Virus record (IMG/VR): IMGVR_UViG_3300006735_000002
Coordinates: 17,571-81,570 of that record
Origin: a virus
Direction: 5' to 3' (one strand)
DNA length: 64,000 bases
Shown here: positions 1 to 64,000 of the stretch, in pieces
Position numbering within the stretch: the first letter of the stretch is position 1
Layout: every line of letters begins with the position of its first letter
The notes under the pieces: model-generated
What the model was told of the DNA's origin: nothing
The model's input: the letters and a program-made list of their open reading frames with translations, nothing else
The model's database searches: none
Made by a program: the position numbers and the translations under genes

Positions 1-23
1 TCCAAAGCCAGACACCCGCTCAG

Positions 24-2240
24 GTGCAGGCCATGTTGGATCGTGGTTTGTCTGAAATCATCGCCTTCGCCGGCAAAGGAGGCTTTGCCTCAGGCGGACC
101 TGACGTGCGCAACCCGACGGATACTGCGAAGATTGCCTCTAACGTCAGGGGAGTTTCTCGCGCAGCCGAGCACGTGCTCACGACGCTCGAAGCAGACCCG
201 AACATTATCAAGGGTGAGTTGAGCGACGAGGCCTACCAGTCGTGGGTTGAACTGTCGAAGGACGGGAGAGCTGGCGAGTGGCTGGACAGCATCGAGTTCG
301 ACTCCAACTTGATTGATTCTGGCGTACTCGATCGACTGAACTTAGACGACGCTAACACAGCCGCGTTTGGGAACTTCCTTCAGGGGGCCTATCGAGAGGA
401 CCTCCAGTATCAAGCCATCATGCGGATGCGCGACGAAGCGGTTGATTTGGCGGAGAAGGCGAAGGGGGGCGAAACGCTGTCGCCTGATGAAATCGCTCGA
501 CTGCGCACTCTCTCGAACTCGATGGCACATACGTCTCTGGGTCTTGAGGGTGTCAATCTCGAGAGCGAGATTCTCGAAGAGGTAGAGGCTCTGGGTGAGT
601 CTCCTCAGATGAACTACAGCTACTCGGGAGACATCAAGAATCGCGCCGACCAGCTGGCCTTCGCCAAGAGCGTGGCGTTGGCCGAGGACGGCGAGGCGCA
701 GATGGCGATGCTGCAAACCGCAGGCGACCTGCTCGCTTCGGGCGTCGACTCGTCCGGTCGTCCGATCTACAGCCGAGGCCGCAGCCGCGACCCGATGTCG
801 AGCAACCCGTTCATCCAGCCGGTGCTCGACAAGATGGAGATGACCAAGACTGTACAGACCAGTCCGCTGTTTTACCAGGTTGTAGACAAACTCGGAATGA
901 ACCTCGCGGAGGGCGAACGACCGACAACAGGTCAGTTGGCTCGCGTGCTGCGCGAGGTGAAGCGCGACAAGCGTCGAGCATACCGCCCTACGGGCACCTA
1001 CATGGAAGTCGATGTCGTCGATCGCGACCGGGCTCTCGAAGTAAAAAAGGATCAGTTCGTATCGTTCGTTGACGAAGAATCTGGAGACTTCATCTCACTG
1101 GACGACATGCAGCGCCGGTCCGAGGCTGCGTTGTCTGATCGAGACACCAACCCCGTGGTCGAGTTCGACCTTGATGATGCCGGCGTGCGGACTATCATGG
1201 GCATGTCGCTCGATGACGACAGCGCCGACAAGGTTCGCGAGCTCAACAAGCTCTACGGCCTGGACCCGAAGAAGGCTGCAGGCTCCAGCGTCGTAGTCGA
1301 CCTAATCACCAACGAAGTAGCCGTCATTGGCCCAGAACGTCAGGTGTTCTTCCGCGGAAACATCAAGGGCGACCAGGTCGCGGCCATCAACGACGCCGCG
1401 CTCAACAGCAACGTCGCGCATGTCGCAGCCGACCCTGCCGCGGTTCGTGAAGGCAAGTACGGTACACCGCTGACTTCTTTGGACGGCTTGACGAGGGGGA
1501 CGCGCTACGACGCTCACCTGTACGCTCCTCCAGGGACGAAGCTGTCTATGGAGACGCCGCTTCGCAAGGTCCAGGGCTTTACTGCGCGGCAGAAGTACGG
1601 GGGAGACCAGAGCCGCTTTGTCGTGATGGGCGGAGACCGCAAGGGTGAGCAGATTCTGTTCTCAGATGTTCGCGGAGACTCGTTTTCTTCGATGGACCCT
1701 GCGGTGGTCGCTGATCGCATGGGAATCACGCCGGGTCAGGTTGAGCGTCTCCGTCGTCGTGATGATCGACGGTCTCGGCGTAGCCGATCGGAGTACAAGA
1801 AGGGCAAGGGCACCTACTCGAGTGAGCCGATTGCCCGAGAGAAGACTCCGATGCAGAAGGCGCTTGAGCCACCTCCGATGACGGATGCTGAGGTCGAGGC
1901 TACACTCCCCGACAAGGCCAGCCAGGTCACGCCTCCTGAGGCGGCGGCCCCCGTTGTTCCGCCCCCGGTTTCTTCGCCGGCGTTGACGAGCAGCCAGCCC
2001 GGCAGAGGTACGCCGCCGAAGGCTTCGGGAGAGTCCGCGCCTCCCGAGACAATGCCTCCGTTTGATTACGGGTATTCCCCCACGACGAGCGAGTACGCAG
2101 CTGCGTTTAGTGTTGCAGATGAAGAGGAAGAAGAGGCTGAGCGTCAGAGGGCTTTGGCCGCCGAGACAGCCGTTCCGATGAAGGGTAAACAGACTCCCAC
2201 TCGCCGGGGCAAGCGAGGCGCAACGCCGCCGTCTTCGTAG
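24..2240 (+). CDS. Probable internal virion/ejection protein, 5' end probably outside window
   Basis: 738-aa ORF, frame open to the window edge, Pro/Ala/Glu-rich C-terminal tail, directly upstream of the giant virion gene; function inferred from position only. Confidence 0.6.
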   Translation: MQAMLDRGLSEIIAFAGKGGFASGGPDVRNPTDTAKIASNVRGVSRAAEHVLTTLEADPNIIKGELSDEAYQSWVELSKDGRAGEWLDSIEFDSNLIDSGVLDRLNLDDANTAAFGNFLQGAYREDLQYQAIMRMRDEAVDLAEKAKGGETLSPDEIARLRTLSNSMAHTSLGLEGVNLESEILEEVEALGESPQMNYSYSGDIKNRADQLAFAKSVALAEDGEAQMAMLQTAGDLLASGVDSSGRPIYSRGRSRDPMSSNPFIQPVLDKMEMTKTVQTSPLFYQVVDKLGMNLAEGERPTTGQLARVLREVKRDKRRAYRPTGTYMEVDVVDRDRALEVKKDQFVSFVDEESGDFISLDDMQRRSEAALSDRDTNPVVEFDLDDAGVRTIMGMSLDDDSADKVRELNKLYGLDPKKAAGSSVVVDLITNEVAVIGPERQVFFRGNIKGDQVAAINDAALNSNVAHVAADPAAVREGKYGTPLTSLDGLTRGTRYDAHLYAPPGTKLSMETPLRKVQGFTARQKYGGDQSRFVVMGGDRKGEQILFSDVRGDSFSSMDPAVVADRMGITPGQVERLRRRDDRRSRRSRSEYKKGKGTYSSEPIAREKTPMQKALEPPPMTDAEVEATLPDKASQVTPPEAAAPVVPPPVSSPALTSSQPGRGTPPKASGESAPPETMPPFDYGYSPTTSEYAAAFSVADEEEEEAERQRALAAETAVPMKGKQTPTRRGKRGATPPSS

Positions 2241-2262
2241 TCGAAGTAGCCTCGGTCTCTCA

Positions 2263-2294
2263 TGTTACACTCACCCGCAACCACGGGTGAGTGT
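2263..2294 (+). promoter_or_regulatory. Extended -10-like motif overlapping an RBS-sequestering hairpin
   Basis: TGTTACACT at 2263-2271; perfect 11-bp stem ACACTCACCCG (2267-2277)/CGGGTGAGTGT (2284-2294) covering the GGTGAG SD of ATG 2297. Confidence 0.55.
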
Positions 2295-5200
2295 CCATGT
2301 CGTATTTCGACAATCTGCGCAAGCGTGCCGGCTTCGCCATTGAGCCTTTCGCGGACCCCGAGCCGGAGCAGCTTCAGCCCCCCGAGGATGTGGGCGCAGG
2401 CGTAGCTGTCGATGCACCAGACACGCTGGGCGACCCTTTTCCAGGCGCACCCTCGGGCATCGCTAAGAGGCAGAAGTACGAGCTCCCCAAGGTCGAGTTC
2501 GATGACTTCGACCCCTTTGAAGCTTTGGGTAACGTCCAGTTTCAGGCAGAGTACGCCGCCGAAGTTGCCACTACGACAGGACAAGAAGCTCAACAGGCTC
2601 TCCGTGTTGCGGGTGAGCGCGAACTGTCTGACCTTGGAGACGGCGTACTTGGAACGACCTTAGGGTCTCTCGCTCAGTTTTTGCCGGCGACAGCGGCGAA
2701 AGCCCGAATCAGCGCCGGGGAAGGTGACGTCGACATCCCAGGCATCACTTCATACCTGTTTAATCCGCAGGACACACCGGAAGAACTCTTTCAGACACTG
2801 TCCGCTTCAGAGATCGACGAGTCTTCTGCCGCAGCTCAGGAGATTGCCAAGCAGGGCCGGCGGGCGAAGAAGGTCCGTAATGCTCGGGACATTCGCGCAG
2901 ACATCATGGCGCGAAAGATCGAGAAGGAGTTCGTCAACCACTACGGTGAAGCTCCGGGCGCCGAGAAGTACGCAGCTTTTATCGACAACATCATCGCGCA
3001 GACCTCGACTCCCGAGAAGCGGAGGACTGAGCGTGACGCTGAGTTCGTGCTGCTGGACGCCGCAGAGCGCAAGATGCCCAACAAGGGCGGAGGGGAGAGC
3101 CAGAGCCAGTACCAGTCCGTGCAGCGCCGCGCGGTCAACCTGGTGTTGGACACGTCAAAGGCGGGCATAGGTACGGCTTTCGCAGACAGCGCACTTGTTC
3201 AGGCTCTCCCTAACTTCATCGACACTGTCCCGAAAATCGAGCGAGACAAGATTCGTTCGGATCTTTCGGGAGCGCCTTCGACCGGTTCGACTCTTGAGCG
3301 TGCGGAGTTTTTGGCGCAGTTGTTCAACCTCCCGGCGCCACTTGAGGTCGACGGACTTGAGCCGATTCCCGCGACGTTGGTGGGGTCACAGGCCATTCGG
3401 GAAACGATCGCCAGCAACGACTTTATCTTCCGCGAGAAAAACACTCGGTCGACTCCTAAGACCGAAGACCTCTACCGTCCGCTGAAGTCCGACGCGGTGG
3501 CCGACGAAGACGAGCAGAGCCGGGTCATCTATCTGGCGGGTCAGGCAGGCATTCCCGCCCCGATGGCGTACGCCATCTCAAAGACGGAGAGCACGGGCAT
3601 ACCCGATGGGTTCGCGTACAACCTGCACATCGGAAGTTCTCTCGACAAACGCACTCCCGAGAGTCGTCGGCGCACTCCGCAGGAGGAGGTCGCACTTCGT
3701 CGTAGTCTGCGCGAGGCTGGATTCGATGTGGTAATGGAGCCGGTTGAACGCGACGGCGAACTCGTCTGGCCGGCTGAGAACTTCTACAGAGGCGACGCCA
3801 AGAAGGTCTTTCAGGCGGCGTACGGCGTCAACGGTAAGGCGGCTGTCCAGGGCGGAGCCTGGGGCGAGTACCAGGTCCTGGGCCGGGATGGCGGTCTCAT
3901 CGACGCCATGCTCCAGATTGACGGCGTAGAGGACGAGGACCAGGCCGCAGAGCAGGCGGTCCTGCAGTTCCGTGAGAACCCAAGCCTCATCGGCGACCAG
4001 TTGTTTGTCAACTGGTTCCGCCGCGAAGACCCGCAGGCTGTGACGGCACGGCAAGCGGCCAACGATGGCGACGTTGAGACCTTGGGGCTTATGTACTACG
4101 GCGATTCGCCTGACCCAAAGCAGGTCACGGAGCGGCGAAAGTGGACGACTCGCACGAAAAACAACCTTGAAGACTACGTCGGCGGGATGTTCACGCCGCC
4201 TGAGTCGGCCGAGGACCAGCGGCCTGAGGCCCTGGTGTCGGTGGCAGGCGCCACTCCGCTCGCCGAGCGCGAGGACCCTGAAGACCTCATCGAAGAAGCT
4301 GCCACCGCCGTAGGCGAGATGATCGGTCAGTCTGACTTCCGCGAAGGTAAGACTGAAGTTGAGCAGGCGTTGGGGCTGAACGCAATCCAGGCTTCGTCGG
4401 GCAGCGGGCTGCTGCCGTCGTTCACCGCGTTTGCTCAGATGTCCGAGTACCCCGAAGAGGGCACGCCGACCCGAGAAAAAGCGGTAGCTCCTTACCGTGA
4501 GCTCATCAAAGCAGGAAGCCCTCTGCTGGCGGATATGAAAGACTCGTTCCGAGCACCGGTTGGAGAGAAGTTCTCGAAGTTTGCTCGCGCGGTGTACCGC
4601 GACATGCTTGAGTCAGCGAGGCTTTCGGGCGAGGAGCCTGACGAGCGTGAGATCGAGATTGAGGCAAGGAAGAAAGCGTTCAAGCTCATGATTTCCGCCC
4701 AGACGGCGGACGCTACCCTGCCACCGTTCCAGACCTCGTGGGACTACATCACGGGGCAGACCGACGAACTGAGCCTCATCGACGCGATGAAGCCGCTGGT
4801 CGAAGTTGTCGGCGCAGTTGACGGCGGCTTCGTCTACCGTCAGGAAGGAACCGGCCTCGCATTCATGAACGCGATGGACGCTCCTCCGGTCATGGGGCAG
4901 TCGTTCAACATCGGCGTGGTCAAATACTACCTGTTGCCCGCGCTTGGGGCGGAGATCGAGAAGGCCCAGTCCGGAGAGCAGGGCCTAATGGACGCCGCAA
5001 TCAACATGGGGATGTCCTCATTCAAGGCGTCGCAGCTGGGCACTAGCGTTATCCCAGGGGCCAGCGCAGTCACCGGAGGCGTTCTCGAAGAGGTCAAGCG
5101 CGCAGGTGTTCGCGGCGTGGCTGAGCGACAGAACTTTGTTGAGCTGGGCATTGAGCAGGGAGGCAACCTCACTGCTTGGGCCATGCAGCAGGCCTTGGAC

Positions 5201-8200
5201 ACAGAGCGCGGCCGAGAAGCTGTCGAAAGCCTCATCGAGTCGGGAGTGATCCCAATCCCTGCGGGGCTGGAGAAGGGCAACGTCGATCTGGCTACAATCG
5301 AAATCGCCCGAGCCGCAGGGTCGGTGTTGGGCACCGTGGGCGGCTTTATCGTCGCAGTTGCACACCCTGACGCTCTGATGGGTATCGGAGACACCAAGGC
5401 AGCAATCACCGCCGGCTATCGCCAGTTTAAGGCAATCCCCGACTTTGAGCGTACAACCGAGGCACTCATCGGCCTCCGGGGGGAAATCTACAAGCGCGGC
5501 CTCGGGCGTGTTTCTCGCACGGCTGAAATCGCCATGGGGCTTGAGCAAGTCGTTGCGCGAGACCAAGGCGGTAGCTCGACCAAAGCCGTCGCTGACGCCT
5601 ACAGTGTACTGCTGGACAAGGTCGAGCAGCTGCGTGAGTCAGACAACCTCGACGCAGACCTGCGCGCCCGTGGTCGTGCTTCGGTATATGTTTTCATCGA
5701 CGGCGAAGCCGAGCGTCGGATGGGGGAGATCGCCGCGGGTGACTCGATTCAGTCCGCCGCAGCCAAGGACGCGCTCGACGAAGGGTTCTCCGAGGTAGTC
5801 GCGGCGAAGCTCAAGTCGGTCGCGGAAGAGGCCATCGCGTCCGGCAACCCCCTGAAGAAAGAGGAGGGCAAGCGCCTGCTGGCTATCGTAAACGCAGGTA
5901 TCGGCGATAACGTCACGCTCACTCCGAAGCTATCGGACATTAAGGAAGCGAAGACGCAGGACGGCAGGATTGTCGCAAACGTCGCGTTCAGTACGGCCGA
6001 TCGTCTCGAGGCATTGATCTTGGGCCTGAAGCTCGACGACCCCTCAAAAGACTCGACAGCGCTTCGCCAGACCATTTTTGAGCAGCGTATGGGCCGTGTC
6101 CGCCCCACCCTGGGCAATACGAACTCTAAAGACATCGCAGGCTTCGCTCAAAACCCCACGCTGGCCAACGGTCTCGACGTCTTTGCCCCAGTCTCGGAGA
6201 AGGCGCTGGACGCAAGCCTCGAAGGCGTCAGGTTGTCGGACGCCAAGAAGGAGGAGTTCCGCGCGACAAGGGCTGCGCTGGAGGACTTCCACAAGCGCCT
6301 GAAAGCTGCCGTCGCAGACGGCAGCATTCTTGACCCGCTCGTAAGCGCAGACTTCAAGAACGAGTTTCGCCAGAAGAAGTTCAAGCAGAGCAGCTACAGG
6401 CTGTTTAACAACTCCGAGGAGAGCGACCGCGGACGCCGCTACGCGCAGGTGCTGACAGGCGTGTTCAATGAGGCGGCCGTCGTCACCAACAAGAGCGAAG
6501 GTCATCAGTTCTTGCGGCGTGGTCTCGATGCCGTGCTGACTTACTCAACCGAGCGAGGGAAGACAATCCAGAGCTTTTCTCGGAGCCTGGTCGACGAAGA
6601 CGCGGTGCGGGCCGGAGGGTTTACGGACGTAGACGACTTCCTCGACCCACAAGGCTCTCGTCACTACGTGAACCGCGCTATCTCGGCGATGCTGGTTTCG
6701 ACCAAGGAAGGCATTCTCTCGTTCGCCCTGGGCGTGCCAGGGCTGCGCCGGACGGTTGACCCCGCGATGCTCAAGGTCCAGCAGCGTTCGATGATGTCCA
6801 CCGCGGCGCTGCATCAGATGCGGGCAGATGGTCAGGACCCGTTCACTGTAGCGGCTTCCGTGCAGGGCGAAGTGCTTCGTCGTCTTCGGCAGGAGAAGGC
6901 GCTCGCAGTGCAGGCGGGCGACAGTGTGCGTTCAGCCGAGGTCAGCGACCAGATCGACGAGGTCCTTACACCTCAGTGGCGCACAGGTCTCATCGACTGG
7001 ATGAAGGCTTCGGCTGACGCCATCTCTCGCGGCGAAGACCCTCAGTCCGTGGTGAAGTACAACCTCCCCATCGGCATCACGTTGGGCACGGCCAGCGAGA
7101 CAGCTCTGCCAGTGCTGCCGGCGACGCGCAAGTTCGCGCGAGGATCGTTCTTCCGGGCGTTCGGCTTCTCTCCCCCTGAGCAAGTTCGAGCAGGGCAGCT
7201 GAGCCCCGGTACACGCACTGTGCGGCCCCGCATCTCTCCTGAAGAGGAGCGCGCGGTCGAGTACGTGCTGGACAGGATGCTGCGCTACATGGCACGCGCG
7301 GACATGATGCAAAGCCCAGGGGCTGCCAACGCCAAGGTCGAGAACTTCATCAAGCAGAATATCCTGAATGTTCGGTCGGTGGACTCGCTGAACAACTTCG
7401 CGGCCAAGGCCACAGAGATGCGTGGAGCACTCAGCTCTACCCGCGATGCCATTTCTCAGCGTCGACATGGAATGTCGTACGACGAGCTCGCAGCGACAGG
7501 CGACACCCGTGCTCGGGTCGAGGTGCAGTCGGACGCGATGCAGTCGGTCCTTCCTCTGATGTCTGAGCGGGAAGCGTTCCTTATCTTCCACCGCACTTAC
7601 GAAGAGCTCGAAGACATCATCGCAGCGGCTCGCCGCGGTGAGACCGGCGATGATTTTGTGGCGACGCGGCTGTTTCAGGACGCATCTGCCGCAAGCGCTG
7701 ATGCCGACGAGGTTGCCGAAGCCCGGCGTCTGTACGAGGAGCAGGGGGTTGAGTCGCCGTACTTCAAGCGGTGGCTCGGTGACTCCAAGGTCGTGGACGA
7801 CGAGGGTCAGCCGCTGGTCGTGTATCACGGCACCGCAGGTGATTTCGACGAGTTTGGTCGAAAGAGGCCGCAGGAGCTGGGGTATCACTTCGGAAGTTCC
7901 GAAGCAGCCTCGACTCGCCTTGGTCTACTCGTCGAAGAAGAAGTGGCGGCGCTTAGCGATACAGAGCGTGCGCGCTACTTCGAGGCAGTTCGGTCTACTT
8001 CTGAAGGCGTAAACGTCGTTCCGGTATACCTCTCGATGACGCCGCTGCGCGTGAGTGACTCGGTTTCATGGACAGGCGTGTCGGTAATCGATGATATGGC
8101 GCGTCGTTACCCTCAGTTTGCAGACATCTTTGGCGAAGCGCGTACGCGGTTGTCTGCGATTCCTGAGACAGACCTGGCGGCGCGTGCCGACGTTGTAAAG

Positions 8201-11200
8201 GACGCAGTCCGTAAGACTGGTCATGATGGTTTGGTTTATCGAAATGTGATCGAGGGTGGAGGAGATTCTTACATCGCCTTCGACCCAACCCAGGTCAAGT
8301 CCGTCTACAACCGCGGCACCTTCGATGACAGCGCACGGCTGCTCTTTCAGGGTGAAGACGTCCAGCGTGTGGCTCGTCGTCGCGGCGGTGGGCGCCGCAG
8401 GGTGGACCCTGATGCCTCCATCGGGTCGAAGCAGCCTGTAGGCGTCAAGACCCGTGCGGCGAGGATCAACGAGAAGTTTGGGCCTCTGGCGGGCACCGCT
8501 GAGCGTGCGGTACTCGCATACAATGGAGCCCTTAGCAGGGCTCGCCTCAACCCCAAGAGGACGCAGGCCCTGCTCGAGAAAGCCCAGAACGCGATCAAGC
8601 GGGCTTACGTCACGTTCTCGATGGGCAACGCTCAGAAGGTACCTGACCTGCTGCTCGACATTGCAGATGCCATCAAGACTGACGACGCGGTTCTCGAGGC
8701 TTTGGCGAGTAAGCCGAACTTCCATGGAGTCATGAGCAACCTGGTCAGGAAGGCGCGCAACCCTGAGCAGTTGACTCAGGCGGACGTTCGCTCCATCGAG
8801 ACAACTCTCGATATGATAGGTCTCGCAGACCGATTTGACGCTCGTCGTATCGGCTCGTACACCGGAGAGGTCGCCAAGGCTCCCAAACGTGAGGCCGAAG
8901 CGCTGGCAGCGGTGGCGGATGCGGCTGCCCCGGCGGCGCAGCCGGTTGCTGCCGCTAAGCGGCTCAGGATGCCTGAGGCTCCTGAGCGTTCTCCCAAGGT
9001 CGGTGAGGTGCTCGGCGACATCGAGAAGTTGTCGGACATCAAGGGTCTGAAGTCTCAGGTGCTTGCGGCTGCTCTGGACCTCAAGGGCGACTACGGTCGT
9101 GACGCTGACGTCGTGCTCAAGGCGATCGACATGATCGGTCCTGAGCGACTCAACGACATCGCGCTGACGGTTGCTCGCGAGCCTGGGCCAGAAGGCCGGC
9201 GTGCGATGTTCGACTTCACCGAAAACACTATTCGGATCTACGAAGACGCCCTCGAGACCGGCGTTTTTTCCGACGAGGTAGTCAAGGAACTCTGGCGGTC
9301 GCTGACTCGGTATCTCCCCGAAGACGAGATCAAGGCCCTCTCTGACGAGTACCTCGACCAGCGCGCGATGTTTATGCGCGAGGAGTCCGAGCTCTTCGAC
9401 GCGCAGGGCGCGTTGAAGGAGGGCGCTAACATCGACGACGTCGACCGACATATCCTCGACTTTGAGGATTGGGTGGTCCAGAGTATGAAGGACCTCGCGC
9501 TGCAGAAGTCGCGAGAGGCTGTGTTCCAGACCACCGGGGCGGGGAGGCTGTCGAAGCGACCTCTAAACGTCAGGGGCAACAGGGTCCTGAAGGTGTTGAT
9601 GGACACGGTCAAGGGTCTCGTGCAGGAGTTTTTCAGCCAGGCGAAGAACCTGACGCAGATCATCGAGGACTTCTACTCGTCGGGCAAGTACACTGAGCGG
9701 CTTCGCGAGAAGGGCATTCAGCTGGTCGTTACGGACGAGGATCTTCTGCGTCGTCAGAAGGAGTGGACGAAGTTTATTGATGAGTCGGCGAAGGTCGAGC
9801 CGAAGAGGGCTTTGGGTCAAGTTAAGACGCCCGGAGGAAAACAGAAGGGCGACGATGCGGCAGCAGCGGCTGCGCGAACAGAGGCCATTGACAAAGCGAC
9901 TGCGCGCGCTGGTAAGTCTGACGCTGCAATCTCGGTCGGGGAACTCAAGAAGCTCGCAGATCGATTTAGCCGCACCGCGTCTACAACCGACAACCCCAAG
10001 CGGGTTGCGATGGTGCGCAGGAAGTTCCGCGAAGGCATCGACCCTGTGATCGCGGCAGTTGGCAACGACGAAGCGAAGGCCCTGCTGACTCCGCTGCTCG
10101 AGGCTGCCAAGGCAGACGATGCAGTGGCAGATGCTCTGGCGAAGAGCCCTGAGGCCATCAACGCCATTGAAAACTTGGCGGTTCAGGCAGACGTCGCTGA
10201 AGACCTCGCACCCGTGGTAGAGGCGTTCCGCAGAGACATTACTGACGCTGGGCTCGGAGATCGACTGCCTGAGGTCGAGGTCCCTGCAGCAGTTGTGTCT
10301 GACGAAGTGGCGACTCCAGCAGCCCCCAAGGCCACGCCTGTCGCAGAGGCTGAGCCCAAGGTCGCGGCGGTGCCGCAGCCTGATGAAGGTGTCGACAATC
10401 TGACTGGCGCAGTCGCTGACAGAGCGACGTCGCGCGTGATGGAGATTCTCAAGTTCGAGGCAGGCAAGGATGACACGACCGTCAAGCGAGCGGTCAAGTT
10501 CGTCTTCCCGCGCGAGGAAGTCGCTCAGCGCATGCTCAACGAGGCGATCAAGGACGACGTGACTCGCGTTCTTCGGTCGGGAATCGTGGACCGTCTCACT
10601 GAGCTGGGCGTGACGGCGAAGGTCGACGGCGAAGAAGCCTCTGCAAAGCAGTTGGTGCGCTTGTTCAATGACCTTCAGTCGAAGGAGGACGCCGCGCGGT
10701 ACGGCAAGGTAGACGGCAGTGCTGAAGCGGGTGACGAGCTTCTCGTAAATGCGCGGGCAGAGCTTGAGACTGACATCGCCGAACTCAATAAGCGGATTGA
10801 AGCTGCCGAAGAAGAGGCCGAAATCGGCAAACTTCGCCGTCAGCTTGGTGAGGCTGAGAGTGCTCTTGAGGAAATGGAGCGTGGCCGTGAGACTGTGGAA
10901 ATCCGTCGCAGCGCTTCGAAGTTTCTCGATGACGTCTACGACCCTAAGCGCGGCCTGGAGAACGCACAGCGAGGCCTTGCTCTGGTCGAGCGGCTTTCTG
11001 CCGGAGTGTCTGCTCCCGGCGGAGCTTCTTTGAGAAGCATGGTCGGAGAACTGTCGCCCGAGGAGCAGAACGTCGCTCGCTACCTGCTTGAGCGGCAGAT
11101 GAAGAACCACAAGCGCGGCACGGCGCTGACCATGGAGGTCAGGGACGACGGTGAGCTGTACTTCCAGTTGGTGGGGGACCGTCCGCTGTTCGACGAAGAC

Positions 11201-14200
11201 GATGTCATCGTCAAGTTGTTCCGTGACGAGGCCAAGGCTCGGGCGAAGCAAACCGAAGCGGCGGAGGCCGCCAAGAAACTTGCGAACGAAGCAAACAAGA
11301 AAAAGAGGAACGCCCAAAATCGTCTCGCTCGGCTCGAGGCGGCAGCGACGAAGATCGAAGAAGATGCAGCGGTGGCGACAGAAGACGCCATGAAGATCGC
11401 CGCAGAGCGTTTTGCGGAGAACCTGCCGGATAGATTCGAGCAGGTACAGGCCGCTCAGACCGCCGCGATGGATAGTCTCCTTCCGCTTGACACGCCCAAG
11501 AGGTTGACGCCTACGCTCGAGATTCAGCCCGGTCTTGAGACGGCTACAGCGTCTCTTGTGGACCTGGAGCGGCTGCTGTCGGAAGGCTTCGATCGCAACA
11601 AGGACCGTTCAGCGGTGCTGTCGCTCATTATCGACACCGCAGACACTCTCTCCCCTTATCTTCGTTTCGACTTTCCAGAGTCTATCGGAGTTATCGACGA
11701 GACGAACAAGGGGCGCCTGAAGGTCGGAACGACCAAGCAGCTGCTCACCAACATGGTCGATACGATCAAGGCAGCGCTGGCCCCCGAGGACCTCGAGGTG
11801 GTTGAAGGTGCGGTGGACCTCATTCGCGCCGACAACCTCCAGGAGGCAGTTGACCTCAAGCGGGCTGAGCCTGATGCGGCTCCGGCTCCTGCGCCCCTGC
11901 CGACTACGCCGGCAGAGCACACGCCGCTCCCGCTTGATGCCATCAATCAGAGCACGCTGCGCACGAAAAGCGGCGAGGGCGTTCAGTTGCCGCAGCCCAC
12001 GACTCTCGATGAAGTCGAGGCGATTGACAACATCGAAGAAGCCTTCCTCGACATGAAGACTTCTGAGTTGACCGAAGTCGCGACGACCCGCGGCATCGAC
12101 ATCGAGGACTTCCGTCGCGAAGACGGTAAGGTCGACTGGGGCGGGTTGGTTAAGGTCCTGGCGAAGCAGGACTCTGACGCTATTCGGTCGCAGCGTTTGG
12201 TGGCTGAAACCACGGAAGTCGAGGGTGCTACGGCAACCGACGCTGTTCGGCGCGCTGAGATCGAAGACTTGGCGGAGGAAGCCGCGCCCCAGATTCCTGT
12301 TGAAGAGGCTGTCGCGCAGCTTGACGAGGCCGCCGAAACACTGATGACAACCGGCGCCGAGGTGGCTCGAGAGCGACAGGTTCGCCTCGCAAAGCTCATC
12401 CGTGAGGCACGTGACCTCAAGGGCATGACGCGGCAGGAGATTTCCGACCGCATCTTCGCAGACCTGGACTTCACAGAGCGTCGGCGTATCGCGGAAAGCG
12501 GTGGTATCGACGACCTGGTCAACGACATCACCGGCACGGTCGATGTCCGCATCAAGGAAATCTCAAAGGAAATCTCCAAGCTGCGCACGCAGGTCAGAGT
12601 CGCCAATCGGAAGGCCGACGCGTCTTCGCGGGAAGTCACTCAGCGTAACTACCGTGACGCCGCCGACCGCTATCAGCGCCAGGCTGACACGATGCAGGAG
12701 TTCCTCGACGACATCATCCGTAAGGATCGAGCCGCCTTGGACGAAGAGATGCGTGTGGCTGTCGACGAGGAGGCTGCTCGGCGCGCGGCGGAAGCTATCC
12801 CAGAACCTGAAGCTGAAGTCGCAAAGACACTTGAGGCCGAAGTCGCGCCGGAAGCTGTGCGCGCGGCGGAGGCTGCGCCTACCGTAAAGGTAGAGCCCAA
12901 GCCCGCAAAGGTCGCCGTGGCCGAAGAGGTGGAAGAAGTCGAAGAAGCCGTTGAAGACAGCGCTGTCAATGTCGAAGAGATCCGCAAGAGGGTCGAGCGC
13001 TGGGACAAGGAGAACCGTCGCGACAAGCCTCCCGCACCTCCGGCGAGCGCGCCTCCGCGCGACCGTGGGACGGACGCTCCTGACGCTCGGGCGATGGTCT
13101 ACTTCATGGACGACTCGTCGGCGATCATCTACGCGCTCAAGAACGCTGACGCTTCATCTGGCCTGCACGAGATGTCTCATGTTCTCCGTCGCCACTTGCG
13201 GCCGGAGGACCTGCGGGTGTCTCTCGACTGGGTCAACAGCCAGCTGCGGCGCACTGAGATCGACGGCCAGACTGTCGAGGCTCTGCCTGAAATCAGCCTG
13301 GACCGCTACGGCAACTTCACAGGTCGAGCCGACTCGGTCGTGACTGCGGAGGAGCTCTTCGCTGAGGCTCATGAGCAGTACCTCCGCGAGGGCCGCGCGC
13401 CGACGAAGGCGATGGACGCTGTCTTCAAGGTGATGAAGGAGCTTCTGCGAAGCATCGTCACCACGCTCGGCATTGTTCCTCACCGCCTGGAAATCAGTCG
13501 TGAAATGAACGACTTGTTCGATTCCATCTACGGGGCTCGCAGGGATCTCGACATCACTGAGCTGACGCAGGTCACTCGGTACTACGACACTCAGCGTGCG
13601 CTTGCAGGCGGAAGAACTGGCCTCCGTCGTGCCGGTCGCCTTGAGTCTGACCTCGTGATCGAGGATGAGCTGACCGATCGCTTCAGGCAGCGCATTCTCA
13701 GCCTGCAGGAATACTCCACGCGCTTTGCCCCGCTGGAAGGTAGGCAGTACAGGTTGGAGCAGTCCGCTCTCGGAGTGAAGACGCCTGGACGCGTCGGAGC
13801 TCTTGGTCTCGGCACGGGGGGCGCAAAGGACTATGGCCCAGTCAGCCGTCGCTTCTTGCCGATGGAGACGGGGGCGCGCATCCGTGGAGGCAAGGCTACC
13901 GGTAGCGACCGCGGTATTGCGTCTGTGCTCAAAGCCGCAGATTATGCTGCGGTGATGGCGGCAAACGCCGCGGTGTTCCTGCCTTACACTCTGCTGTACG
14001 GCACGGACGCAATGATGCTGCTTCGGTCGGCACCGGCCGCGTCCCGCCCTCTGCTGTACGGTCAGGGTCGAGAGCTCGAAGAGTTCACCTACGGCTTGAC
14101 CGTGTTGATCAACGACGTCAAGAACCGCACAGGGGACGCTCAGAAGCGCGGCCTCAACGATATCATCAGCTATTTGCGCGGACAGCCCGTCTACCTGCTG

Positions 14201-17200
14201 ACAGGGGCCGAGGCAGGAACCCTGACTCGCGGAACTTCGGTTGATTCTGGCGACGCGTTCTTCGCGATGCTCGACCAGATGCTGTCTCGACTTGACCCGG
14301 CTGCTCGGACGGCGCTCGCGGATGAAGCTTCTCAAGCACTGTCAGGAGACATGAGGGCCACGAAGTCGCTTAGCGGATTCTGGAAGGGGTACTCCGTCAA
14401 GCGCGTGGACGGCATGTCTATCGGTAACAGTGAGGGGCTGCTGCTGAACGATGCGTATCTTGACGAGATGACGGTAGTGACAGCCAAGGGCGACACTATC
14501 AAGCTCGATGGTCCGACGCAGGACATGCTCGGCGCAATGTTCGAGGCTCTTGAGGGGAGCCCCGTTGGCAACAACGTCCCGGTGTCTGACGCAACGAAGA
14601 CGGCGGCAGCTCTGTTGATGTTCCACTCGGGCAAGTCGACGTTCACGAACAACGGCGTCGAGGTCACTATTGAGATGGCTCAGAGGCTGAGTGGAGAAGA
14701 CACTGCGCTGGGCCTGCTTATGCGCGGCGCGTCCTTTGATGTTGACGGAACCACTGTCAATGTGCCGGGTCTCATGCAGGTGACCGGAGATAATGGCAAG
14801 GCTCTGCGTGGTTTGCTGGCTCTCGGCACCTACTCTGCCAGCTCTCGGATTACTGCGGACGCTGCGGAGATTGGTCTGGGGGTTACGCCTGGCCAGTTCC
14901 GGTCATACGCACGGTTTATGAGTGGTCAGCAGGCGCGGATGACGCCATCGCAGATTGACGAGGCGAAGGCCGTCATCGCCAAGTTCGGCTTCTCCATGGA
15001 CTTTACGAAGATCGGCTCTCGCCTGGGCTCTTACTACATTCCGCGCCCGGCGCTTAGCAAGATCAAGGGTGCGCTCAACGATGCCGACCGGCTGCTCAGT
15101 CTCCGGTCTTCCGGCGACGGAGCGACGGACGTAGTGTCTCAGATGGTGGCTTGGTTGTTCCAGGTCACCAACACCGAAGCCATTTTCGGGTCGCTCCTGC
15201 CGAAGTCAACCTTCCGCACTCCGTCGTTTATCGACGCCGTTGCCGGCGCCATGTCTGTCGGCGGCGGTACTCCTGCAATGACGACAGCTGCTCGCATGAG
15301 TGCGGGTACCGCCCTCGGCTACGGCCTGGGTATTCCTGGCTTCCCTGGGTCTGAGTTGATCAGCGCTGAGCGCATGGCGGACATCGCGGATGCTCTCCCC
15401 AACGCCGTGCGAAAGAGGTTGCGGAGGAGTCTCGGCGGCTCTGAGAGTTACCGCCTATACCCTGATCCGAAGAACCCCGGTAAGTTCATCTCTTCCGATG
15501 AAGTTGTCCAGGGCATGAAGTCGTCGCTTCGCGAAGCTGCGGTGAGGCAAGGCGACGCTTTCGCCAAATCTCTGACCGAGGGGATGTCCGCGTCGAAGCA
15601 CCGCGTGGAAGTTCTGCCCATCATAAACAACGACCCGCAGGCCATCTTCGTTCTTAACGGTTCGCCCTACCGTGCCTCGGATTTGCGCCGCATCTTCGTC
15701 CGAAACGGTCTTTACAACAACGCGTTCAAGGGCGTAACGATGTTCCTGCGGAACGAAGGCGCCATCGGTTTCGGCGTTGACGGTTTCGGCAAGGAAGACC
15801 GGCTCAAGAGTGCGCTTAGCCCCAGCAACAGCCGTGCCGTAGACTCAATGGTGAGTGTAATCGAAGGCGCGGGTGCCTCCCGGAGCAGCGAGCTGGTGCG
15901 TGACGCGTATCACATGGGTCGGAGCGGGGCGTCGCGAGTGTTCGAGCACGGTCTCGAGTCGATGGATGCGTTCGCTGACCTTGAGCGCACGGGCATGGCG
16001 GTGTCCTTCATTGAGCTGGGCGTTCCGCCAGAGCTCGCTGCGAAGATGGTCGTCAAGGCGGTCTACGACTACCGAGGGTCGCTGACGCGGGCAGACCGGA
16101 CGCTGTTCAAGCGCGCGTTCATGCCGTTCTTCGGCTTCCAGAAGAACGCGATGGCGCACTTCACCGACCTGCTTGCTTCTCCTCGTGGCCGGTTCTTCGC
16201 GCGGGTCATGGGGCGCATGCCGCGGATGACCATGGAAGCACTCTCGACGCTGTACTTCGAGACCGTCGTTGGGCCTTACGGCGTCAACACCACGGCCATG
16301 AACGAGGCTGAGATCAATCTCTACTACGAGGCTCGTAGTTTCTTTGAGCTGGGTCTCGGTGACGATGTGTCGGCGGAAGACCTGTTGGTCTACCGAGAGA
16401 TGCTGCCAGAAGACGCGAAGGACATCAGCGACGAAGAGCTCATGGACTACAGTTTCGACGGCTGGACTGTCCGTGATGGCTACAACGGATACGACAACGT
16501 CCCTGAAGACATGCGCGCCACAATGCGGTACCTGCTGCTTGCGCGCGGCCAGCTTCGGGCGAATGGTCGGTACGTCAAGATGTCAGAAGCGGTGATTGAC
16601 AGAGACCTCCGGCAGCAGTTTGTTCAGATGGGCGCAACGATGGCGGTTGTCGATGAGCCGAGCTTGTCGGCGCTGCCTGCCTGGGCGGCAAACCGCTACC
16701 CCACTGTCTTGATTTCTCCTGCCGTCATGACCAACTCGATTCAGGCGAGTCGGCGCGGGTCAAAGGGTATGGGGGATTCTGTCGGCATCATGCTCCCCGA
16801 CAACTTCATCAACGCGGGGTTTGAGCAGACGGCCGCGACGTTGGCGACGGTGTACGCAGGAGCTTTCGCCGCTAGCGAAGCGGCGGATTTCGTTTTCTCT
16901 GACGGTACGCGCACCGAGGTTGCTGCGGCTATGCGCATGTTGGCCAACTCCGCGACACCGATGATCGACATCCGCGGAGGCGGGTCTCCTGGGATGCAGC
17001 AGCTCATGCTGCTTTCCGAAGTCGGTATCAACGACGGAGACTTGTACGTCGAACTCGACCCGTTCATCGCTCGCTTGATGGCGGGTACGCTGATTCCCAT
17101 CAACTACACCGAGGGTGACGATGATCTCCGGTTCCTCGAAAACTTGGCGCCGGAGACGCGAGCGATGCTCAACAAGCTCACGCGCGTGAGCTCGCTCGGT

Positions 17201-17590
17201 GGACTCCGCGAAGTCGAGTATCCGTCGTTCGCGACTGAGGCTCGGACAGCGGTTGTCAGCGAAGAAGGCGGCAAGCGAGTCATCAAGTACGTCGACGAGG
17301 ACTACGAAGAGCTGCAGGAGGCGTACAACTCTCGCCGCAAGAAGCCGTTTTTGATGGGTCGAAGCGCGCTCCTGTTTAAGGTCGGCCTACTTGGCCGCGT
17401 AAACGCGGCGTTCCTTCGCCTGAGAACGTCGCCTCAGGAAGACGCACTGGCGGCTGAGGCGAACTTGAAGAACGAGCTTACTCGTTTGGTTTTCAGCGTT
17501 AGTCGTTCCGCGGGACTGCGTGTCATGGCACCAAACGAGCGCATGACCGCGAGAATGGCTGCGCCCGATCTTCTGGTCGATGACGAATGA
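2291..17590 (+). CDS. Giant polyvalent virion/ejectosome protein (muramidase-like, ART-PolyVal-like, zincin-like, LPD-like C-terminus)
   Basis: 5099-aa uninterrupted ORF (likely start ATG 2297); AISKTES...AWGEYQVLG (DUF3380-type muramidase); FKRWLGDSKVVDDEGQPLVVYHGT...YIAFDPTQVKS (ART-PolyVal); LHEMSH...EELFAE (zincin); VYDY...FMPFFGF near the C-terminus; long coiled coils. Confidence 0.85.
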   Translation: MSMSYFDNLRKRAGFAIEPFADPEPEQLQPPEDVGAGVAVDAPDTLGDPFPGAPSGIAKRQKYELPKVEFDDFDPFEALGNVQFQAEYAAEVATTTGQEAQQALRVAGERELSDLGDGVLGTTLGSLAQFLPATAAKARISAGEGDVDIPGITSYLFNPQDTPEELFQTLSASEIDESSAAAQEIAKQGRRAKKVRNARDIRADIMARKIEKEFVNHYGEAPGAEKYAAFIDNIIAQTSTPEKRRTERDAEFVLLDAAERKMPNKGGGESQSQYQSVQRRAVNLVLDTSKAGIGTAFADSALVQALPNFIDTVPKIERDKIRSDLSGAPSTGSTLERAEFLAQLFNLPAPLEVDGLEPIPATLVGSQAIRETIASNDFIFREKNTRSTPKTEDLYRPLKSDAVADEDEQSRVIYLAGQAGIPAPMAYAISKTESTGIPDGFAYNLHIGSSLDKRTPESRRRTPQEEVALRRSLREAGFDVVMEPVERDGELVWPAENFYRGDAKKVFQAAYGVNGKAAVQGGAWGEYQVLGRDGGLIDAMLQIDGVEDEDQAAEQAVLQFRENPSLIGDQLFVNWFRREDPQAVTARQAANDGDVETLGLMYYGDSPDPKQVTERRKWTTRTKNNLEDYVGGMFTPPESAEDQRPEALVSVAGATPLAEREDPEDLIEEAATAVGEMIGQSDFREGKTEVEQALGLNAIQASSGSGLLPSFTAFAQMSEYPEEGTPTREKAVAPYRELIKAGSPLLADMKDSFRAPVGEKFSKFARAVYRDMLESARLSGEEPDEREIEIEARKKAFKLMISAQTADATLPPFQTSWDYITGQTDELSLIDAMKPLVEVVGAVDGGFVYRQEGTGLAFMNAMDAPPVMGQSFNIGVVKYYLLPALGAEIEKAQSGEQGLMDAAINMGMSSFKASQLGTSVIPGASAVTGGVLEEVKRAGVRGVAERQNFVELGIEQGGNLTAWAMQQALDTERGREAVESLIESGVIPIPAGLEKGNVDLATIEIARAAGSVLGTVGGFIVAVAHPDALMGIGDTKAAITAGYRQFKAIPDFERTTEALIGLRGEIYKRGLGRVSRTAEIAMGLEQVVARDQGGSSTKAVADAYSVLLDKVEQLRESDNLDADLRARGRASVYVFIDGEAERRMGEIAAGDSIQSAAAKDALDEGFSEVVAAKLKSVAEEAIASGNPLKKEEGKRLLAIVNAGIGDNVTLTPKLSDIKEAKTQDGRIVANVAFSTADRLEALILGLKLDDPSKDSTALRQTIFEQRMGRVRPTLGNTNSKDIAGFAQNPTLANGLDVFAPVSEKALDASLEGVRLSDAKKEEFRATRAALEDFHKRLKAAVADGSILDPLVSADFKNEFRQKKFKQSSYRLFNNSEESDRGRRYAQVLTGVFNEAAVVTNKSEGHQFLRRGLDAVLTYSTERGKTIQSFSRSLVDEDAVRAGGFTDVDDFLDPQGSRHYVNRAISAMLVSTKEGILSFALGVPGLRRTVDPAMLKVQQRSMMSTAALHQMRADGQDPFTVAASVQGEVLRRLRQEKALAVQAGDSVRSAEVSDQIDEVLTPQWRTGLIDWMKASADAISRGEDPQSVVKYNLPIGITLGTASETALPVLPATRKFARGSFFRAFGFSPPEQVRAGQLSPGTRTVRPRISPEEERAVEYVLDRMLRYMARADMMQSPGAANAKVENFIKQNILNVRSVDSLNNFAAKATEMRGALSSTRDAISQRRHGMSYDELAATGDTRARVEVQSDAMQSVLPLMSEREAFLIFHRTYEELEDIIAAARRGETGDDFVATRLFQDASAASADADEVAEARRLYEEQGVESPYFKRWLGDSKVVDDEGQPLVVYHGTAGDFDEFGRKRPQELGYHFGSSEAASTRLGLLVEEEVAALSDTERARYFEAVRSTSEGVNVVPVYLSMTPLRVSDSVSWTGVSVIDDMARRYPQFADIFGEARTRLSAIPETDLAARADVVKDAVRKTGHDGLVYRNVIEGGGDSYIAFDPTQVKSVYNRGTFDDSARLLFQGEDVQRVARRRGGGRRRVDPDASIGSKQPVGVKTRAARINEKFGPLAGTAERAVLAYNGALSRARLNPKRTQALLEKAQNAIKRAYVTFSMGNAQKVPDLLLDIADAIKTDDAVLEALASKPNFHGVMSNLVRKARNPEQLTQADVRSIETTLDMIGLADRFDARRIGSYTGEVAKAPKREAEALAAVADAAAPAAQPVAAAKRLRMPEAPERSPKVGEVLGDIEKLSDIKGLKSQVLAAALDLKGDYGRDADVVLKAIDMIGPERLNDIALTVAREPGPEGRRAMFDFTENTIRIYEDALETGVFSDEVVKELWRSLTRYLPEDEIKALSDEYLDQRAMFMREESELFDAQGALKEGANIDDVDRHILDFEDWVVQSMKDLALQKSREAVFQTTGAGRLSKRPLNVRGNRVLKVLMDTVKGLVQEFFSQAKNLTQIIEDFYSSGKYTERLREKGIQLVVTDEDLLRRQKEWTKFIDESAKVEPKRALGQVKTPGGKQKGDDAAAAAARTEAIDKATARAGKSDAAISVGELKKLADRFSRTASTTDNPKRVAMVRRKFREGIDPVIAAVGNDEAKALLTPLLEAAKADDAVADALAKSPEAINAIENLAVQADVAEDLAPVVEAFRRDITDAGLGDRLPEVEVPAAVVSDEVATPAAPKATPVAEAEPKVAAVPQPDEGVDNLTGAVADRATSRVMEILKFEAGKDDTTVKRAVKFVFPREEVAQRMLNEAIKDDVTRVLRSGIVDRLTELGVTAKVDGEEASAKQLVRLFNDLQSKEDAARYGKVDGSAEAGDELLVNARAELETDIAELNKRIEAAEEEAEIGKLRRQLGEAESALEEMERGRETVEIRRSASKFLDDVYDPKRGLENAQRGLALVERLSAGVSAPGGASLRSMVGELSPEEQNVARYLLERQMKNHKRGTALTMEVRDDGELYFQLVGDRPLFDEDDVIVKLFRDEAKARAKQTEAAEAAKKLANEANKKKRNAQNRLARLEAAATKIEEDAAVATEDAMKIAAERFAENLPDRFEQVQAAQTAAMDSLLPLDTPKRLTPTLEIQPGLETATASLVDLERLLSEGFDRNKDRSAVLSLIIDTADTLSPYLRFDFPESIGVIDETNKGRLKVGTTKQLLTNMVDTIKAALAPEDLEVVEGAVDLIRADNLQEAVDLKRAEPDAAPAPAPLPTTPAEHTPLPLDAINQSTLRTKSGEGVQLPQPTTLDEVEAIDNIEEAFLDMKTSELTEVATTRGIDIEDFRREDGKVDWGGLVKVLAKQDSDAIRSQRLVAETTEVEGATATDAVRRAEIEDLAEEAAPQIPVEEAVAQLDEAAETLMTTGAEVARERQVRLAKLIREARDLKGMTRQEISDRIFADLDFTERRRIAESGGIDDLVNDITGTVDVRIKEISKEISKLRTQVRVANRKADASSREVTQRNYRDAADRYQRQADTMQEFLDDIIRKDRAALDEEMRVAVDEEAARRAAEAIPEPEAEVAKTLEAEVAPEAVRAAEAAPTVKVEPKPAKVAVAEEVEEVEEAVEDSAVNVEEIRKRVERWDKENRRDKPPAPPASAPPRDRGTDAPDARAMVYFMDDSSAIIYALKNADASSGLHEMSHVLRRHLRPEDLRVSLDWVNSQLRRTEIDGQTVEALPEISLDRYGNFTGRADSVVTAEELFAEAHEQYLREGRAPTKAMDAVFKVMKELLRSIVTTLGIVPHRLEISREMNDLFDSIYGARRDLDITELTQVTRYYDTQRALAGGRTGLRRAGRLESDLVIEDELTDRFRQRILSLQEYSTRFAPLEGRQYRLEQSALGVKTPGRVGALGLGTGGAKDYGPVSRRFLPMETGARIRGGKATGSDRGIASVLKAADYAAVMAANAAVFLPYTLLYGTDAMMLLRSAPAASRPLLYGQGRELEEFTYGLTVLINDVKNRTGDAQKRGLNDIISYLRGQPVYLLTGAEAGTLTRGTSVDSGDAFFAMLDQMLSRLDPAARTALADEASQALSGDMRATKSLSGFWKGYSVKRVDGMSIGNSEGLLLNDAYLDEMTVVTAKGDTIKLDGPTQDMLGAMFEALEGSPVGNNVPVSDATKTAAALLMFHSGKSTFTNNGVEVTIEMAQRLSGEDTALGLLMRGASFDVDGTTVNVPGLMQVTGDNGKALRGLLALGTYSASSRITADAAEIGLGVTPGQFRSYARFMSGQQARMTPSQIDEAKAVIAKFGFSMDFTKIGSRLGSYYIPRPALSKIKGALNDADRLLSLRSSGDGATDVVSQMVAWLFQVTNTEAIFGSLLPKSTFRTPSFIDAVAGAMSVGGGTPAMTTAARMSAGTALGYGLGIPGFPGSELISAERMADIADALPNAVRKRLRRSLGGSESYRLYPDPKNPGKFISSDEVVQGMKSSLREAAVRQGDAFAKSLTEGMSASKHRVEVLPIINNDPQAIFVLNGSPYRASDLRRIFVRNGLYNNAFKGVTMFLRNEGAIGFGVDGFGKEDRLKSALSPSNSRAVDSMVSVIEGAGASRSSELVRDAYHMGRSGASRVFEHGLESMDAFADLERTGMAVSFIELGVPPELAAKMVVKAVYDYRGSLTRADRTLFKRAFMPFFGFQKNAMAHFTDLLASPRGRFFARVMGRMPRMTMEALSTLYFETVVGPYGVNTTAMNEAEINLYYEARSFFELGLGDDVSAEDLLVYREMLPEDAKDISDEELMDYSFDGWTVRDGYNGYDNVPEDMRATMRYLLLARGQLRANGRYVKMSEAVIDRDLRQQFVQMGATMAVVDEPSLSALPAWAANRYPTVLISPAVMTNSIQASRRGSKGMGDSVGIMLPDNFINAGFEQTAATLATVYAGAFAASEAADFVFSDGTRTEVAAAMRMLANSATPMIDIRGGGSPGMQQLMLLSEVGINDGDLYVELDPFIARLMAGTLIPINYTEGDDDLRFLENLAPETRAMLNKLTRVSSLGGLREVEYPSFATEARTAVVSEEGGKRVIKYVDEDYEELQEAYNSRRKKPFLMGRSALLFKVGLLGRVNAAFLRLRTSPQEDALAAEANLKNELTRLVFSVSRSAGLRVMAPNERMTARMAAPDLLVDDE

Positions 17591-17614
17591 TACACTTCCC
17601 GCAAGGAGACTCCC

Positions 17615-18064
17615 ATGTCTGACTACAACTACGGCGGATGGGGCCACTACGGCTTCGCCGCGAACGACAACGGCACGATCACTGCCGCGTACACCGCGCT
17701 TTCGCTGGGCCAGGTCGCAGGCATTACCCGGTCTCAGGGTGTCCCTGACGACGCGCATCTGTACGACATCGTGTTCGAGCTGAGCAGCATGGTGACAGGT
17801 GCCGGCGCTCCAGGGAACATCTCGTTCTACCTGGCTCGTGACGCCGCGGGGACAAAGCCCCTCACGCCCATTCTTACGGCGCCCATCGTCACCGCACTTG
17901 GTGCCGCCGTCGCCACGGGTGGTGCTCACGCGAAGATCTCAGTCGACTTCCACAGCACCAGCGGTGTCGGCCCTACGGCCTACAACACGCTGCAGCTCAT
18001 TGTGCGTCACGACGGATCAGCTGACAACGTCACCGCCGACATCTTCCTCAGCTGGCGCTCCTGA
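17615..18064 (+). CDS. Small virion structural protein (beta-rich)
   Basis: 149 aa, Gly/Ala/Thr-rich, AAGGAG RBS, similar in style to 56015-56437. Confidence 0.6.
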   Translation: MSDYNYGGWGHYGFAANDNGTITAAYTALSLGQVAGITRSQGVPDDAHLYDIVFELSSMVTGAGAPGNISFYLARDAAGTKPLTPILTAPIVTALGAAVATGGAHAKISVDFHSTSGVGPTAYNTLQLIVRHDGSADNVTADIFLSWRS

Positions 18065-18065
18065 A

Positions 18066-20219
18066 TCAGTCCTCGCCTTGGGCGAGAGCTGACCAGGAGG
18101 AGTCACTGTAGGAGACCTGCTGGTCGATGAGATCCAGCTGGGCATCAGCGACGGTGACCGTCTCGATGTCCGGCCGCTCAGCGGTCATGAGCTGCTCGTA
18201 GACGTCACGCCGGAGGCACACACACGGGGTCGGGATGCCGTCGATGCGGCGACTCCGTGTCGCTCCACGCGTCGTCACATTCAGCCAGTCACGGGCAGCC
18301 CACCGAGGCACGACCTCTTCGTAGACGTACCCATATCGGTCGAGAATGCCCTGCAGTGCGTGGGGCTCGATGCAGATTTCCGCCCACTCTGGCTTGCCAT
18401 CTTCCCAGCGGCCAGCCCAGCCGTTGCCGGGGGTGCCCCTCTCAAGTGAGGCTCGGCTACCCCAGAAGCGGTGACGGTTCATGGTCGACCACGAGGCCGC
18501 AGCGATGAAGGCATCGCGAGCACGGTCAGCGTCGTTGGCTCCGTCACGGACAGCCTGGATGAGGAACTCAATGGGGTCACGCGTCGGGGTCGGAACTCCG
18601 AGCGTCTCGCAGACTGCCTGAGCCAGGTCCAGACTGGCGACGTAGGCGGCAAGCCGGCCACCGACAGCGGTGTTGGTGATGCCGGCGTAGCTGTCACGCC
18701 GAGTCTCGAAGGCTTCACGGAAGTCAGGCCACGAGTCCTTGTGGAACACGAGGTACTTGGCCACGCGGCGGCCAAGATGGCCGTAGTGCGTGTAGAGCCG
18801 CCCCCTGACCGTGTCTGCCACGACACGAGCAGTCTGGGCAGGGCCAGAGATGGGGGCGCCCTGGAGGGCCAGCACACGGGCACGAACGCCGCCGTCCTGA
18901 GTGAACGAGGTCAGTCGCTGCTCACCGGTCGAGAGGAGCACCGTGTTCCAAGTGTTCACCTTGTCGATACCTTGCAGCGTGCCCCGTCCTCGACCTTTGC
19001 CGGAGCAGAAGTCGTACAGCACGTCAGCGACATGCTGCTTGTTCTTGACCCGCTTGGTTTCATCGAGGATGAGCGGCAGACTGTGGAGGAAGCCCGCAGC
19101 ACGTTCGACCCACACCTTGGTGCTGTCCCAGGAGTAGATGTAGCCCTCGTCGTCGTCATCTGCGGGGTAGCCCCAGACAGACGCGGCGACGCGCAGGCTC
19201 GTGGTCTTGCCGCTCGAGGTCTCGTTTGACCAATCAACCGCGAAGTTCGCGCACTTGACGATGTGCTGCATGACAGCGGCGACTGACGAGTAGATGGAGA
19301 GCATGGCCAGGGGATGGTCGCGAAGAAGCTCGACGACTTCGAGCCACCCTTCCCAGGTGCCTCCGGTACGCAGCGACTTCATGATGGGGTCCATTCCCTC
19401 CATCGGGAAGAGCTTGAGCTCCTGGTGCTTGTCGAGCTTGATGTGCCCATCAGGCAGCAGGAACGACCCGTCCTTCTGCCAGCCCAAGCGGTTTGCTCCG
19501 TTGGTCAGTGGGATCTTGTGCTGGTTGATGTCCTCGTAGGCAGTGAGCCAGCGAATGGCGTCAGCCGAGGTGATGGATGTGACAGGTGCGCCATAGTCGA
19601 TGAGACCCACGATCTTGCGGCTGTCGAACAAGACCGACCGCTCGACCGTGTGGGTGCGCCACTTGGGTCGACCCTTCCCTGGACCAGGGGGTTCGACCCA
19701 CGCCACTTCGACCTGCATGTGGCCGGTGTCGTTGTCTCGGCCGCGCTGGGTGATGATGATGGGTGCAGTCGCCACCTTCTCACGAGTGACCGTGCCTTCC
19801 TCGAAGTTGGCCTGGAGGGTGTAGACGCCCCCCAGGTCAACGTCGAATCCGTTGGGGATTAGCAGCGAGGGAAAGCCTTCGACGAGGTAGTCAGGCAGGT
19901 TCTCGTTCAGCGTGTTCGTGACACCCAGCTGCTGCAGCACATCCTGCTGCTGCTGCTGACGCGCCCGGCGCTGCGCTCTCTTGATGGTCTGAACCAGCTC
20001 ACGAGAGCGAGCACCCATGCCGCGGATTGACCCCAGCTGCATGAAGAGCGCTTCGAACTGGAACTCGTGCGCGCCCCACTGCCCGGCCATCTGCTCGATC
20101 TTTTCAAGCGAGAAGAAGGCCGTGAAGGTGGGAGCGCGATCGGCAGACTCCATAGACTGGACGGACTCGACAAACTCTTTCAGCTCAGCAACAAGATCAA
20201 CACTTTCGTTGTCGGACAT
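18066..20219 (-). CDS. DUF927/Cch-like replicative helicase
   Basis: Walker A NETSSGKTT, Walker B LPLILDE, GKGRGRG, WNTVLLSTGE, RARVL, YGHLG motifs. Confidence 0.85.
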   Translation of the reverse strand: MSDNESVDLVAELKEFVESVQSMESADRAPTFTAFFSLEKIEQMAGQWGAHEFQFEALFMQLGSIRGMGARSRELVQTIKRAQRRARQQQQQDVLQQLGVTNTLNENLPDYLVEGFPSLLIPNGFDVDLGGVYTLQANFEEGTVTREKVATAPIIITQRGRDNDTGHMQVEVAWVEPPGPGKGRPKWRTHTVERSVLFDSRKIVGLIDYGAPVTSITSADAIRWLTAYEDINQHKIPLTNGANRLGWQKDGSFLLPDGHIKLDKHQELKLFPMEGMDPIMKSLRTGGTWEGWLEVVELLRDHPLAMLSIYSSVAAVMQHIVKCANFAVDWSNETSSGKTTSLRVAASVWGYPADDDDEGYIYSWDSTKVWVERAAGFLHSLPLILDETKRVKNKQHVADVLYDFCSGKGRGRGTLQGIDKVNTWNTVLLSTGEQRLTSFTQDGGVRARVLALQGAPISGPAQTARVVADTVRGRLYTHYGHLGRRVAKYLVFHKDSWPDFREAFETRRDSYAGITNTAVGGRLAAYVASLDLAQAVCETLGVPTPTRDPIEFLIQAVRDGANDADRARDAFIAAASWSTMNRHRFWGSRASLERGTPGNGWAGRWEDGKPEWAEICIEPHALQGILDRYGYVYEEVVPRWAARDWLNVTTRGATRSRRIDGIPTPCVCLRRDVYEQLMTAERPDIETVTVADAQLDLIDQQVSYSDSSWSALAQGED

Positions 20220-20228
20220 CCGTGCTCC

Positions 20229-22301
20229 TTAGGACTGCGGCCCGATGGGTGCGAGGTAGTTGGCTGCGACCGTTGCCAGCCCGTCAGGCGAAGTCTCATC
20301 CTCGAACACCAGGTTGGGATGTGCAAGGCGGAACACCTGCCGCGTGGTCTCGACCCCGTGCTCGACGATGAACATGAGGATGTTGCGCTTGAGAGATCGG
20401 AACTTGCCGCCCCGAGCGCGACCGCTGGATGGTTCGTAGCGCTCTCGAAGCGTCCCCGGCAACATCGGCATGGCCTCAGTCACTTGCACGGCCTCGGCGG
20501 GTGCCGCTTCGGGCATGACGGGAGCAGCTACCCGTGCTGGGGCAGTGGTCACTTTCTTCCGCAGGTCGATGACATTCCAGCCGCGGCGGAACTCCGCATC
20601 GGGCATGACCGTCGAGGTCAACATGACCGTCTGCGGGATGTCCTTGAGTGACGCCATCACTCCGCCAAGGGTGTCAGCATCCCAGCCGCGGTCTTCCGGG
20701 GCCAGGATGGACAGGGGCAGCGGCATCATGTCGTCGAGAACAGCGCACATCGCAAGGGTCACGGCCACACGCTGCGCCTCGGACAGCCCCACCTTCAGGT
20801 AACGGTCACTGCCGCCGCCTTCGTAGAGACCGTAGTAGAACGAGTCACGCCCGTTGTCGGTGACCATGACTCCGAACTCCCAGCCGCCAGGCAGGTACGC
20901 CGTGACCTTCTCACAGAAGACATCGACTTGGTCTGCGAGCAGCTGAGACACGGCCTTCTGGGCCTGACGCTTGTACTCCGAGAACTTCTCGGCGCGGCCG
21001 TTGTTCTCTTCGACCAGCTTCTTGGCCGAGGTCAGTGTCGTCCACTTCGACAACGCATCCTGCAGGCTGGCGAGGTGTGCCTGTGCTGCGGAGAAAGCGT
21101 CGCGAGTCTCCTCTACGGACACGTCATTGCTTGAGGTCGTCGATGCCGGGAGTTCGTCGAGCTCGTTCTCGTACACCGCAATCTGCTCTCGCGTCCCGAC
21201 CACTGAGTCTTTCAGGTGAGACAGAGAGGTTTCCAGCTTCCGCTTGCTCGACATCTTCTGGTCGAGGTCCTTGACCTTGTCCCAGTAGAAGCCGTGGCAG
21301 GCGGTGATGTGATCACTGCCCACGTTCGATGAGCAGATGGGGCAGTCTTCTGTGCCCAGGTCCATTGCCCATTCCAGAGCGTGAAGTGCCCCGATGCTTC
21401 CGCGAGACTCCTTGGTCTCGATGCCAACCAACTTCTTGAGAGCATCCTCAGCGTCGTGCATTCCTGACAGCAGCCGCTGTTCCTCTGTGCGCAACTGACC
21501 CAGCAGGCTGTGGAGAAGCTCTCGCCGCTTGTCGCTCTCGTTGGCACCGGCCGTCTGCAGGTTTGCCTCGTGGAGCTCCTGGGCCTCTCGGACAGCGTCT
21601 CGTGCGGCCAGGACCTTCGCCTGTGTCGGCTTGACTCCGACTTCGTCCAGCAGCTTGTCGCGCAGTGTGGCCTGCGCCTTGGCGTCTGCTCGGTACTTGC
21701 GGGCCATCTTGTCCGCGGTCTCGATCGAGTGAGTGAGCCGGTCAACGGGGACAAGGTCATCGTAGTTCTCGGACAAGGTCTTGTACGTCTCGAAGTCAGC
21801 GCGGATGGCTTGCTCGACGACGTCTTCGTCCAGGTCAGAACAGACCCAAGCCAGGAACCGCTGCCGCGCCTTCTTCGCAGAGCCGGTCAGAACCTCACGA
21901 ACTTCACGGAGAGGGAAGTGGGGACTGTGCTGCTTGCTGGTGTGGGGAATGACCCACCGCGGACGGATGTGAGTCGGCGTCTTGATGCGGCGCTCGTCTC
22001 GCTTGGTCTCCCACTGACAGTGCTCGCCGTTGCTGAGGTTGGCACGAGCGAAGACGACCGACCCGTCATGACCATGCTGGTGTGCCAGGGTCATGATCAA
22101 CGCAGGGTCGCTGGTGATGACGCGGCCCGCCACCTCTTCGGCGGCACCGCTGATGGCCAGGGCGACCGCTTGGACGACGGCGCTCTTGCCGGAACCGTTC
22201 GGTCCGACGATGAGGTTCTTCTTTGTGAGGTCGTGGCTTCGGGGGCTACCGTCAGCGGATTTGATGTTGAACGAGACACTCGTAAGTTCTGGGGTGCTCA
22301 T
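20229..22301 (-). CDS. Rad50/SbcC (SMC-like) ATPase
   Basis: Walker A GPNGSGKS, coiled coils around a CPIC zinc hook, signature LSEAQR, degenerate Walker B ILAPED. Confidence 0.8.
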   Translation of the reverse strand: MSTPELTSVSFNIKSADGSPRSHDLTKKNLIVGPNGSGKSAVVQAVALAISGAAEEVAGRVITSDPALIMTLAHQHGHDGSVVFARANLSNGEHCQWETKRDERRIKTPTHIRPRWVIPHTSKQHSPHFPLREVREVLTGSAKKARQRFLAWVCSDLDEDVVEQAIRADFETYKTLSENYDDLVPVDRLTHSIETADKMARKYRADAKAQATLRDKLLDEVGVKPTQAKVLAARDAVREAQELHEANLQTAGANESDKRRELLHSLLGQLRTEEQRLLSGMHDAEDALKKLVGIETKESRGSIGALHALEWAMDLGTEDCPICSSNVGSDHITACHGFYWDKVKDLDQKMSSKRKLETSLSHLKDSVVGTREQIAVYENELDELPASTTSSNDVSVEETRDAFSAAQAHLASLQDALSKWTTLTSAKKLVEENNGRAEKFSEYKRQAQKAVSQLLADQVDVFCEKVTAYLPGGWEFGVMVTDNGRDSFYYGLYEGGGSDRYLKVGLSEAQRVAVTLAMCAVLDDMMPLPLSILAPEDRGWDADTLGGVMASLKDIPQTVMLTSTVMPDAEFRRGWNVIDLRKKVTTAPARVAAPVMPEAAPAEAVQVTEAMPMLPGTLRERYEPSSGRARGGKFRSLKRNILMFIVEHGVETTRQVFRLAHPNLVFEDETSPDGLATVAANYLAPIGPQS

Positions 22302-22861
22302 GTTGCTCCTTGATGGGTCATGTCGGCCAAGCGCTGCGTGATCGCAGCGAATGGCTCTGTGTCGTAGTGCCAGTACAGATGCGGCAGCATCGGCACTGGG
22401 CGGGGCACAGGGGTGTAGAAGATGAGGGCGCTGCCCTTGGGCGCCCCCGTCGCGCGCTCACCGTCGGGCCTCACGAACTTGATCCGAGGGGAGAGGAAGA
22501 TGACGCACAGTGCGTTTGGGCAGTTGGCCACCCACTTGCGCCAGTACGTCGTGTCGGTGTTGGCGTAGACCAAGAGCGCCACGGTCTCGCAGCCTTCGTC
22601 ACAAGCCTGCGCGGCTTTCTTGAACCAGTGAGAGATGCCTCTGCCGTACGGCGGGTTGCACCACACGCGCTTGCCGTAGTCGGACCAGCGCACACGGAGA
22701 GCATCGGTCTTGGGGTCGATGAACGGGTCGACACGAGCTGCGTCGAGGTTCGTTGCGCAGGCGTCGAGGTTAAACGCGCAGACCGTATCGATTTGGTTGA
22801 AGAGGTTGTCGGGGGTCATCCAGTCGTCTTTACCCAGCGTACGGGTAGTCGGAGCAGTCAC
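22298..22861 (-). CDS. dam: Phage DNA N6-adenine methyltransferase (T1/HP1-type Dam family)
   Basis: DDWMTP, LDACA, WCNPPYG, RIKF motifs. Confidence 0.9.
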   Translation of the reverse strand: MTAPTTRTLGKDDWMTPDNLFNQIDTVCAFNLDACATNLDAARVDPFIDPKTDALRVRWSDYGKRVWCNPPYGRGISHWFKKAAQACDEGCETVALLVYANTDTTYWRKWVANCPNALCVIFLSPRIKFVRPDGERATGAPKGSALIFYTPVPRPVPMLPHLYWHYDTEPFAAITQRLADMTHQGAT

Positions 22862-23055
22862 TCGTCACCTCCTTTGGCGTAGCCCTCGCTCGCCCATCCC
22901 CCGCCTCGCAGCGAGAAGTTGGTCTTGGATACCTGTCGAACGGTGCTCTCGAACCCGCACTTCGAACAGGGTTGATCTTTTTGAAGGTTTTTCAGTGAGA
23001 CCAGGACCTCGAACTGATGGCCGCACTTCCGGCACCGCTGCGAGAACAGCGGCAT
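22858..23055 (-). CDS. FmdB-family zinc-ribbon protein
   Basis: MPLF..RCRKCGHQFE...CSKCG...FSLRGGGW; start at ATG 23055. Confidence 0.85.
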   Translation of the reverse strand: MPLFSQRCRKCGHQFEVLVSLKNLQKDQPCSKCGFESTVRQVSKTNFSLRGGGWASEGYAKGGDE

Positions 23056-23354
23056 CACTCTTCCCACCCGATGTAGCGGAACGTCGGCGTGTTCTGCCCC
23101 ATCCAAGCTCCGCTGGTGTTGAACGAAAACCACTCAGCGGCGTCCGTGTAGCTGCATTCTCCGTCCTCCATGATGGCTTCAACGCACATCTCAGCGTCGT
23201 AAACGGCCACTATGAACCCAGGCTCTCTCGGCCATTGGTCCTCAGGGGTGTCGGTCATGCCCACGATGCAGGGGTCATAGACGCTGCGTGGTTCGAGCAG
23301 CAGCGCGTCAGGGTTGTAGTTGGACAGGGCTTCGAGGATCTCTTCGTAGGTCAT
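23055..23354 (-). CDS. Hypothetical phage protein
   Basis: 99 aa acidic, AEWFSFNTSGAWMGQNTP C-terminus, translationally coupled to neighbours. Confidence 0.7.
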   Translation of the reverse strand: MTYEEILEALSNYNPDALLLEPRSVYDPCIVGMTDTPEDQWPREPGFIVAVYDAEMCVEAIMEDGECSYTDAAEWFSFNTSGAWMGQNTPTFRYIGWEE

Positions 23355-23815
23355 TCCTCACCGCCCTCGTCGCGAACGACGATGCGACCCCACGCCTTGT
23401 AGTCATCACCGGGCAGTCGAGCGGTGTCCTTGGCTTGGTGGTACTCGTTCTTTCGGTAGTCCCACACCCAGGTGATCTTCCCCTCACGGAGGAACCCTTC
23501 GATCATCTCGAAGGTCGCACGGCCGCACACCGTATCCATCACACCAACGTACTGAGCCGGGCGGATGATGCCGTGGAACCGCGGAGAGCCGTCCCACAAC
23601 CGGCCGCTCACGACCGACGGAGGCCAGGACTTCCAACCACCGGCATCCCGAGAGCGGGAACGGTAGTCGTCGCGTCCTGCCACCACGGTGATGGTGTGCT
23701 CTGGGTACGCTTCTCCCAGCCCCTCGGTCAGACTGTCTCGCCAATCGTTTACCGTTCCGTCCTCGCATACTCTGTCATGTGCCAGGAAGAACCTGTAGTC
23801 TTTGTCGTTGCTCAC
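23351..23815 (-). CDS. Hypothetical protein
   Basis: 154 aa, strong AAGGAGGG RBS, coupled stop/start with the next gene. Confidence 0.7.
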   Translation of the reverse strand: MSNDKDYRFFLAHDRVCEDGTVNDWRDSLTEGLGEAYPEHTITVVAGRDDYRSRSRDAGGWKSWPPSVVSGRLWDGSPRFHGIIRPAQYVGVMDTVCGRATFEMIEGFLREGKITWVWDYRKNEYHQAKDTARLPGDDYKAWGRIVVRDEGGEE

Positions 23816-23833
23816 TTTCCCTCCTTATTGGCC

Positions 23834-23864
23834 ACCGTAGTAAGCCGTTGCGTGCCTTTGTCAA
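23834..23864 (-). promoter_or_regulatory. Possible internal sigma70-type promoter
   Basis: TTGACA at 23864-23859 in the same TGTTTGACA context as the 34505 promoter; -10 ambiguous (TACTAC at 16 nt or TACGGT at 19 nt). Confidence 0.4.
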
Positions 23865-23873
23865 ACACTTGTA

Positions 23874-26699
23874 TCACACTTCTGCCCAGGTTTGGCCGAC
23901 ATCAGCCTCGCAGGTGAATGGGACAGACCATCCTGGGACATCGATGGTCATGCACTCGGTCATCTTCTTCTGCGCCCAGTCCGCCAGATGCTCCGGCACT
24001 TCGACCACGAGTGAGTCATGGACTTGCGCGGTCAAGCCTGTGCCTGGTCCCCACTGCTGGAACGGGAATGCTTCAAGCACTCTCTGCTCGGCGACAGCCA
24101 TGATGGCGGCTTCGCACGCGAGGATGGGGAAGTTGACGACCTCGTTCTTCTTGCCGTCCTGCAGGCCGCCGGAGCGACGACCGAACAACGGGTCTTCCAT
24201 GTACCCTTGCTGGTCATACAGTTTGAGCATTCGGTTCCAGGCTGCCTGCCAGTCAGGCTCAGACTCATGCCAGACGCGGTCAAAGAACCGCACTTGGTTG
24301 AGGTCAAAGTGCAGGTAGGGGAGCTTTGTTTCGAGCTCGCCGTCTTTGGTGAAGCCAGTCATCTCGGTCGAGCGGATCACACTGTGCTTGGTCTCTGCCG
24401 CCGCCCAGTAGATCGAAGCGTAGCGATACGTCTTGATGAGTTCGCGCAGCTGGCCAGCCTTCCCTTTCTTCGAAGGCTTGTGCGTTGCCTTAAGACTGAA
24501 CCCCTTTGTCCAACCTGAAGCCTGTTCAAAATCCTTTCCGAACAAGTCGTGAGCGAGCCAGCAGTGCGGGTCAAGGTTCTCTGCGAAGCACTCAAGCAGG
24601 CGCTGGATGTTCCAGTAGTTGGCGGTGACTACGAGGTGCGCAGCGCTCAGGTCGCATCCCACCAGCACGTTGCCGGGAGACGCACAGAAGACCGTACGCA
24701 CACCACCGAGGTCCTTGCGGCTCGACTGGTTCTGCATGTTTGGTCGGCTCGAGGACAGTCGCCCTGGCGCTGTCGTGTGACTGTTCCACGTGGAACGGAC
24801 TCGACCGTCAGGGTGCAGTGACCCACCGGCAGAGAGCGGTCGCAGGTTGTACAGCTGCGTTCCCAAGACCTTGGTCTTCACGCGACGGTACTGCCGAAGG
24901 GTCAGCAGGAAATCTCGCTGAGACTCAGTGATGTGGGGGCTGGCCATGTGTGCTCGGAGCACCGCGTCACCTGTGCCGGGCAGACCTGTCTCTGTGTAGA
25001 ACTCCTTGGCGTCCATGCCGTAAGGGATGCCGAGGTCCCACTGGCCGTAGAGCAGGTCTCCGATCTGTCCGAAGGACCCAGGGTTGAACTCCGCGCCCTT
25101 CTTGCGGCGGATGCCGATGCGGTCAGCCAGGTCCTGCAGCTTCCCGTACAGCTGCTTCGCTACACCCTCGAACTTCGTGGTGAGCATCTCGACCTTGACC
25201 TGATTGACGTAGATGCCGTTCTGGTGCATCTGAACGCACATGTCCTGCCGGGCATGGTCAAGATGACGGAGCGTCCAGGGGGTCGAACTCGGCCAGGACG
25301 TAGGCTTTGCCCACTCCGGCAGCGGCCGACCCGCACCGTTCGAGTCCGCAGACCGACGCAGTGGCTCTGCGATGCGGGCGTTGACCACGGTGTCGTACTG
25401 GCAGTAGAGCAGCCGGCTCTTGACCGTCTTGCGTGAGGTCGCTGCTCCGTCTCCGCTCTCACTGGTCTCCCACTTGTGTACGTCAGTCAGCCGACGACCA
25501 GTAGGCTTGAGACCCTTGGGCAGGTCAGGGTGGGTGAAGCGAGCATCGAACAGTGTGTCGATGATGGGTGTCGGCTTCACGCCGTAGCAGTGCTCGACTA
25601 CTTGGCGGTCGAAGTAGCCGACGTTGTGCCCGACCTTGGTCTTGCTCTCGTCGAGGAAGAACTCGAGGAGGATGTCGTGAATCTCCTGCGCCTCATACGG
25701 CAGCAGGTGCCGTACCTTCTCCCCCTTGACTGCCTGATGCATGAGCTCCATGTTGGTGTGGATACCCACCGTACGGGCAACCTGATGCGGCTTCTCCCAG
25801 GGCATCGTGGAGTTGCCGTGGATGTCGATGTCTGGCGTAGCGATGGCGAGGCAGTCGACCTGGATGTCGCGCACGTTGATGCCATCGGTCTCAAGGTCGT
25901 AGACCCAGAAAGGTGACGGCACTGCCAGCCACTCGCGCAGCTGGTCTGGCGTTGGCTGCGTCAAGAACTCTGGCTCACGCCAGTACAGCGCATCGTTGAA
26001 CCAGCGCCACGCCTTGCCCAAGGTCGCGTAGAACTGTGGCCTCACGCTGGGGCGGTGCTTTACGAAGCCTGGGTCGTAGGTCGAGATGACCTTGACCATC
26101 CAGTCCGACGTGGACTGAGTCCAGTCAAAGGCTTGCCACGTCAATCGGCTGGCCTTGACCTCGCGCATGTCACCTTCGAGGTCGGACATGCTGGACGAGG
26201 TACCGAGCACGCGCTGGGCTGCCGTGCTGCCCATCGGGATGACGTAGCCGTAGTCTGCCAACCTGCTCTGCAGGTATGGGGCGCAGCAGTCTGCGGGGTG
26301 AGGCAGCTCCTCCTCTGCTTGACGCTTTGCTTCCGCCGCAGACATTCCTGCGGTTTGCAGCTTCTTCTGCGCGGCTTTGCGCTTGCGGCGAAGCGTCGCC
26401 TCCATCTTCTTCCACCCATCTCTTGGGGCGCATGACACCACGAAGAACAGGTCAATCATGGTGCGGTGTAGACCGTTCGCCTTGAGCGCACGGTCCCACT
26501 CCCCACCGTCCTGGCCGCTGAGCGGTCGTCCGTGGGTGACGTCGCCCAGGCGTGGTGCCTCAAGCACTGCCGCGACCGTGGTGGACTCGTGAACCTCGGG
26601 AGGTACCGGAGACCACTCACCGTCTGACAGACACCCCTTTGGGCCGAGAGGGCATCGACCACACTGCGCGCCACGAGAGCGTGGATCGAAGCTACTCAT
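23874..26699 (-). CDS. polA: Family A DNA polymerase with N-terminal uracil-DNA-glycosylase-like domain and 3'-5' exonuclease
   Basis: UDG family-4-like N-terminus (CGRCPLG, LEAPR, GRPLSG, TYDPG); exonuclease YDLETDG, GHNVGYFD, YCQYD; polymerase GRLSSSRPNMQN, CDLSAAHL, RELIKTYRY, VHDS. Confidence 0.92.
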   Translation of the reverse strand: MSSFDPRSRGAQCGRCPLGPKGCLSDGEWSPVPPEVHESTTVAAVLEAPRLGDVTHGRPLSGQDGGEWDRALKANGLHRTMIDLFFVVSCAPRDGWKKMEATLRRKRKAAQKKLQTAGMSAAEAKRQAEEELPHPADCCAPYLQSRLADYGYVIPMGSTAAQRVLGTSSSMSDLEGDMREVKASRLTWQAFDWTQSTSDWMVKVISTYDPGFVKHRPSVRPQFYATLGKAWRWFNDALYWREPEFLTQPTPDQLREWLAVPSPFWVYDLETDGINVRDIQVDCLAIATPDIDIHGNSTMPWEKPHQVARTVGIHTNMELMHQAVKGEKVRHLLPYEAQEIHDILLEFFLDESKTKVGHNVGYFDRQVVEHCYGVKPTPIIDTLFDARFTHPDLPKGLKPTGRRLTDVHKWETSESGDGAATSRKTVKSRLLYCQYDTVVNARIAEPLRRSADSNGAGRPLPEWAKPTSWPSSTPWTLRHLDHARQDMCVQMHQNGIYVNQVKVEMLTTKFEGVAKQLYGKLQDLADRIGIRRKKGAEFNPGSFGQIGDLLYGQWDLGIPYGMDAKEFYTETGLPGTGDAVLRAHMASPHITESQRDFLLTLRQYRRVKTKVLGTQLYNLRPLSAGGSLHPDGRVRSTWNSHTTAPGRLSSSRPNMQNQSSRKDLGGVRTVFCASPGNVLVGCDLSAAHLVVTANYWNIQRLLECFAENLDPHCWLAHDLFGKDFEQASGWTKGFSLKATHKPSKKGKAGQLRELIKTYRYASIYWAAAETKHSVIRSTEMTGFTKDGELETKLPYLHFDLNQVRFFDRVWHESEPDWQAAWNRMLKLYDQQGYMEDPLFGRRSGGLQDGKKNEVVNFPILACEAAIMAVAEQRVLEAFPFQQWGPGTGLTAQVHDSLVVEVPEHLADWAQKKMTECMTIDVPGWSVPFTCEADVGQTWAEV

Positions 26700-27072
26700 G
26701 TTCGCTCCATCGGCAGCGCCGCTTCAGAGGCTTACCCATGTGGAGCTCCAGCTCATGGTGTGCGGCGTACCGCTTGACCGCCTGGCGCAGTGCGACCACC
26801 TGTTTGTCCCACCCGATGCGGTCTTTGATGAGCCCGTACGAGAGCTTCTCAGTGTTCCGCAGGCGGATTGCCTCGAGAATCATGACCTCCCGAGCGAACA
26901 CCCGCGGACGCTTGCTGAGGTCAAGCGAACCCAGGTGGGTGTAGACCTGCTTGCGCAGGGTCGACGTGTTGACGCCAAAGCTCGCGGCCACTTGGTCCCA
27001 GGTCTCTCCTGCCTCGACTCTGCTCTTGGCAGACCTCAGCTCAGGGAATGTCCAAGTGTGTCGCGGAGCCAT
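26692..27072 (-). CDS. Helix-turn-helix DNA-binding protein
   Basis: GETWDQVAASFGVNTSTLRKQ plus a second HTH-like segment; start ATG 27072. Confidence 0.7.
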   Translation of the reverse strand: MAPRHTWTFPELRSAKSRVEAGETWDQVAASFGVNTSTLRKQVYTHLGSLDLSKRPRVFAREVMILEAIRLRNTEKLSYGLIKDRIGWDKQVVALRQAVKRYAAHHELELHMGKPLKRRCRWSEHE

Positions 27073-27269
27073 CAGCCCCTCACAGGGGTCATGCCCGCGA
27101 GGAAGCGAGCGACGCTCTTGCACCACGTACGATGCTTCTCGTCGATGTAGATGACCATCAGCGGGTATCTCTCAGGGTCATCTGCGTGCTCGTTCACAAC
27201 CATGCGAACGCGGTAGTAGTTTCCATTGCGGTGCTGCCACCGGGTACCTGGCCGAACTTCTTTTTCCAT
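27072..27269 (-). CDS. DUF1653-like small protein
   Basis: WQHRNGNYYRV...MVIY...TWCKSVARF pattern. Confidence 0.7.
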   Translation of the reverse strand: MEKEVRPGTRWQHRNGNYYRVRMVVNEHADDPERYPLMVIYIDEKHRTWCKSVARFLAGMTPVRG

Positions 27270-27283
27270 GCTGCTCCCAGAGA

Positions 27284-27318
27284 GACGCCCCCGCCGCCTT
27301 TTTGACGACGGGGGCGTT
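27284..27318 (-). terminator. Intergenic hairpin (terminator, processing or stability element)
   Basis: About 14-bp stem with an A5 loop, G-U pairs valid on the minus strand, downstream of the SSB gene; no U-tract. Confidence 0.45.
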
Positions 27319-27338
27319 GTGTCAGACCGTGTTGTTAC

Positions 27339-27947
27339 TCAGCCGCGGGGCGGAGGCGGGAAGCCTGCGCGCTTGGGCGGAGCCGGCATTGCCTTGGTGT
27401 TGCTGGGCGAAGCGCTCGCCGAAGTTTCACGGCGCCAGGGGAACTGGCGGGTGTCTTCGGGGGAGGAGCCCTTCTCTTCGTACGCGTCGAAGGCGTCCTT
27501 GTTGATGAAGGACTTGACCTCGCCGTACGCCTTGGTGCCCTTGGGGGTGTCCTCGGGGCGACCAAGCCATGCGATGTAGGCCGTGCGGCTGACGAGGTGG
27601 TCCGTGTTCAGACCGTTCTCGGACAGGTAGTCCTCGGTGATACCGGAGGACAGAGCGACACGCTTGAGAGCGCCGACCATGCCAGCGATCTTACCCTTGC
27701 GGGCATCCTCGCTCATCTGAGCAAGGGCCGGTGCCATCTCGCCGTCAGCGTTGAACGGGCAGCTGCCGATCTCGCGAGTGGTCGCGCCGTCGGGGAACTT
27801 GAGGTGGATGAAGTAGCTGAAGTTGCCCTGACGATCGAGGACTCCGCGGTCTTCGAACTTGGTGATCTCGACAGCGTAGTAGCCGGTGCCGGGGGGAAGC
27901 GAGCCGGTGTTGACTGCGCTGGTGACTTCGGGCGGGATGAAAAACAT
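27339..27947 (-). CDS. Putative single-stranded DNA-binding protein (DUF669-like)
   Basis: LPPGTGYYAVEITKFE N-terminal motif, disordered Pro-rich tail, adjacent to the AAA_24 ATPase; start at MFFIPP. Confidence 0.65.
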   Translation of the reverse strand: MFFIPPEVTSAVNTGSLPPGTGYYAVEITKFEDRGVLDRQGNFSYFIHLKFPDGATTREIGSCPFNADGEMAPALAQMSEDARKGKIAGMVGALKRVALSSGITEDYLSENGLNTDHLVSRTAYIAWLGRPEDTPKGTKAYGEVKSFINKDAFDAYEEKGSSPEDTRQFPWRRETSASASPSNTKAMPAPPKRAGFPPPPRG

Positions 27948-28012
27948 CTGGTGAATCCAGGTGAGAGTGATGATGGTGTTGTGGTAGATCCCAGAGACTG
28001 CTGGGGCAGCCG

Positions 28013-29005
28013 TCAATCAGACGGAGGGGGTGGAGCCTTGGTCGCAGCCTTCTTCGGGGCGGGCGGCTCAAGGTTCTCAAAGATGCTGCGGCTGCGCCGC
28101 TTCTGGATGACGCCTCTTGCGATGCCATCCTGTACGGCCCAGCGGATGTGGAGCTGAGGCTCACGGCCGCTACCCTTGGCGAACTTCTGCGCCTTGTTGA
28201 CGCCGGCGTCAATGGCAGCGCTGACGTCACCTTCCTGCAGGGTCTTGGCGACAAGGTCGGCAATCTCGTCCTGCCACTCAAGGCCAGGGCGGCGAGACAG
28301 TCCGTAGTCAACGGCGCTGGCCCGGAGGAGCTCACGGACGTTGGGCGGGCTCTCAGCGTACGCCACACCGTTCCGGTCACCGGTCACCCAGGTGGTGTCC
28401 CAAGTGTCGACAAACAAGCCGTTCTTGGTCCAGGGGTCTGGGTAGTCCTTGTTGACGATGGCGCGGGCGTTGAAGTCACACCAAGCAGGGACACGCACAA
28501 CCTGACCCTTGCTGCCCAGAGATGGGCCGCCGGGTACGAAGGTTCCGTCCATGCCCTGGCCGGGTGCCTGCTCGTGGGCCACGAGGAAGACGCTCACGCC
28601 GATGTGTCGGGCGCGCTCTGCCAACCGAAGGAGCTTGTCCTTCAGCTGCTGGTAGGGCCAGAACTTGTCGACCTTGCCGCTGTTTGTGATCTTGGGGTTG
28701 TCCTGCCAGACACGCAGGCTTGTCTCGCACAGCGCGGTCATGCCGTCGACACAGATCTCAGGGTAGTCCTCGACCAACCCCTGCGACTCGAGCATGTCCA
28801 GCAGACCAAGCAGGTCGACAAGCGTCCTGACCGGATGCTCATAGATCGTGGGCTCGAATCCCCACTCGTTTGTCGCGACGCTCTTGATCGCGTTCATCCC
28901 CTCGCCCGGAATCCACAGGGCGTTGGGGAAAGCGCTTGCGACCATTGAGGTCTTCATGCGCTTGGGCTGGCCAAAGACCATGCCCATGACCGTGGCATTC
29001 GCCAT
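28013..29005 (-). CDS. AAA_24/Sak4-like ATPase (recombinase)
   Basis: Variant Walker A GQPKRMKTS, CVDGMT, LVAHEQ, GGPSLG; GGAGG RBS before MANATV. Confidence 0.8.
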   Translation of the reverse strand: MANATVMGMVFGQPKRMKTSMVASAFPNALWIPGEGMNAIKSVATNEWGFEPTIYEHPVRTLVDLLGLLDMLESQGLVEDYPEICVDGMTALCETSLRVWQDNPKITNSGKVDKFWPYQQLKDKLLRLAERARHIGVSVFLVAHEQAPGQGMDGTFVPGGPSLGSKGQVVRVPAWCDFNARAIVNKDYPDPWTKNGLFVDTWDTTWVTGDRNGVAYAESPPNVRELLRASAVDYGLSRRPGLEWQDEIADLVAKTLQEGDVSAAIDAGVNKAQKFAKGSGREPQLHIRWAVQDGIARGVIQKRRSRSIFENLEPPAPKKAATKAPPPPSD

Positions 29006-29047
29006 GGTCGCCTCCAGTGATGTTGTTGTTGTAGTGCCCCGAAAGGC

Positions 29048-29120
29048 CCGTCGACTGTAACACACTGGTCCCAGTCGACGGCGCCTGTTTGTTGTTTACA
29101 GTCAGGGCGGGTCTGTAAAC
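29048..29120 (-). promoter_or_regulatory. Two intergenic hairpins
   Basis: CCGTCGACTG/CAGTCGACGG and GTTTACAG/CTGTAAAC inverted repeats between speD and the AAA_24 gene. Confidence 0.4.
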
Positions 29121-29136
29121 TAACTCGACTCTTTCC

Positions 29137-29544
29137 TTATTCGTTGATCTCCCACCGATGCTGAGTGTCAGGCTCATGGGACCTGCGGATGTTGCGAACC
29201 CGCCCACCTGTCAGACTCAACTTTTCGGTAAGGAAATCAACCACTTGCTTGACGTTGAACTCCTTGCAAGAGAACAAGTCGAAGCTCACGTGACCACGGA
29301 GGGGCCACGTGTGGATGCTGCCGTGAGACGTGGTCAGAATCACAGTCCCCGTCACTCCCCCATCGTCCTCTCCGTTTTCAACCGTGGGATTGAGTGGTAC
29401 CGAGACCATCTCGGCGGGCTTCAGAATCTGCATACCCACCATCACAACGAGCTCGTTGAGCAGCGCACTGATCAACTCAGGGTCGTTGAGGCGCTGCGAG
29501 TCTTGGGTCCAGGCGTCAATGATTACGTGCCTACCTGTTTTCAT
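29137..29544 (-). CDS. speD: S-adenosylmethionine decarboxylase proenzyme
   Basis: GRHVIID, GVTGTVILTTSHGSIHTWP, DLFSCK motifs. Confidence 0.88.
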   Translation of the reverse strand: MKTGRHVIIDAWTQDSQRLNDPELISALLNELVVMVGMQILKPAEMVSVPLNPTVENGEDDGGVTGTVILTTSHGSIHTWPLRGHVSFDLFSCKEFNVKQVVDFLTEKLSLTGGRVRNIRRSHEPDTQHRWEINE

Positions 29545-29549
29545 GATGA

Positions 29550-30530
29550 TTACTCCGGGCCGTACTGGCAAATCTCAAACGCACCGCACTTACCGTAGCG
29601 GTGGTAGCAGGCGAGCTCACTCCGGGTCAGCTCCCAATCGCCCGGACCCGTTCGTCCCTCGGCGAACATCACGAGCTGCTGCGCCAGGGAGTGCGCCTTC
29701 GTGTAGACCTGTCGGGCAAACTGCTGGTCACGCCACGGCGTAGCCGGAACATGCTGCCGGCTCACGGCGTACGGCTCTCTGCGCTGCACCAGGTTGAGGA
29801 CAACGCCCCCGAAGTTCGAACCGTACAGCTGTCGACCAGCGATGCGGTTGACGGCGAACTGTCCATCCATGGCGTACTGCTGAGCACGAGTCTTGCTCAC
29901 GCTCCCGCCGGTCACCTTGTGGTCCCAGATGTATGTCCGCCTGTCCTGGCTGTGTGTCATCACCAGGTCGAAGCGCTTGGTGACCACGATGGGCTTGCCG
30001 TGCTGCAGCGCTGGCACTCCGGCAGTCGGCTCTTCAAGACCAGGGCAGTCCAGAAGCTCGGGCTCGGCGAGGTTCTTGTCAAGCCACAGTCCGAAGTCCC
30101 CCTTGTGATTCCGCCCTACGGTCATCTTGATCTGCATCTCGACACCTTCAACACGGTCCGAAACATACGGCTCACGCTGTCGGTAGCGGCGGAAGACCTC
30201 GAGAGTGTTGGCGATGAAGTGCGCCGCCTCCGTACCCTCCTTCTCCGCTTCATCGACCCATGCCCGCAGCCCCTCCTCAGGCGGCAAGAAGTAGTTGGGA
30301 TCACTGATGTTTTCTCCCTCGTACTCAAACCCACCCTGCTCGCACCCAAGTCGAGCGTAGTAGTGCGCCAGGATGGTGTGGCCCATCGACCCCTGGGTCA
30401 GCGGGTCAGCTCCGATGAACTGCTTGCCCTGCACGTTGATGAGGAACCAGAGGAAGTCGCAGCTGAAGGCAGGCCCCCAGAAGGACCACCCCGACGTGCT
30501 GCGCCCGGTGTTGATGAGGATGGGGTTCAC
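29550..30530 (-). CDS. PD-(D/E)XK Cas4/AddB-like exonuclease with probable Fe-S cysteines
   Basis: SCDFLW, QGSMGH, VEMQ, RFDLV, IWDHK, QFAVN and C-terminal CYHRYGKCGAFEIC; GTG start 30530. Confidence 0.8.
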   Translation of the reverse strand: MNPILINTGRSTSGWSFWGPAFSCDFLWFLINVQGKQFIGADPLTQGSMGHTILAHYYARLGCEQGGFEYEGENISDPNYFLPPEEGLRAWVDEAEKEGTEAAHFIANTLEVFRRYRQREPYVSDRVEGVEMQIKMTVGRNHKGDFGLWLDKNLAEPELLDCPGLEEPTAGVPALQHGKPIVVTKRFDLVMTHSQDRRTYIWDHKVTGGSVSKTRAQQYAMDGQFAVNRIAGRQLYGSNFGGVVLNLVQRREPYAVSRQHVPATPWRDQQFARQVYTKAHSLAQQLVMFAEGRTGPGDWELTRSELACYHRYGKCGAFEICQYGPE

Positions 30531-30697
30531 GGCTGCTCCGGGGGGTTGGGGAGGGGCTGCCAGAAGAACTGGCCGATGCCTGCCAGGGAAAACCACGACT
30601 CGTAGTTGAGCCACGCGCCATCGTCTTCTTGCTTGAGGCAGAGGATGTTGAACGTGTCGTGCTGCCACATGAGCACTTCTTCGTCGGACGGAGGCAT
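30527..30697 (-). CDS. Small hypothetical protein
   Basis: 56 aa, WQHDTF...WFSL...FFWQPLPNPP. Confidence 0.55.
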   Translation of the reverse strand: MPPSDEEVLMWQHDTFNILCLKQEDDGAWLNYESWFSLAGIGQFFWQPLPNPPEQP

Positions 30698-30734
30698 GGT
30701 GCGCCGACTGTCGGTCCAAATCACGGCTGCTCCG
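30527..30734. repeat. 14-bp direct repeat TCACGGCTGCTCCG
   Basis: Identical at 30527-30540 and 30721-30734; both copies encode a gene end EQP-stop. Confidence 0.75.
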
Positions 30735-30987
30735 CAAGCCAGTCTTCGTGCGCCTTCGCGCACGCCCTGGCGTAGTTGATGATGTCGGCAGGGGTCTGCT
30801 CAACCGAAGTCGCGATGACGCAGGCTGCTCCCGGCAGGTAGTTGGCCTTGCCGCTGGAGAGGTGGTTTCTCACATCGACCTTTGCTTCGATGTCGTCGAA
30901 CCTTCCTCCGGCAGCCACACAGAAAAACAGAGTGCAGCACAACCAGACAATCATGAGAGCAATCTCTGTGGTGGTTCGATCTGTCAT
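30721..30987 (-). CDS. Small membrane-anchored protein
   Basis: N-terminal hydrophobic helix IALMIVWLCCTLFFCVAAG. Confidence 0.6.
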   Translation of the reverse strand: MTDRTTTEIALMIVWLCCTLFFCVAAGGRFDDIEAKVDVRNHLSSGKANYLPGAACVIATSVEQTPADIINYARACAKAHEDWLAEQP

Positions 30988-32933
30988 GCGTCTACTCCAA
31001 AGAGTGTGTCGAGTACCGATGCCTTCATGGCCTCGTGGTCGTCAATGCCGAGCAGCTTGTCGTCCATGCCCTGGTACTGCTCAGCCGCCAGGAACTCCTT
31101 GATGGGAGTGATCTTGTCAGCCAGGATGCCAGCCACCTTCTCGTCGTAAGTCTTCCTGGCGAGCACCACCTTGAGCAGCGTGGGTCGACCACCGATGCGG
31201 TCGAACCGCCCCTTCCACTGCTCGAAGTCTCCGGGCCGCCACGGCAGCATGGCGAAAATGGCGAGGTCTGCAGACTGCAGACCATCGACCGACTCACCAA
31301 ACGCCTGGCCGGTAGCGATAAGAAGGCACGGTCCTTCGCTCTCGCGGAAGCTCGTGACCATGTCCTCACGGTCGCGCTCGTCCGTGCCACCGTGACCCCA
31401 GCTCATCGCGGGCATGTGGCCACCGAAGTTCTTCTGCTTGACCTCCTTTGCCAGAGCCTTCTCGATGTACGAGGCCCAGTCCTCACAGTCCTGGCGACGC
31501 GCCGTGAACAGCACGACCTTGCCACCACCGCGGAGACCTTCGAGCACTTCCTCGACCACGTACTTGCGCTTGCGGCTGGCCGCCTCCATGAGGTTCGCTT
31601 CGAGCGCACGCTCCTTGTCGAACTCGGTGCGTGTCTTGAGCGCCTCCTTCTCCGCCTTGGCGATGACCCGCTTGAACGCCGCGGGGCGGTTCTGGTCAGA
31701 CGGCGAGAGCCACACGACCTGGACGCGGGTGGGGGGCAGCTGACCGTGCGACTCGGTGTGCGTCACCTCTTGCATCAGGTAGGCCGCGCGGTACTTGAGT
31801 TCTTCGATGTGGCTGCTGCCCTTGTCGTCGATGCCGCCGTACTCGCCCTCCTTCGCAGCGCAGTACCGCTTGGCGTAGGAGCTGAAGCCCATGCCGTAGG
31901 CGCCGGGGGCGAGCAGGTCGAGCTGACTCCACAGTCGACGAGGGCGCCCGTCGTCCAGCGGCGTGGCGGTCAGGCCACCCCGCAGACGGATCGAAGGCAG
32001 GCGGCTCACGTCCATGGCAGCAACCGCACGGGTCTCTCGCGTGTCGGTCTTGGTCCGACGCTTCTCGAACTCAATCTCACCGTTGCTGTTGAAGATGGCC
32101 TTCCACCGTTTGGGCTGACCAAAGGTGTGGAGCTCATCGAACACCAGCACGGACGGTGCGAGCTTCGCAATCTCCTGGGTGTAGTCAGGGAGTGACTGCG
32201 CACCGAAGACCACGAAGGGGCGGATGCGAAGGTCGACACACTCTGCGAGGTAGTCCTGCAGGGTCTGGTCGTTCTTCCGCATCTGACCACGAGGGATCAC
32301 ACGGTGAGGCTTGAGGTTGGTGTACTCCTGAACCTGGTCCCACCAGACTCGGCGGGCCTTGGCGGGAGCAATGACACACACCGGACCCTTCTCGGTCAGA
32401 GCAGACAAGGTAGACGTCAGCGTCTTGCCTGACCCGCAAGGGTAGACCAGCTTGAACCAGGGCCTGGTCGAAGCCCAGTAGACGCCACGCGCCTGGTAGT
32501 CGGTGATGAGGTCAGTCACGAATGACTTGACCTCGCCTCGGTTGACCATGCCGGCGACCACCTGCCGTCCGTACTCGGCCATGGTGGCCAGCGCTTCCTC
32601 GTCGTCAGAAGGCCACGCGAAGATGTCGCCCACGTTGATGGCGTGCTCAATCTGGTAGGTCACACCAGCTTCCGCCAGCCTGTGCTCGAAGAGCCACGCA
32701 GCGTTGAGGGGGACGAATGCCTTGTAGTAGTCGTAGCCGTTGACCGGCTCGGAGGGGTTCTCCCGAAGCAGCTTGGTCATGCGGTACCAGCGACGGTCAT
32801 GTGCCATGTGGCCGTACGCCAGCACGCCAGGCAGCTGCTGCTCAATGCGAGCGAGCACGCTGCCGGAGCGACCTGTCGCTCGGTAGATGTAGTGGGGTTG
32901 GTCTTTGAGCGGTGAGAAGACGTCAGGCATCAT
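30984..32933 (-). CDS. SNF2-like superfamily 2 helicase
   Basis: PCGSGKT, FDELH, LTATP, LWSQL, QWKGRFDRIG. Confidence 0.9.
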   Translation of the reverse strand: MMPDVFSPLKDQPHYIYRATGRSGSVLARIEQQLPGVLAYGHMAHDRRWYRMTKLLRENPSEPVNGYDYYKAFVPLNAAWLFEHRLAEAGVTYQIEHAINVGDIFAWPSDDEEALATMAEYGRQVVAGMVNRGEVKSFVTDLITDYQARGVYWASTRPWFKLVYPCGSGKTLTSTLSALTEKGPVCVIAPAKARRVWWDQVQEYTNLKPHRVIPRGQMRKNDQTLQDYLAECVDLRIRPFVVFGAQSLPDYTQEIAKLAPSVLVFDELHTFGQPKRWKAIFNSNGEIEFEKRRTKTDTRETRAVAAMDVSRLPSIRLRGGLTATPLDDGRPRRLWSQLDLLAPGAYGMGFSSYAKRYCAAKEGEYGGIDDKGSSHIEELKYRAAYLMQEVTHTESHGQLPPTRVQVVWLSPSDQNRPAAFKRVIAKAEKEALKTRTEFDKERALEANLMEAASRKRKYVVEEVLEGLRGGGKVVLFTARRQDCEDWASYIEKALAKEVKQKNFGGHMPAMSWGHGGTDERDREDMVTSFRESEGPCLLIATGQAFGESVDGLQSADLAIFAMLPWRPGDFEQWKGRFDRIGGRPTLLKVVLARKTYDEKVAGILADKITPIKEFLAAEQYQGMDDKLLGIDDHEAMKASVLDTLFGVDA

Positions 32934-33790
32934 CCCTCCAGTGAAGAGAAGTCAGAGTCGTTGACCAGGAGCGCAGCGACTGGACCCTTCCAGCCGCAAC
33001 TCTTCCGGTGATTGCAGTAGGCGTTGAGCTGGCGGGTGGGGTCGAGCCACCACCACACAGCCTCTCGCCGACAGCGTGGGCACTCGACCAAGCGGACAGC
33101 GTCGTCACTGACCACGCCACCCAGAGCATGGCCGAGGTTCGCACGTGCATCGGGGTCGAGATGTAGTTGGCTCCTGTCTCCTGGCACTGGCATAGAGTGC
33201 AGAAGCAGGGCCGGTCGGATGGGCACCACGTTGTCCTCGGGTGCCCACTTCATGATGTCGTCAACACGGAGCAGCGGAGCTCTCACAATGCGGGACTCGA
33301 AGTGCCGCTGATGCGCAGGGTCCTCGAGGTCACACGCCGGCAAGACCCACGATCGTGAGATGTCCTTGCAGTGGCGGTCGATGGTTCGGCCGCAGTGCTC
33401 TTCCGCCCAGCGCCACGCCGCGGGGTACTCCTCCTTGCGGAGGTCCTGGTCGAGAGGCAGCACCACCCGGAACTTGTGATGCTCCGGGCGGTGAGACCAT
33501 GAGGTGTGCAGGATGAGCGCCCACTGACCCCACGCTTGCAGCGCCTGGTCAATGGTCGTCCCATCGTCGTAGTCGAGCACAAGGCACGAGGCGCCTTGGG
33601 CGTTTGCCTTCTTGCGTCGTGGCGGCTGGAATGTCGCGGGGCTCCACTGCGGGAGCTTGCGCTTGTCCCATACGCGGAACGCCTCGCCGGGCTGGGCCAG
33701 CAAGTCCGACAGCTGGTCGAACGTCAGCTGCTGCGGGTGCGCCTCGGTCAAGAACAGGTTGTCGAACAGGCTGACCCAGAACTTTCTCAT
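32930..33790 (-). CDS. AEP-superfamily primase with C-terminal zinc finger
   Basis: LVLDYDDG, HTSWSH, KFRVVLPL, DRHCKDISR; CPRC...CNHRKSC. Confidence 0.8.
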   Translation of the reverse strand: MRKFWVSLFDNLFLTEAHPQQLTFDQLSDLLAQPGEAFRVWDKRKLPQWSPATFQPPRRKKANAQGASCLVLDYDDGTTIDQALQAWGQWALILHTSWSHRPEHHKFRVVLPLDQDLRKEEYPAAWRWAEEHCGRTIDRHCKDISRSWVLPACDLEDPAHQRHFESRIVRAPLLRVDDIMKWAPEDNVVPIRPALLLHSMPVPGDRSQLHLDPDARANLGHALGGVVSDDAVRLVECPRCRREAVWWWLDPTRQLNAYCNHRKSCGWKGPVAALLVNDSDFSSLEG

Positions 33791-34038
33791 GCGTCCCCGG
33801 CGACCCCGGAGCAGTACATGCGAGCGGCATGCTGCACCTTTGCGATGGTGTCGATGACATCCTTCGCTACCTTCAGGTCGATGTCTCCAGCATCGCACAC
33901 GGTGGCAAGTGCGAACGCCAGCTCCTCTGCAACCTGCCGATATGATTGACCATTCTTGATTGCCTCGTCGATGGCCTTGCTGGCCGGTCGGTAGACCTGT
34001 CCGTAGTTGATCATACGCATGAACTTTCCGTCAGCCAT
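33787..34038 (-). CDS. Hypothetical protein (possible HTH)
   Basis: 83 aa, GQSYRQVAEEL; coupled to primase. Confidence 0.6.
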   Translation of the reverse strand: MADGKFMRMINYGQVYRPASKAIDEAIKNGQSYRQVAEELAFALATVCDAGDIDLKVAKDVIDTIAKVQHAARMYCSGVAGDA

Positions 34039-34335
34039 TCAGCCCTCCTTCGACGGCGGGTACCAACGCGCCGTCACTTTGTTGATGTAGTCGTTCGGTC
34101 CCTGGTAGAAGAGAGACCGCTGACGCTTGCGCGTCCAGCCTGCCTGTTCAAGGCATGAGCCCAGCTCGAGCCAGCGTCGCCGCTCTCCGACGAAGTCTTC
34201 GAACAGGTCGGAGAAGTCTTCGTGGAATGCGATCTCGCTGACGCTCACACTCGGCAGCTTCGATGTGTTGGCGAGGAAGGCGGCGATGCGGCCTACCACT
34301 TCTTCGCCGGGCTTCTTGCAGTATGTGTCGTTCAT
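34039..34335 (-). CDS. Hypothetical protein (winged-helix-like)
   Basis: First gene after the promoter; LGSCLEQAGWTRKRQR. Confidence 0.55.
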   Translation of the reverse strand: MNDTYCKKPGEEVVGRIAAFLANTSKLPSVSVSEIAFHEDFSDLFEDFVGERRRWLELGSCLEQAGWTRKRQRSLFYQGPNDYINKVTARWYPPSKEG

Positions 34336-34476
34336 GAGTTTCCCTTGCAGTTGGAATAGATCCAAAGCGAAAACCACAACCACCAAATAATCTTGGGTCC
34401 GATTGGCCCCGGTGTTGACATCAAGTTGGGGTTGGGTTGCCGTCTTGTTTGGTGCATTGATGTGCCTCTGCTGAGC

Positions 34477-34505
34477 AGGTTAGCGACCGCGCACACAACT
34501 GTCAA
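34477..34505 (-). promoter_or_regulatory. Sigma70-type promoter of the replication operon
   Basis: TTGACA (34505-34500), 17-nt spacer, TAACCT (34482-34477). Confidence 0.75.
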
Positions 34506-34523
34506 ACAGGGTATAGTGACCGC

Positions 34524-35033
34524 ATGTCTGACCCCGAGAACATCCCAGAGCCCGCGCAGCTTCTCGCTCGTTTGCAGGAGCAAGACCGCGCTCTGAACGA
34601 TCCCGAGAAGTCGGGTGCGCTCAGAGAGCTGCTGCGTGCAGGCATCACGGTTGGCAAGGCAGCCAACCATCTCGACCTCCCCATCTCCGTTGCCTGGCGC
34701 ATGGTGACTTCGGACAAGTCTGCGCAGAAGGCACTGAAGGATGGCGATGACTTGCGGCGTAGGCAGCTACGCTCGACTCTTGAGAACCGAGCGGACGACA
34801 TGCTACAGGTCATCGTCAGCCTGGCACATGACCCAGATGTTGACGGGTCTGTGCGGCTGAAGGCGGCCCAGGACATCCTCGACCGGACAGGGCTGCTGGA
34901 CAAGAACACCGGCAAGGGTGGCTCTGGTCAGCAGCAGGCGGCAGCGGTCATCGAACTCTCGTCTGTTGATCGAGACTTCCACGACCGGCTGCAGCGCATC
35001 ACCGTCCGGGCGGGTACGAGGTCTGATGATTAG
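34524..35033 (+). CDS. Putative terminase small subunit / HTH protein
   Basis: N-terminal HTH (ITVGKAANHLDLPISVAW) and VRLKAAQDILDRTG motif common in TerS-like proteins; TATAGT 6 nt before ATG suggests a leaderless mRNA. Confidence 0.6.
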   Translation: MSDPENIPEPAQLLARLQEQDRALNDPEKSGALRELLRAGITVGKAANHLDLPISVAWRMVTSDKSAQKALKDGDDLRRRQLRSTLENRADDMLQVIVSLAHDPDVDGSVRLKAAQDILDRTGLLDKNTGKGGSGQQQAAAVIELSSVDRDFHDRLQRITVRAGTRSDD

Positions 35034-35509
35034 TCCTTGACCACGCGGTCGATGCCGTACTTCTTCTCGAGCTCATGCTTGAACTCTCGAAGGTCATCGT
35101 ACTGCGGGTGTTCCATCAGCGCGTTGACCATGGCGTCGGCAGGTCCAGTGGAAGGCAGCGCGCGGAGGACATCACCGAAGCGGGCGTCGATCTGCTCAGC
35201 CACACGCATGGCGTTGGACTTCCGCTTGTAGCCGTAGCTGTGATAGCCGCTGCTGAACGTGAGCCCCGTGGGCCAGTGCGTCAGCTTCCAGCGCTTGTCT
35301 TTCGACTCATGCCCGAACTCAACCTCCCAGGTCGAAGGGTCCTCCTTGTCCTTGACCGTGTGGTCAGTGATGTGGATCGGATGCACCGCCAGCTGACCGT
35401 AGCAGCGAATGCCCCGGGCGATGACCTGGTAGGCACCGCCCTGGTCATTGTCCGGCACGTCCGGCAGTCGGGTGTACACCGTGATGTCTCGGCTTCTCCA
35501 GCGAATCAT
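35030..35509 (-). CDS. Hypothetical early protein
   Basis: GGAGG RBS; WKLTHWPTG motif. Confidence 0.65.
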   Translation of the reverse strand: MIRWRSRDITVYTRLPDVPDNDQGGAYQVIARGIRCYGQLAVHPIHITDHTVKDKEDPSTWEVEFGHESKDKRWKLTHWPTGLTFSSGYHSYGYKRKSNAMRVAEQIDARFGDVLRALPSTGPADAMVNALMEHPQYDDLREFKHELEKKYGIDRVVKD

Positions 35510-35510
35510 G

Positions 35511-36017
35511 TCAGTCCTCCCAGATGTTGGACGCGGCGACGATCGCACGCATGAACGTCTTGAGCTTGTCGAGCTTGTCGTCGTCTCCGTTGCCCTCCAG
35601 GTCCGCGACAGTCAGACTGCGAGAATCGCTGGGCGTCAGGAAGTTGATCCGGTGACTCACGCTGCCGAACATCACGTCCACCCAGCGACCCTTGGCCCGG
35701 TACGCGGCAGCCTCACGACCGTTCTTGTCGGTGAGCGTCAGGTACGAGGTGTTGATCGGCGGGATGAACGTCTCACGAACAGGCACCGCAAGGGGCATGT
35801 CGCCGGGCTTCATGTCCGAGAAGCCCAGCACCATGTCCTCGAGCAGCACAAGGCGGCGCGACTCGCCCTCGGTCTCCTCGTGGTTGGTGATGATCTGACA
35901 CAGGCTCCAGATGTCACCAGTAGCCAGCTCCTGGTACCAGAACTCTTGGGGGTCAGGCCAGGTGCGGGTGCTCTCGTCCAAGACTCTGCCGTTGGACTGC
36001 AGGGTGTAACGGTTCAT
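35511..36017 (-). CDS. Hypothetical early protein
   Basis: AAGGAG RBS before MNRYTLQ. Confidence 0.65.
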   Translation of the reverse strand: MNRYTLQSNGRVLDESTRTWPDPQEFWYQELATGDIWSLCQIITNHEETEGESRRLVLLEDMVLGFSDMKPGDMPLAVPVRETFIPPINTSYLTLTDKNGREAAAYRAKGRWVDVMFGSVSHRINFLTPSDSRSLTVADLEGNGDDDKLDKLKTFMRAIVAASNIWED

Positions 36018-36045
36018 TGCTGCTCCTTCGTGTGGTGTTGTGTGC

Positions 36046-36318
36046 CTAACCTGCGTTGCGCTGGCAGGCAAGTGTGAGTGCTTCTTCCAGTGTGAGCGGG
36101 TCGATGGACCCGTCCACGTCTCCATCATACGAGTGGCACAGGTACCACCCGTTGGGATCGAGCTCGTCCTCGACGTAGCCCTCCGCCCACGTGACTCCCC
36201 AGAAGTTGTCGCTCTCAGGCTCTACCGGGTAGGACGCAACCCACCGCACGTGTGGGTCGAGTACCTGCAGCGGCTCGAAACCGAAGGAGGCCAGCATGAC
36301 GTCCTGTTCCTGGCTCAT
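36046..36318 (-). CDS. Hypothetical acidic protein
   Basis: GGAGG RBS, ATGA coupling. Confidence 0.6.
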   Translation of the reverse strand: MSQEQDVMLASFGFEPLQVLDPHVRWVASYPVEPESDNFWGVTWAEGYVEDELDPNGWYLCHSYDGDVDGSIDPLTLEEALTLACQRNAG

Positions 36319-36911
36319 GCGACCTCCTGCCCTTCGATTTCGGTGAACTCGACACCGGTGATCCAGCCCGGCTTCCAGCCATTGCGGCCCAGCCGGTTCT
36401 GCTTGCGGTACCACTCAGGCGGGTTGATCGGCATCACGTACAGGCCAGCCACGCTGTAGACGCGGTGACCCCGCAGCACGATAGCTTCACCGATGGAGTT
36501 GACGGTCACGTTGACCACCCCGCCAGGAGCTGGACGGAAGTTACCCCTCCACTCACCCGTGCGGTCAGGGGGCAGGATGAAAGCCGTCAGGTACAAGTAC
36601 CCGTAGCTGCCGTTGGTGTTGCCCACGACCTTGATGGCCTCGTCCTCGTACAGGACGTACTCCTTGGCCACGCGGTGGATGTCCCAGTGCTCGTCCTTCA
36701 GCTCGGCGAAGCGCTCACGACAGACGTCGAGGACACCCTTGTTGAGCGCCAGGACCAAGGCTGAACGCTCAGCCTCGTTGCCGGCGTACCAGCTGATGCG
36801 GTCGGGGACGAGGCCGAAGCCGGGGTCCTCGGTGGCGATGGCGCGAGCGCCCCAGATTGCGGAGCAGCCGCCCTGCTGTGCTGCCTTGATTGCAAATGCG
36901 TATCCAAACAT
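36315..36911 (-). CDS. YeeU/CbeA-like type IV antitoxin domain with C-terminal extension
   Basis: WGARAI...LVPDR and VLYEDEAIKVVGNTNGSYGYLYLTAF resemble YeeU-family FGARLV...LADR and TLY...ADT.GS.GYVY.A. Confidence 0.6.
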   Translation of the reverse strand: MFGYAFAIKAAQQGGCSAIWGARAIATEDPGFGLVPDRISWYAGNEAERSALVLALNKGVLDVCRERFAELKDEHWDIHRVAKEYVLYEDEAIKVVGNTNGSYGYLYLTAFILPPDRTGEWRGNFRPAPGGVVNVTVNSIGEAIVLRGHRVYSVAGLYVMPINPPEWYRKQNRLGRNGWKPGWITGVEFTEIEGQEVA

Positions 36912-36912
36912 G

Positions 36913-37347
36913 TCACTCTCCCTTCTTGTTGAGGTTGTGCTTGACGAGCCAGATGCCCGCCTCGCTCTCGCTGTCGATCGCACGCACCAGCTTCTTGACG
37001 AACTTGCTGTCCGTCAGGCTGGAGGCGTTGGTGCGCAGACCGATGTGGTCGTACACGTCTTTTGCCTCGACGAGGTTGTCGCTGTCGTGGCTGTTGATTC
37101 GCTGCCAGGCGTAGGCCCGAGTGTAGAACTTCTCCCAGTTCTTCTCGGTGATGCAACCGATACCGACCGACATGGTCAGCCAGATGATCTGCTCGGTCAA
37201 GACCGAGAAGACTCGGAAGTCATCGTCACCGTTGTCGATGACCGTGCGGCGCTTGGACTTGCGGTAGTAGGCGATCTCCTCCGGGTCGGTGACCCGGGGG
37301 AAGGTGACGTCGCGGGAAACATTGCCGTGGTCAAAATCAAGGGACAT
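36913..37347 (-). CDS. Hypothetical phage protein
   Basis: IWLTMSVGIGCITEKN...HIGLRTNA. Confidence 0.7.
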   Translation of the reverse strand: MSLDFDHGNVSRDVTFPRVTDPEEIAYYRKSKRRTVIDNGDDDFRVFSVLTEQIIWLTMSVGIGCITEKNWEKFYTRAYAWQRINSHDSDNLVEAKDVYDHIGLRTNASSLTDSKFVKKLVRAIDSESEAGIWLVKHNLNKKGE

Positions 37348-37373
37348 GTGTAGCTCTCTTTGGTTGGGTTGGT

Positions 37374-37724
37374 TCAGTTGTTGAGCTCAAACATCAGGCG
37401 AATCACATCGTCGTGCCACTCGTTGAGGCGGGACGCCTCTTCTCGGTACTCAAGGACGAAGTGGCGCGGACTCACTACCGTCACCCCTTCCCACAGGTCG
37501 AAGGTGTACACACAGCGGAGCTCGACCGATGTGCCATTGCCGTCGGGGTCCATGCCCTTCAGCGGGTAGTACACGTGCAGCCGGTAGGTCTCGATCACAT
37601 CGGAGTAGTCGGGACCATTCCGGTGCTCGTGGGGAACCACCTCGACCTCAGCGAAGCGCGGGAGGTGGCGCTTCATCATGTTTGCCAGAACTTTGGCAGT
37701 CTCACCGTTCAAGACTTCAGGCAT
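37374..37724 (-). CDS. Hypothetical protein
   Basis: 116 aa, GGAGAG RBS. Confidence 0.6.
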   Translation of the reverse strand: MPEVLNGETAKVLANMMKRHLPRFAEVEVVPHEHRNGPDYSDVIETYRLHVYYPLKGMDPDGNGTSVELRCVYTFDLWEGVTVVSPRHFVLEYREEASRLNEWHDDVIRLMFELNN

Positions 37725-37733
37725 GTCTCTCTC

Positions 37734-38120
37734 CTACAGGTTGACGCCGCACGCCAACGTGTGCGGCTTTCCGTTTGTGACGTTGAAGACCGCGAACTGG
37801 CTGGTCAGCAGCGGTCGGTTGTCTCCCACCACGAACGTCTCGAGCTCGTAGGGGTTGTACCGAACTGCCTGCTCCGTTCCGTCGAGCAGGATGAGGTGGG
37901 TGACCCACCCCTTGGCGTAGGCATGGACATGCTCCCTGCCCTCACGCCTCACGCGAGCACGGCCGGAAGGTTGCACCCTCCAGGTCACGTGCTTCAACAC
38001 GATGCGCTTGGCGTACCCAACCACCAGGGCATGCTGTCGCACACTCCATTCTCGGCGGCGCTGGTTGAAGTACACCTGCACCGGGCGCTCTCGGTCGAAG
38101 AGCTGGTGGGTACGCTTCAC
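37734..38120 (-). CDS. Conserved hypothetical phage protein
   Basis: VYFNQ...WSVR...GRARVRREGREHVHAY...VRYNPY pattern recalled from other phages. Confidence 0.7.
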   Translation of the reverse strand: MKRTHQLFDRERPVQVYFNQRRREWSVRQHALVVGYAKRIVLKHVTWRVQPSGRARVRREGREHVHAYAKGWVTHLILLDGTEQAVRYNPYELETFVVGDNRPLLTSQFAVFNVTNGKPHTLACGVNL

Positions 38121-38287
38121 TCTGTCTCCACCGCTGCCGTCACAGACGGCTGTTCTGGGTCCGCGACCTCGCCTCCCTGCGACTCGACCTCGTCGACAAG
38201 TTCTTCGACGAAGGCGTGCAGCAGGTCGAGCAGCTGCGAGGGGTCGATGTTGGTGCGAATCTTGAAGCTAAGTGTGTGGGTATCCAT
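38117..38287 (-). CDS. Small hypothetical protein
   Basis: GAGGAG RBS before MDTHTL. Confidence 0.55.
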   Translation of the reverse strand: MDTHTLSFKIRTNIDPSQLLDLLHAFVEELVDEVESQGGEVADPEQPSVTAAVETE

Positions 38288-38288
38288 G

Positions 38289-38879
38289 TCAGTTCTCCTC
38301 GATGACGATGACGTCGTTGCTGTTGACCCAGATGGTTTCTTCCTGCTCGTTCTCGACGTTGATGCCGAGACGCTGGCCCGGCTTGTACCGGTCCTGGCCT
38401 GTCCAGAAGACGTGGCCGCACTTGTTGATGTTGCGCTGACTCTTGGGGCCAGCACGCACCACGCGGATGAAGTCTCCGCGCTGAACCTGCCGGTCCGTCT
38501 CCTCGACCAGGTGGGCGAGACTCTCAGCCCGCCGAGGCGCCGGCGCCGGGGGCGTGGGCTGCGCCGCGCTCTGCGGTGCAGTGCCGAACGAGTAGCCAGC
38601 AACGGCTCCGCAGTCTCGGCAGTAATCGAATCCGACCACGCCGTCGTATCCGAAGTGGGTGGTGTTGCCGCAGCTTGTGCAGCTCATGGTGGCGGTGGGG
38701 GTCGAGGGGGTCATGGTGCTCTCCTTGGTGAGGTAGTCCTTCGGGATGAACATCCGCGAAGGCTTGATGGTGTGGTGCTGTCCTGCCTGGTAGGCGAGAC
38801 GCATCACGTCGTCGGGCTGGCCGGAGTGGACCCGGCCATCGTGGTCAGTCCACTGCAGGCGTGTCTTCACACCTTCCAT
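38289..38879 (-). CDS. Zinc-ribbon-containing hypothetical protein
   Basis: CTSCG...CRDCG; alternative start at MTPSTP. Confidence 0.55.
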   Translation of the reverse strand: MEGVKTRLQWTDHDGRVHSGQPDDVMRLAYQAGQHHTIKPSRMFIPKDYLTKESTMTPSTPTATMSCTSCGNTTHFGYDGVVGFDYCRDCGAVAGYSFGTAPQSAAQPTPPAPAPRRAESLAHLVEETDRQVQRGDFIRVVRAGPKSQRNINKCGHVFWTGQDRYKPGQRLGINVENEQEETIWVNSNDVIVIEEN

Positions 38880-39457
38880 TGCTTTGCCTTCGACGTACAG
38901 TCGCCTTCGTAGGTGTATGTGGCTTCGCACAGGTACACGGTGCCGACATCCGGCACGTACTTGGCCGTCTCCGTGAACGTCTCCAGCACGGCGGTGTAGC
39001 CGCTCTCCCAGACCCAGTGGTCGTCCTCGTGCCGGAGCGTGAACTTGACCTGCGCCTTGGGAAGCTCACGCGTTCCCTCGGTCTCCGTCCACCGCACCGG
39101 GTCGAGTCGTTCCCACGTCTCGTCGTTGAAGTCGAGCCACTCTTCTCCGTTGTCGTCCGTCGAGTGGATGACCGAGTCGAGGTAGTTGAACTCCGCCTCG
39201 TTCTCCCAGTGCTCAGCGCACGGGATGTTGAACAGCTCGGGCAGGCCCGCGGCCTTGACCAAGGTGTCCATGTCGTGGAACTTCGCAGTGCTCGACTTCT
39301 CAGCGAGTTCGACCTTGTGCTTTTCCACGAGTCTGCGGAGGTCCTTGATGGCTTCATCCTTTGTCGGAGCCCACGCCTGGCATGGGTACTCCGTCGACCG
39401 GGCATGCCAGCCCGCCCTCCGGTTGGTGTCTTCCATCTTCTTCAGTTTCATCTTCAT
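38867..39457 (-). CDS. Protein with HicB-like N-terminal domain
   Basis: GWHARSTEYPCQAWAPTKDEAIKDL resembles the HicB partial RNase H fold; AGGAG RBS. Confidence 0.55.
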   Translation of the reverse strand: MKMKLKKMEDTNRRAGWHARSTEYPCQAWAPTKDEAIKDLRRLVEKHKVELAEKSSTAKFHDMDTLVKAAGLPELFNIPCAEHWENEAEFNYLDSVIHSTDDNGEEWLDFNDETWERLDPVRWTETEGTRELPKAQVKFTLRHEDDHWVWESGYTAVLETFTETAKYVPDVGTVYLCEATYTYEGDCTSKAKQWKV

Positions 39458-39478
39458 GGTTCTCTCCTGGTTGTGGTT

Positions 39479-39849
39479 GGTGTGAGGCACCTGTCAGGCC
39501 GTGCCCCCCTGCGCCTCGATCTCGTCTTCGTAGAAGCCGTCACGCCACGGGGCGTCCGCTCCATGCAAGGTGACCATGGGCCAACAGCCCGTCTCTCCAA
39601 GGTCGTGGCCCTGCACAATGGCCATCTGCCCCACGTAGGAATCTTCGTCGGACTTGATGACCTTCACCCGGCTGCCCACTGGGAAGACTCGCTGGGCTTC
39701 GATCAGCCATGCAGCCTTCTTGGTAGAAGACTCTTGCAGGATTTCGTGAGGGGCACCTGCACGATTGACAGTAGACCAGCAGAATGATGGCATCGTTGCT
39801 CCAAGGTGTGGGGTGTGGGGCACCTGTCAGGCCGTGCCCCCCTGCGCCT
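39479..39849. repeat. About 38-bp direct repeat flanking a single gene
   Basis: GGCACCTGTCAGGCCGTGCCCCCCTGCGCCT identical at 39486-39516 and 39819-39849, preceded by GGTGTG(A/G); internal GGCAC/GTGCC hairpin. Confidence 0.9.
39494..39793 (-). CDS. Hypothetical protein (possible SH3/KOW-like barrel)
   Basis: FPVGSRVKVI...YVGQMAIV; GGAG RBS; stop codon lies inside the repeat. Confidence 0.6.
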   Translation of the reverse strand: MPSFCWSTVNRAGAPHEILQESSTKKAAWLIEAQRVFPVGSRVKVIKSDEDSYVGQMAIVQGHDLGETGCWPMVTLHGADAPWRDGFYEDEIEAQGGTA

Positions 39850-39857
39850 TGTGCCTC

Positions 39858-41027
39858 TCAGGCAGAGACGAGCACGCGGTTCTCAACGCTGCGCACGATG
39901 CCGTCGAGGAGGACAGCGTTGGAGAACTTCTCCATTTCGTGCTGGAGAGAGAGGCTCTCCTCCTGCGCCACTCGGGTGATGCCATCAACGGCACCTGCCA
40001 GGGTGCCGTACGGGCTGCTGGTCTCGTCGCGCAAACCGCGCTCGAAGACGTTGGTCAGCACGCGGTCGGGCACCCGGGTCTTGCGCTTGGCGTTGACCTC
40101 GGTGATGAAGGTCTCGACCGGGCCCAGTGTGTTGTCCTCGATCTTGGCGTCGGGATCGAAGTCGATGCGGGTGTTGACCGACTGCTCGTAGAGGTCGAAG
40201 CCCTCACCCATACCGCGGCGGATGCCCGCCAACTGCTCGGGCAGGTGGTCGTTGACGCGCTGCATCATGTCGCCGACGTGGTTGTGACGCGACCGACCGT
40301 AGTCCTCCAGCGTGGCGGCGATGCCGTTGCTGCAGATCAACTTCCAGAGCTTGCCCCAGAACGACAGGCTGGCGTGCCCGGTCTCGCTGTTCCACATCTC
40401 GATCATCTTGATCGGCGTGCCCAGCTTGATGGGCTCGTCGGCGATGCGGACTCGCATGCGCTCTGTCGTGAGCTGGTACTCGATGACGTTGCGGTCGCCG
40501 CCGAAGTGGTCGACTGCCAGCGACAGTGCCTCGACGTGGGACAGTGGCGCGTACCCCTCGGTCACGACACCGTCGAGAACGGGCAGGCTCTCGCCGCGAC
40601 GGGAGCTCACTCGCCAGCGCAGCGTCTTGCTCACGCGCTGCGACCACATACGGAGCATGAGGTTGGTGGCCTCGAAGGCGCGTGCCTCCTGCCCACGCCA
40701 GTTGGCGGTGCTGTCGAGCTCGGCCGTCTGCTCGAGAATCTTACCGAGGCCGGAGATCTCGAGGTACTGGCTCAGCTGGCGGAAGGCGGACTTGGCCACC
40801 TTGACCTTGTCGTTGCCGAGTACGGCGACGGCACCACCGTCTTTGGCGGGGAAGAAGGCGAACGGCACAGCGTTCACCGGAATGAGGTAGTCGTGTCGAG
40901 CCTGCTTCTCGCTGATGACTGACTGCAGGTGCGCCACATCGGACAGGGTCATGCCCGCATCGTGGCCGCGCTTGAGGATGAGGCTGCTGGGCAGCAGGAT
41001 GTTGATGTTGGGATCGATGATGGTCAT
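39858..41027 (-). CDS. DUF932-family protein
   Basis: VVTEGYAPLSH, NSETGHASL, LICSNG, RHNHVG. Confidence 0.75.
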   Translation of the reverse strand: MTIIDPNINILLPSSLILKRGHDAGMTLSDVAHLQSVISEKQARHDYLIPVNAVPFAFFPAKDGGAVAVLGNDKVKVAKSAFRQLSQYLEISGLGKILEQTAELDSTANWRGQEARAFEATNLMLRMWSQRVSKTLRWRVSSRRGESLPVLDGVVTEGYAPLSHVEALSLAVDHFGGDRNVIEYQLTTERMRVRIADEPIKLGTPIKMIEMWNSETGHASLSFWGKLWKLICSNGIAATLEDYGRSRHNHVGDMMQRVNDHLPEQLAGIRRGMGEGFDLYEQSVNTRIDFDPDAKIEDNTLGPVETFITEVNAKRKTRVPDRVLTNVFERGLRDETSSPYGTLAGAVDGITRVAQEESLSLQHEMEKFSNAVLLDGIVRSVENRVLVSA

Positions 41028-41126
41028 GTCAGTTGCTCCGGTGGTTGTGCTTGCGGATGATGGCGTCCCGCAGGAACGGGTCGCCCAGGGTGTCGAGCCC
41101 GAGGGCCTTGCGGATGGCGGCGGTGT

Positions 41127-41330
41127 TCATGTTGCTCCTCCCTTGTTGATCTTGACCCAGCAGGCGAGCCAGACCTCGCCAGTCTCCGGGTCCTTGCGGG
41201 CGACGTGGCCGCCGCCTGCGTCGACCAGCTCAACCAGGTTGTCGGCGTCGAGGACCTGCTGGGCCTCGGGGTCGGTGACCTCGTGTCTCTCGAACGTGTC
41301 GAGGTCCTGTGCCATGAATGTCTCTCCCAT
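41127..41330 (-). CDS. Small hypothetical protein
   Basis: GAGGAG RBS before MGETFMAQ; GEVWLACWVKI. Confidence 0.5.
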   Translation of the reverse strand: MGETFMAQDLDTFERHEVTDPEAQQVLDADNLVELVDAGGGHVARKDPETGEVWLACWVKINKGGAT

Positions 41331-41338
41331 GTTGCTCC

Positions 41339-42184
41339 TCACTTTGCCGCTGCTGCGGCGGTGTCGTTGTTGATGCGGCGGACCTTGGAGGCAATCGCTC
41401 CATGGAAGGCCAGCCAGAAGGACGGCCGACGAGCCCCGCGCTCGTTGCCGTTGCACCCATGGCACTGCACACAGGTCAGTCCGTGGGCGTCTGCATTGCA
41501 CTCTCGACCGAGTGCGGCGAAGGCGGCGTCGTCTTCTGCGGAACCGCTCGATGCGAACCAGCGCCAGCCAGCAGCACGGGCACGCATCGCATCCGCCGGG
41601 CTGGATACCGAGGCCATGAAGTACTGTCCCCAGGTGGCAGCGTCGAGGCTGCGCCACGCTGCGGTGTAGCCGCTGTGACCCTTGGCTCCATGGAGGATGC
41701 TCTCCCACACATGGAGTGGAACAGCTGCGCCGTCACCGTCGTTGGTCAGGCGGATCTCCGCACCAGTGTAGAAGCCGTCAGGGACACCGACGACACCCCG
41801 CAGGAGCAGGCCCAGCGCTGCCTCCCAGGCGAACCCGAGACGATGCTTGTCGACATAGCAAGTGCCGAGACCATGTCGTGCCTTGCTGCGATGGACGCAG
41901 TCGTCAGGGCAGACTGCGTCGTCAAGTCCTGCGTCGTAGGCAGGACCCGGTGCGATGTCCTGCCGCATCACTGCGACCTGGATCATGTCTCCCGTCTTCA
42001 CGTTCTTGGATGAGGCGTTGTTGCACTGCGCCACGACCATGATGGGGTCGCCGGTGAGCAGCGAGTTGCCTGCCCACAACACAATGGTCGATGGCAGGTC
42101 GGCCACTCGGCGAACGCCGAGAACCTTCTTGACGTGCTGCTTCCAGGCGGAACGCCACTTGAGGTTGAGGAAGGATGCGGTCAT
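41339..42184 (-). CDS. Cys-rich Gp88/DUF7227-like phage protein (possible radical-SAM-related Fe-S protein)
   Basis: NVKTG, VCPDDC...CYV, IRLTNDGD, GYTAAW, MASV, C...TCVQCHGC, FHG. Confidence 0.65.
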   Translation of the reverse strand: MTASFLNLKWRSAWKQHVKKVLGVRRVADLPSTIVLWAGNSLLTGDPIMVVAQCNNASSKNVKTGDMIQVAVMRQDIAPGPAYDAGLDDAVCPDDCVHRSKARHGLGTCYVDKHRLGFAWEAALGLLLRGVVGVPDGFYTGAEIRLTNDGDGAAVPLHVWESILHGAKGHSGYTAAWRSLDAATWGQYFMASVSSPADAMRARAAGWRWFASSGSAEDDAAFAALGRECNADAHGLTCVQCHGCNGNERGARRPSFWLAFHGAIASKVRRINNDTAAAAAK

Positions 42185-42206
42185 GTATTGCTCCGTGTTG
42201 TGGCAC

Positions 42207-42235
42207 AGCGTATTGTGCTGTGCTGTTACTGTCAA
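42207..42235 (-). promoter_or_regulatory. Sigma70-type promoter
   Basis: TTGACA (42235-42230), 17-nt spacer, TACGCT (42212-42207), just upstream of the 42184 gene. Confidence 0.7.
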
Positions 42236-42570
42236 GGATGGATGATCGTCCAAGCCTGCCACACGGCGACATGCCGCATGGCTTCGCGCATCCCGTCGGC
42301 GGAGATGCACCATGCCTCGATGCCTCCATCGAGGTTCAGCGCCCCGCCCCTGCGCTTGAGCAGAGTCGAGACGTAGTACCGGCGCACGAACTGCCCCTCG
42401 TCGGGGAAGGTGTCCCCGGCGAACTCGCGGTCGTAGAACTCGACCAGGGGCTCGGCCTCCTCGTGGGTCTTGCCGTGGTTGAGGCCGTAGCGGTCGCCCT
42501 TGCGGACGAACCGCACACGCCAGGGCTGACCCGTCTCGTGGTCGATGAAGTCGTGGAGGGGGTCGGTCAT
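42232..42570 (-). CDS. Conserved hypothetical phage protein
   Basis: GDRYG...PLVEFYD...GQFVRRYYVSTL...LNLDGG. Confidence 0.7.
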   Translation of the reverse strand: MTDPLHDFIDHETGQPWRVRFVRKGDRYGLNHGKTHEEAEPLVEFYDREFAGDTFPDEGQFVRRYYVSTLLKRRGGALNLDGGIEAWCISADGMREAMRHVAVWQAWTIIHP

Positions 42571-42797
42571 GATGTCTCCTCGTTGGTGCAGGTGTCGATG
42601 CAGTCGCGCGGGACACCCGGGATGTCGGCCTCCAGGGCGACGCCAACAGGGGCGTTCCAGTCCCAGGACTTGACGTTCTCGTCCTTGGCGTTTCGCTTCG
42701 CGCAGTGAGGGCAGAGCTCACCGTCGCGCGCGAAGTAGCGAATGCGGCTGCCGGTCACACGGCAGTGGCCTCCGAGGTAGCGGGTAAAGGGGGTCAT
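42567..42797 (-). CDS. Small Cys-containing protein
   Basis: 76 aa, CPHC; GGAG RBS. Confidence 0.55.
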   Translation of the reverse strand: MTPFTRYLGGHCRVTGSRIRYFARDGELCPHCAKRNAKDENVKSWDWNAPVGVALEADIPGVPRDCIDTCTNEETS

Positions 42798-42809
42798 GAT
42801 GTTTCTCCA

Positions 42810-42918
42810 GAGTGAGCGCCGACGCAGGGAACCTGCGCCCCAAGGACCGTCCTTGGCTCAGACAACGAGGGCCCGGCAGCCGAAGCCGCCAGGCCCTCAC
42901 CCGTCGCACGAATCACTC
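42810..42918 (-). ncRNA. Structured intergenic RNA element
   Basis: 14-bp hairpin with cUUCGg loop, two more hairpins, enclosed by GAGTGA/TCACTC; wobbles valid on the minus strand. Confidence 0.55.
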
Positions 42919-42932
42919 AGCCTTGATGAACG

Positions 42933-43562
42933 TCATGCCTCACCTTTGCTGACCAAGGTCCAGAAGACCGCGGTGTTCTCTCCGATAGATTCCTTTCCCA
43001 TCACTGCGCGAGCGAGCTTTCGGTGCTCGGGGCCGAAGGGCTCGGGGAAACCGCGGAGGCAGCCCAGGAGGATCTCCCACTCCAAGGACAGTGCGATGTC
43101 CATCCTCGCCCACTCACAGCAGGCGAGGAGCTCGTCCACGGCGAGAAGCCAGTCATCCACTCGCTTCGTGTGCCAGTCTTCGTCCGGGTACTGGTTGACC
43201 AGCTCCTTCAGGTTGTAGTCGATGTCCTCATCATCGAACGGGTCGCGCGGAACATCGGAAGGAGCGTTGCCCTTCCGCATAGCCAGACCGGCGATGGCGG
43301 CTGCTTCCATGTCGTACTCCCGCTCGAGCTTCACGTGCTCGTCATACGCCTGCTGGAAGTCCTCGGGCGTGACTGCCACGCCCACATCAGGGAAGGCCTG
43401 CGCAGCCTCGGCCGCACGGAATCCTGGTCGAATGTGTACCAACTTGCCGCGGTACTCCCGCTTGACCACGACCCGCTGGGCGTAGTCGACGATGCTGCCC
43501 TCCCACTCCTCCATGACCGTGTTCCACGGAGGGAAGAAGGGGATGGTCTTGTCTCCCATCAC
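42933..43562 (-). CDS. Hypothetical protein
   Basis: 209 aa, GGAGGTG RBS. Confidence 0.65.
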   Translation of the reverse strand: MMGDKTIPFFPPWNTVMEEWEGSIVDYAQRVVVKREYRGKLVHIRPGFRAAEAAQAFPDVGVAVTPEDFQQAYDEHVKLEREYDMEAAAIAGLAMRKGNAPSDVPRDPFDDEDIDYNLKELVNQYPDEDWHTKRVDDWLLAVDELLACCEWARMDIALSLEWEILLGCLRGFPEPFGPEHRKLARAVMGKESIGENTAVFWTLVSKGEA

Positions 43563-43780
43563 TCACCTCCCAGGGACCACGTGGTCTGGAGAAAGGACAC
43601 CATGCGGTGCGCCGTCTTGGTCTCGTCGAACGTGACCTCCTCGCGCCCCGGCACCCCCGGTATGATGTTGTTGACTGTGATGTCGTTGCCGCTGGTGCGG
43701 ATCACGGTGCCGGTCACGTCGACCCCGTGGGATGCGAGGTAGAAACTCACGCGGCGGTCAAGGTAGAGGTGGGGCATCAT
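43559..43780 (-). CDS. Small hypothetical protein
   Basis: 73 aa, coupled at both ends. Confidence 0.6.
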   Translation of the reverse strand: MMPHLYLDRRVSFYLASHGVDVTGTVIRTSGNDITVNNIIPGVPGREEVTFDETKTAHRMVSFLQTTWSLGGE

Positions 43781-44040
43781 GCCTCACCTCCGTCGGTGAA
43801 GCAGCCATCCCACACGCGGGCGTGGTCTTCCTGGGCGTGGCGGTGAACCTCATCGACTATTTCCTCGAGCTTCACGAGGAAGGTAGTCAGGGAGATTTCG
43901 TCTGTGTCTCTGCTCCCCATGTACATCCGCTCCGCGAGGAGGAAGATGTCTCTCTTCACGGTACTCGCGATGTCCTGCTTCACGATGAGCCCGTACGAAC
44001 CTTTCATCAGTTCCTCGACGCGCTTTCTTTCACTACTCAT
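43777..44040 (-). CDS. Small hypothetical protein
   Basis: AGGAG RBS before MSSERK. Confidence 0.6.
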   Translation of the reverse strand: MSSERKRVEELMKGSYGLIVKQDIASTVKRDIFLLAERMYMGSRDTDEISLTTFLVKLEEIVDEVHRHAQEDHARVWDGCFTDGGEA

Positions 44041-44158
44041 GTCATGCTCCTGTTGTTGATGGCAGACACACTTGTCATGCCTGAGAATGTCAGTGCTACT
44101 GGCATTCTCAGCCACGCACGGCCCACTACCTTAGCAGTAGCGGGCCGTGGTGTGCCTT

Positions 44159-44314
44159 TCAGGTGGTGAGGGCGAGGACCGTGACGGTCCCCATGCCGGC
44201 GCCGATGAGCGCCAGTACCAGGGTGCCGACCCATCCGGTCGGCTGCTCGTCCCGGCCCACGCGGACCGGGATGCGATGGTCGGTGATCTGCTCGGTGTAG
44301 TCTTCGAGGTTCAT
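44159..44314 (-). CDS. Small C-terminally anchored membrane protein
   Basis: 51 aa MNLEDY...WVGTLVLALIGAGMGTVTVLALTT; GGAGG RBS; below the ORF-track cut-off. Confidence 0.55.
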   Translation of the reverse strand: MNLEDYTEQITDHRIPVRVGRDEQPTGWVGTLVLALIGAGMGTVTVLALTT

Positions 44315-44529
44315 GCCACACCTCCTGTGCTCATGATTGCGTCGTGGATCTTGTCGTTGACCAGAACGACGACCATCCTCTCTGTCTCGGCACCGGTCAT
44401 GCCGTGGGTCTTGGCGATGTCGCGCTTCTCTTCTGGGCCGGGGGCGACCTCCGCAGCTTCGATGCGGTCACTGACGGTGGCCATGACGGTGGCCAAGGCC
44501 ATTGCGGTTGCGTGAAAGTTCGATCCCAT
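44311..44529 (-). CDS. Small hypothetical protein
   Basis: AGGAGCAAC RBS. Confidence 0.55.
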   Translation of the reverse strand: MGSNFHATAMALATVMATVSDRIEAAEVAPGPEEKRDIAKTHGMTGAETERMVVVLVNDKIHDAIMSTGGVA

Positions 44530-44599
44530 GGTGTTGCTCCTGATGTGCCCCCGGAGGGGCGAGGGTCAGCGGGACAGTGCCCGCTTGAGGGTGGGTGCT

Positions 44600-45043
44600 T
44601 CAGCCGTGCTTGCTGAGGGCGTGGTCGCTCCAGAAGGCAGCAGCCTCGACAGCTTCCGAGGGCTTCATGCCCGAGTCCCACCACTCTCGGGGAGCGACAG
44701 TGGACCCGATGCTCCCGTAGGCGGTGAACACCTTGGGGTCATCGCCGGCGATGCCGATGACCACCATGTGGTCTGCCGGTCGGCACGGGCGGTTGATGAG
44801 GCGGCTCGGTCCGGGGCGGTTGCCCCGCTTCACGTACTCCACCTCTTCCTCGGGGACGGACTCGTCACCACAGGACGGACCGTACAGAGCCGACTGGAGC
44901 GTGCCGGCCAGCTCCTCGAGCGGGACGGCATCGACGAAGAATCCCTCCCGCACGCTCATCAGGATGTCGATGAGCTTGTGGTGTCTCTCGTCCAGCCCGT
45001 GGTCAGCGTGAAAGATTGGCGTGCCCTTGGGGGTAGCGGTCAT
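44600..45043 (-). CDS. Hypothetical phage protein
   Basis: 147 aa, ALYGP..GD...TAYG...APREWWD...FWSDHAL. Confidence 0.7.
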   Translation of the reverse strand: MTATPKGTPIFHADHGLDERHHKLIDILMSVREGFFVDAVPLEELAGTLQSALYGPSCGDESVPEEEVEYVKRGNRPGPSRLINRPCRPADHMVVIGIAGDDPKVFTAYGSIGSTVAPREWWDSGMKPSEAVEAAAFWSDHALSKHG

Positions 45044-45193
45044 GGTTCTCTCCGATGCAGGCTGAGTGAACGCACGACGAGCAGACCTGCGGACATGCAG
45101 GAGCCTGCTGCGCTCGCCGTGCGGGATGGTTGCTCAAGCGCATGAGGCTGCTCGACCCTGTCGGGGAGCGGCGTCACACCTTGGCGCGATTGC

Positions 45194-45327
45194 TGGGAGC
45201 GGAGGGCATCGAACCCTCTACCGTCAAGGTCTCGTGTCGAGGTGATCAGCCTCTCCACGGCAGCGTCCTCAGGTGATCAGCCCGTGAACATCTGCGCGAC
45301 CAACGGCCCTTACCAACCGGCGCTCCC
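45194..45327 (-). ncRNA. tRNA/tmRNA-like RNA with two CUGAUCA-capped hairpins
   Basis: Acceptor stem GGGAGCG/CGCTCCC plus A; T-arm GAGGG-TTCGATG-CCCTC; D-loop-like TTGGTAA; helix GCCGTTGGTC/GACCTTGACGGT leading to two hairpins with loop CTGATCA. Confidence 0.8.
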
Positions 45328-45435
45328 TCAGGATGAACCTGAGGCCCAATCAAGGCTCTCCTCTTGCGAGGTTGTAGGCGTGGAATCAGACGCCTCGTTA
45401 CTTGTATACCGCTGCCTTGACTCAGCGGTGAGTGG

Positions 45436-45660
45436 TCACGGGATGAGGTAGGAAACCTCAACCTCGTACAACCCGCTCCACTCTCCGAACGGGTCGATCA
45501 CTGCATCGCAGTGCTCGACCTCCGCCAGGAACACCTGGCCCTCATGGGTCACCGCGACGCGGAGACCCACTTCGATTGCTTTTCCGACGATGAAGATTGC
45601 GTCTTCATCGTCGGAGAAGTTCGCCTTACTCAAGGCGAACTGTCGCAGGGCGGGGGTCAT
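45436..45660 (-). CDS. Small hypothetical protein
   Basis: GGAGAG RBS before MTPALR. Confidence 0.55.
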   Translation of the reverse strand: MTPALRQFALSKANFSDDEDAIFIVGKAIEVGLRVAVTHEGQVFLAEVEHCDAVIDPFGEWSGLYEVEVSYLIP

Positions 45661-45859
45661 GTCTCTCTCCAATGCCGGAAGCAAGGAACCCACACACACC
45701 TCCGGCGGGGTGCATGTGGGCATGCCGTCAGGGTCGTGGCCTCTCGGCCACGGTGCCCCCGCACGAGGGGAAGCAGGGGGGCGATGCTCAACCCTGCCTC
45801 AACCCACGCCAGGGGCGCGATGCGATGCGGGCAACCTCACGGGTGCCCGCGGTGTGCCG

Positions 45860-45994
45860 CTACCAGAAGTAGCGACACACCTTGTCGAGCGCCACGCGGG
45901 CAGCCACAAGGGCCGCCCGGTACGCCAGGTTGATGCCCGGCCGCTCCTCCTCTCGTTCGAGGAGTTCGACCATGTGCCGGCCGATCACTGTCAT
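45860..45994 (-). CDS. Possible 44-aa protein
   Basis: MTVIGRHMVELLEREEERPGINLAYRAALVAARVALDKVCRYFW; weak RBS. Confidence 0.35.
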   Translation of the reverse strand: MTVIGRHMVELLEREEERPGINLAYRAALVAARVALDKVCRYFW

Positions 45995-46150
45995 CTCTAC
46001 GCTTTCCAAGTTCACCGGAACTCCTCGGCACACCGACATGTCATGCCGGTGTCAGGTATGCCGGTAAGTGTGTGACACTTCCGGCGGGTTGAGCACTCAA
46101 GCGTAGCGACACGTGGTGTGCCTCGGCCGCTTGAATGCGAAAGAAAAACA

Positions 46151-46436
46151 GAGGGTCATACGGGATAACCCTCGTTGAACCTGTCATATGCAAGTCGGAC
46201 AGGTTATGTCCGAATCACTGCTATGCCAGGTAGGAAGCCACCTCTCGCAGAATCCTCCCACGTTGGGGCGGATTCGAGGGTGGCTGCGCTTAAGAGAAAC
46301 CTAAAGGTAGGGGTAACTCCTACCCGCCCCCCTGATGGGGGGTAGATCCTCGCGCGCTTAGGAATCCTTTTACAAGTCACACATTTGATCATTCAGAAAT
46401 CTATCAGGTAGAACCTGAGTTAATCCGTATGACCTC
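46151..46436 (+). ncRNA. About 285-nt multi-branched structured RNA candidate, antisense to flanking genes
   Basis: Closing stem GGGTCATACGGGATAAC/GTTAATCCGTATGACCT; at least five internal hairpins; G-U pairs valid on + strand; visibly lower GC than its surroundings. Confidence 0.65.
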
Positions 46437-46575
46437 GTGCGACAGGAATCGTCATCCATCCTCGACCACGACGAGAACCCGCATGGGCGGGGCCTCGTCG
46501 TAGGCGACGACGTGCGGCAGAAGTGCTGATCTGCTGATTGTAGATTCAGCGCCTCTGCCGCTACGATTCGTAGAT

Positions 46576-46929
46576 TCAGTCGGGGCGTCGCTTGTCACCC
46601 CACGAGATCGCGCGCTGGGCGGCGTTCTTCGTGAAGTGGGTGCGCTTGCCGTTCATGGCTCCGCCCGGACCCTTGGGTCGAACGGCGGAGCCGCTGTACC
46701 GACCGTGGCTGGGCGTAGCGCCGCGCTGGCGACGCTGGCCTCGACGCTGGCCGCCGAAGTCGGACCAGCCATGGCCGGAGCCCCGCGTGGCAGGGTTGCC
46801 GTCCATGGTCCGGGTCCTGGCGACGTGTTCGAGCCACATGGACTCGGACTGTGCAAGGCGAGCCTCGCAGTAGTCGAGCATGCGGTCCAAGTCGGCGACG
46901 CAGTCGAGAGCGTCGTGGTTTTTGGGCAT
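46576..46929 (-). CDS. Basic Gly/Arg-rich hypothetical protein
   Basis: AAGGGA RBS before MPKNHD. Confidence 0.55.
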   Translation of the reverse strand: MPKNHDALDCVADLDRMLDYCEARLAQSESMWLEHVARTRTMDGNPATRGSGHGWSDFGGQRRGQRRQRGATPSHGRYSGSAVRPKGPGGAMNGKRTHFTKNAAQRAISWGDKRRPD

Positions 46930-47053
46930 GGCGGTCCCTTGGTTGATAGGCTGACGTGTTTCGACCCTCCATGGGTCATCGTCAGGGAGGCGGTACAGCC
47001 TCCGACACGTGGGGCGAGGCGACCCCCCGAGAGGGGCCGCCCCATGGCTGGAG

Positions 47054-48187
47054 TCAGCGAGCGGCGCGGGCAGTGGCTGCGATCGTGTCGGCGAGGTCAC
47101 CCTCACCGGCGTCACGCAGCGACCACTCGTGGTGCCGCCCGTCCTGGGCGATGCGGGCAGACTCGTCCATGTCACGGACCTTGCGGCCCGTGGCACGAGC
47201 GGCTGCCAGCCGGAACTTCGAGAGCGAGAGTGCGGCCACGCCGGAGTTGATCCGGTCGTCGTCCCATCCGTCCGCTTCGAGGACCGCAGCCGCAGCCGGG
47301 TCCCGAGCGGGGATGAGGACGAGCGGCTTCGCCGTAGCGGCGAGGCCATCGAAGGAGTCGGATGCCTGCGAAGGCAGGCCGACACCGAGGCGGACGAGGC
47401 AGCGTGCGATCTGCTCCGGGGTCACGAACGACTGGACCGCGTAGGTCTTGCCGCTCGGGACCACACCCATCTGAGTCGCGCCGAAAGCCTTGAGGTCCTT
47501 GATGGCCTCGTGCTTCTCCCGGCTGTCGCGGTAGAACACCGCGATGGCACGGGACGCACGGGTCACCGGGACCGCAAAGTCCAGGCGCTTGCCAGTGGGG
47601 CGGAGGACCGGGCAGGCAATGCCTTCGGCGTTGCGAACCGCGAGGTTCGCGACACCACCGGCCTGCTGCTCCAGATCGGCCTGACGACCGCCGGCACCGG
47701 TGGTGGTGCCGAAGATCATCAGGTTGGAGCGCGTAGCCCACGTCTTCACCTTGCCGAGGTCCTCGGTCGTGAAACCGAGCACGCTGGCGCAGAGCAGCCG
47801 GGGCCCGGCACCCTTGATCTTGCCGTCCTTCGTCTTGACGAATCGGACCTTGTCGTCGGTCGTGTCGACCGAGGCGTAGGTCGCCTCCATGGTCTGCACC
47901 ATGGCCTTGCCCATCTCCTCGGTCGCCACTCCGTCCGTCCCGACACCGACCTCCATGTCCTCCAGGTGGAGGGCGTAGCCGCCCACCGGAGCCGGGCTGT
48001 CGTTGACGGTCGGGTAGACGTAGGTCTCCGTCGTCGTCTCGCTCTCCTCCTCGGAATCCAGGCCGGTGGCCTGGAGCATGGTTGCGATGATCGCAGCCTT
48101 GTTCATCTTCATCGACACCTGGATGGACGGGTCCATCGCGGCGAGGTTGCAGAGGTCGGCCTTGGTCATTCCGTTGAGGTTGAGCAT
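47054..48187 (-). CDS. First early gene; N-terminal Rho-N/HeH-like domain
   Basis: LNGMTKADLCNLAA...KMNKAAIIATML; GGAG RBS before ATG 48187. Confidence 0.65.
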   Translation of the reverse strand: MLNLNGMTKADLCNLAAMDPSIQVSMKMNKAAIIATMLQATGLDSEEESETTTETYVYPTVNDSPAPVGGYALHLEDMEVGVGTDGVATEEMGKAMVQTMEATYASVDTTDDKVRFVKTKDGKIKGAGPRLLCASVLGFTTEDLGKVKTWATRSNLMIFGTTTGAGGRQADLEQQAGGVANLAVRNAEGIACPVLRPTGKRLDFAVPVTRASRAIAVFYRDSREKHEAIKDLKAFGATQMGVVPSGKTYAVQSFVTPEQIARCLVRLGVGLPSQASDSFDGLAATAKPLVLIPARDPAAAAVLEADGWDDDRINSGVAALSLSKFRLAAARATGRKVRDMDESARIAQDGRHHEWSLRDAGEGDLADTIAATARAAR

Positions 48188-48199
48188 AGTAGTCTCCAT

Positions 48200-49120
48200 G
48201 GCTTGCCGGATTCCGTACCGACTTCGCCCCATTCGTCGGACCACACGGTCCTCGGGTTAGGGGCACGGCTTGATGCTTCCGACGTTTCCATCGGTCGGCT
48301 CGCCACGAAGAAAGGCCCATGACTACAAGAGCCATGGGCCTTCCATACGTGGGTCCGTGGGACGGGCAAACCGTCCTCGCCATGCGTGCGTCGCCATGAG
48401 CGCACGTCTCCCCTTTTAACACGCTTTGTTCTTTCACGTGGGATCGGAGGGTACAACCGATGATGTATGCGCCGGATCCTCTCGGACTCGCCGACCATGC
48501 TCACGCATGGCACACGTGTTCCTCCCCTATCGCTCCCCATATGATCGGATCGATGCGATAGGCGTGCTGCGCGGTACCCTCACGGGCACCGTACGTGTGA
48601 CGCTTAGACTGTTTTCTCAGCCTTGACGATACAAACAGGCAACCCGCATAACGGACCCGTCACCAGGATCTCACCACGTTTGACCGTCCAACCGCGCGCC
48701 GTACCCGGACACACGCACCACGGGTAACAGCGCCGAAACGCCATATCCAAGGCACGCCCGATCCCGAGGCGCCGAAACGCACAAGGGGGGCACGATACGC
48801 GGCACTCAGGCCGCACGATCAAGAGATCGAATCGTCGCGTATTCGTGTTTCAAGGTACCGGCGGTGTCACACCCCTTCGCGGGGCCCATTCTCGGTACAC
48901 CATCAATATAACATGGTGGGCACACCACCCCCCTACGACGGACGGCACCCGACCCGACACAACACAACAGGGGGAAGGGGCGCGGGGCACGGCGGCCTGG
49001 AGGTGCGACCCCCCCACCACCAAAAAACTTTTGTAATGGGACCCAAAGTAGGGGGGCCCCTTTTCAATCGGACCCGATTTTCAAAAACAGGTGTGTTACA
49101 CTCGTGTGCGTGTTACAGGA
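48200..49120. other. Long non-coding divergent region, candidate genome terminus/origin
   Basis: No credible ORF, flanking genes diverge, homopolymer cluster near 49010-49088, repeated GCGCCGAAACGC, several hairpins. Confidence 0.5.
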
Positions 49121-49126
49121 GCGCTT

Positions 49127-49777
49127 ATGCCTAAAACGATTCGCCTCAGTCTCAAGTTGACGGACGCTCAGCTTATGTCCCTCAGCAGTGTCAAGGCCGA
49201 CCTTCGAAACGACTCGAAGGTTCAGGCATTGGGCGGTGACGTGACCGACCATACGGCCCTTAGGTACATCCTTTTCGAGGCCCTGGACGGAGTTCGTTAC
49301 TCACGTGCGGCGGAGGGTCTGGAGTCGCTGGCGCGGCGGGATGCGCTGCTCGGCACACCTGGGCACGGTAAGCTGGAGCCTGAAGAGGTCCCTGCGGCGC
49401 CGCCTGAGGTCGAGGTCGAGGAAGAAGAGGTCGAGGAGGACATCTTGCCGGTCCGGGTGTACGACCGGCCGATTGGTTGGGAGTTCTACGACCATGGCGG
49501 CTGGGAGTTTCCGCAGACGCAAGATGAGATGCATTCATACTACGAGGCGGCGGGTTGGATCCGATGCGCGGCTCAGCTCGAGGACCGGATGCTCGAGCTC
49601 TACTGGCACCCCGACGGTTCGAAGCATGACCTACCTGCCTACGGCGGCAAGGACAGCTACAATCGAGGCATCGACGTGCAGCGTTCGCCCGACGTGGGTC
49701 TGGCCCACATGGTCCCAGAAGACTGGGACGAGCCGAGGGGAGCTACGGGCGACATCGGCATGTGGTCCCCGGGATGA
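49127..49777 (+). CDS. Hypothetical protein, possible ribbon-helix-helix N-terminus
   Basis: AGGAG RBS; MPKTIRLSLKLTDAQL; TGTTACACT upstream. Confidence 0.6.
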   Translation: MPKTIRLSLKLTDAQLMSLSSVKADLRNDSKVQALGGDVTDHTALRYILFEALDGVRYSRAAEGLESLARRDALLGTPGHGKLEPEEVPAAPPEVEVEEEEVEEDILPVRVYDRPIGWEFYDHGGWEFPQTQDEMHSYYEAAGWIRCAAQLEDRMLELYWHPDGSKHDLPAYGGKDSYNRGIDVQRSPDVGLAHMVPEDWDEPRGATGDIGMWSPG

Positions 49778-50094
49778 TGGAGGTTGCGATGACAGGGTTT
49801 GCTGACCTTGGTGAGGTGATGGCGGCTCGTGCGGGTGACGACGTTCCCGTGGAGCGTGCTCCCGCGCTGGTCCCGGCGCCTATTGCTCAGTCAACACCTG
49901 GCCACTGGGCCAGTTATCTGTGGCAGACGTCTCGCGGAACGTGGCAGGACGTTGCTGACGCCCTCGACATGTCGTTCAGCACGGTCTATCGGCGGGCGCA
50001 GGACTACTGCTGGGCGCAGGACCTGCCCTGGCCGCTCGAGAAGCGCGTTGAAGCACGCCGTGTGGTCCGAGAGGTCATCCGAGGCGTCACTTGA
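49774..50094 (+). CDS. HTH protein
   Basis: TWQDVADALDMSFSTVYRRA. Confidence 0.65.
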   Translation: MMEVAMTGFADLGEVMAARAGDDVPVERAPALVPAPIAQSTPGHWASYLWQTSRGTWQDVADALDMSFSTVYRRAQDYCWAQDLPWPLEKRVEARRVVREVIRGVT

Positions 50095-50507
50095 GGGTCG
50101 TTTTCTACGGTGGCCGGCACTTCAACGACGTGCATGGGCTGTATGAGGTCTTCTACAAGCTCTTTCGGGGGCGCGGAATGGCCGAAATGTACCTGACGGA
50201 CGACCCAGGGGCGCCAGAGTTGCTCGCGCGTTTCGGTCGGGAGCAGGATTTGGACGTTCGGGTCGTTCCTGCGCCCTGGTTGCTGTTTGGCAACCGCGCA
50301 GAGGGGTCTCGGCGCCGCGTTTTGCTGGAATCTGCCCCAGAAATGGTCGTTTTGCTGCCCGGCGGGCGGTCAGTGGCCCACATGGCCGACATTTCGTCGG
50401 CTGCGGGCCTCCCGGTGTGGGATTTGCGCGAGCTCGAGTACATTATCGCGGGTGATGGGCGGCAAATCGGCGAACGGGACGTCGATCAAGACGAGCTGCT
50501 CTTCTAA
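50091..50507 (+). CDS. SLOG-superfamily (YspA/DUF2493-like) protein, degenerate
   Basis: RVVFYGGRHFND ... VVLLPGGRSVAHM..AAGLPV. Confidence 0.7.
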   Translation: MRVVFYGGRHFNDVHGLYEVFYKLFRGRGMAEMYLTDDPGAPELLARFGREQDLDVRVVPAPWLLFGNRAEGSRRRVLLESAPEMVVLLPGGRSVAHMADISSAAGLPVWDLRELEYIIAGDGRQIGERDVDQDELLF

Positions 50508-51046
50508 CGCGGCATCTCCTCCTGGTACTCCTGGTACTCGCCGTCATCTTGCGGCATCTCCGCCAGGTACTCACCGTCATCTTCGTAATCTTCGTCATCG
50601 AGAAGAACCGGCGGGTTGTCGAGCGCCCGCCTATACTCCATGCTTGAGATTTCTCCGCCAGAAAAAGGTAGCCCTTCCTCGTCAGACGGATCTTCTTCGG
50701 CCATGTCTGCCATTCCGTCGATAAAACTTTCGCCCGGAGACGGGTTGACGCGGTCTTCGTAATCGTCGTGGTCTTTGACCTGTTCATCGGCCCGTCGAAA
50801 AAATGCTTCCGTCGCGTCAGTAAACCTCTCGCTGGTCGTTACCGCCGGAGGCTGCACGGCTTTCTTGGGGCCGCGCATCTCCAGGTTGTAGCCGTACGGG
50901 GTCTCCGTAGTCGTAGACTTTGCGCCACTCTTGTACGTGGTCGTGCCTGTAGGCAGCCTCGACGGTCCGAGCGTGAACTCCTGCGCCATCTCGTCCTTGA
51001 GATTGGCGTAAGCCTGTCCGGGCACGTATTTGTTGAAGTCGTCCAT
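50504..51046 (-). CDS. Acidic hypothetical protein
   Basis: 180 aa with a repeated DDGEY...EMP tail. Confidence 0.6.
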   Translation of the reverse strand: MDDFNKYVPGQAYANLKDEMAQEFTLGPSRLPTGTTTYKSGAKSTTTETPYGYNLEMRGPKKAVQPPAVTTSERFTDATEAFFRRADEQVKDHDDYEDRVNPSPGESFIDGMADMAEEDPSDEEGLPFSGGEISSMEYRRALDNPPVLLDDEDYEDDGEYLAEMPQDDGEYQEYQEEMPR

Positions 51047-51417
51047 CAGGTGATGAGGATTCGCGTCTGCAGTGTCGTTGACGGACCAGTGCTGCCGGAG
51101 TTGCCCGCGGCGTTGGCGCCGATGTACAGAATCCCGACGTCGATGGTCAGCCCGAGGGGAATCGTGTACATCCTCGTGCTGTTTCCGGGCGCGTAGAAGA
51201 TGAAGTGCGCGGGGTTTGTCCCGCTGGTCTTACCCGAGGTCGCATCCCAGATACGGAGGTATGCGTCGCCCGACCCTGCGCTGTTGTCCAGGTAGACGGC
51301 GAAGATGGTAGTCGCACCGTCTTTGCCCAGAATCGGTGCAGTGCCGCCGACGACGTTGGCGTCGGAGATTTCGTTTCCGGCGAGATTGCCCGGAAGTACG
51401 CGATTAACGAGGCTCAT
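51046..51417 (-). CDS. Virion structural protein, paralog 1
   Basis: 123 aa, VYLDNS...YLRIWDA...P...GLT pattern shared with the neighbour. Confidence 0.65.
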   Translation of the reverse strand: MSLVNRVLPGNLAGNEISDANVVGGTAPILGKDGATTIFAVYLDNSAGSGDAYLRIWDATSGKTSGTNPAHFIFYAPGNSTRMYTIPLGLTIDVGILYIGANAAGNSGSTGPSTTLQTRILIT

Positions 51418-51420
51418 AGT

Positions 51421-51792
51421 TCAGCTCCCCACGAGGAGGGTGGCAGCGGGTTGGCTGGGCCCCACGTTGTTAGTGTCGTCTTCGTCTTGCACCGCACGGA
51501 TGGTCACGCCTGTAGTGAACGACAGGCCATCTGCGATAATGACGGTTGTGCTGACAGACTGCTCAACCCGAATCACCAAGTTCGGCAGGCTGTTCGCGGC
51601 GGTAGCCGACGCAGCGTTGTAGAACTTGAAGAAGGTGTTGTGGCCAGAGTTCTGGGAGTTGTCCAGAACCATCGAGTGCAGTGAGATCGCGCCGTCAAAA
51701 ATGTTGGCGGTGCCTACCTCGTCGGTGTCGGTTTCCTTGGCAATGATGTCAGGGAAGTCAGTCGTGCCGAGGGGCGTAGTAGTAAGAGCCAT
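51421..51792 (-). CDS. Virion structural protein, paralog 2
   Basis: 123 aa, MVLDNS...FFKFYNA...P...GLS. Confidence 0.65.
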   Translation of the reverse strand: MALTTTPLGTTDFPDIIAKETDTDEVGTANIFDGAISLHSMVLDNSQNSGHNTFFKFYNAASATAANSLPNLVIRVEQSVSTTVIIADGLSFTTGVTIRAVQDEDDTNNVGPSQPAATLLVGS

Positions 51793-51818
51793 TTACGGCC
51801 TCCTTCAGGCGCAGCCTA

Positions 51819-52121
51819 TCAGCCGCCAGTTGCCTTTGTCACGGTCTTCTTGTTGCTCCAGGTAGCCTGGCAAGACCAGTAGCGAGCCTTGTGCTTGGGG
51901 CCCGGGTTGTCACAGTTGTGTCGTGCCCGGAAGTTCTTGCGCCGCTTGGGGTCGTCGCGCTTGATCTCCATGTTGGCATCACCGAAGGTCACCTTCACGA
52001 CGTTGCCGTTCGGCTTCTTCACGAACACGACGAACTTCTTCTTCCCGTAGGAAGGCTCGCCCTTTCGGATGCGGCGCGGCTTGTTGAGCGCCGGAGTCTT
52101 CTTTTTCTTCTTCTCGGCCAA
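51819..52121 (-). CDS. Highly basic conserved phage protein
   Basis: KKFVVFVK...VTFGD...RRKNFRARHNC...ARYWSC. Confidence 0.7.
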   Translation of the reverse strand: MAEKKKKKTPALNKPRRIRKGEPSYGKKKFVVFVKKPNGNVVKVTFGDANMEIKRDDPKRRKNFRARHNCDNPGPKHKARYWSCQATWSNKKTVTKATGG

Positions 52122-52160
52122 GACGCACCTCTGCAGCAGCAGAATAACACAGTCTCCAGA

Positions 52161-52577
52161 CTACTCGCCTTCTTCGGGCGAGGCCACGGGCTCGTCGCAT
52201 GCGGGCTGCTCCTTCAGCGACTCGACGAGCAAGTCCCTGATATCACTGCATTCTGGTCGGTTGGCCGATGACTGGCCGAACTGTAGGCACGTGGCCCACT
52301 GGCACTGCACTGAGGCGGGGTCACCGCCGGCCTTGGTGCGGCACTGGACGGGCACCTCTGCGAGTTCGGAGCGAAGCTCGGCGTCGATGACGACGGGCTT
52401 GCTGGCTTCGACCAGAATCTCGGTCTGTCCGTCGAGGATGGCGTCGATGCTCTGCGCCTGTGCCTCGAGCGCCTTGTGGGTGTCATCGGGCTTGAGGCCC
52501 CACCCAGCGCCGAAGCCTGCGCCGACGCTGACGACAACCGCAATGACGGTCAGAGTGACGGGGTCCATCTTAGTCAT
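52161..52577 (-). CDS. Membrane-anchored lysis accessory (spanin-like)
   Basis: N-terminal TM, coiled segment, Cys-rich C-terminus; follows the holin and endolysin. Confidence 0.5.
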   Translation of the reverse strand: MTKMDPVTLTVIAVVVSVGAGFGAGWGLKPDDTHKALEAQAQSIDAILDGQTEILVEASKPVVIDAELRSELAEVPVQCRTKAGGDPASVQCQWATCLQFGQSSANRPECSDIRDLLVESLKEQPACDEPVASPEEGE

Positions 52578-52773
52578 CCTTGCTGATGCTCTTGGGCGCA
52601 GCGAGGCCCTTGGCGGCTTCGCCTGCGATGAAGGCGATGGTCACCCACATCCAGGCGTCGTCGCCAATCTTTCCGTAGAAGCACAGGGCGGTGCCCACGG
52701 ACCATGCGAGGAGGCGCCGGTAGCTGATCTTCTTCACGGGGTCGAAGAGCATGTCGGTCATCTTGGTAATCAT
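52570..52773 (-). CDS. Putative holin
   Basis: 67 aa, two hydrophobic segments, ISYRRLL, charged C-terminus, coupled to the amidase. Confidence 0.6.
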   Translation of the reverse strand: MITKMTDMLFDPVKKISYRRLLAWSVGTALCFYGKIGDDAWMWVTIAFIAGEAAKGLAAPKSISKDD

Positions 52774-53372
52774 CAGGTTCCCCAGGCGATGCAGGCGTTG
52801 GCGAGAATCTGTCCGAGGAGAACCAGCCCCTCGGGCGTCAGGAGCGCTTGGTGTTCGACGTTGTCCATGAACACGGGCTCGAAGCATACGCCACTCAGGT
52901 TGCCTGGTCCTGCGTAGATGCCCTTGACGGTGTAGTAGCCATTGGTCCACTCGTCCGGGCTTGCGGCTCGAACCAAGTGACGGCTGATCTCAGGAATCTT
53001 CACGCTCATCTCGGTCGCGACTGCCTTCGCCAGGTTCTCGCCGCCGTGGCTGCGATAGTCGTGCAGCGCGAGGGAGTATGACCCACCACCCGCGTTTAGG
53101 TGGCAAGCCACGTAGGCGCACATGTCGTCGGGGTGAGACTGGGCAATCTGAATCGCCTGCTCGTGCCGGTCGCTGTACCAACCAGAGTCGAGCACGTAGA
53201 CCGTGTGGCCCTGGGCCTCAGCGAGCTGCTTGGCAGCGTTGATGTAAAGCAGCGTGAGGTTGGCCTCACGTTCGTCGAGCTCAACGACACCGTCACCATC
53301 GAGGTCAGCGCCAGCACCCAGGTCATTCTGCCCTGGCTTGCCGTAGTGCTGTCTGTCCAAGATGAGGACCAT
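52773..53372 (-). CDS. Endolysin, N-acetylmuramoyl-L-alanine amidase (Amidase_3)
   Basis: LDRQH, EREAN, ACHLNAG, CFEPVFMDN zinc/catalytic motifs. Confidence 0.85.
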   Translation of the reverse strand: MVLILDRQHYGKPGQNDLGAGADLDGDGVVELDEREANLTLLYINAAKQLAEAQGHTVYVLDSGWYSDRHEQAIQIAQSHPDDMCAYVACHLNAGGGSYSLALHDYRSHGGENLAKAVATEMSVKIPEISRHLVRAASPDEWTNGYYTVKGIYAGPGNLSGVCFEPVFMDNVEHQALLTPEGLVLLGQILANACIAWGT

Positions 53373-53373
53373 C

Positions 53374-53739
53374 TCAGGCTCCAGCGGCGGGCTTTGCGGC
53401 AGCGTCGAGCTTCGCCTGCAGAACTTCATGTCGGCCGTAGAGGCCGCCGACCTTGCGCTCGGTCCGCTCTGAAACCTCAAGAATCTTGGCGGAAGCGTCG
53501 TGGCACTCGCGCATGGAAGACAACCACGCAACCCGGTCCGCGTCGTGCGAAAGCCGCTCGGCCTCGGACTGCTCGATCATGGCGTCGACCTGCGACAGGT
53601 GCTTCACCACGAGAGCCTGCCCAGCGGGCACAACGGTTTCTCGGACGAATCTCGCCGCGTACCAGACCAGCCCAACAAGCAGCACGACGGACGACGCTGG
53701 TCCCGTGAGAAGGCTAATGATTTCAAGATGCTGTTCCAT
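53374..53739 (-). CDS. Membrane protein (holin/antiholin-like)
   Basis: N-terminal TM plus coiled C-terminus, directly upstream of the endolysin. Confidence 0.55.
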   Translation of the reverse strand: MEQHLEIISLLTGPASSVVLLVGLVWYAARFVRETVVPAGQALVVKHLSQVDAMIEQSEAERLSHDADRVAWLSSMRECHDASAKILEVSERTERKVGGLYGRHEVLQAKLDAAAKPAAGA

Positions 53740-53967
53740 TTAACTCCCATAACCAGCGGCGATGAGGGCGTCTGCTACAGCTTGGGCGGTAGGCTTAGCA
53801 TCCGCGGCGAGAAGGTCGGCAGGCAGTCTCGCGATGCGGGCCGCAGCGAGGGCGTTGGCCTCGGCGACAGGGAGCAGTACGACGACTCGGGCATGCGCCG
53901 ATGCGCCGTTCCCGTCACCGTAGTCAATCATCTGCTCAGGAGGGGTAGTTGTCGCGGTAATCGCCAT
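53740..53967 (-). CDS. Small protein following fibre gene A
   Basis: 75 aa ending AGYGS. Confidence 0.55.
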   Translation of the reverse strand: MAITATTTPPEQMIDYGDGNGASAHARVVVLLPVAEANALAAARIARLPADLLAADAKPTAQAVADALIAAGYGS

Positions 53968-53968
53968 G

Positions 53969-55024
53969 CTACGACGTCCTCAGCCGGTAGGCTTGAATCT
54001 TGAACTCGGCAGAACCGACGTAGTTGCCAAACTGAATATGGATGTAGCGTCGATTACCCGGAACTGCCGCTGCCTGATTCGATTGCCAGTCGTTGGGTCC
54101 CGCCGTTCCCAGCTGCTTACCGTCAACAGCCGGAAGAGACGCATTCCCTTGGTCAAACGACAGCTGCACGTAGTCGCCGAGAATGATGCCCTGCATACGC
54201 GTCGGCGTCGTCGTGTAGTTCGTAATCGTGCGCGTGTTTACGTTGGAGAAGTTGGATGGGGCGCTCCTGCATTCGCGCTCAAGCAGCGTCGTTACCCCTG
54301 TAGTACCCAGCAACCACTGAAAATGCTTGGAGTTGTGCGGGATTGTAGTGTCGTCGGCGACCTGCCAGAAGATCGACGCGTTGCTGCCGCCGCTCGCGAC
54401 GTTTGTCGCAACGCCGTTCACGACCCATGGGGAGTCGTCGACGTCGACCCCGAGGTCGATGATCAAGTACGCCTTGTTTCCGCTACCAAGCGTACATGAG
54501 ATGGTGCCTGAAGACATCGCCAGAGCGCTTGGCCCGCTGGTGCTGCGGTAGTCCAAGGTCACCGACAGGCCCCCGACGGTGTGAGCGCCGGCGCCGCCTG
54601 ATCCACCAGACCCACCAGTCGTGAGGAAGTTGTAACTTGTACCAGAAAAATCAACGAGGTCAGCGAGCGTAATACCGCCGCCGGACGCCGCAATCTTGAA
54701 CGAGTGCGTGGCAGTGGCCAAGGTGGCGTTATTCGAGTCACGCGCGGTCAGGGACAACGTCCCAGAGTCACCGTTAGCAGTGTTGCTGAAACTGTAGGCC
54801 CCGAGGCCGCTACCGCTGACCGAAGCCGAACCAGAGGCGTTGGTCACCGAGGAGACGTAGTTGTCGATCCTATTGTCTGGGTCAGTAAAGGACCCAAACG
54901 TCTTCGCTGACAGTGACCCGCCTGCGCTTACAGACTGCGACGTGGCAGCGGGCGGAGTGACGGCTGAGCCACCTCCACCTCCACCGCCTGCGCTGGGTCC
55001 GGGGAATACAGGAGCGATAGGCAT
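53969..55024 (-). CDS. Fibre/receptor-binding-like virion protein A
   Basis: MPIAPVFPG-SAGGG N-terminus, Gly/Ser/Thr-rich Ig-like and lectin-like beta segments. Confidence 0.6.
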   Translation of the reverse strand: MPIAPVFPGPSAGGGGGGGSAVTPPAATSQSVSAGGSLSAKTFGSFTDPDNRIDNYVSSVTNASGSASVSGSGLGAYSFSNTANGDSGTLSLTARDSNNATLATATHSFKIAASGGGITLADLVDFSGTSYNFLTTGGSGGSGGAGAHTVGGLSVTLDYRSTSGPSALAMSSGTISCTLGSGNKAYLIIDLGVDVDDSPWVVNGVATNVASGGSNASIFWQVADDTTIPHNSKHFQWLLGTTGVTTLLERECRSAPSNFSNVNTRTITNYTTTPTRMQGIILGDYVQLSFDQGNASLPAVDGKQLGTAGPNDWQSNQAAAVPGNRRYIHIQFGNYVGSAEFKIQAYRLRTS

Positions 55025-55260
55025 CAGTCGCTCCCGTAGCTTTCGGGGTACCGCGCCAAGAGCTCAACGACGTCGTATAGCCCGAGTCGCTGAAGGTGTG
55101 AGGCAATCACTGGGGTCTGACCGGCGGCGATGCGGGCTTCGATTTCTCCCCGCACGGTGTCCCACACCGCAGAGTCCCACGCAGATCGAACAAGCACGAC
55201 AGCCTCAGACTCTCCCTGAATCGCTGTGCTGACGTCAATGTCCTCACGCAAAACGGTCAT
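55024..55260 (-). CDS. Small protein following fibre gene B
   Basis: 78 aa from MTVLRED, ends ESYGSD. Confidence 0.55.
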   Translation of the reverse strand: MTVLREDIDVSTAIQGESEAVVLVRSAWDSAVWDTVRGEIEARIAAGQTPVIASHLQRLGLYDVVELLARYPESYGSD

Positions 55261-56015
55261 GGTCGGTTCCCTTCGGGCCCAATCGGAGTCTTGATTACCC
55301 GGTAGTAGGCCGCCCACACGTTGGTGTCACCAGCGCCAATCGTTCGCCCGTTGGGGGCGCCCATGTTGAGCTGGAGGTAAATCGTTCCGCTGTACGACGT
55401 CGTCGATCGCTGCTTGAATCCGCCGCCGGTTCCGTCCGAGCGAATGGGCCAGCCAAACGCCTGCCCGACCTTGCCCTTGATATGCCCAAACCGCCCGTAG
55501 CAATAGCGGTTCGCGCTGTTGAACTCGGTAAGCGGGCTCGCGTTGGTGCGTACCTGTCCGAGGAGCGGAACGCCGTCCGTCCGGTCTGGGCTCCAGTACA
55601 TGGCGGCGAGGTTGATCGTGCTCGCAGACGTGTTCGTCGGGCTGCTACTGATGCCGAGCGCAAACTGTGTCCGAGCGCACCCAGAGACGGTCGGGATATC
55701 GACCCAGGTCTCTACGGTCCATCCGACGTCGCTGACCTGCACTGCAGTCCCGTCCGCGTACTTCAGCTCCTGGTAGTAGCGAAGTCCGTCGTAAGTGCTG
55801 CTTCCAGCAAACGCGTCGCTGCTTCCTGCCGTGAAGCCCGCCCACGTAACCGTTGTTGTTCCGTTGCTGACCGCGACGCCGGATGTGCGGCTGTTGCCGC
55901 CTGGGTCACTCGCAGTCCATGTGCCGTCTGTCACGTCAATAGACACCCAGTCCGGCAGCGCCGTAGTGGTGCCACCGCCTGCGCTCGCTCCTGGGAATAC
56001 GGGAGCGATTGGCAT
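55257..56015 (-). CDS. Fibre/receptor-binding-like virion protein B
   Basis: Same MPIAPVFPG-SAGGG N-terminus, different beta-rich body. Confidence 0.6.
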   Translation of the reverse strand: MPIAPVFPGASAGGGTTTALPDWVSIDVTDGTWTASDPGGNSRTSGVAVSNGTTTVTWAGFTAGSSDAFAGSSTYDGLRYYQELKYADGTAVQVSDVGWTVETWVDIPTVSGCARTQFALGISSSPTNTSASTINLAAMYWSPDRTDGVPLLGQVRTNASPLTEFNSANRYCYGRFGHIKGKVGQAFGWPIRSDGTGGGFKQRSTTSYSGTIYLQLNMGAPNGRTIGAGDTNVWAAYYRVIKTPIGPEGNRP

Positions 56016-56437
56016 CAGTCAGTCCAGGTCAGACGGACAAATCCGGTGTCGACGTTGATTTCTCCCGCATCGACCTTGAAGAAGGCGTAGACGGTGTCTG
56101 TGCGAGACAGGTCGGAGTAGGGGATGTCGATGCTGTACGTCGCCGATGCTTCGGCGGAGCTCGTGACCCCGATAGCCAGGGTGGCTTCAGTGTCGGGAAT
56201 GATGATGGGCTGGTCAGCGTCGGCGACCGCGCAAATCCTCATGGTCAACTTGGTCGGACTACCGGACGCAACGGTGACGTCGACATAGAGCGCGCCGAGG
56301 TGGCCCACAAACGGCTGCCCGACAACTCGAGTCGGGTGTGGCGTGTTCAGAACGAGCGGAATGTTCTTCGCCGCCGCAAACGACGTGTTGATTGTATCAA
56401 CGTCTGCGTTTGCGTTGACAACGGTGTAAATGCCCAT
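56015..56437 (-). CDS. Virion structural protein
   Basis: 140 aa beta-rich, ends LTWTD; similar in style to 17615-18064. Confidence 0.6.
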   Translation of the reverse strand: MGIYTVVNANADVDTINTSFAAAKNIPLVLNTPHPTRVVGQPFVGHLGALYVDVTVASGSPTKLTMRICAVADADQPIIIPDTEATLAIGVTSSAEASATYSIDIPYSDLSRTDTVYAFFKVDAGEINVDTGFVRLTWTD

Positions 56438-56476
56438 GATAGACCTCGCAGCCGAAGCATAGCACGGGGCGTAAGG

Positions 56477-57139
56477 TCAGTCCCGGTCTTGGTAGAAGAA
56501 CTGGCCGGCACCTTCGACGACCCAGCTGTCTTCGACAGAGTAGTCGAACTTGTTCTCCTTGAACTGCGGAATCGCATCCTTCTTCAGGATGAACGGGTCG
56601 GTGAAGCTCGGGTCGTGGAAGCAGCAGTAGTTGTTGGGCACCAGGCAGAAGTTGCCGTTGTCCAGGGCGATGAAGTGTCCCTGCTTGTGCTGCCACGGCG
56701 TGTCGCTGTAGCCGTTGCCCCACCAGTCGATCGTCCACAGGTAGCTGCCTCGAACAACCTCACTGCTGCGAGGCAGGCGCACCCACACCATGGCAGGCAG
56801 CCCGCGAAACACTTCGACGCTGAAGTTCTCGCCAAAACAATCCCATGCCTGAAGGTTGCGGAGAGGGATCTCCTTCACCTCCGCAGGGTCAAGCTCGTTG
56901 TTGGCCCCGGTGTGGCACAGCGCACTGATAGGGACGCCAGGACCGGCCCAAGATGCCCCGTTCTCGAGCATCACGTTGAACCCCAAGGCCTTGCCGCAAC
57001 GGCTTCTCACGCCGTACACAGCGGCCTTCATCACGGGGTCATGATTCTGGGGCAGCTTTCCTTGGTAGAAGTACCGCATGCGGACATAGCAGTAGAAGAC
57101 TTCATCGGGCAGGCTTGAGTGCAGAACAGGCAAGGTCAT
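56477..57139 (-). CDS. Conserved hypothetical phage protein
   Basis: YLWTIDW...QHKQGHFIALDNGNFCLVPNN motif recalled from many environmental phages. Confidence 0.7.
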   Translation of the reverse strand: MTLPVLHSSLPDEVFYCYVRMRYFYQGKLPQNHDPVMKAAVYGVRSRCGKALGFNVMLENGASWAGPGVPISALCHTGANNELDPAEVKEIPLRNLQAWDCFGENFSVEVFRGLPAMVWVRLPRSSEVVRGSYLWTIDWWGNGYSDTPWQHKQGHFIALDNGNFCLVPNNYCCFHDPSFTDPFILKKDAIPQFKENKFDYSVEDSWVVEGAGQFFYQDRD

Positions 57140-57648
57140 TTCTCCAGCGATTTGAGGGCTGAGCCTGTATCCTGTAACACACGTGTGTGACGCTGCAGCG
57201 CAAACCGTACCAGGTCGAAGTCTTCTCCGATGTATTTACAGATGCGCTCGATGGTCGAGAGCGAGTAAGGAGTCTCGTACGGGAGTACGAGAGGGTGCAG
57301 CAGCAGGGCGTCCTTGAACCCTTTAGACAGGCTGTCAAACATCCTGCGCTCAGCGAACGGGACGTTTCCCACCGCTTTGCGGTAGCTCGGAACTACTTCG
57401 CCCAGTGGTCGTTCGATCACCACAACGCGGGGCACCATGCGGAGCAGGTCAGGGTACAGCAGCCACGAAGATGAGCAGTCACCGTCGAGGCTGCGGAGAG
57501 CAGCGACGTGAGCTTGCCGCATGGTCCTGTCTTCGTACAGGAAGGACAGGGCGCCCTCGTGAGCGACGACACTACCTCCCTTGTAGAGGTAGTTCGCCAA
57601 CCACCCATGCCCTGAGCGCGGGTAGCCTGTGATGATGAACTTCATCAA
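57136..57648 (-). CDS. Sulfotransferase-like P-loop protein
   Basis: FIITGYPRSG..WLANYL...HE (5'-PSB-like) and VVIERP..VVPSY (3'-PB-like). Confidence 0.65.
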   Translation of the reverse strand: MMKFIITGYPRSGHGWLANYLYKGGSVVAHEGALSFLYEDRTMRQAHVAALRSLDGDCSSSWLLYPDLLRMVPRVVVIERPLGEVVPSYRKAVGNVPFAERRMFDSLSKGFKDALLLHPLVLPYETPYSLSTIERICKYIGEDFDLVRFALQRHTRVLQDTGSALKSLEK

Positions 57649-57968
57649 GACGTTGAGATAACCAGCTTTTTCTTCTTGCCCGACTTCTTGCGCTTCGCTG
57701 TGCTGGAGCGCTTACGGCCAGGGTTGGAGTGCTGGTATGGGATACGCTTCGGCCCCGTCTTGGTCTTTTTGAAGCGCTTCTTCTCCTCCGAACTCATCTC
57801 ACTGGCGGTCTTGGGTGTATCTTTTGATACACGCTTCGACGGCCGGCAGGCGGGGTACTTGCTCTTCCGAGACTTTTCGCTCTTCTGCCGACCGCACGGC
57901 TTGCCGGTTTTGATGTCGACCCACTCTTCCTTGAACCAGCGATCGAGGCCGCCCTTGGTCTTTGCCAT
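57645..57968 (-). CDS. Basic DUF5872-like protein
   Basis: GGLDRWFKEEWVD...PCGR...YPACRPSKRVSKDTPKT. Confidence 0.7.
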   Translation of the reverse strand: MAKTKGGLDRWFKEEWVDIKTGKPCGRQKSEKSRKSKYPACRPSKRVSKDTPKTASEMSSEEKKRFKKTKTGPKRIPYQHSNPGRKRSSTAKRKKSGKKKKLVISTS

Positions 57969-58150
57969 CAGTCCCTCCCGCCAGCCTTGAGCTTCGCCTT
58001 CCTGTATGTGCCGCCGCGCTTCTTGTACTCGCGGACAAGCCATCCGTTGGCGTACGCCGAAGGGTAGACCTTGAACTTCTTCTTCGCCGCAGCTTTTACG
58101 CGGGCGTAGAGAGCCTTGTCAGTGGGCACGTTCTTGGTCTTGGCAGCCAT
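57968..58150 (-). CDS. Basic DUF5872-like small protein
   Basis: ALYARVKAAAKKKFKVYPSAYANGWLVREYKKRGG. Confidence 0.7.
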   Translation of the reverse strand: MAAKTKNVPTDKALYARVKAAAKKKFKVYPSAYANGWLVREYKKRGGTYRKAKLKAGGRD

Positions 58151-58153
58151 GGG

Positions 58154-59158
58154 TCAGCCTCTTCGGCGAGCAGCAAACAGCTGCTCTTCCATCTGTCGCT
58201 TGAGGTCGTCATACCCAGCACGTCGTGTTTCGGTTCCAGGCAGCTCGAAGGTTGCCGTGGACTCGTGGTTCATCACGTCGATCGAGGCGGGGATTTCCTC
58301 AGGAGCGGTTGGGTTGAACTTGGGGTGAAGAGCTCCGACCATCTTGAGGGCAGTCTGGGGGTCTTGTGCCGCGCCAGTCTCAAGCAAGGTCGTGAACATC
58401 GTCAGAGCTTCTTCGTTGTCATCGCCCCAGAGGTCAGGTGCGGTCTGGTCGACCCACTTGACCAGGCCCTGTAGGACCTCCTGGTTGCGTGCCTGCTCCT
58501 GCTCAGCGGCGACGCGCTGAGATTCTTCGAGACGCTGGCGAAGCTGGTCGCGCTCCTGTTCGACGGGGCTCAGCTGCTGGCTGAACTCCTGTGCGAGCTG
58601 TTCGCGCAAGACCCTCTCTGCTGCTTCACGCTCGGCCGTTGCTCCTTCCAGCTTCTGCCGGAGTTCGTCGGCTTCGCGCAGCGCCTGGGTCCCAAGGTCT
58701 TCTCCCGTGTCCAGCCAGCGCTTGTAACGAGAGAGCTCTGAGGCGAGCTGCTGCTCCTTCTCCTCGGCGGCCTTACGGAACTCAGCCATCTCCTGCGTCT
58801 TCTTGGTGAAGCCGCTCTCGAGATGCTTGTACTTGGTCTGCATGCCATCGAGAAGCACGTTGCGGTGCTTTTCGTCGATGCTGTTGAACCACTCGGCCTT
58901 ATTGAGAGAGTCAATCTCGCCGTTCCACGAGACGGCGGTCTCTTCTACGATCCCCGCATCCGAAGATGCCTCCCCCGAAGACTCCGCAGCCTGTGACCGC
59001 GTAGAGGACGGAGTTTCGGGGGAGGCGCTGCCTGCGCCAGAGTCCGCTGAGGCAGACGGTGGGTCTGACTGCGGGGTAGTAGGGGACGCACTCTCTACCG
59101 ATGAAGAGTCATCGGTTGCGCTGACAGCTTCGGGGGTGTTGCTCACTTCGGTTTCCAC
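58154..59158 (-). CDS. Putative capsid scaffolding protein
   Basis: Disordered acidic N-terminus, SGFTKKTQEMAEFRK motif (YTRKTQ-type), coiled coil. Confidence 0.7.
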   Translation of the reverse strand: METEVSNTPEAVSATDDSSSVESASPTTPQSDPPSASADSGAGSASPETPSSTRSQAAESSGEASSDAGIVEETAVSWNGEIDSLNKAEWFNSIDEKHRNVLLDGMQTKYKHLESGFTKKTQEMAEFRKAAEEKEQQLASELSRYKRWLDTGEDLGTQALREADELRQKLEGATAEREAAERVLREQLAQEFSQQLSPVEQERDQLRQRLEESQRVAAEQEQARNQEVLQGLVKWVDQTAPDLWGDDNEEALTMFTTLLETGAAQDPQTALKMVGALHPKFNPTAPEEIPASIDVMNHESTATFELPGTETRRAGYDDLKRQMEEQLFAARRRG

Positions 59159-59177
59159 GATCTACTCCTTCGCGGGT

Positions 59178-59750
59178 TTATGCCATTGGGCCCATGCCGC
59201 CGGGAGCCGGAGCACCCATCGGCGGACCACCCATGTCAGGGCCAGCGGGCATTCCGCCACCCATGTCCATTGGCTGGTTCATCTCGTCCTTCATGGCCAT
59301 AGCGGCCTTCTCGCCCATGCTCATGATGATCTTCTTGAGCATGTCGTAGTTGCCCTTGATCTTGTTGGCCATCTGCTCTGGAGACATGTCTGCCAGGTCA
59401 GCCATTGCCATGGCCTCGCCGTAGACTGCCTGAGCAGTGATGTCGTCGAGGTCGAGGACGTCAGCGAACACCTTGACGGGGTCCGTGGCAGCGTCTCCGC
59501 CAGCCATGTTGGCGTCGTCGGCACCGCCCATCTCGACAGACTCGGTCACGGCGGTCTCTTCGATCTCTTCCTCTCCGCCCATCTTCTCGTCGAGCATGTC
59601 AGCGAGAGACTTCTCTCCACCCTTATCGCCGCCCTTGTCGTCCTTGGCCTCAGCCTTGGGCTTGTCGTCCTTCTCGTCCATTTCTGGCTTGTCGGACTTC
59701 TTGCCCTTCTTCAGGTTCTTGAGCCGCTTGGCGGCGGGGGAGAGAGCCAT
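59178..59750 (-). CDS. Hypothetical head-module protein
   Basis: Met/Gly/Pro-rich tail, between portal and scaffold. Confidence 0.6.
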   Translation of the reverse strand: MALSPAAKRLKNLKKGKKSDKPEMDEKDDKPKAEAKDDKGGDKGGEKSLADMLDEKMGGEEEIEETAVTESVEMGGADDANMAGGDAATDPVKVFADVLDLDDITAQAVYGEAMAMADLADMSPEQMANKIKGNYDMLKKIIMSMGEKAAMAMKDEMNQPMDMGGGMPAGPDMGGPPMGAPAPGGMGPMA

Positions 59751-59758
59751 GATTCACC

Positions 59759-60244
59759 TCACGCGATGTTTTTGAACGAGTTGGCGGTCTTTACGACCTT
59801 GGTACGAGCGGCCTCGACCGCCTTCGACGAAAGGTTACCACGCTCGGCGGCTTCCAGCTTCTTCACAGCACTCTCAACGCGCTGTTCGGCTACGGCGGCT
59901 ACGTCGATGCCGCGCGCCTTGCGGCTGGCGGCAAGCCGAGACTTACGGTCTTCGATGCGACGATCGACCTGCTTGTCAGTAAACGCATCAACCTTGACGT
60001 GCTTGCCGGGGTTCTTGGCTTCGAGACCACGCCGGTAGACTTCGAAGTCTCCGGTCGACATCTCCTTGCCGTCGATGTTCATGGAGCCGAAGCCCGTGAA
60101 CGAAGGCGCGGCTCCGCTGAACCAGCCGATGCGAGTCGGAGCACCGCAGTGCTCGCACGGAGGCGGCCCGTCAGATCGACGGTAGACCTCGGCGGGCATG
60201 CCGTGACCGTTCTCGCAGATGAGGTCGTGAGATACGAAACTCAT
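59759..60244 (-). CDS. FmdB-like zinc-ribbon protein with coiled tail
   Basis: HDLICENGH...PPCEHCG. Confidence 0.65.
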   Translation of the reverse strand: MSFVSHDLICENGHGMPAEVYRRSDGPPPCEHCGAPTRIGWFSGAAPSFTGFGSMNIDGKEMSTGDFEVYRRGLEAKNPGKHVKVDAFTDKQVDRRIEDRKSRLAASRKARGIDVAAVAEQRVESAVKKLEAAERGNLSSKAVEAARTKVVKTANSFKNIA

Positions 60245-61170
60245 TAGTCCTCCGCGCGATCTTTGTAGGGATTGGGGTTCAGCGCCTCGTTAAGGCTGTC
60301 GTACTTGAACGCCGCGCCTCTGCCGAACCGGCCCGCGTTAAACTCGTTCCGCAGGTACGTGTACAAGGAATCGATGCCTGTACTTCTTGGAAGAGGGAAA
60401 CCAGCTGCCGACAACTTGGCGCGGGCCTTCGCTTCCATCAGGTTATCGAACTTTTCGCGTGTCTCGGGGGACATGTCGCTACGCTTACTTGCTCGGTTTT
60501 CCAAATCCATAAGAGCGTCGAAGGCGACGGCGTTGGCCTTGTCGCTGCGACTTACTTCAAAGTCCGCATGAAAAGCTCCTACGCCGGTGTCATCTGGAAC
60601 CAATATCTGGTACGGAGGAGTGGTGTCAGTTTCGGAAAACGCGTAGCGAGTACCCTCTTCAAGCGCATACCCATACGGACGCTTTAAGAAATCTGCGCGC
60701 TCGTCAGGAGCGTCGCTCGGCGGAACTCGGGAGAGCAGGCCCACTTGGTCTACGATCTCTACTTCTCCCGGACCTCTGGTAGGGGTGTGGGGCACGGGCC
60801 GCGCTCCGTACTTGTCGGAGTCACGTTTGCGCATTTGCGGGGGACCGGTAATCGGAACGCCGGCAGATACGAATGGCTGCTCCATGCCTGCGATGTCGGG
60901 ATGCGGCTCTTCAAAGCGGTAGGGTACTCGAGGGTCGGCGTAAGACGGCGTCGACTGTCCTCCGCGAACCGACGCCTCTCCGCGAGATTCTTCCATCTCG
61001 GGGTACGTTTCTCGCAACTTGGCGTACCGTGCTCGCTGCATCGCACGAGCCAGAGCGTCTGCCTTTGTTTCTTCGTATTTGTCGGCCATCTTGTACTCCT
61101 GCCGCGGTGTGGCGTAAACGCTCTTGCCGATGAGGTCGTGAGATACGAAACTCGTTAGTCTTCCGCGCGA
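60218..61170. repeat. 42-bp direct repeat of a gene junction
   Basis: 60218-60259 vs 61129-61170, 2 mismatches. Confidence 0.9.
60244..61089 (-). CDS. Hypothetical protein between the repeats
   Basis: 281 aa, AGGAG RBS, AT-richer codons, ends DRAED. Confidence 0.65.
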   Translation of the reverse strand: MADKYEETKADALARAMQRARYAKLRETYPEMEESRGEASVRGGQSTPSYADPRVPYRFEEPHPDIAGMEQPFVSAGVPITGPPQMRKRDSDKYGARPVPHTPTRGPGEVEIVDQVGLLSRVPPSDAPDERADFLKRPYGYALEEGTRYAFSETDTTPPYQILVPDDTGVGAFHADFEVSRSDKANAVAFDALMDLENRASKRSDMSPETREKFDNLMEAKARAKLSAAGFPLPRSTGIDSLYTYLRNEFNAGRFGRGAAFKYDSLNEALNPNPYKDRAED

Positions 61171-62435
61171 GAATCGGCAGTGATTTCGATTTCATCGAGG
61201 ACAACCCTGGGCTTCTTAACTCCAGCTCCCATGAGGTAAACTTCGTTAGGGTCAAAACCTTCGGTCTCGATCACGTGCTGGCGGTACTGCTGCTCAGCCT
61301 TGGGGGTCAGGTGACCTTCCTGCTGCAGACGAACCACGTCGTCGTAACTCAGCGAGGCAAGCGACTTACTCTGCAACTTGTCAATCGGACCCAACCCCTC
61401 TGCGACGTACTTGACCTGCTCGTAGGGGTCCTGGCTGCGGTTGTAGCCCTCGATAAACGCCTGCGGAGCACCAACGGCAAGTTCCATCACGAGATCGGCT
61501 CCGCCGCTGGTCGCAGCCAGCGCGAACTTTGACCCCAGGAGTCCTGCGGCAACGCCGAGGCCGCGCCTGACAGCGGGGCTGCCCAGTGCGCTCTTCCCGG
61601 CGCGAATAGCGTCAGTGCCGTGGCTCTTGATCAGGTTCTTGGTGTTACGGTACAGGTCGAGTTGTGGGCTAAGAGAGTCTGACGGAGGCAGCATGCTACG
61701 CTTAAGCTTCTTCCTTGCGTTTCTAGGCATTCCGCTAAGGATTTGCCTTTCTTTTTTAAGCCGATTGAAATCGTCCAGATCCGCCTGAGTTATTCTGTCG
61801 GTTGCGCGACTAACTTCGTCAAACGACTCAGACAGCACCCGGTCACTTTCGTATGTCGGGCTGCTCACGTCCATCCCACTGACACGATCACCTACACGCC
61901 TGATCAAGGCTTCATCCGCGCGGATGGCTGGGCCGACTTTACTTCCAGCCCGCAACGGCGTAGGCGTGTAAGCGCGAGCAGGCCCGAGCGGGACATCCGG
62001 TATAGGCTGACCGCGCGGCACTCGCGAGCTTGTTGGTGACTGGGCAAGGGCGCGTAGTCGGTTGGTGGCTCCCCGAACGCTTCGTTCGTCAGTAACATCG
62101 ACTTGTCTTGCGAGGTTGGCCATGTTGTCGCGTCTGTTGATCATACGCGCGCGAAACGTAGGGTCTGTCTGCGCTCGAGGTGACTGCAGCATGTCTTCGG
62201 CCATGCGATTTGCTTCGAAGGCCGCACGCGTCAAGTCGCTTGTGTCAACCGCACCCTCTCGTCTCGCTTTGTCGAGGATACTTTGAGTTATCCTCCCCGG
62301 CTCTGCCCCCAGCTGGTAGTTAGTCGCAAACGAAGTGGCCGCGCGGCTCTGAGGAGACGGCGGGGTTGTCGGACGAATCGCCTCGTCCGACAAGTCAGAC
62401 TTCAGGCGGTCGTAAAATGAAATCTGCTCGGCCAT
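61155..62435 (-). CDS. Hypothetical protein (possibly an internal virion protein)
   Basis: 426 aa, AT-richer codons, Gly/Ala hydrophobic segment, ends SRAED. Confidence 0.65.
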   Translation of the reverse strand: MAEQISFYDRLKSDLSDEAIRPTTPPSPQSRAATSFATNYQLGAEPGRITQSILDKARREGAVDTSDLTRAAFEANRMAEDMLQSPRAQTDPTFRARMINRRDNMANLARQVDVTDERSVRGATNRLRALAQSPTSSRVPRGQPIPDVPLGPARAYTPTPLRAGSKVGPAIRADEALIRRVGDRVSGMDVSSPTYESDRVLSESFDEVSRATDRITQADLDDFNRLKKERQILSGMPRNARKKLKRSMLPPSDSLSPQLDLYRNTKNLIKSHGTDAIRAGKSALGSPAVRRGLGVAAGLLGSKFALAATSGGADLVMELAVGAPQAFIEGYNRSQDPYEQVKYVAEGLGPIDKLQSKSLASLSYDDVVRLQQEGHLTPKAEQQYRQHVIETEGFDPNEVYLMGAGVKKPRVVLDEIEITADSRAED

Positions 62436-62444
62436 GTCGGTCTC

Positions 62445-64000
62445 CTACTGGGGCGGGCTCTGGCCCTGCATCTGAGCCAGACGCTGGACTTCTGCAAGGA
62501 CTTCGGGGGGAAGGTCATCCATCTCGCCACCGGCCTCAGCCTGCGAGACGGACCGCTCGGTCGGCTGCTGACCGCCGGGCTGCTGCGGCTGCTGCGGCTC
62601 TTCGCGAACGGCAGCACCGCCCTTGGCGACCTGCTGCTGCTGAGCCGCGGCGGCCTGCTGAGCCTGCGCCATTGCCTGCCGGGCCTGAGCCTCGGGGATG
62701 ATGATGCGGTTGGGTAGACCCAGACCGCTGACGAGCTCCTCGAACAGCTTGAACATGTCGACGTTCGGAGCCTGGGCGAGCAGTGGAATCATCGCCTGCA
62801 GGGTCTCGAGCAGCACTGCGGGGTTCTTTCGGATGGGGTTGTACGACACCATCTCGAAGTCCATCTGCAGCTGCTTGAGCTGCTGGGTACCGAGGTGCGT
62901 AAACAGATCGCTGCCGGAGAGGCGAACCATCTTCGGCTTCTTCATGTAGCGCTGCATCAGGTAGAACATCTTCGCAGCGACATCTTCGAGGGCGGTGTTC
63001 AGGTGGCCCTCACGGGTCGCCAGCCTGGTCCGCATCTGCGCGTCGATGATGGCCATCTCAGTGGCGGTCTTGGCTCCGGCGACCTGGCCACGCGCGGCTT
63101 CTGCCAGCGCGCTCTGGAAGGCTGCGTCAGCCTCCAGACGGCTGATGAACGAGATGATGGCCTCGGGTACCTGGGGACGAGGCATCTCGTAGAACAGCGC
63201 TCCGAAGTTCCGCATTTCGTCCACGCCTTCTGCGTCGACTGGCACGAACGAACCGACCATTGCTTCCATCGCCTTGTCGAGCGTGGAGCTGTCGATCTTC
63301 CCGGCATCGTACAGAATCTTCGGGACGTTCAGGTAGGTGATGCGCTTCCACAGGGTCAGCAGCTGGTTGATGTTCGTCTGCTGGTCGAGGACCAGCTGGA
63401 CCTCGGAGAGACCAGTGCAGTCGATGCCGCTGTGGTTCAGAGAGAACATGCTGAACGGAACGAAGTCCAGCTGTCCCTTGAACAGCACGTGGTCGGTCCC
63501 CTTGTGGTAGTGGACGACCGTGTTGCTCTCGAGGTCGTAGAACTCGTAGATCATGATGCGCTTGTCGGTGCCCGAGAACGTCGTCATCGACGTCTTCTGC
63601 ACATCATCAAGCATCCAGGTCGGGAGCGCCTCGGGCTTGATTTCCCCATTCGGCTCATACCGGCCGGACTTGACCTTGGCCTTGTAGGCTGATGGCGTCA
63701 GCGGGCATGCCTGGATCCAGTACCGGATGTCGTTGTTGTCCCGCGCGCTGAGGTCAAAGAACACCGTCGCTGGGTTCGGGTTGCTCAGGACGGGGCAGTC
63801 CTTCTTGCTGTCCCACGACACCTTGAAGACGCCGCGCTTGCAGAGCACCGCGTCCATGAGCGCCAGAGCAGACCGACGCCGCATGTTGACCGAGCGGAAC
63901 GCCCACTCCATCAAACCGTTGGTCGCACCTGCCAGGTCCTGGCTGTCCGGCGTCTGCGGCATCGCAGCGACCTGTGGGTTTGGACCCAGCAGGCTGCTGA
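62445..64000 (-). CDS. Portal (head-tail connector) protein, 5' truncated by the window
   Basis: GVFKVSW, FFD, IYEFYD, QQTNIN, RGQVAGAKTATE, Gln-rich tail; frame open to the window edge. Confidence 0.8.
   Translation of the reverse strand, partial: SSLLGPNPQVAAMPQTPDSQDLAGATNGLMEWAFRSVNMRRRSALALMDAVLCKRGVFKVSWDSKKDCPVLSNPNPATVFFDLSARDNNDIRYWIQACPLTPSAYKAKVKSGRYEPNGEIKPEALPTWMLDDVQKTSMTTFSGTDKRIMIYEFYDLESNTVVHYHKGTDHVLFKGQLDFVPFSMFSLNHSGIDCTGLSEVQLVLDQQTNINQLLTLWKRITYLNVPKILYDAGKIDSSTLDKAMEAMVGSFVPVDAEGVDEMRNFGALFYEMPRPQVPEAIISFISRLEADAAFQSALAEAARGQVAGAKTATEMAIIDAQMRTRLATREGHLNTALEDVAAKMFYLMQRYMKKPKMVRLSGSDLFTHLGTQQLKQLQMDFEMVSYNPIRKNPAVLLETLQAMIPLLAQAPNVDMFKLFEELVSGLGLPNRIIIPEAQARQAMAQAQQAAAAQQQQVAKGGAAVREEPQQPQQPGGQQPTERSVSQAEAGGEMDDLPPEVLAEVQRLAQMQGQSPPQ

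Follow-up and report, generated by a model that had tools for sequence, protein, structure and literature searches.

The steric-gate Glu and the minor-groove Gln are textbook fixed points of the family A DNA polymerases and among the main targets of polymerase engineering. In the text of Czernecki et al. 2023 the gate Glu (position A2) counts as highly conserved throughout the 19 PolA clusters (PMC10201439). For the Bacillus Pol I fragment, the residues equivalent to Klenow E710, R668, Q849 and D882 are said to be near neighbours that interact electrostatically. Within that 19-cluster map the N4-like UDG-PolA enzymes (cluster #17, type N4 gp39) are described as a family-4 UDG-like domain followed by a 3'-5' exonuclease and PolA, 800-950 aa long, serving as the replicase of ~70-80 kb phages with terminal repeats and lacking the His of UDG motif B (PMC10201439). 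The enzyme analysed here resembles them in domain order, length and type of phage, and its own UDG motif-B His is lost too, whereas most of its superfamily keeps that residue. The SPO1-like and SP15-like UDG-PolAs, as presented in the text of Missoury et al. 2026 (PMC13697223), likewise have a UDG fused before the exo-PolA. In the literature covered, including the texts of PMC10201439, PMC13697223, PMC10520511 and PMC9069017, we found no family A polymerase described with a gate His; rare variants may be shown in Figure 3 or the supplements of PMC10201439, and subscription journals lie outside this scope. As far as its text goes, the published map does not cover a large uncultured UDG-PolA group (PMC10201439).

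The enzyme is encoded in a 64,000-nucleotide stretch of DNA (the window) from the complete 81.6-kb genome of an uncultured marine phage, in which it is the only PolA found and in which neither a PolB nor a second PolA gave a match. The gene and its first two domains are located as follows:

23874..26699, minus strand: gene for the UDG-like / 3'-5' exonuclease / family A DNA polymerase, a stop-free open reading frame of 941 aa
25995..26693, minus strand: N-terminal family-4 UDG-like domain, residues ~3-235, from Pfam and alignment
25290..25967, minus strand: 3'-5' proofreading exonuclease domain, residues ~245-470, with ExoI D268/E270, ExoII N359/D364 and ExoIII Y432/D436

Pfam assigned DNA_pol_A (PF00476) at 1.2e-33 and DNA_pol_A_exo1 at 3.4e-8 to the 941-aa protein, with UDG at 24.2 bits against a cut-off of 24.3, and the best PHROG was the DNA polymerase family PHROG 17 (5.9e-75). 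The AF2 model (pLDDT 93.1, pTM 0.90) found Klenow (1kfs) as its best Foldseek match at E 2e-26, and the Bst and G20c folds were also matched. Judged from its sequence, the enzyme is a member of a large clade of uncultured-phage UDG-PolA proteins, and 410 clusters at 50% identity match it at E <= 1e-30. Its UDG-like domain retains four Fe-S cysteines (Cys 13, 16, 90 and 139), which are present in 61/77 relatives with a gate His (His type) and 61/69 with a gate Glu (Glu type), the remainder being gaps, whereas UDG motif A reads LEAPR in place of GEAPG and UDG motif B reads YDPG in place of HP(A/S). The exonuclease pattern DENDYD is found in 67/77 His-type and 61/69 Glu-type representatives. Across 70 relatives D683, D895, R752, K756 and Y764 of the polymerase domain and D268, E270, D364, Y432 and D436 of the exonuclease are invariant, and N359 nearly so. 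The enzyme thus carries motifs A, B and C, the two catalytic Asp, the O-helix Arg, Lys and Tyr and full exonuclease motifs, as expected of PF00476, and lacks the steric-gate Glu, where it has His688; as this Glu is a conserved residue and not a fold-defining feature, the enzyme stays in family A.

An earlier note on this DNA had placed a rewritten nucleotide-selection pocket at 23990-24680, a span that corresponds to residues ~674-904 and runs from motif A through motif C. A phmmer alignment sets DLSAAHLV (683-690) over DYSQIELR of Taq, NFPILACEAA (856-865) over NMPVQGTAAD, and QVHDS over QVHDE, and a 70-sequence profile aligned to Klenow gives the identical register at motif A, motif 6 and motif C. 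Motif B lies outside both alignments, and its register rests on a profile alignment with Gordonia phage Margaret (RKKAKAVNFGFLYG) and phi18 (RTASKKIQFGIVYQ), both over the RELIKTYRYASIYW of our enzyme. The pocket motifs, with their Klenow equivalents, are:

24759..24770, minus strand: TGR motif, A-P-G-R, residues 644-647, keeping Arg647 (= R668) and having Pro645 for Thr666
24630..24653, minus strand: motif A, DLSAAHLV, residues 683-690, with catalytic Asp683 and with His688 (codon CAC, 24636-24638) at E710
24405..24446, minus strand: motif B / O-helix, RELIKTYRYASIYW, residues 752-765, with Arg752 = R754, Lys756 = K758, Arg759 = N761, Tyr760 = F762, Tyr764 = Y766 and Trp765 = G767
24105..24134, minus strand: motif 6 / helix Q, NFPILACEAA, residues 856-865, with Asn856 = N845, Leu860 = Q849 and Glu863 = A852
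24012..24026, minus strand: motif C, QVHDS, residues 892-896, with His894, catalytic Asp895 and Ser896 replacing E883

A helix is predicted over residues 747-762 in the O-helix region of the AF2 model, and in the Taq alignment extra segments flank the O-helix both before and after. The central claims of the earlier note, a His at E710 and the loss of Q849, are borne out by the Taq and Klenow-profile registers, in which His stays at 710; in a wide set of relatives His is present there in 77 of the 151 rows. Q708 and R712 are indeed lost, but Gln is present in 105/121 and Arg in 103/121 rows of a close set, so that their loss marks the enzyme's own small subclade. The reported motif B changes (Arg759, Tyr760, Trp765) are all seen, but Tyr at 762 is no oddity since the Glu-type sister group has it too; likewise the HDS of motif C is present without being special, the sister group having HDS or HDA, phi18 HDS and Margaret HDA. 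The coupled Glu863 at Klenow A852 and the changed TGR Thr (Pro645) had both escaped the earlier note.

How firmly this pocket is held can be read from two alignments. The close set comprised 121 rows (the enzyme and 120 homologues at 41-94% identity), in which His688, Arg759, Tyr760 and Glu863 each fill 120 rows and leave one gap, while Leu860 is found in 115 and Ile in 5. The wide set consisted of the enzyme and the best 150 of 9258 representative matches, and its gate residue is His in 77 rows, Glu in 69, Asp in 1 and a gap in 4. The 75 His rows that are free of gaps at 860 and 863 carry, without exception, Leu or Ile at the former and Glu at the latter, whereas the 66 Glu rows likewise free of gaps have Gln (65) or Ser (1) at 849, never Glu at 852, and none of the His-type triad residues. 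Across the whole protein the triad columns are the best discriminators of the two types, and columns 645, 814, 817 and 701 shift together with them; at column 645 the three commonest residues are V (51), P (17) and I (5) in the His type and T (40), S (18) and G (6) in the Glu type. The same separation was seen at 170 loci (169 from IMG/VR and the window's own region), where 75 are H/L/E, 68 E/Q/(G or A), 2 D/Q/A, none mixed and 19 incomplete, the Glu-type count not being an unbiased frequency because part of these loci were fetched via a pattern containing the motif A Glu. The signature residues of the His-type clade are fixed down to ~31% identity, and of the 24 differences listed for a contig from an independent marine run, 21 are synonymous and none touches the triad codons. 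Conservation of this kind indicates a pocket signature far beyond chance, and argues that the pocket has been rewritten and is under selection rather than in decay.

The history of the switch was followed in two trees, the first of 140 rows (11 of the 151 were removed for coverage below 70% or an absent gate residue), and the second of 65 of these 140, namely 33 His rows, including the enzyme and four odd ones, and a random draw of 32 Glu/Asp rows. Free trees imply 5-6 His/Glu switches, and branches with SH-aLRT >= 95 force at least 2, all three residues changing together each time. A single His-type origin is compatible with the AU test (p = 0.192), and with only 2 well-supported independent pairs a sign test gives p = 0.5; on these two grounds the perfect coupling could be largely inheritance from one ancestor, and we do not claim a repeated origin as shown.

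The polymerase lies within a replication module:

18066..33898, minus strand: replication module around the polymerase, from Pfam and PHROG annotation of the neighbours

Its members are a DUF927 primase-helicase, an SMC-like ATPase, a Dam methylase, a 154-aa ORF, the polymerase, a 225-aa ORF, a Sak4-like ATPase, an AdoMet decarboxylase, a 417-aa unknown, an SNF2 helicase and a primase-like ORF. Six module neighbours recur next to both His-type and Glu-type polymerases, and the GC ranges of the two phage types overlap and do not separate them. Over the 170 loci the only accessory gene that tracks the His/Glu switch is the type of primase-helicase: the DUF927 type flanks 41 His-type and no Glu-type loci, the DUF5906/VapE type 13 Glu-type and 3 His-type loci. 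The 5099-aa ORF of the phage, scanned as three pieces, contained no recognised virion RNA polymerase and matched two PHROGs only, both of unknown function.

Our preferred reading, which we hold to be somewhat probable, is that the enzyme is the sole, active, proofreading replicase of its phage, in which the polar cluster of the pocket has been rewired as one set while ordinary DNA is still copied from ordinary dNTPs. The rewired cluster would sit beneath the primer end and the sugar of the incoming nucleotide. Its acid would have moved from motif A to helix Q: motif A has His688 in place of the acid, the helix Q Gln is Leu860, a new acid, Glu863, stands one helical turn beyond it, and the TGR Thr two residues before the conserved Arg is Pro, Val or Ile. 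Glu863 may be the charge partner of Arg647, may orient His688, or both. Because an imidazole is as bulky as the carboxylate side chain, continued exclusion of the 2'-OH would be the simpler expectation, the imidazole still filling the space under C2' and keeping ribonucleotides out. The direct contact that a Gln849-type side chain makes with the minor groove of the template strand, at the last base pair, is expected to be lost, which would change mismatch sensing or kinetics rather than admit new nucleotide chemistry, with ordinary dNTPs presumably being used on ordinary DNA.

A functionally silent swap, in which His/Leu/Glu compensates for Glu/Gln/Ala with the same sugar, base and fidelity behaviour and is kept because intermediates are unfit, is in our estimate unlikely, if worth serious consideration. 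It would fit with the module and domain architecture common to both types, with their overlapping GC ranges, with the lack of any accessory gene that tracks the switch, the primase-helicase type excepted, and with a single origin that the AU test does not reject. It sits less well with the lost minor-groove contact, which the text of a Bst review ties to the fidelity of the Klenow fragment (PMC10520511), and with columns 645, 814, 817 and 701, whose joint shift suggests a wider remodelling than minimal compensation.

Going beyond the preferred reading, the triad might instead be a natural second family A pocket design with a chemistry of its own. With its His gate held by the relocated acid and no minor-groove Gln, such a pocket might let in damaged templates, bases modified on the minor-groove side, or ribo- and 2'-modified sugars, all of which the Glu/Gln design rejects, or it might mark phages whose DNA is modified by unrecognised genes. 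This we regard as quite unlikely. Two further readings, each with a small chance in our view, can be set against the data. The first is an adaptation of the pocket to a non-canonical nucleotide, with a modified base or sugar in the phage DNA, a thought encouraged by the closest described UDG-fused architectures, which in the text of PMC13697223 include the SPO1-like and SP15-like enzymes of T-modified phages, by the HDS motif C shared with SPO1-like phi18, and by the AdoMet decarboxylase and Dam methylase inside the module. Many genes of the phage are also without a recognisable family, and an unrecognised modification pathway may be present. Against this, a six-frame search of the complete genome, run with positive controls, found PF00303 (thymidylate synthase/hydroxymethylase), PF00383 (dCMP deaminase), PF00692 (dUTPase), PF00709 (PurZ) and PF01702 (TGT/DpdA) all absent, and neither Pfam on 50 window ORFs nor PHROGs on 20 queries gave a nucleotide-metabolism family besides the AdoMet decarboxylase and Dam. 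When 2507 ORFs from the 170 loci were clustered for partner genes, with 154 typed relatives, none of the 20 tested representatives of His- or Glu-specific flank clusters had a nucleotide-metabolism match in Pfam, and what Pfam did recognise among them was limited to HTH proteins, DUFs, an integrase and primase-helicase types. Just one other locus has the AdoMet decarboxylase region again, where an ORF on the opposite strand was called, and the UDG domain is without its motif-B His. The side chains that have changed point towards the sugar and the minor groove, whereas the base modifications known from phages, at pyrimidine C5 or purine C7, lie in the major groove. The link to modified nucleotides that the earlier note had drawn is not supported: none of the modification genes searched for is in the complete genome, no tested flank cluster supplies one, and the module and an overlapping GC range are shared with the Glu type.

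The second reading, a relaxed or switchable sugar discrimination in which the His gate lets in ribonucleotides, 2'-modified nucleotides or RNA templates, draws on the fact that ribonucleotide exclusion in family A is known to be controlled at a single position, that of the gate residue, for which the 1998 work of Astatke is said to be the reference. The effect of Bst E658A, as described in the text of PMC10520511, counts in the same direction. A gate His is moreover found in none of the six nearby or characterised phage enzymes checked, namely those of N4, SPO1-like phi18, Gordonia Margaret and Thermus P23-45 along with two more. Glu is kept in each of the six, and Gln849 in the five of them that were aligned there. 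An imidazole would, however, be no smaller than the Glu side chain, Tyr is kept at both 762 and 766, and an intact proofreading exonuclease in a sole replicase argues for faithful DNA synthesis. Altered nucleotide choice is, on the sequence evidence, unsupported, although ribonucleotide tolerance or lesion bypass may still occur. The observation made in the earlier note is confirmed and its interpretation partly supported.

That several textbook 'invariant' residues are replaced could also suggest a degenerate or inactive polymerase-like protein, which is extremely unlikely given that the replacements are themselves invariant in the 121 close rows and 75 His-type representatives, that the protein retains both catalytic Asp, R754, K758, Y766 and every exonuclease residue, that the complete genome has no other polymerase match, and that a second marine strain differs mostly by synonymous changes; the earlier note's view that this is no pseudogene stands, with catalytic and exonuclease residues invariant in 70 relatives and the signature fixed over the clade.

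In these phages, a widespread group from marine and other environments, the gate Glu and the minor-groove Gln have been replaced as one locked set in the only replicase. This would amount to another workable form of the family A nucleotide pocket, and offers a direct test of how much sugar exclusion and minor-groove checking owe to the two side chains. Should the triad have a chemistry of its own, polymerase engineering would find in it a scaffold ready for use.

Compared with known systems, cultured phages show no more than 27% identity to the enzyme (tblastn). N4, whose gp43 and gp44 share a DUF927-type primase and a Sak4-like ATPase with the neighbours of our gene, has a polymerase, gp39, that differs in its gate Glu (DFASLEDR) and scores 53.7 bits against the family HMM, compared with 1431.9 for our enzyme. 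Cluster #17 is described, in the text of PMC10201439, with Phe at B3, where our enzyme and 120/121 close rows have Tyr760. The loss of the UDG motif-B His is restricted to our enzyme's own subclade (YDPG in 15/121 rows), and most members of the wider UDG-PolA superfamily, in contrast to cluster #17, retain GEAPG/AEAPG and HP(A/S). The SPO1-like and SP15-like enzymes, according to the text of PMC13697223, have an active UDG and come from phages with 5hmU-derived DNA, whereas our UDG reads LEAPR and YDPG; the SP15-like ones (1177-1306 aa), unlike ours, are further extended by a C-terminal domain and two large inserts. The 5hmU pathway genes of these phages (PF00303, PF00383 and PF00692) are absent from our genome, as is PF00709, the PurZ with which DpoZ of the 2-aminoadenine phages is paired, and phi18, for all its HDS, keeps the gate Glu and Gln849. 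The bacterial Pol I large fragments (Klenow, Bst BF and KlenTaq) are the best structural matches (Foldseek E 2e-26 to 1e-23, target TM 0.77-0.81) and can be aligned with our enzyme at all motifs at 16-20% identity, yet they have no UDG domain and carry Glu710, Gln849, Ala852 and Glu883. The Glu-type sister group, at 31-38% identity, shares with the His type the three-domain layout, the four Fe-S Cys, the exonuclease residues and the module neighbours, along with mostly Tyr at 762 and an HD(S/A) motif C, and differs from it in having Glu710, Gln849, Ala or Gly at 852 and Thr or Ser in the TGR motif.

The gene codes for a 941-aa protein that unites a UDG-like domain, a 3'-5' exonuclease and a family A polymerase, and the parent record, of which the window spans bases 17571-81570, is 81,570 bp long with 123-bp direct terminal repeats and an IMG/VR estimated completeness of 100%. 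Pfam recognised DNA_pol_A (1.2e-33) and DNA_pol_A_exo1 (3.4e-8), the UDG family scored 24.2 bits, slightly below its cut-off of 24.3, and PHROG 17 ('DNA polymerase') matched at 5.9e-75. An AlphaFold2 model with 70 relatives as input reached a mean pLDDT of 93.1 and a pTM of 0.90. The closest solved structures to this model were Klenow (1kfs, E 2e-26), phage G20c Pol I, Bst and KlenTaq; among viral predicted structures a protein at 28% identity came first, followed by UDG-carrying polymerases of cultured phages at 13-16%. Neither a PolB match nor a second PolA was found in the complete genome, and we therefore take this enzyme to be the replicase.

The polymerase gene and its UDG-like domain
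23874-26699, minus strand: UDG-PolA polymerase, ORF translation of 941 aa
25995-26693, minus strand: UDG-like domain (Pfam UDG)

Aligned to Taq by phmmer, DLSAAHLV (motif A) falls on DYSQIELR, NFPILACEAA (motif 6) on NMPVQGTAAD and QVHDS (motif C) on QVHDE, and a profile of 70 relatives aligned to Klenow gave an identical register. Motif B lies outside these two alignments and was placed by a separate profile alignment, in which canonical RKKAKAVNFGFLYG of Gordonia phage Margaret sits over RELIKTYRYASIYW of the query. By these three alignments, all the residues named in the earlier note, which had proposed altered nucleotide selectivity in a rewritten pocket, are present and correctly placed. 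Three points need correcting, relatives being sorted here into His and Glu types by their residue at the steric gate (Klenow E710, here His688): loss of Q708 and R712 is true of the query but peculiar to its subclade, most relatives reading DLDQAHLR; the HDS of motif C is present but common to the Glu-type sister group and SPO1-like phi18 (Margaret has HDA); and Tyr at 762, though present, is dominant in both types.

The remaining replacements are widely shared. A word-indexed search returned 302 relatives; identity ranges from 41 to 94% among the 120 listed, many of which sit on 65-74 kb contigs. Among these 120 and the query, His688, Arg759, Tyr760 and Glu863 each occupy 120 of 121 rows (one gap), Leu860 occupies 115 (Ile in five) and Ser896 117. 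An exhaustive search of 1.84 billion representatives gave 9258 matches at E <= 1e-3, of which 410 reached E <= 1e-30, and in the best 150 of the 9258 plus the query the gate is His in 77, Glu in 69, Asp in one and a gap in four. In the 70-row alignment exonuclease residues D268, E270, D364, Y432 and D436 are invariant (N359 nearly so), as are Arg752, Lys756 and Tyr764. Judged by this conservation, the His-type pocket is the mark of a conserved clade and not of decay, and the suggestion that the pocket is rewritten yet still works is borne out, since its replacements are conserved clade-wide and the catalytic and exonuclease residues are kept.

The gate residue does not vary alone. Leu or Ile at Klenow 849 (query Leu860) together with Glu at Klenow 852 (query Glu863) was found in all 75 His rows with both columns filled. 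In the 66 such Glu rows, position 849 is Gln 65 times and Ser once, and 852 is Ala, Gly, Cys, Met or Ser but never Glu. This triad comprises the columns that best discriminate the two types in the whole protein; next ranks column 645, where the TGR motif has its Thr two positions ahead of Arg668 (V/P/I for the His type, T/S/G for the Glu type), and then columns 814, 817 and 701. Across 170 loci (169 from IMG/VR plus the window's own region) the triad reads H/L/E in 75, E/Q/(G or A) in 68, D/Q/A in two and a mixture in none, with 19 incomplete; some Glu-type loci were fetched by a pattern containing the motif A Glu, so that their number is not a frequency, but the pattern leaves their residues at the other two columns unconstrained.

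Passages of a review of Bst describe the counterparts of Klenow Q849, R668, E710 and D882 as lying close together and interacting electrostatically; in that account the conserved Arg and Gln make minor-groove hydrogen bonds at the primer terminus, and the incoming nucleotide has its sugar above E658 and beside F710 (PMC10520511). Because the four coupled columns coincide with this cluster together with the residue that precedes its Arg by two positions, we read the triad as the rewiring of one cluster. The acid would move out of motif A and return one turn further along helix Q as Glu863, the Gln between the gate and the new acid would become hydrophobic (Leu860), and His688 would occupy the space under C2', while Arg647, both catalytic Asp and Tyr764 would remain. 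Such rewiring predicts that ribonucleotide exclusion is retained and that direct template-side minor-groove contact is lost.

Whether the His type arose once or repeatedly was addressed with trees. FastTree on 140 rows with the triad columns removed needed five switches and IQ-TREE on 65 rows five to six; in the latter, a branch with SH-aLRT 99 holds 31 Glu rows and four His rows (P0199, P0219, P0260 and P0201), all four with the full triad. Repeated origin is suggested rather than shown, as an AU test did not reject a single His group (lnL difference 34.1, p = 0.192) and only two independent pairs lie on well-supported branches.

In the UDG-like domain, His-type and Glu-type enzymes alike, the query included, retain the four Fe-S cysteines. 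Glu-type members mostly retain GEAPG and HP(A/S), and the domain looks catalytically intact in most of the superfamily. In the query subclade the motifs read LEAP(R/K) and YDPG, the motif-B His and the GEAPG glycines being lost there only, which makes an inactive glycosylase probable in this subclade. Numerous relatives (P0018, P0082, P0098, P0209, P0224 and others) reach 1200-2034 aa and align to the query as two to five separate stretches; these lengths and split matches, with a LAGLIDADG domain (PF03161) in P0018 and HNH_3 domains (PF13392) in P0082 and P0098, suggest inteins or homing-endonuclease inserts within the polymerase gene.

The polymerase sits in a replication module with a DUF927 primase-helicase, an SMC-like ATPase, a Dam methylase, a Sak4-like ATPase, an AdoMet decarboxylase, a SNF2 helicase and a primase-like ORF, and six module neighbours recur beside both polymerase types.

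Neighbours of the polymerase and other features
18066-20219, minus strand: DUF927 primase-helicase; flanks of 41 His-type and 0 Glu-type loci
Locus L160, 2974-5181: DUF5906/VapE-like protein, 735 aa; flanks of 13 Glu-type and 3 His-type loci
22298-22861, minus strand: Dam-type N6-adenine methyltransferase (PF05869, 2.9e-24), ~1 kb downstream of the polymerase gene
29137-29571, minus strand: S-adenosylmethionine decarboxylase (PF02675, 6e-23), inside the module
29550-30803, minus strand: 417-aa protein, no Pfam or PHROG match; 53 His-type and 43 Glu-type loci
Sak4-like ATPase: 64 His-type and 52 Glu-type loci
SMC-like ATPase: 59 His-type and 52 Glu-type loci
SNF2 helicase: 51 His-type and 40 Glu-type loci
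225-aa ORF: 57 His-type and 22 Glu-type loci
154-aa ORF: 51 His-type and 31 Glu-type loci
2291-17590, plus strand: 5099-aa ORF, ~19% of the genome

The 417-aa protein is among the most conserved of these neighbours and probably belongs to the replisome as a component so far unrecognised. Primase-helicase type and polymerase type go together, a pairing that may reflect shared ancestry or replisome co-adaptation. The AdoMet decarboxylase region was found again in only one other fetched locus, and clustering gave no conservation of the Dam-type methyltransferase in relatives' flanks, where the ORF caller took overlapping frames.

We found no support in gene content for unusual DNA behind the His gate. 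Searches of the complete genome, each with positive controls, found no thymidylate-synthase-like, PurZ-like, TGT/DpdA, dCMP-deaminase or dUTPase gene, and no nucleotide-metabolism family was among 20 type-specific flank clusters, an argument limited by the many small genes of both phage types, most of which lack a recognisable family. The GC ranges of the two types overlap. With known modification genes absent from the genome and nucleotide-metabolism families absent from the tested clusters, the link to modified nucleotides drawn in the earlier note is left unsupported.

GC is ~61% throughout the window, in which no tRNAs were found. Marine metagenome runs of 13 studies contain the polymerase gene again; four runs have half or more of its sampled words, and two of these four may be the source sample. 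A contig of another marine study is ~98% identical over 23874-25250; of the 24 listed among its 25 differences, 21 are synonymous, and the codons of Pro645, His688, Leu860 and Glu863 are untouched by any of the 24. A further 229 lower-ranked differences across the four runs lie outside this count. His-type polymerases are also carried by three GTDB MAG contigs of phage-genome size (L179, L180 and L181; 73.4, 70.0 and 28.8 kb), which are probably binned phages; the MAGs concerned are assigned to Planctomycetota (the 73.4-kb contig, at 69% identity) and Myxococcaceae. Glu-type relatives fall into Phycisphaeraceae and Pirellula MAGs. Co-binning of this kind is a weak hint at hosts.

The replication genes of this phage resemble those of N4, yet no virion RNA polymerase was recognised in the 5099-aa ORF; scanned in three pieces, it matched two function-unknown PHROGs and nothing else. 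No INPHARED record exceeded 27% identity to the query. Czernecki et al. 2023 place the gate (position A2) among the highly conserved positions over 19 PolA clusters and call B3 the most variable of these (PMC10201439); the literature searched, including text passages of that paper, contained no account of a family A polymerase with His at the gate. Within that scope the feature is a new, undescribed variant in an otherwise very familiar enzyme family, and one that should be of real interest to specialists in polymerases. All six PolAs compared from Spirochaetota MAG chromosomes are canonical. Among phage enzymes, N4 gp39, SPO1-like phi18, Gordonia Margaret, Thermus P23-45, an 'Acinetobacter phage MD-2021a' contig and the faecal phage contig with the best score all carry a gate Glu where the query has His; motif 6 could be aligned for five of these six, and each of the five has Gln at 849, where the query has Leu.

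Follow-up and report, generated by a model that had tools for sequence, protein, structure and literature searches.

The 134-nt element on the minus strand at positions 45327-45194 is very probably a genuine non-decoding tRNA-shaped domain, belonging to a family of bipartite phage RNAs for which Rfam has no entry. It lies in the window, by which we mean the whole 64,000-nt stretch of DNA analyzed here, and this corresponds to bases 17571-81570 of an 81,570-bp IMG/VR record that is rated complete and has direct terminal repeats. G+C is about 61%, and the ARAGORN search found zero tRNA genes in all 81.6 kb of it. The element is housed in a gap of 392 nt (45044-45435), with minus-strand ORFs at 45436-45723 and 44600-45043 on either side; no Pfam family was found for either of them, and a single weak PHROG match was obtained for one. 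The original prediction described a tRNA mimic with no decoding capacity, with two hairpins closed by the same palindromic loop in place of the anticodon arm. The acceptor stem, the discriminator A with the following GCA, the T-arm, the D region, the helix and both CUGAUCA hairpins were all located on the minus strand where that prediction had placed them, as follows.

45194..45327, minus strand: the whole tRNA-shaped unit, 134 nt, from sequence and fold
45327-45321 with 45201-45195, minus strand: acceptor stem, perfect, 7 bp, GGGAGCG/CGCUCCC
45320-45308, minus strand: D region with GGUUGGUAAGG, two pairs at most
45307-45298 with 45231-45220, minus strand: basal helix GCCGUUGGUC/GACCUUGACGGU, 10 pairs, interrupted
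45260..45295, minus strand: hairpin 1, with the 7-nt loop CUGAUCA at 45280-45274
45233..45259, minus strand: hairpin 2, with the 7-nt loop CUGAUCA at 45249-45243
45218-45202, minus strand: canonical T-arm GAGGG-UUCGAUG-CCCUC, preceded by one linking A
45194, minus strand: discriminator A
45191..45193, minus strand: GCA after the discriminator, where CCA is expected

The drawn structure was recovered as the unconstrained minimum-free-energy fold, in which the basal helix opens into a three-way junction bearing both hairpins. This minus-strand fold had an energy of -63.3 kcal/mol (z -2.54); equal stability was reached by 4 of 200 shuffles, and the plus-strand fold was weaker, at -53.0 kcal/mol (z -1.55). 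Six G-U pairs were found in the fold, indicating that the structure suits the minus strand only; the strand had been assigned from such pairs beforehand. Folding energy alone only modestly beats chance; the support for the unit comes from the recurrence of its loop, from its family context and from the perfect acceptor stem and T-arm. The T loop of the U-U-C-R-A type, the 5-bp T stem and the 7-bp acceptor stem are those of a canonical tRNA. A cloverleaf whose anticodon arm has a 5-bp stem and a 7-nt loop was detected neither by ARAGORN nor by the Rfam model RF00005. ARAGORN reported 0 tRNA or tmRNA genes in the window, and the search of Rfam 15 gave 0 matches at the gathering score and, at E ≤ 10, nothing on the element, RF00005 included. 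The novelty check through Rfam and ARAGORN thus left the element unassigned, and a tRNA mimic devoid of decoding capacity was missed by both.

Scans based on the loop pattern returned at least 119 stretches with CTGATCACC occurring twice and 74 with two loops plus a T-loop, and both counts were near a rough chance estimate. The single-sequence model R1 recognized only a near-identical phage and no further relative. When 197 loci were filtered for hairpins, with both CTGATCA sites in loops closed by at least 4 pairs, the survivors were L144, L145, L161 and L184, four unrelated contigs in which the hairpins are enclosed by a T-arm and an acceptor stem. A shared GGCGUC-loop-CCACGCC-UAC element was observed beside the tRNA shape, upstream of it in the window and downstream in L144 and L184. 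This belongs to a second RNA domain, absent from the original prediction and named module B here, that in the window is directly upstream of the tRNA-shaped unit, at 45431-45326 on the minus strand. The covariance model R2, built from 22 other phage sequences with the window type not among them, matched exactly these positions with 40.2 bits (E of about 6e-10), and this was its sole match in the 64 kb. The match ended at 45326, the second base of the acceptor stem, giving a two-base overlap with the tRNA shape. The parts of module B in the window are listed below.

45428-45423 with 45414-45409, minus strand: stem CCGCUG/CAGCGG, invariant across three reversed-order lineages
45421-45415, minus strand: P1 5' strand GUCAAGG, held in the 8-nt loop of the CCGCUG stem and forming 7 pairs with 45355-45349
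45371..45399, minus strand: core AACGA-GGCGUC-UGAUU-CCACGCC-UACAAC, near-invariant in the family, from the pattern scan and R2
45360..45371, minus strand: small hairpin CCUC-GCAA-GAGG with a GNRA-type loop, kept in position across the family with varying sequence
45359-45356, minus strand: AGAG junction, conserved as GAGAG in the family alignment
45355-45349, minus strand: P1 3' strand CCUUGAU, then GGG, conserved as GGG(G) in the alignment
45328..45342, minus strand: spacer hairpin UCAGG-UUCAU-CCUGA, abutting the tRNA shape; in L259 and L216 this place is taken by a hairpin that differs in sequence

The order of module B, spacer hairpin and tRNA shape is the reverse of the common one, and it was found in the window, in L259 and in L216/L258; the R2 scores of the other lineages of this type were 37.4 bits for L259 and 37.1 bits for L216. 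Their P1 strands change together, being GUCAAGG/CCUUGAU in the window, GGCAUAGG/CCUAUGUU in L259 and GCACGAG/CUCGUGU in L216. The helix P2 of the common form (GUAGG/CCUAC) is missing in the window, and CAGCGG is present instead, paired with the upstream CCGCUG; because of this pairing, the P1 5' strand sits in the loop of that stem, which makes the arrangement either a pseudoknot or an alternative fold.

A pattern for the core of module B retrieved 49 IMG/VR stretches. Among them, 31 listed loci, the window included, had the fuller AACGA-type prefix and the conserved downstream parts, and the remaining stretches look like chance matches in coding DNA. A scan of genome collections added 6 stretches, all in metagenome-assembled genomes, and a metagenome scan for the variant of the window gave 6 more, among them the third lineage, L259. 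In the common form, the order of the parts is the tRNA shape, A-G-C, the P1 5' strand, GUAGG, a small hairpin, YGAAC-AACGA and the core; after the core GGCGUC-variable loop-CCACGCC, this continues with UACAAYC, a small hairpin, GAGAG, the P1 3' strand and GGGG. In the alignment of 22 sequences, 81.5% of the cells of the named structure were paired, compared with 69.7% in shuffles, and 7 of 7 P1 pairs were changed on both sides. The covariation score was 0.302 versus 0.111 when shuffled; 0 of 500 shuffles attained it, and slid controls gave 0.114 at most. The covariation of P1 therefore indicates that module B is a real structured RNA. P2 and the core hairpin show hardly any variation, so that covariation speaks neither for nor against them, and two C residues are claimed by both.

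No Rfam family was found for module B, and the eight loci with Rfam results returned tRNA matches only. No match to module B was obtained with blastn, which is weak for short motifs with variable loops, among 50,697 records of cultured phages or in E. coli genomes. The G+C content of the matched stretch ranged across the phages from about 42% to 68%, and the core of about 30 nt was almost unchanged over this span, which suggests that its target is a ligand or cell component that is itself conserved.

Module B adjoins tRNA-shaped RNAs in about 30 IMG/VR contigs. With a detector that required an acceptor stem of at least 6 of 7 pairs together with a T-loop-like 7-mer on a 5-bp T stem, a tRNA shape was found to end 24-32 nt before the core in 15 of the 31 listed loci and to lie after the core in 2; several other loci have variant T loops that fall outside these criteria. 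Both domain orders place module B beside the acceptor end of the tRNA shape. The partners range from 77 to about 200 nt. In L144 and L244, the full D arm and an anticodon-like arm are kept and the insert is in the variable region; in other partners, those of the window type included, the insert replaces the anticodon loop. After the discriminator, G-C instead of C-C was present in 17 of 18 members, including the window and L259, and in these two there was no conserved sequence downstream of that G-C. The tRNA-shaped domains are too diverse for alignment as a whole, and R1 does not recognize the partners. An enlarged insert with a hairpin loop centred on GAUC or CUAG recurs among them, and the window has it in the form of its two CUGAUCA loops.

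To our analysis of the loop motif, the 15 partners found through module B alone were the independent set. A 7-nt YYGAUCM loop on a stem of at least 4 bp was present in 7 of them, namely L216 (two loops), L199, L200, L252, L245, L213 and L259, and their stems were unrelated. As L199, L200 and L252 are related to each other, the seven bearers represent five lineages. In shuffled sequences, a mean of 0.0145 of 15 carried such a loop, with a maximum of 1 in 2000 trials, showing that the YYGAUCM loop is a selected feature. The most enriched 4-mers in the inserts of 18 members were AUCA (z 6.0), UGAU (z 4.6) and GAUC (z 4.2), followed by CUAG (z 2.0), in a test where 3 of the 18 sequences were themselves ascertained via the loop pattern; the other palindromic 4-mers, 13-14 of them, were at or below expectation. 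Further hairpin loops carry ACUAGU, UCUAGA, UAAUUA or AUUAAU, and L217 and L221 showed neither GAUC nor CUAG. In the loops CUGAUCC, CCGAUCA and CAGAUCA, the palindrome is reduced to 4 nt. Three related RNAs have a second loop with UCUAGA in one and ACUAGU in two, so that the flanks co-change and the palindrome is kept.

Most loops are compatible with self-complementarity. In the members with two different palindromes, the loops are unable to pair with each other within one molecule, and the only partner left for each would be its own counterpart in a second molecule. Pure self-pairing is opposed by the three loops with a 4-nt palindrome and by the restriction of the cores to GAUC, CUAG and UUAA, which suggests sequence-specific recognition over generic self-pairing. 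From the sequences, self-pairing loops or a dimeric binder appear to fit better than a decoy of the isoleucine anticodon, and of the two roles in the original prediction the kissing-loop module appears the better one. A dimer modelled in silico with nested pairing had -139.2 kcal/mol versus 2 × -63.3 kcal/mol for the monomers, with -5.2 kcal/mol for the loop-loop duplex; these energies are no evidence of dimerisation. Other roles for the loops and their surroundings were discarded. Mimicry of the anti-Shine-Dalgarno sequence was considered for CUGAUCACCUC, which we take to resemble the 3' end of 16S rRNA, and the ACCUC after the loop was not retained in other members. Stop codons in the loops (UGA, UAG, UAA) would suit most of them, with CCGAUCA and CAGAUCA as the exceptions. 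The GAUC loop can pair with the hairpin loop of module B in the window, and this was not maintained across members.

The same loops had originally been put forward as a possible double-anticodon decoy, a bait for anticodon nucleases or other tRNA-targeting defences that would mimic the anticodon loop of tRNA-Ile(GAU). Phage tRNAs counter tRNA-targeting defences, and the loops have the appropriate 7 nt, with U at the U33 position and GAU at 34-36, on a tRNA-like scaffold; in addition, GAU was retained in 11 of 11 distinct family loops. However, the next base, at position 37, is C in all of them, whereas tRNA-Ile has A37 and a decoy should copy its target, and one loop variant has C at the U33 position. 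The sister RNAs show CUAG and UUAA palindromes in large loops, which mimic no isoleucine anticodon. A linked protein was sought around 36 loci, and the commonest neighbour cluster was present in only 4 of the 36, with no defence or counter-defence gene found there. The decoy is thus weakened, and we regard it as quite doubtful. It is unlikely, too, that the tRNA shape is a processing signal only, recruiting RNase P to trim module B while the hairpins have no role. The contact of the tRNA shape with module B in either order agrees with such a signal. So does a probable co-transcription with the flanking genes, which is suggested by the lack of promoter-like sites in a promoter scan of 44900-45800; MALAT1 and mascRNA provide a precedent for processing of this kind. 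Nevertheless, a bare cleavage handle would not need large inserts, yet these are kept along with a loop motif that is above chance, and L145 and L161 have CUGAUCA hairpins with no module B match in their examined DNA.

A tRNA gene in decay, or one split by an intron or by a small mobile insert, would account for the arms that L144 and L244 retain beside the insert and for the 46 bits that L227 scores on the Rfam tRNA model. This is very unlikely for the element, given that the anticodon loop is not restorable, as the long helix runs directly into the junction, and that the intron-tolerant ARAGORN calls nothing; besides, the acceptor stem and T-arm are perfect, the region does not vary between genomes or marine samples, and the loop motif of the insert is conserved on varying stems. 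A decayed relic had been named as the outcome that would overturn the original prediction, and the frequency of YYGAUCM loops in 7 of 15 partners, set against the shuffles, speaks for selection on the loops instead. The palindromes could also act at the DNA level, with TGATCA bound by a dimeric DNA protein in an operator, packaging or methylation role and the RNA fold being incidental. The loop cores are classic DNA palindromes of 4-6 bp, and the packaging site of phage P1 uses TGATCA/G repeats. Against this, the 12-mer shared by the two hairpins occurs at only these two places, TGATCA is not enriched in the window (13 found versus 13.7 expected), and the motif, which on the tRNA strand has a further pyrimidine at its 5' side, is always placed in the loop of a hairpin that belongs to a tRNA-shaped fold containing six G-U pairs; a role in DNA has, in our judgment, very little chance of being correct. 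A minimal or degenerate tmRNA is suggested by the stemless D region and the long helix at the place of the anticodon stem. The tmRNA search of ARAGORN was negative and there was no Rfam tmRNA match; in agreement, pair 3-70 is G-C rather than G-U, no pseudoknots were called by either program, and a tag frame with the usual ending is absent. Reading onward from the GCA in search of a tmRNA-like tag gave no convincing frame. The original prediction had already excluded a tmRNA from pair 3-70 and the missing tag frame, and we consider it extremely improbable.

The reading that we prefer is one phage non-coding RNA of about 240 nt, from 45431 to 45191 on the minus strand, composed of module B and the tRNA shape. 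It would be transcribed along with early genes, and host RNase P and the 3' tRNA-processing nuclease would cut at the tRNA-shaped unit to leave a stable small RNA; the same cuts could set the 3' end of module B, in the way known from MALAT1 and mascRNA. The retained acceptor stem, T-arm and elbow would be the features read by the tRNA-processing enzymes. The self-complementary loops would be contact points, most likely for loop-loop pairing between molecules, or else for the binding of a symmetric host factor. Taken as a whole, with the two domains, the processing and the loop contacts, we judge this explanation about evenly balanced between right and wrong. Self-association through the loops or binding of a symmetric factor, as a separate element of it, is proposed tentatively, as something possible rather than probable. 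A further version, in which module B acts on or holds the G-C-A terminus and the palindromic loops assemble copies symmetrically as an RNA-only machine, is speculative and rather improbable. If true, phages would have, on a tRNA scaffold, a small equivalent of ROOL and GOLLD, which are RNAs that assemble with themselves. Three features lend the RNA itself to testing, which are the near-invariant core of the partner domain, the recurrent loop on varying stems and the two natural domain orders. As no phage protein is linked to it, the RNA is open to study in vitro with neither phage nor host culture. If the loops do join molecules, it would be a small and tractable addition to the few known natural RNA-only assemblies.

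To our knowledge, non-decoding tRNA-shaped phage RNAs have been known since the T4 species 1 RNA and have never been explained. This RNA (rnaC, 139 nt, annotated as a 'small, stable RNA' in AF158101) is of similar size to the element and, in a computed fold, has a canonical T-arm, paired ends and long hairpins replacing the decoding arm. However, R1 and R2 found nothing in the T4 tRNA region (L262), and rnaC lacks both GAUC loops and module B; it is inside a tRNA gene cluster, whereas the phage analyzed here is without tRNA genes. The T4 RNA is thus nearest in concept and is unrelated by descent. Features common to the element and the tRNA-like domain of tmRNA are the acceptor stem and T-arm, a D region that lacks a proper stem and a long helix where the anticodon stem would be; the element differs in its G3-C70 pair instead of G3-U70, in having no tag frame and no ring of pseudoknots, and in its length of 134 nt. 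In MALAT1/mascRNA, a tRNA shape abuts another RNA, and RNase P cleavage defines the end of this neighbour. The likeness is that of a non-decoding tRNA shape adjoining another functional RNA, with processing presumed here, and mascRNA differs in being eukaryotic, of about 60 nt and without inserted display hairpins. YrlA, a bacterial Y RNA-like molecule whose ends form the Ro-binding stem and whose tRNA-like part is internal, also combines a tRNA-like module with a second conserved module in one non-coding RNA. By contrast, the ends of the element form an acceptor stem, and it has no Rfam match; the genome lacks both TROVE (Rsr, PF05731) and RtcB (PF01139), in searches whose controls responded. 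The HIV-1 dimerisation loop, ROOL, GOLLD and OLE are similar in that self-complementary loops could join identical molecules. ROOL, GOLLD and OLE are described in PMC12286853 as RNA homo-oligomers; compared with ROOL and GOLLD, the element is far smaller, its palindromes are of only 4-6 nt, and its assembly is conjectural.

Full-text and topic searches of the literature found no description of a bipartite RNA made of a tRNA shape and module B. A catalogue published in 2023 (PMC10690425) lists 8,495 candidates for structured RNAs in IMG/VR, tRNA-like ones among them, and this family may be listed there unnamed, under a serial number. The present analysis adds the assignment of module B to the window by a model, the finding that the domains can stand in reverse order, in a form that has a covarying P1 of its own, and the loop statistics on an independently ascertained set.

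An identical copy of the RNA was found in a second complete record, IMGVR_UViG_3300025168_000054. The search with the flanking proteins gave this near-identical phage and one distant relative, a third phage whose flanking protein is 53% identical and which is without the RNA. In the two genomes with the RNA, it is within an island of 1,125 bp with 98.2% identity, and the surroundings are 80-90% identical or unalignable. The gap from 45044 to 45435 showed 0 differences between both genomes; with a low local rate, of 6 differences per kb, zero in 392 nt fits constraint and is not decisive. Every copy found of the RNA of the window is identical, and the three-way junction is thus without covariation support. 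The 20 sequencing runs containing the stretch were all DNA, from marine or seawater metagenomes of 12 studies, and no RNA runs were among the listed holders. Contigs from four marine runs had no listed base difference within the 134-nt unit. In one of these runs, X6, the full-length contig had 3 unplaced differences within 45044-45460, and a partial X6 contig, which resembles a relative of the L216 type, had 1-nt deletions at 45385 and 45388, inside the core of module B. At another locus, L201, a promoter-like site was observed upstream of the RNA and another one after module B, a weak signal of 2 sites versus 0.6 expected.

When window positions 38000-52000 were aligned with G002 (L261), a phage otherwise close to that of the window, this early region was found to be mosaic, with only short alignable blocks. 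The best conserved of these contained the RNA and both flanking ORFs, with 98.2% identity over 1,125 bp. In the marine DNA run X6, a contig had loose ends at 45370 and 45415, where the letters resembled a relative of module B, the second RNA domain of the family, of the type found at locus L216. If this reading is true, one marine sample contains two family members from different phages.

An identical 7-nt loop, CUAACUA, closed a 5-bp stem in the tRNA-shaped units of both L144 and L239, and L244 had CUACUA. This loop type is the second that recurs within the RNA family. Hairpins with the CUGAUCA loop, two or three per element, were borne by tRNA-shaped elements at two loci, and no module B match was found in the available sequence of either:

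L145, ~13990-14130, plus strand: tRNA-shaped element with CUGAUCA hairpins
L161, ~3230-3440, minus strand: tRNA-shaped element with CUGAUCA hairpins

In L161, an additional T-arm-like hairpin was located immediately upstream of the element.

In L231 and L251, a tRNA-like gene of near-normal size directly adjoined the module B core with its 3' end. The anticodon region of this gene was CCUAG-AUGG-CUAGG, and R2, the covariance model of module B, gave a score of about 25 bits:

L231, 7319-7426: module B core abutting the tRNA-like gene
L251, 1852-1964: module B core abutting the tRNA-like gene

In four G+C-rich contigs (L211, L220, L228, and L254), the core was preceded by a different conserved leader, GGAGAGCGUCUCGCGGC...GUGUUCCCACGUU, for example:

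L228, 2653-2761: module B core with the different leader

At these four loci, R2 gave just 13-23 bits, and our tRNA-shape detector found no such shape at the usual position 5' of the core. This arrangement may represent a third architecture using the same module B core.

Two further features of the window were recorded:

2291-17590, plus strand: one uninterrupted open reading frame, 5,099 codons long
45579-45619: hairpin of ~15 pairs within the 95-codon ORF 45436-45723

The third-position G+C of the long frame was coding-like, and a PHROG search with a 2,000-residue segment of this frame (8291-14290) returned no family. The hairpin is strong and nearly perfect, and it was the source of the sole, weak Rfam matches of the region, to microRNA models, which are surely due to chance.
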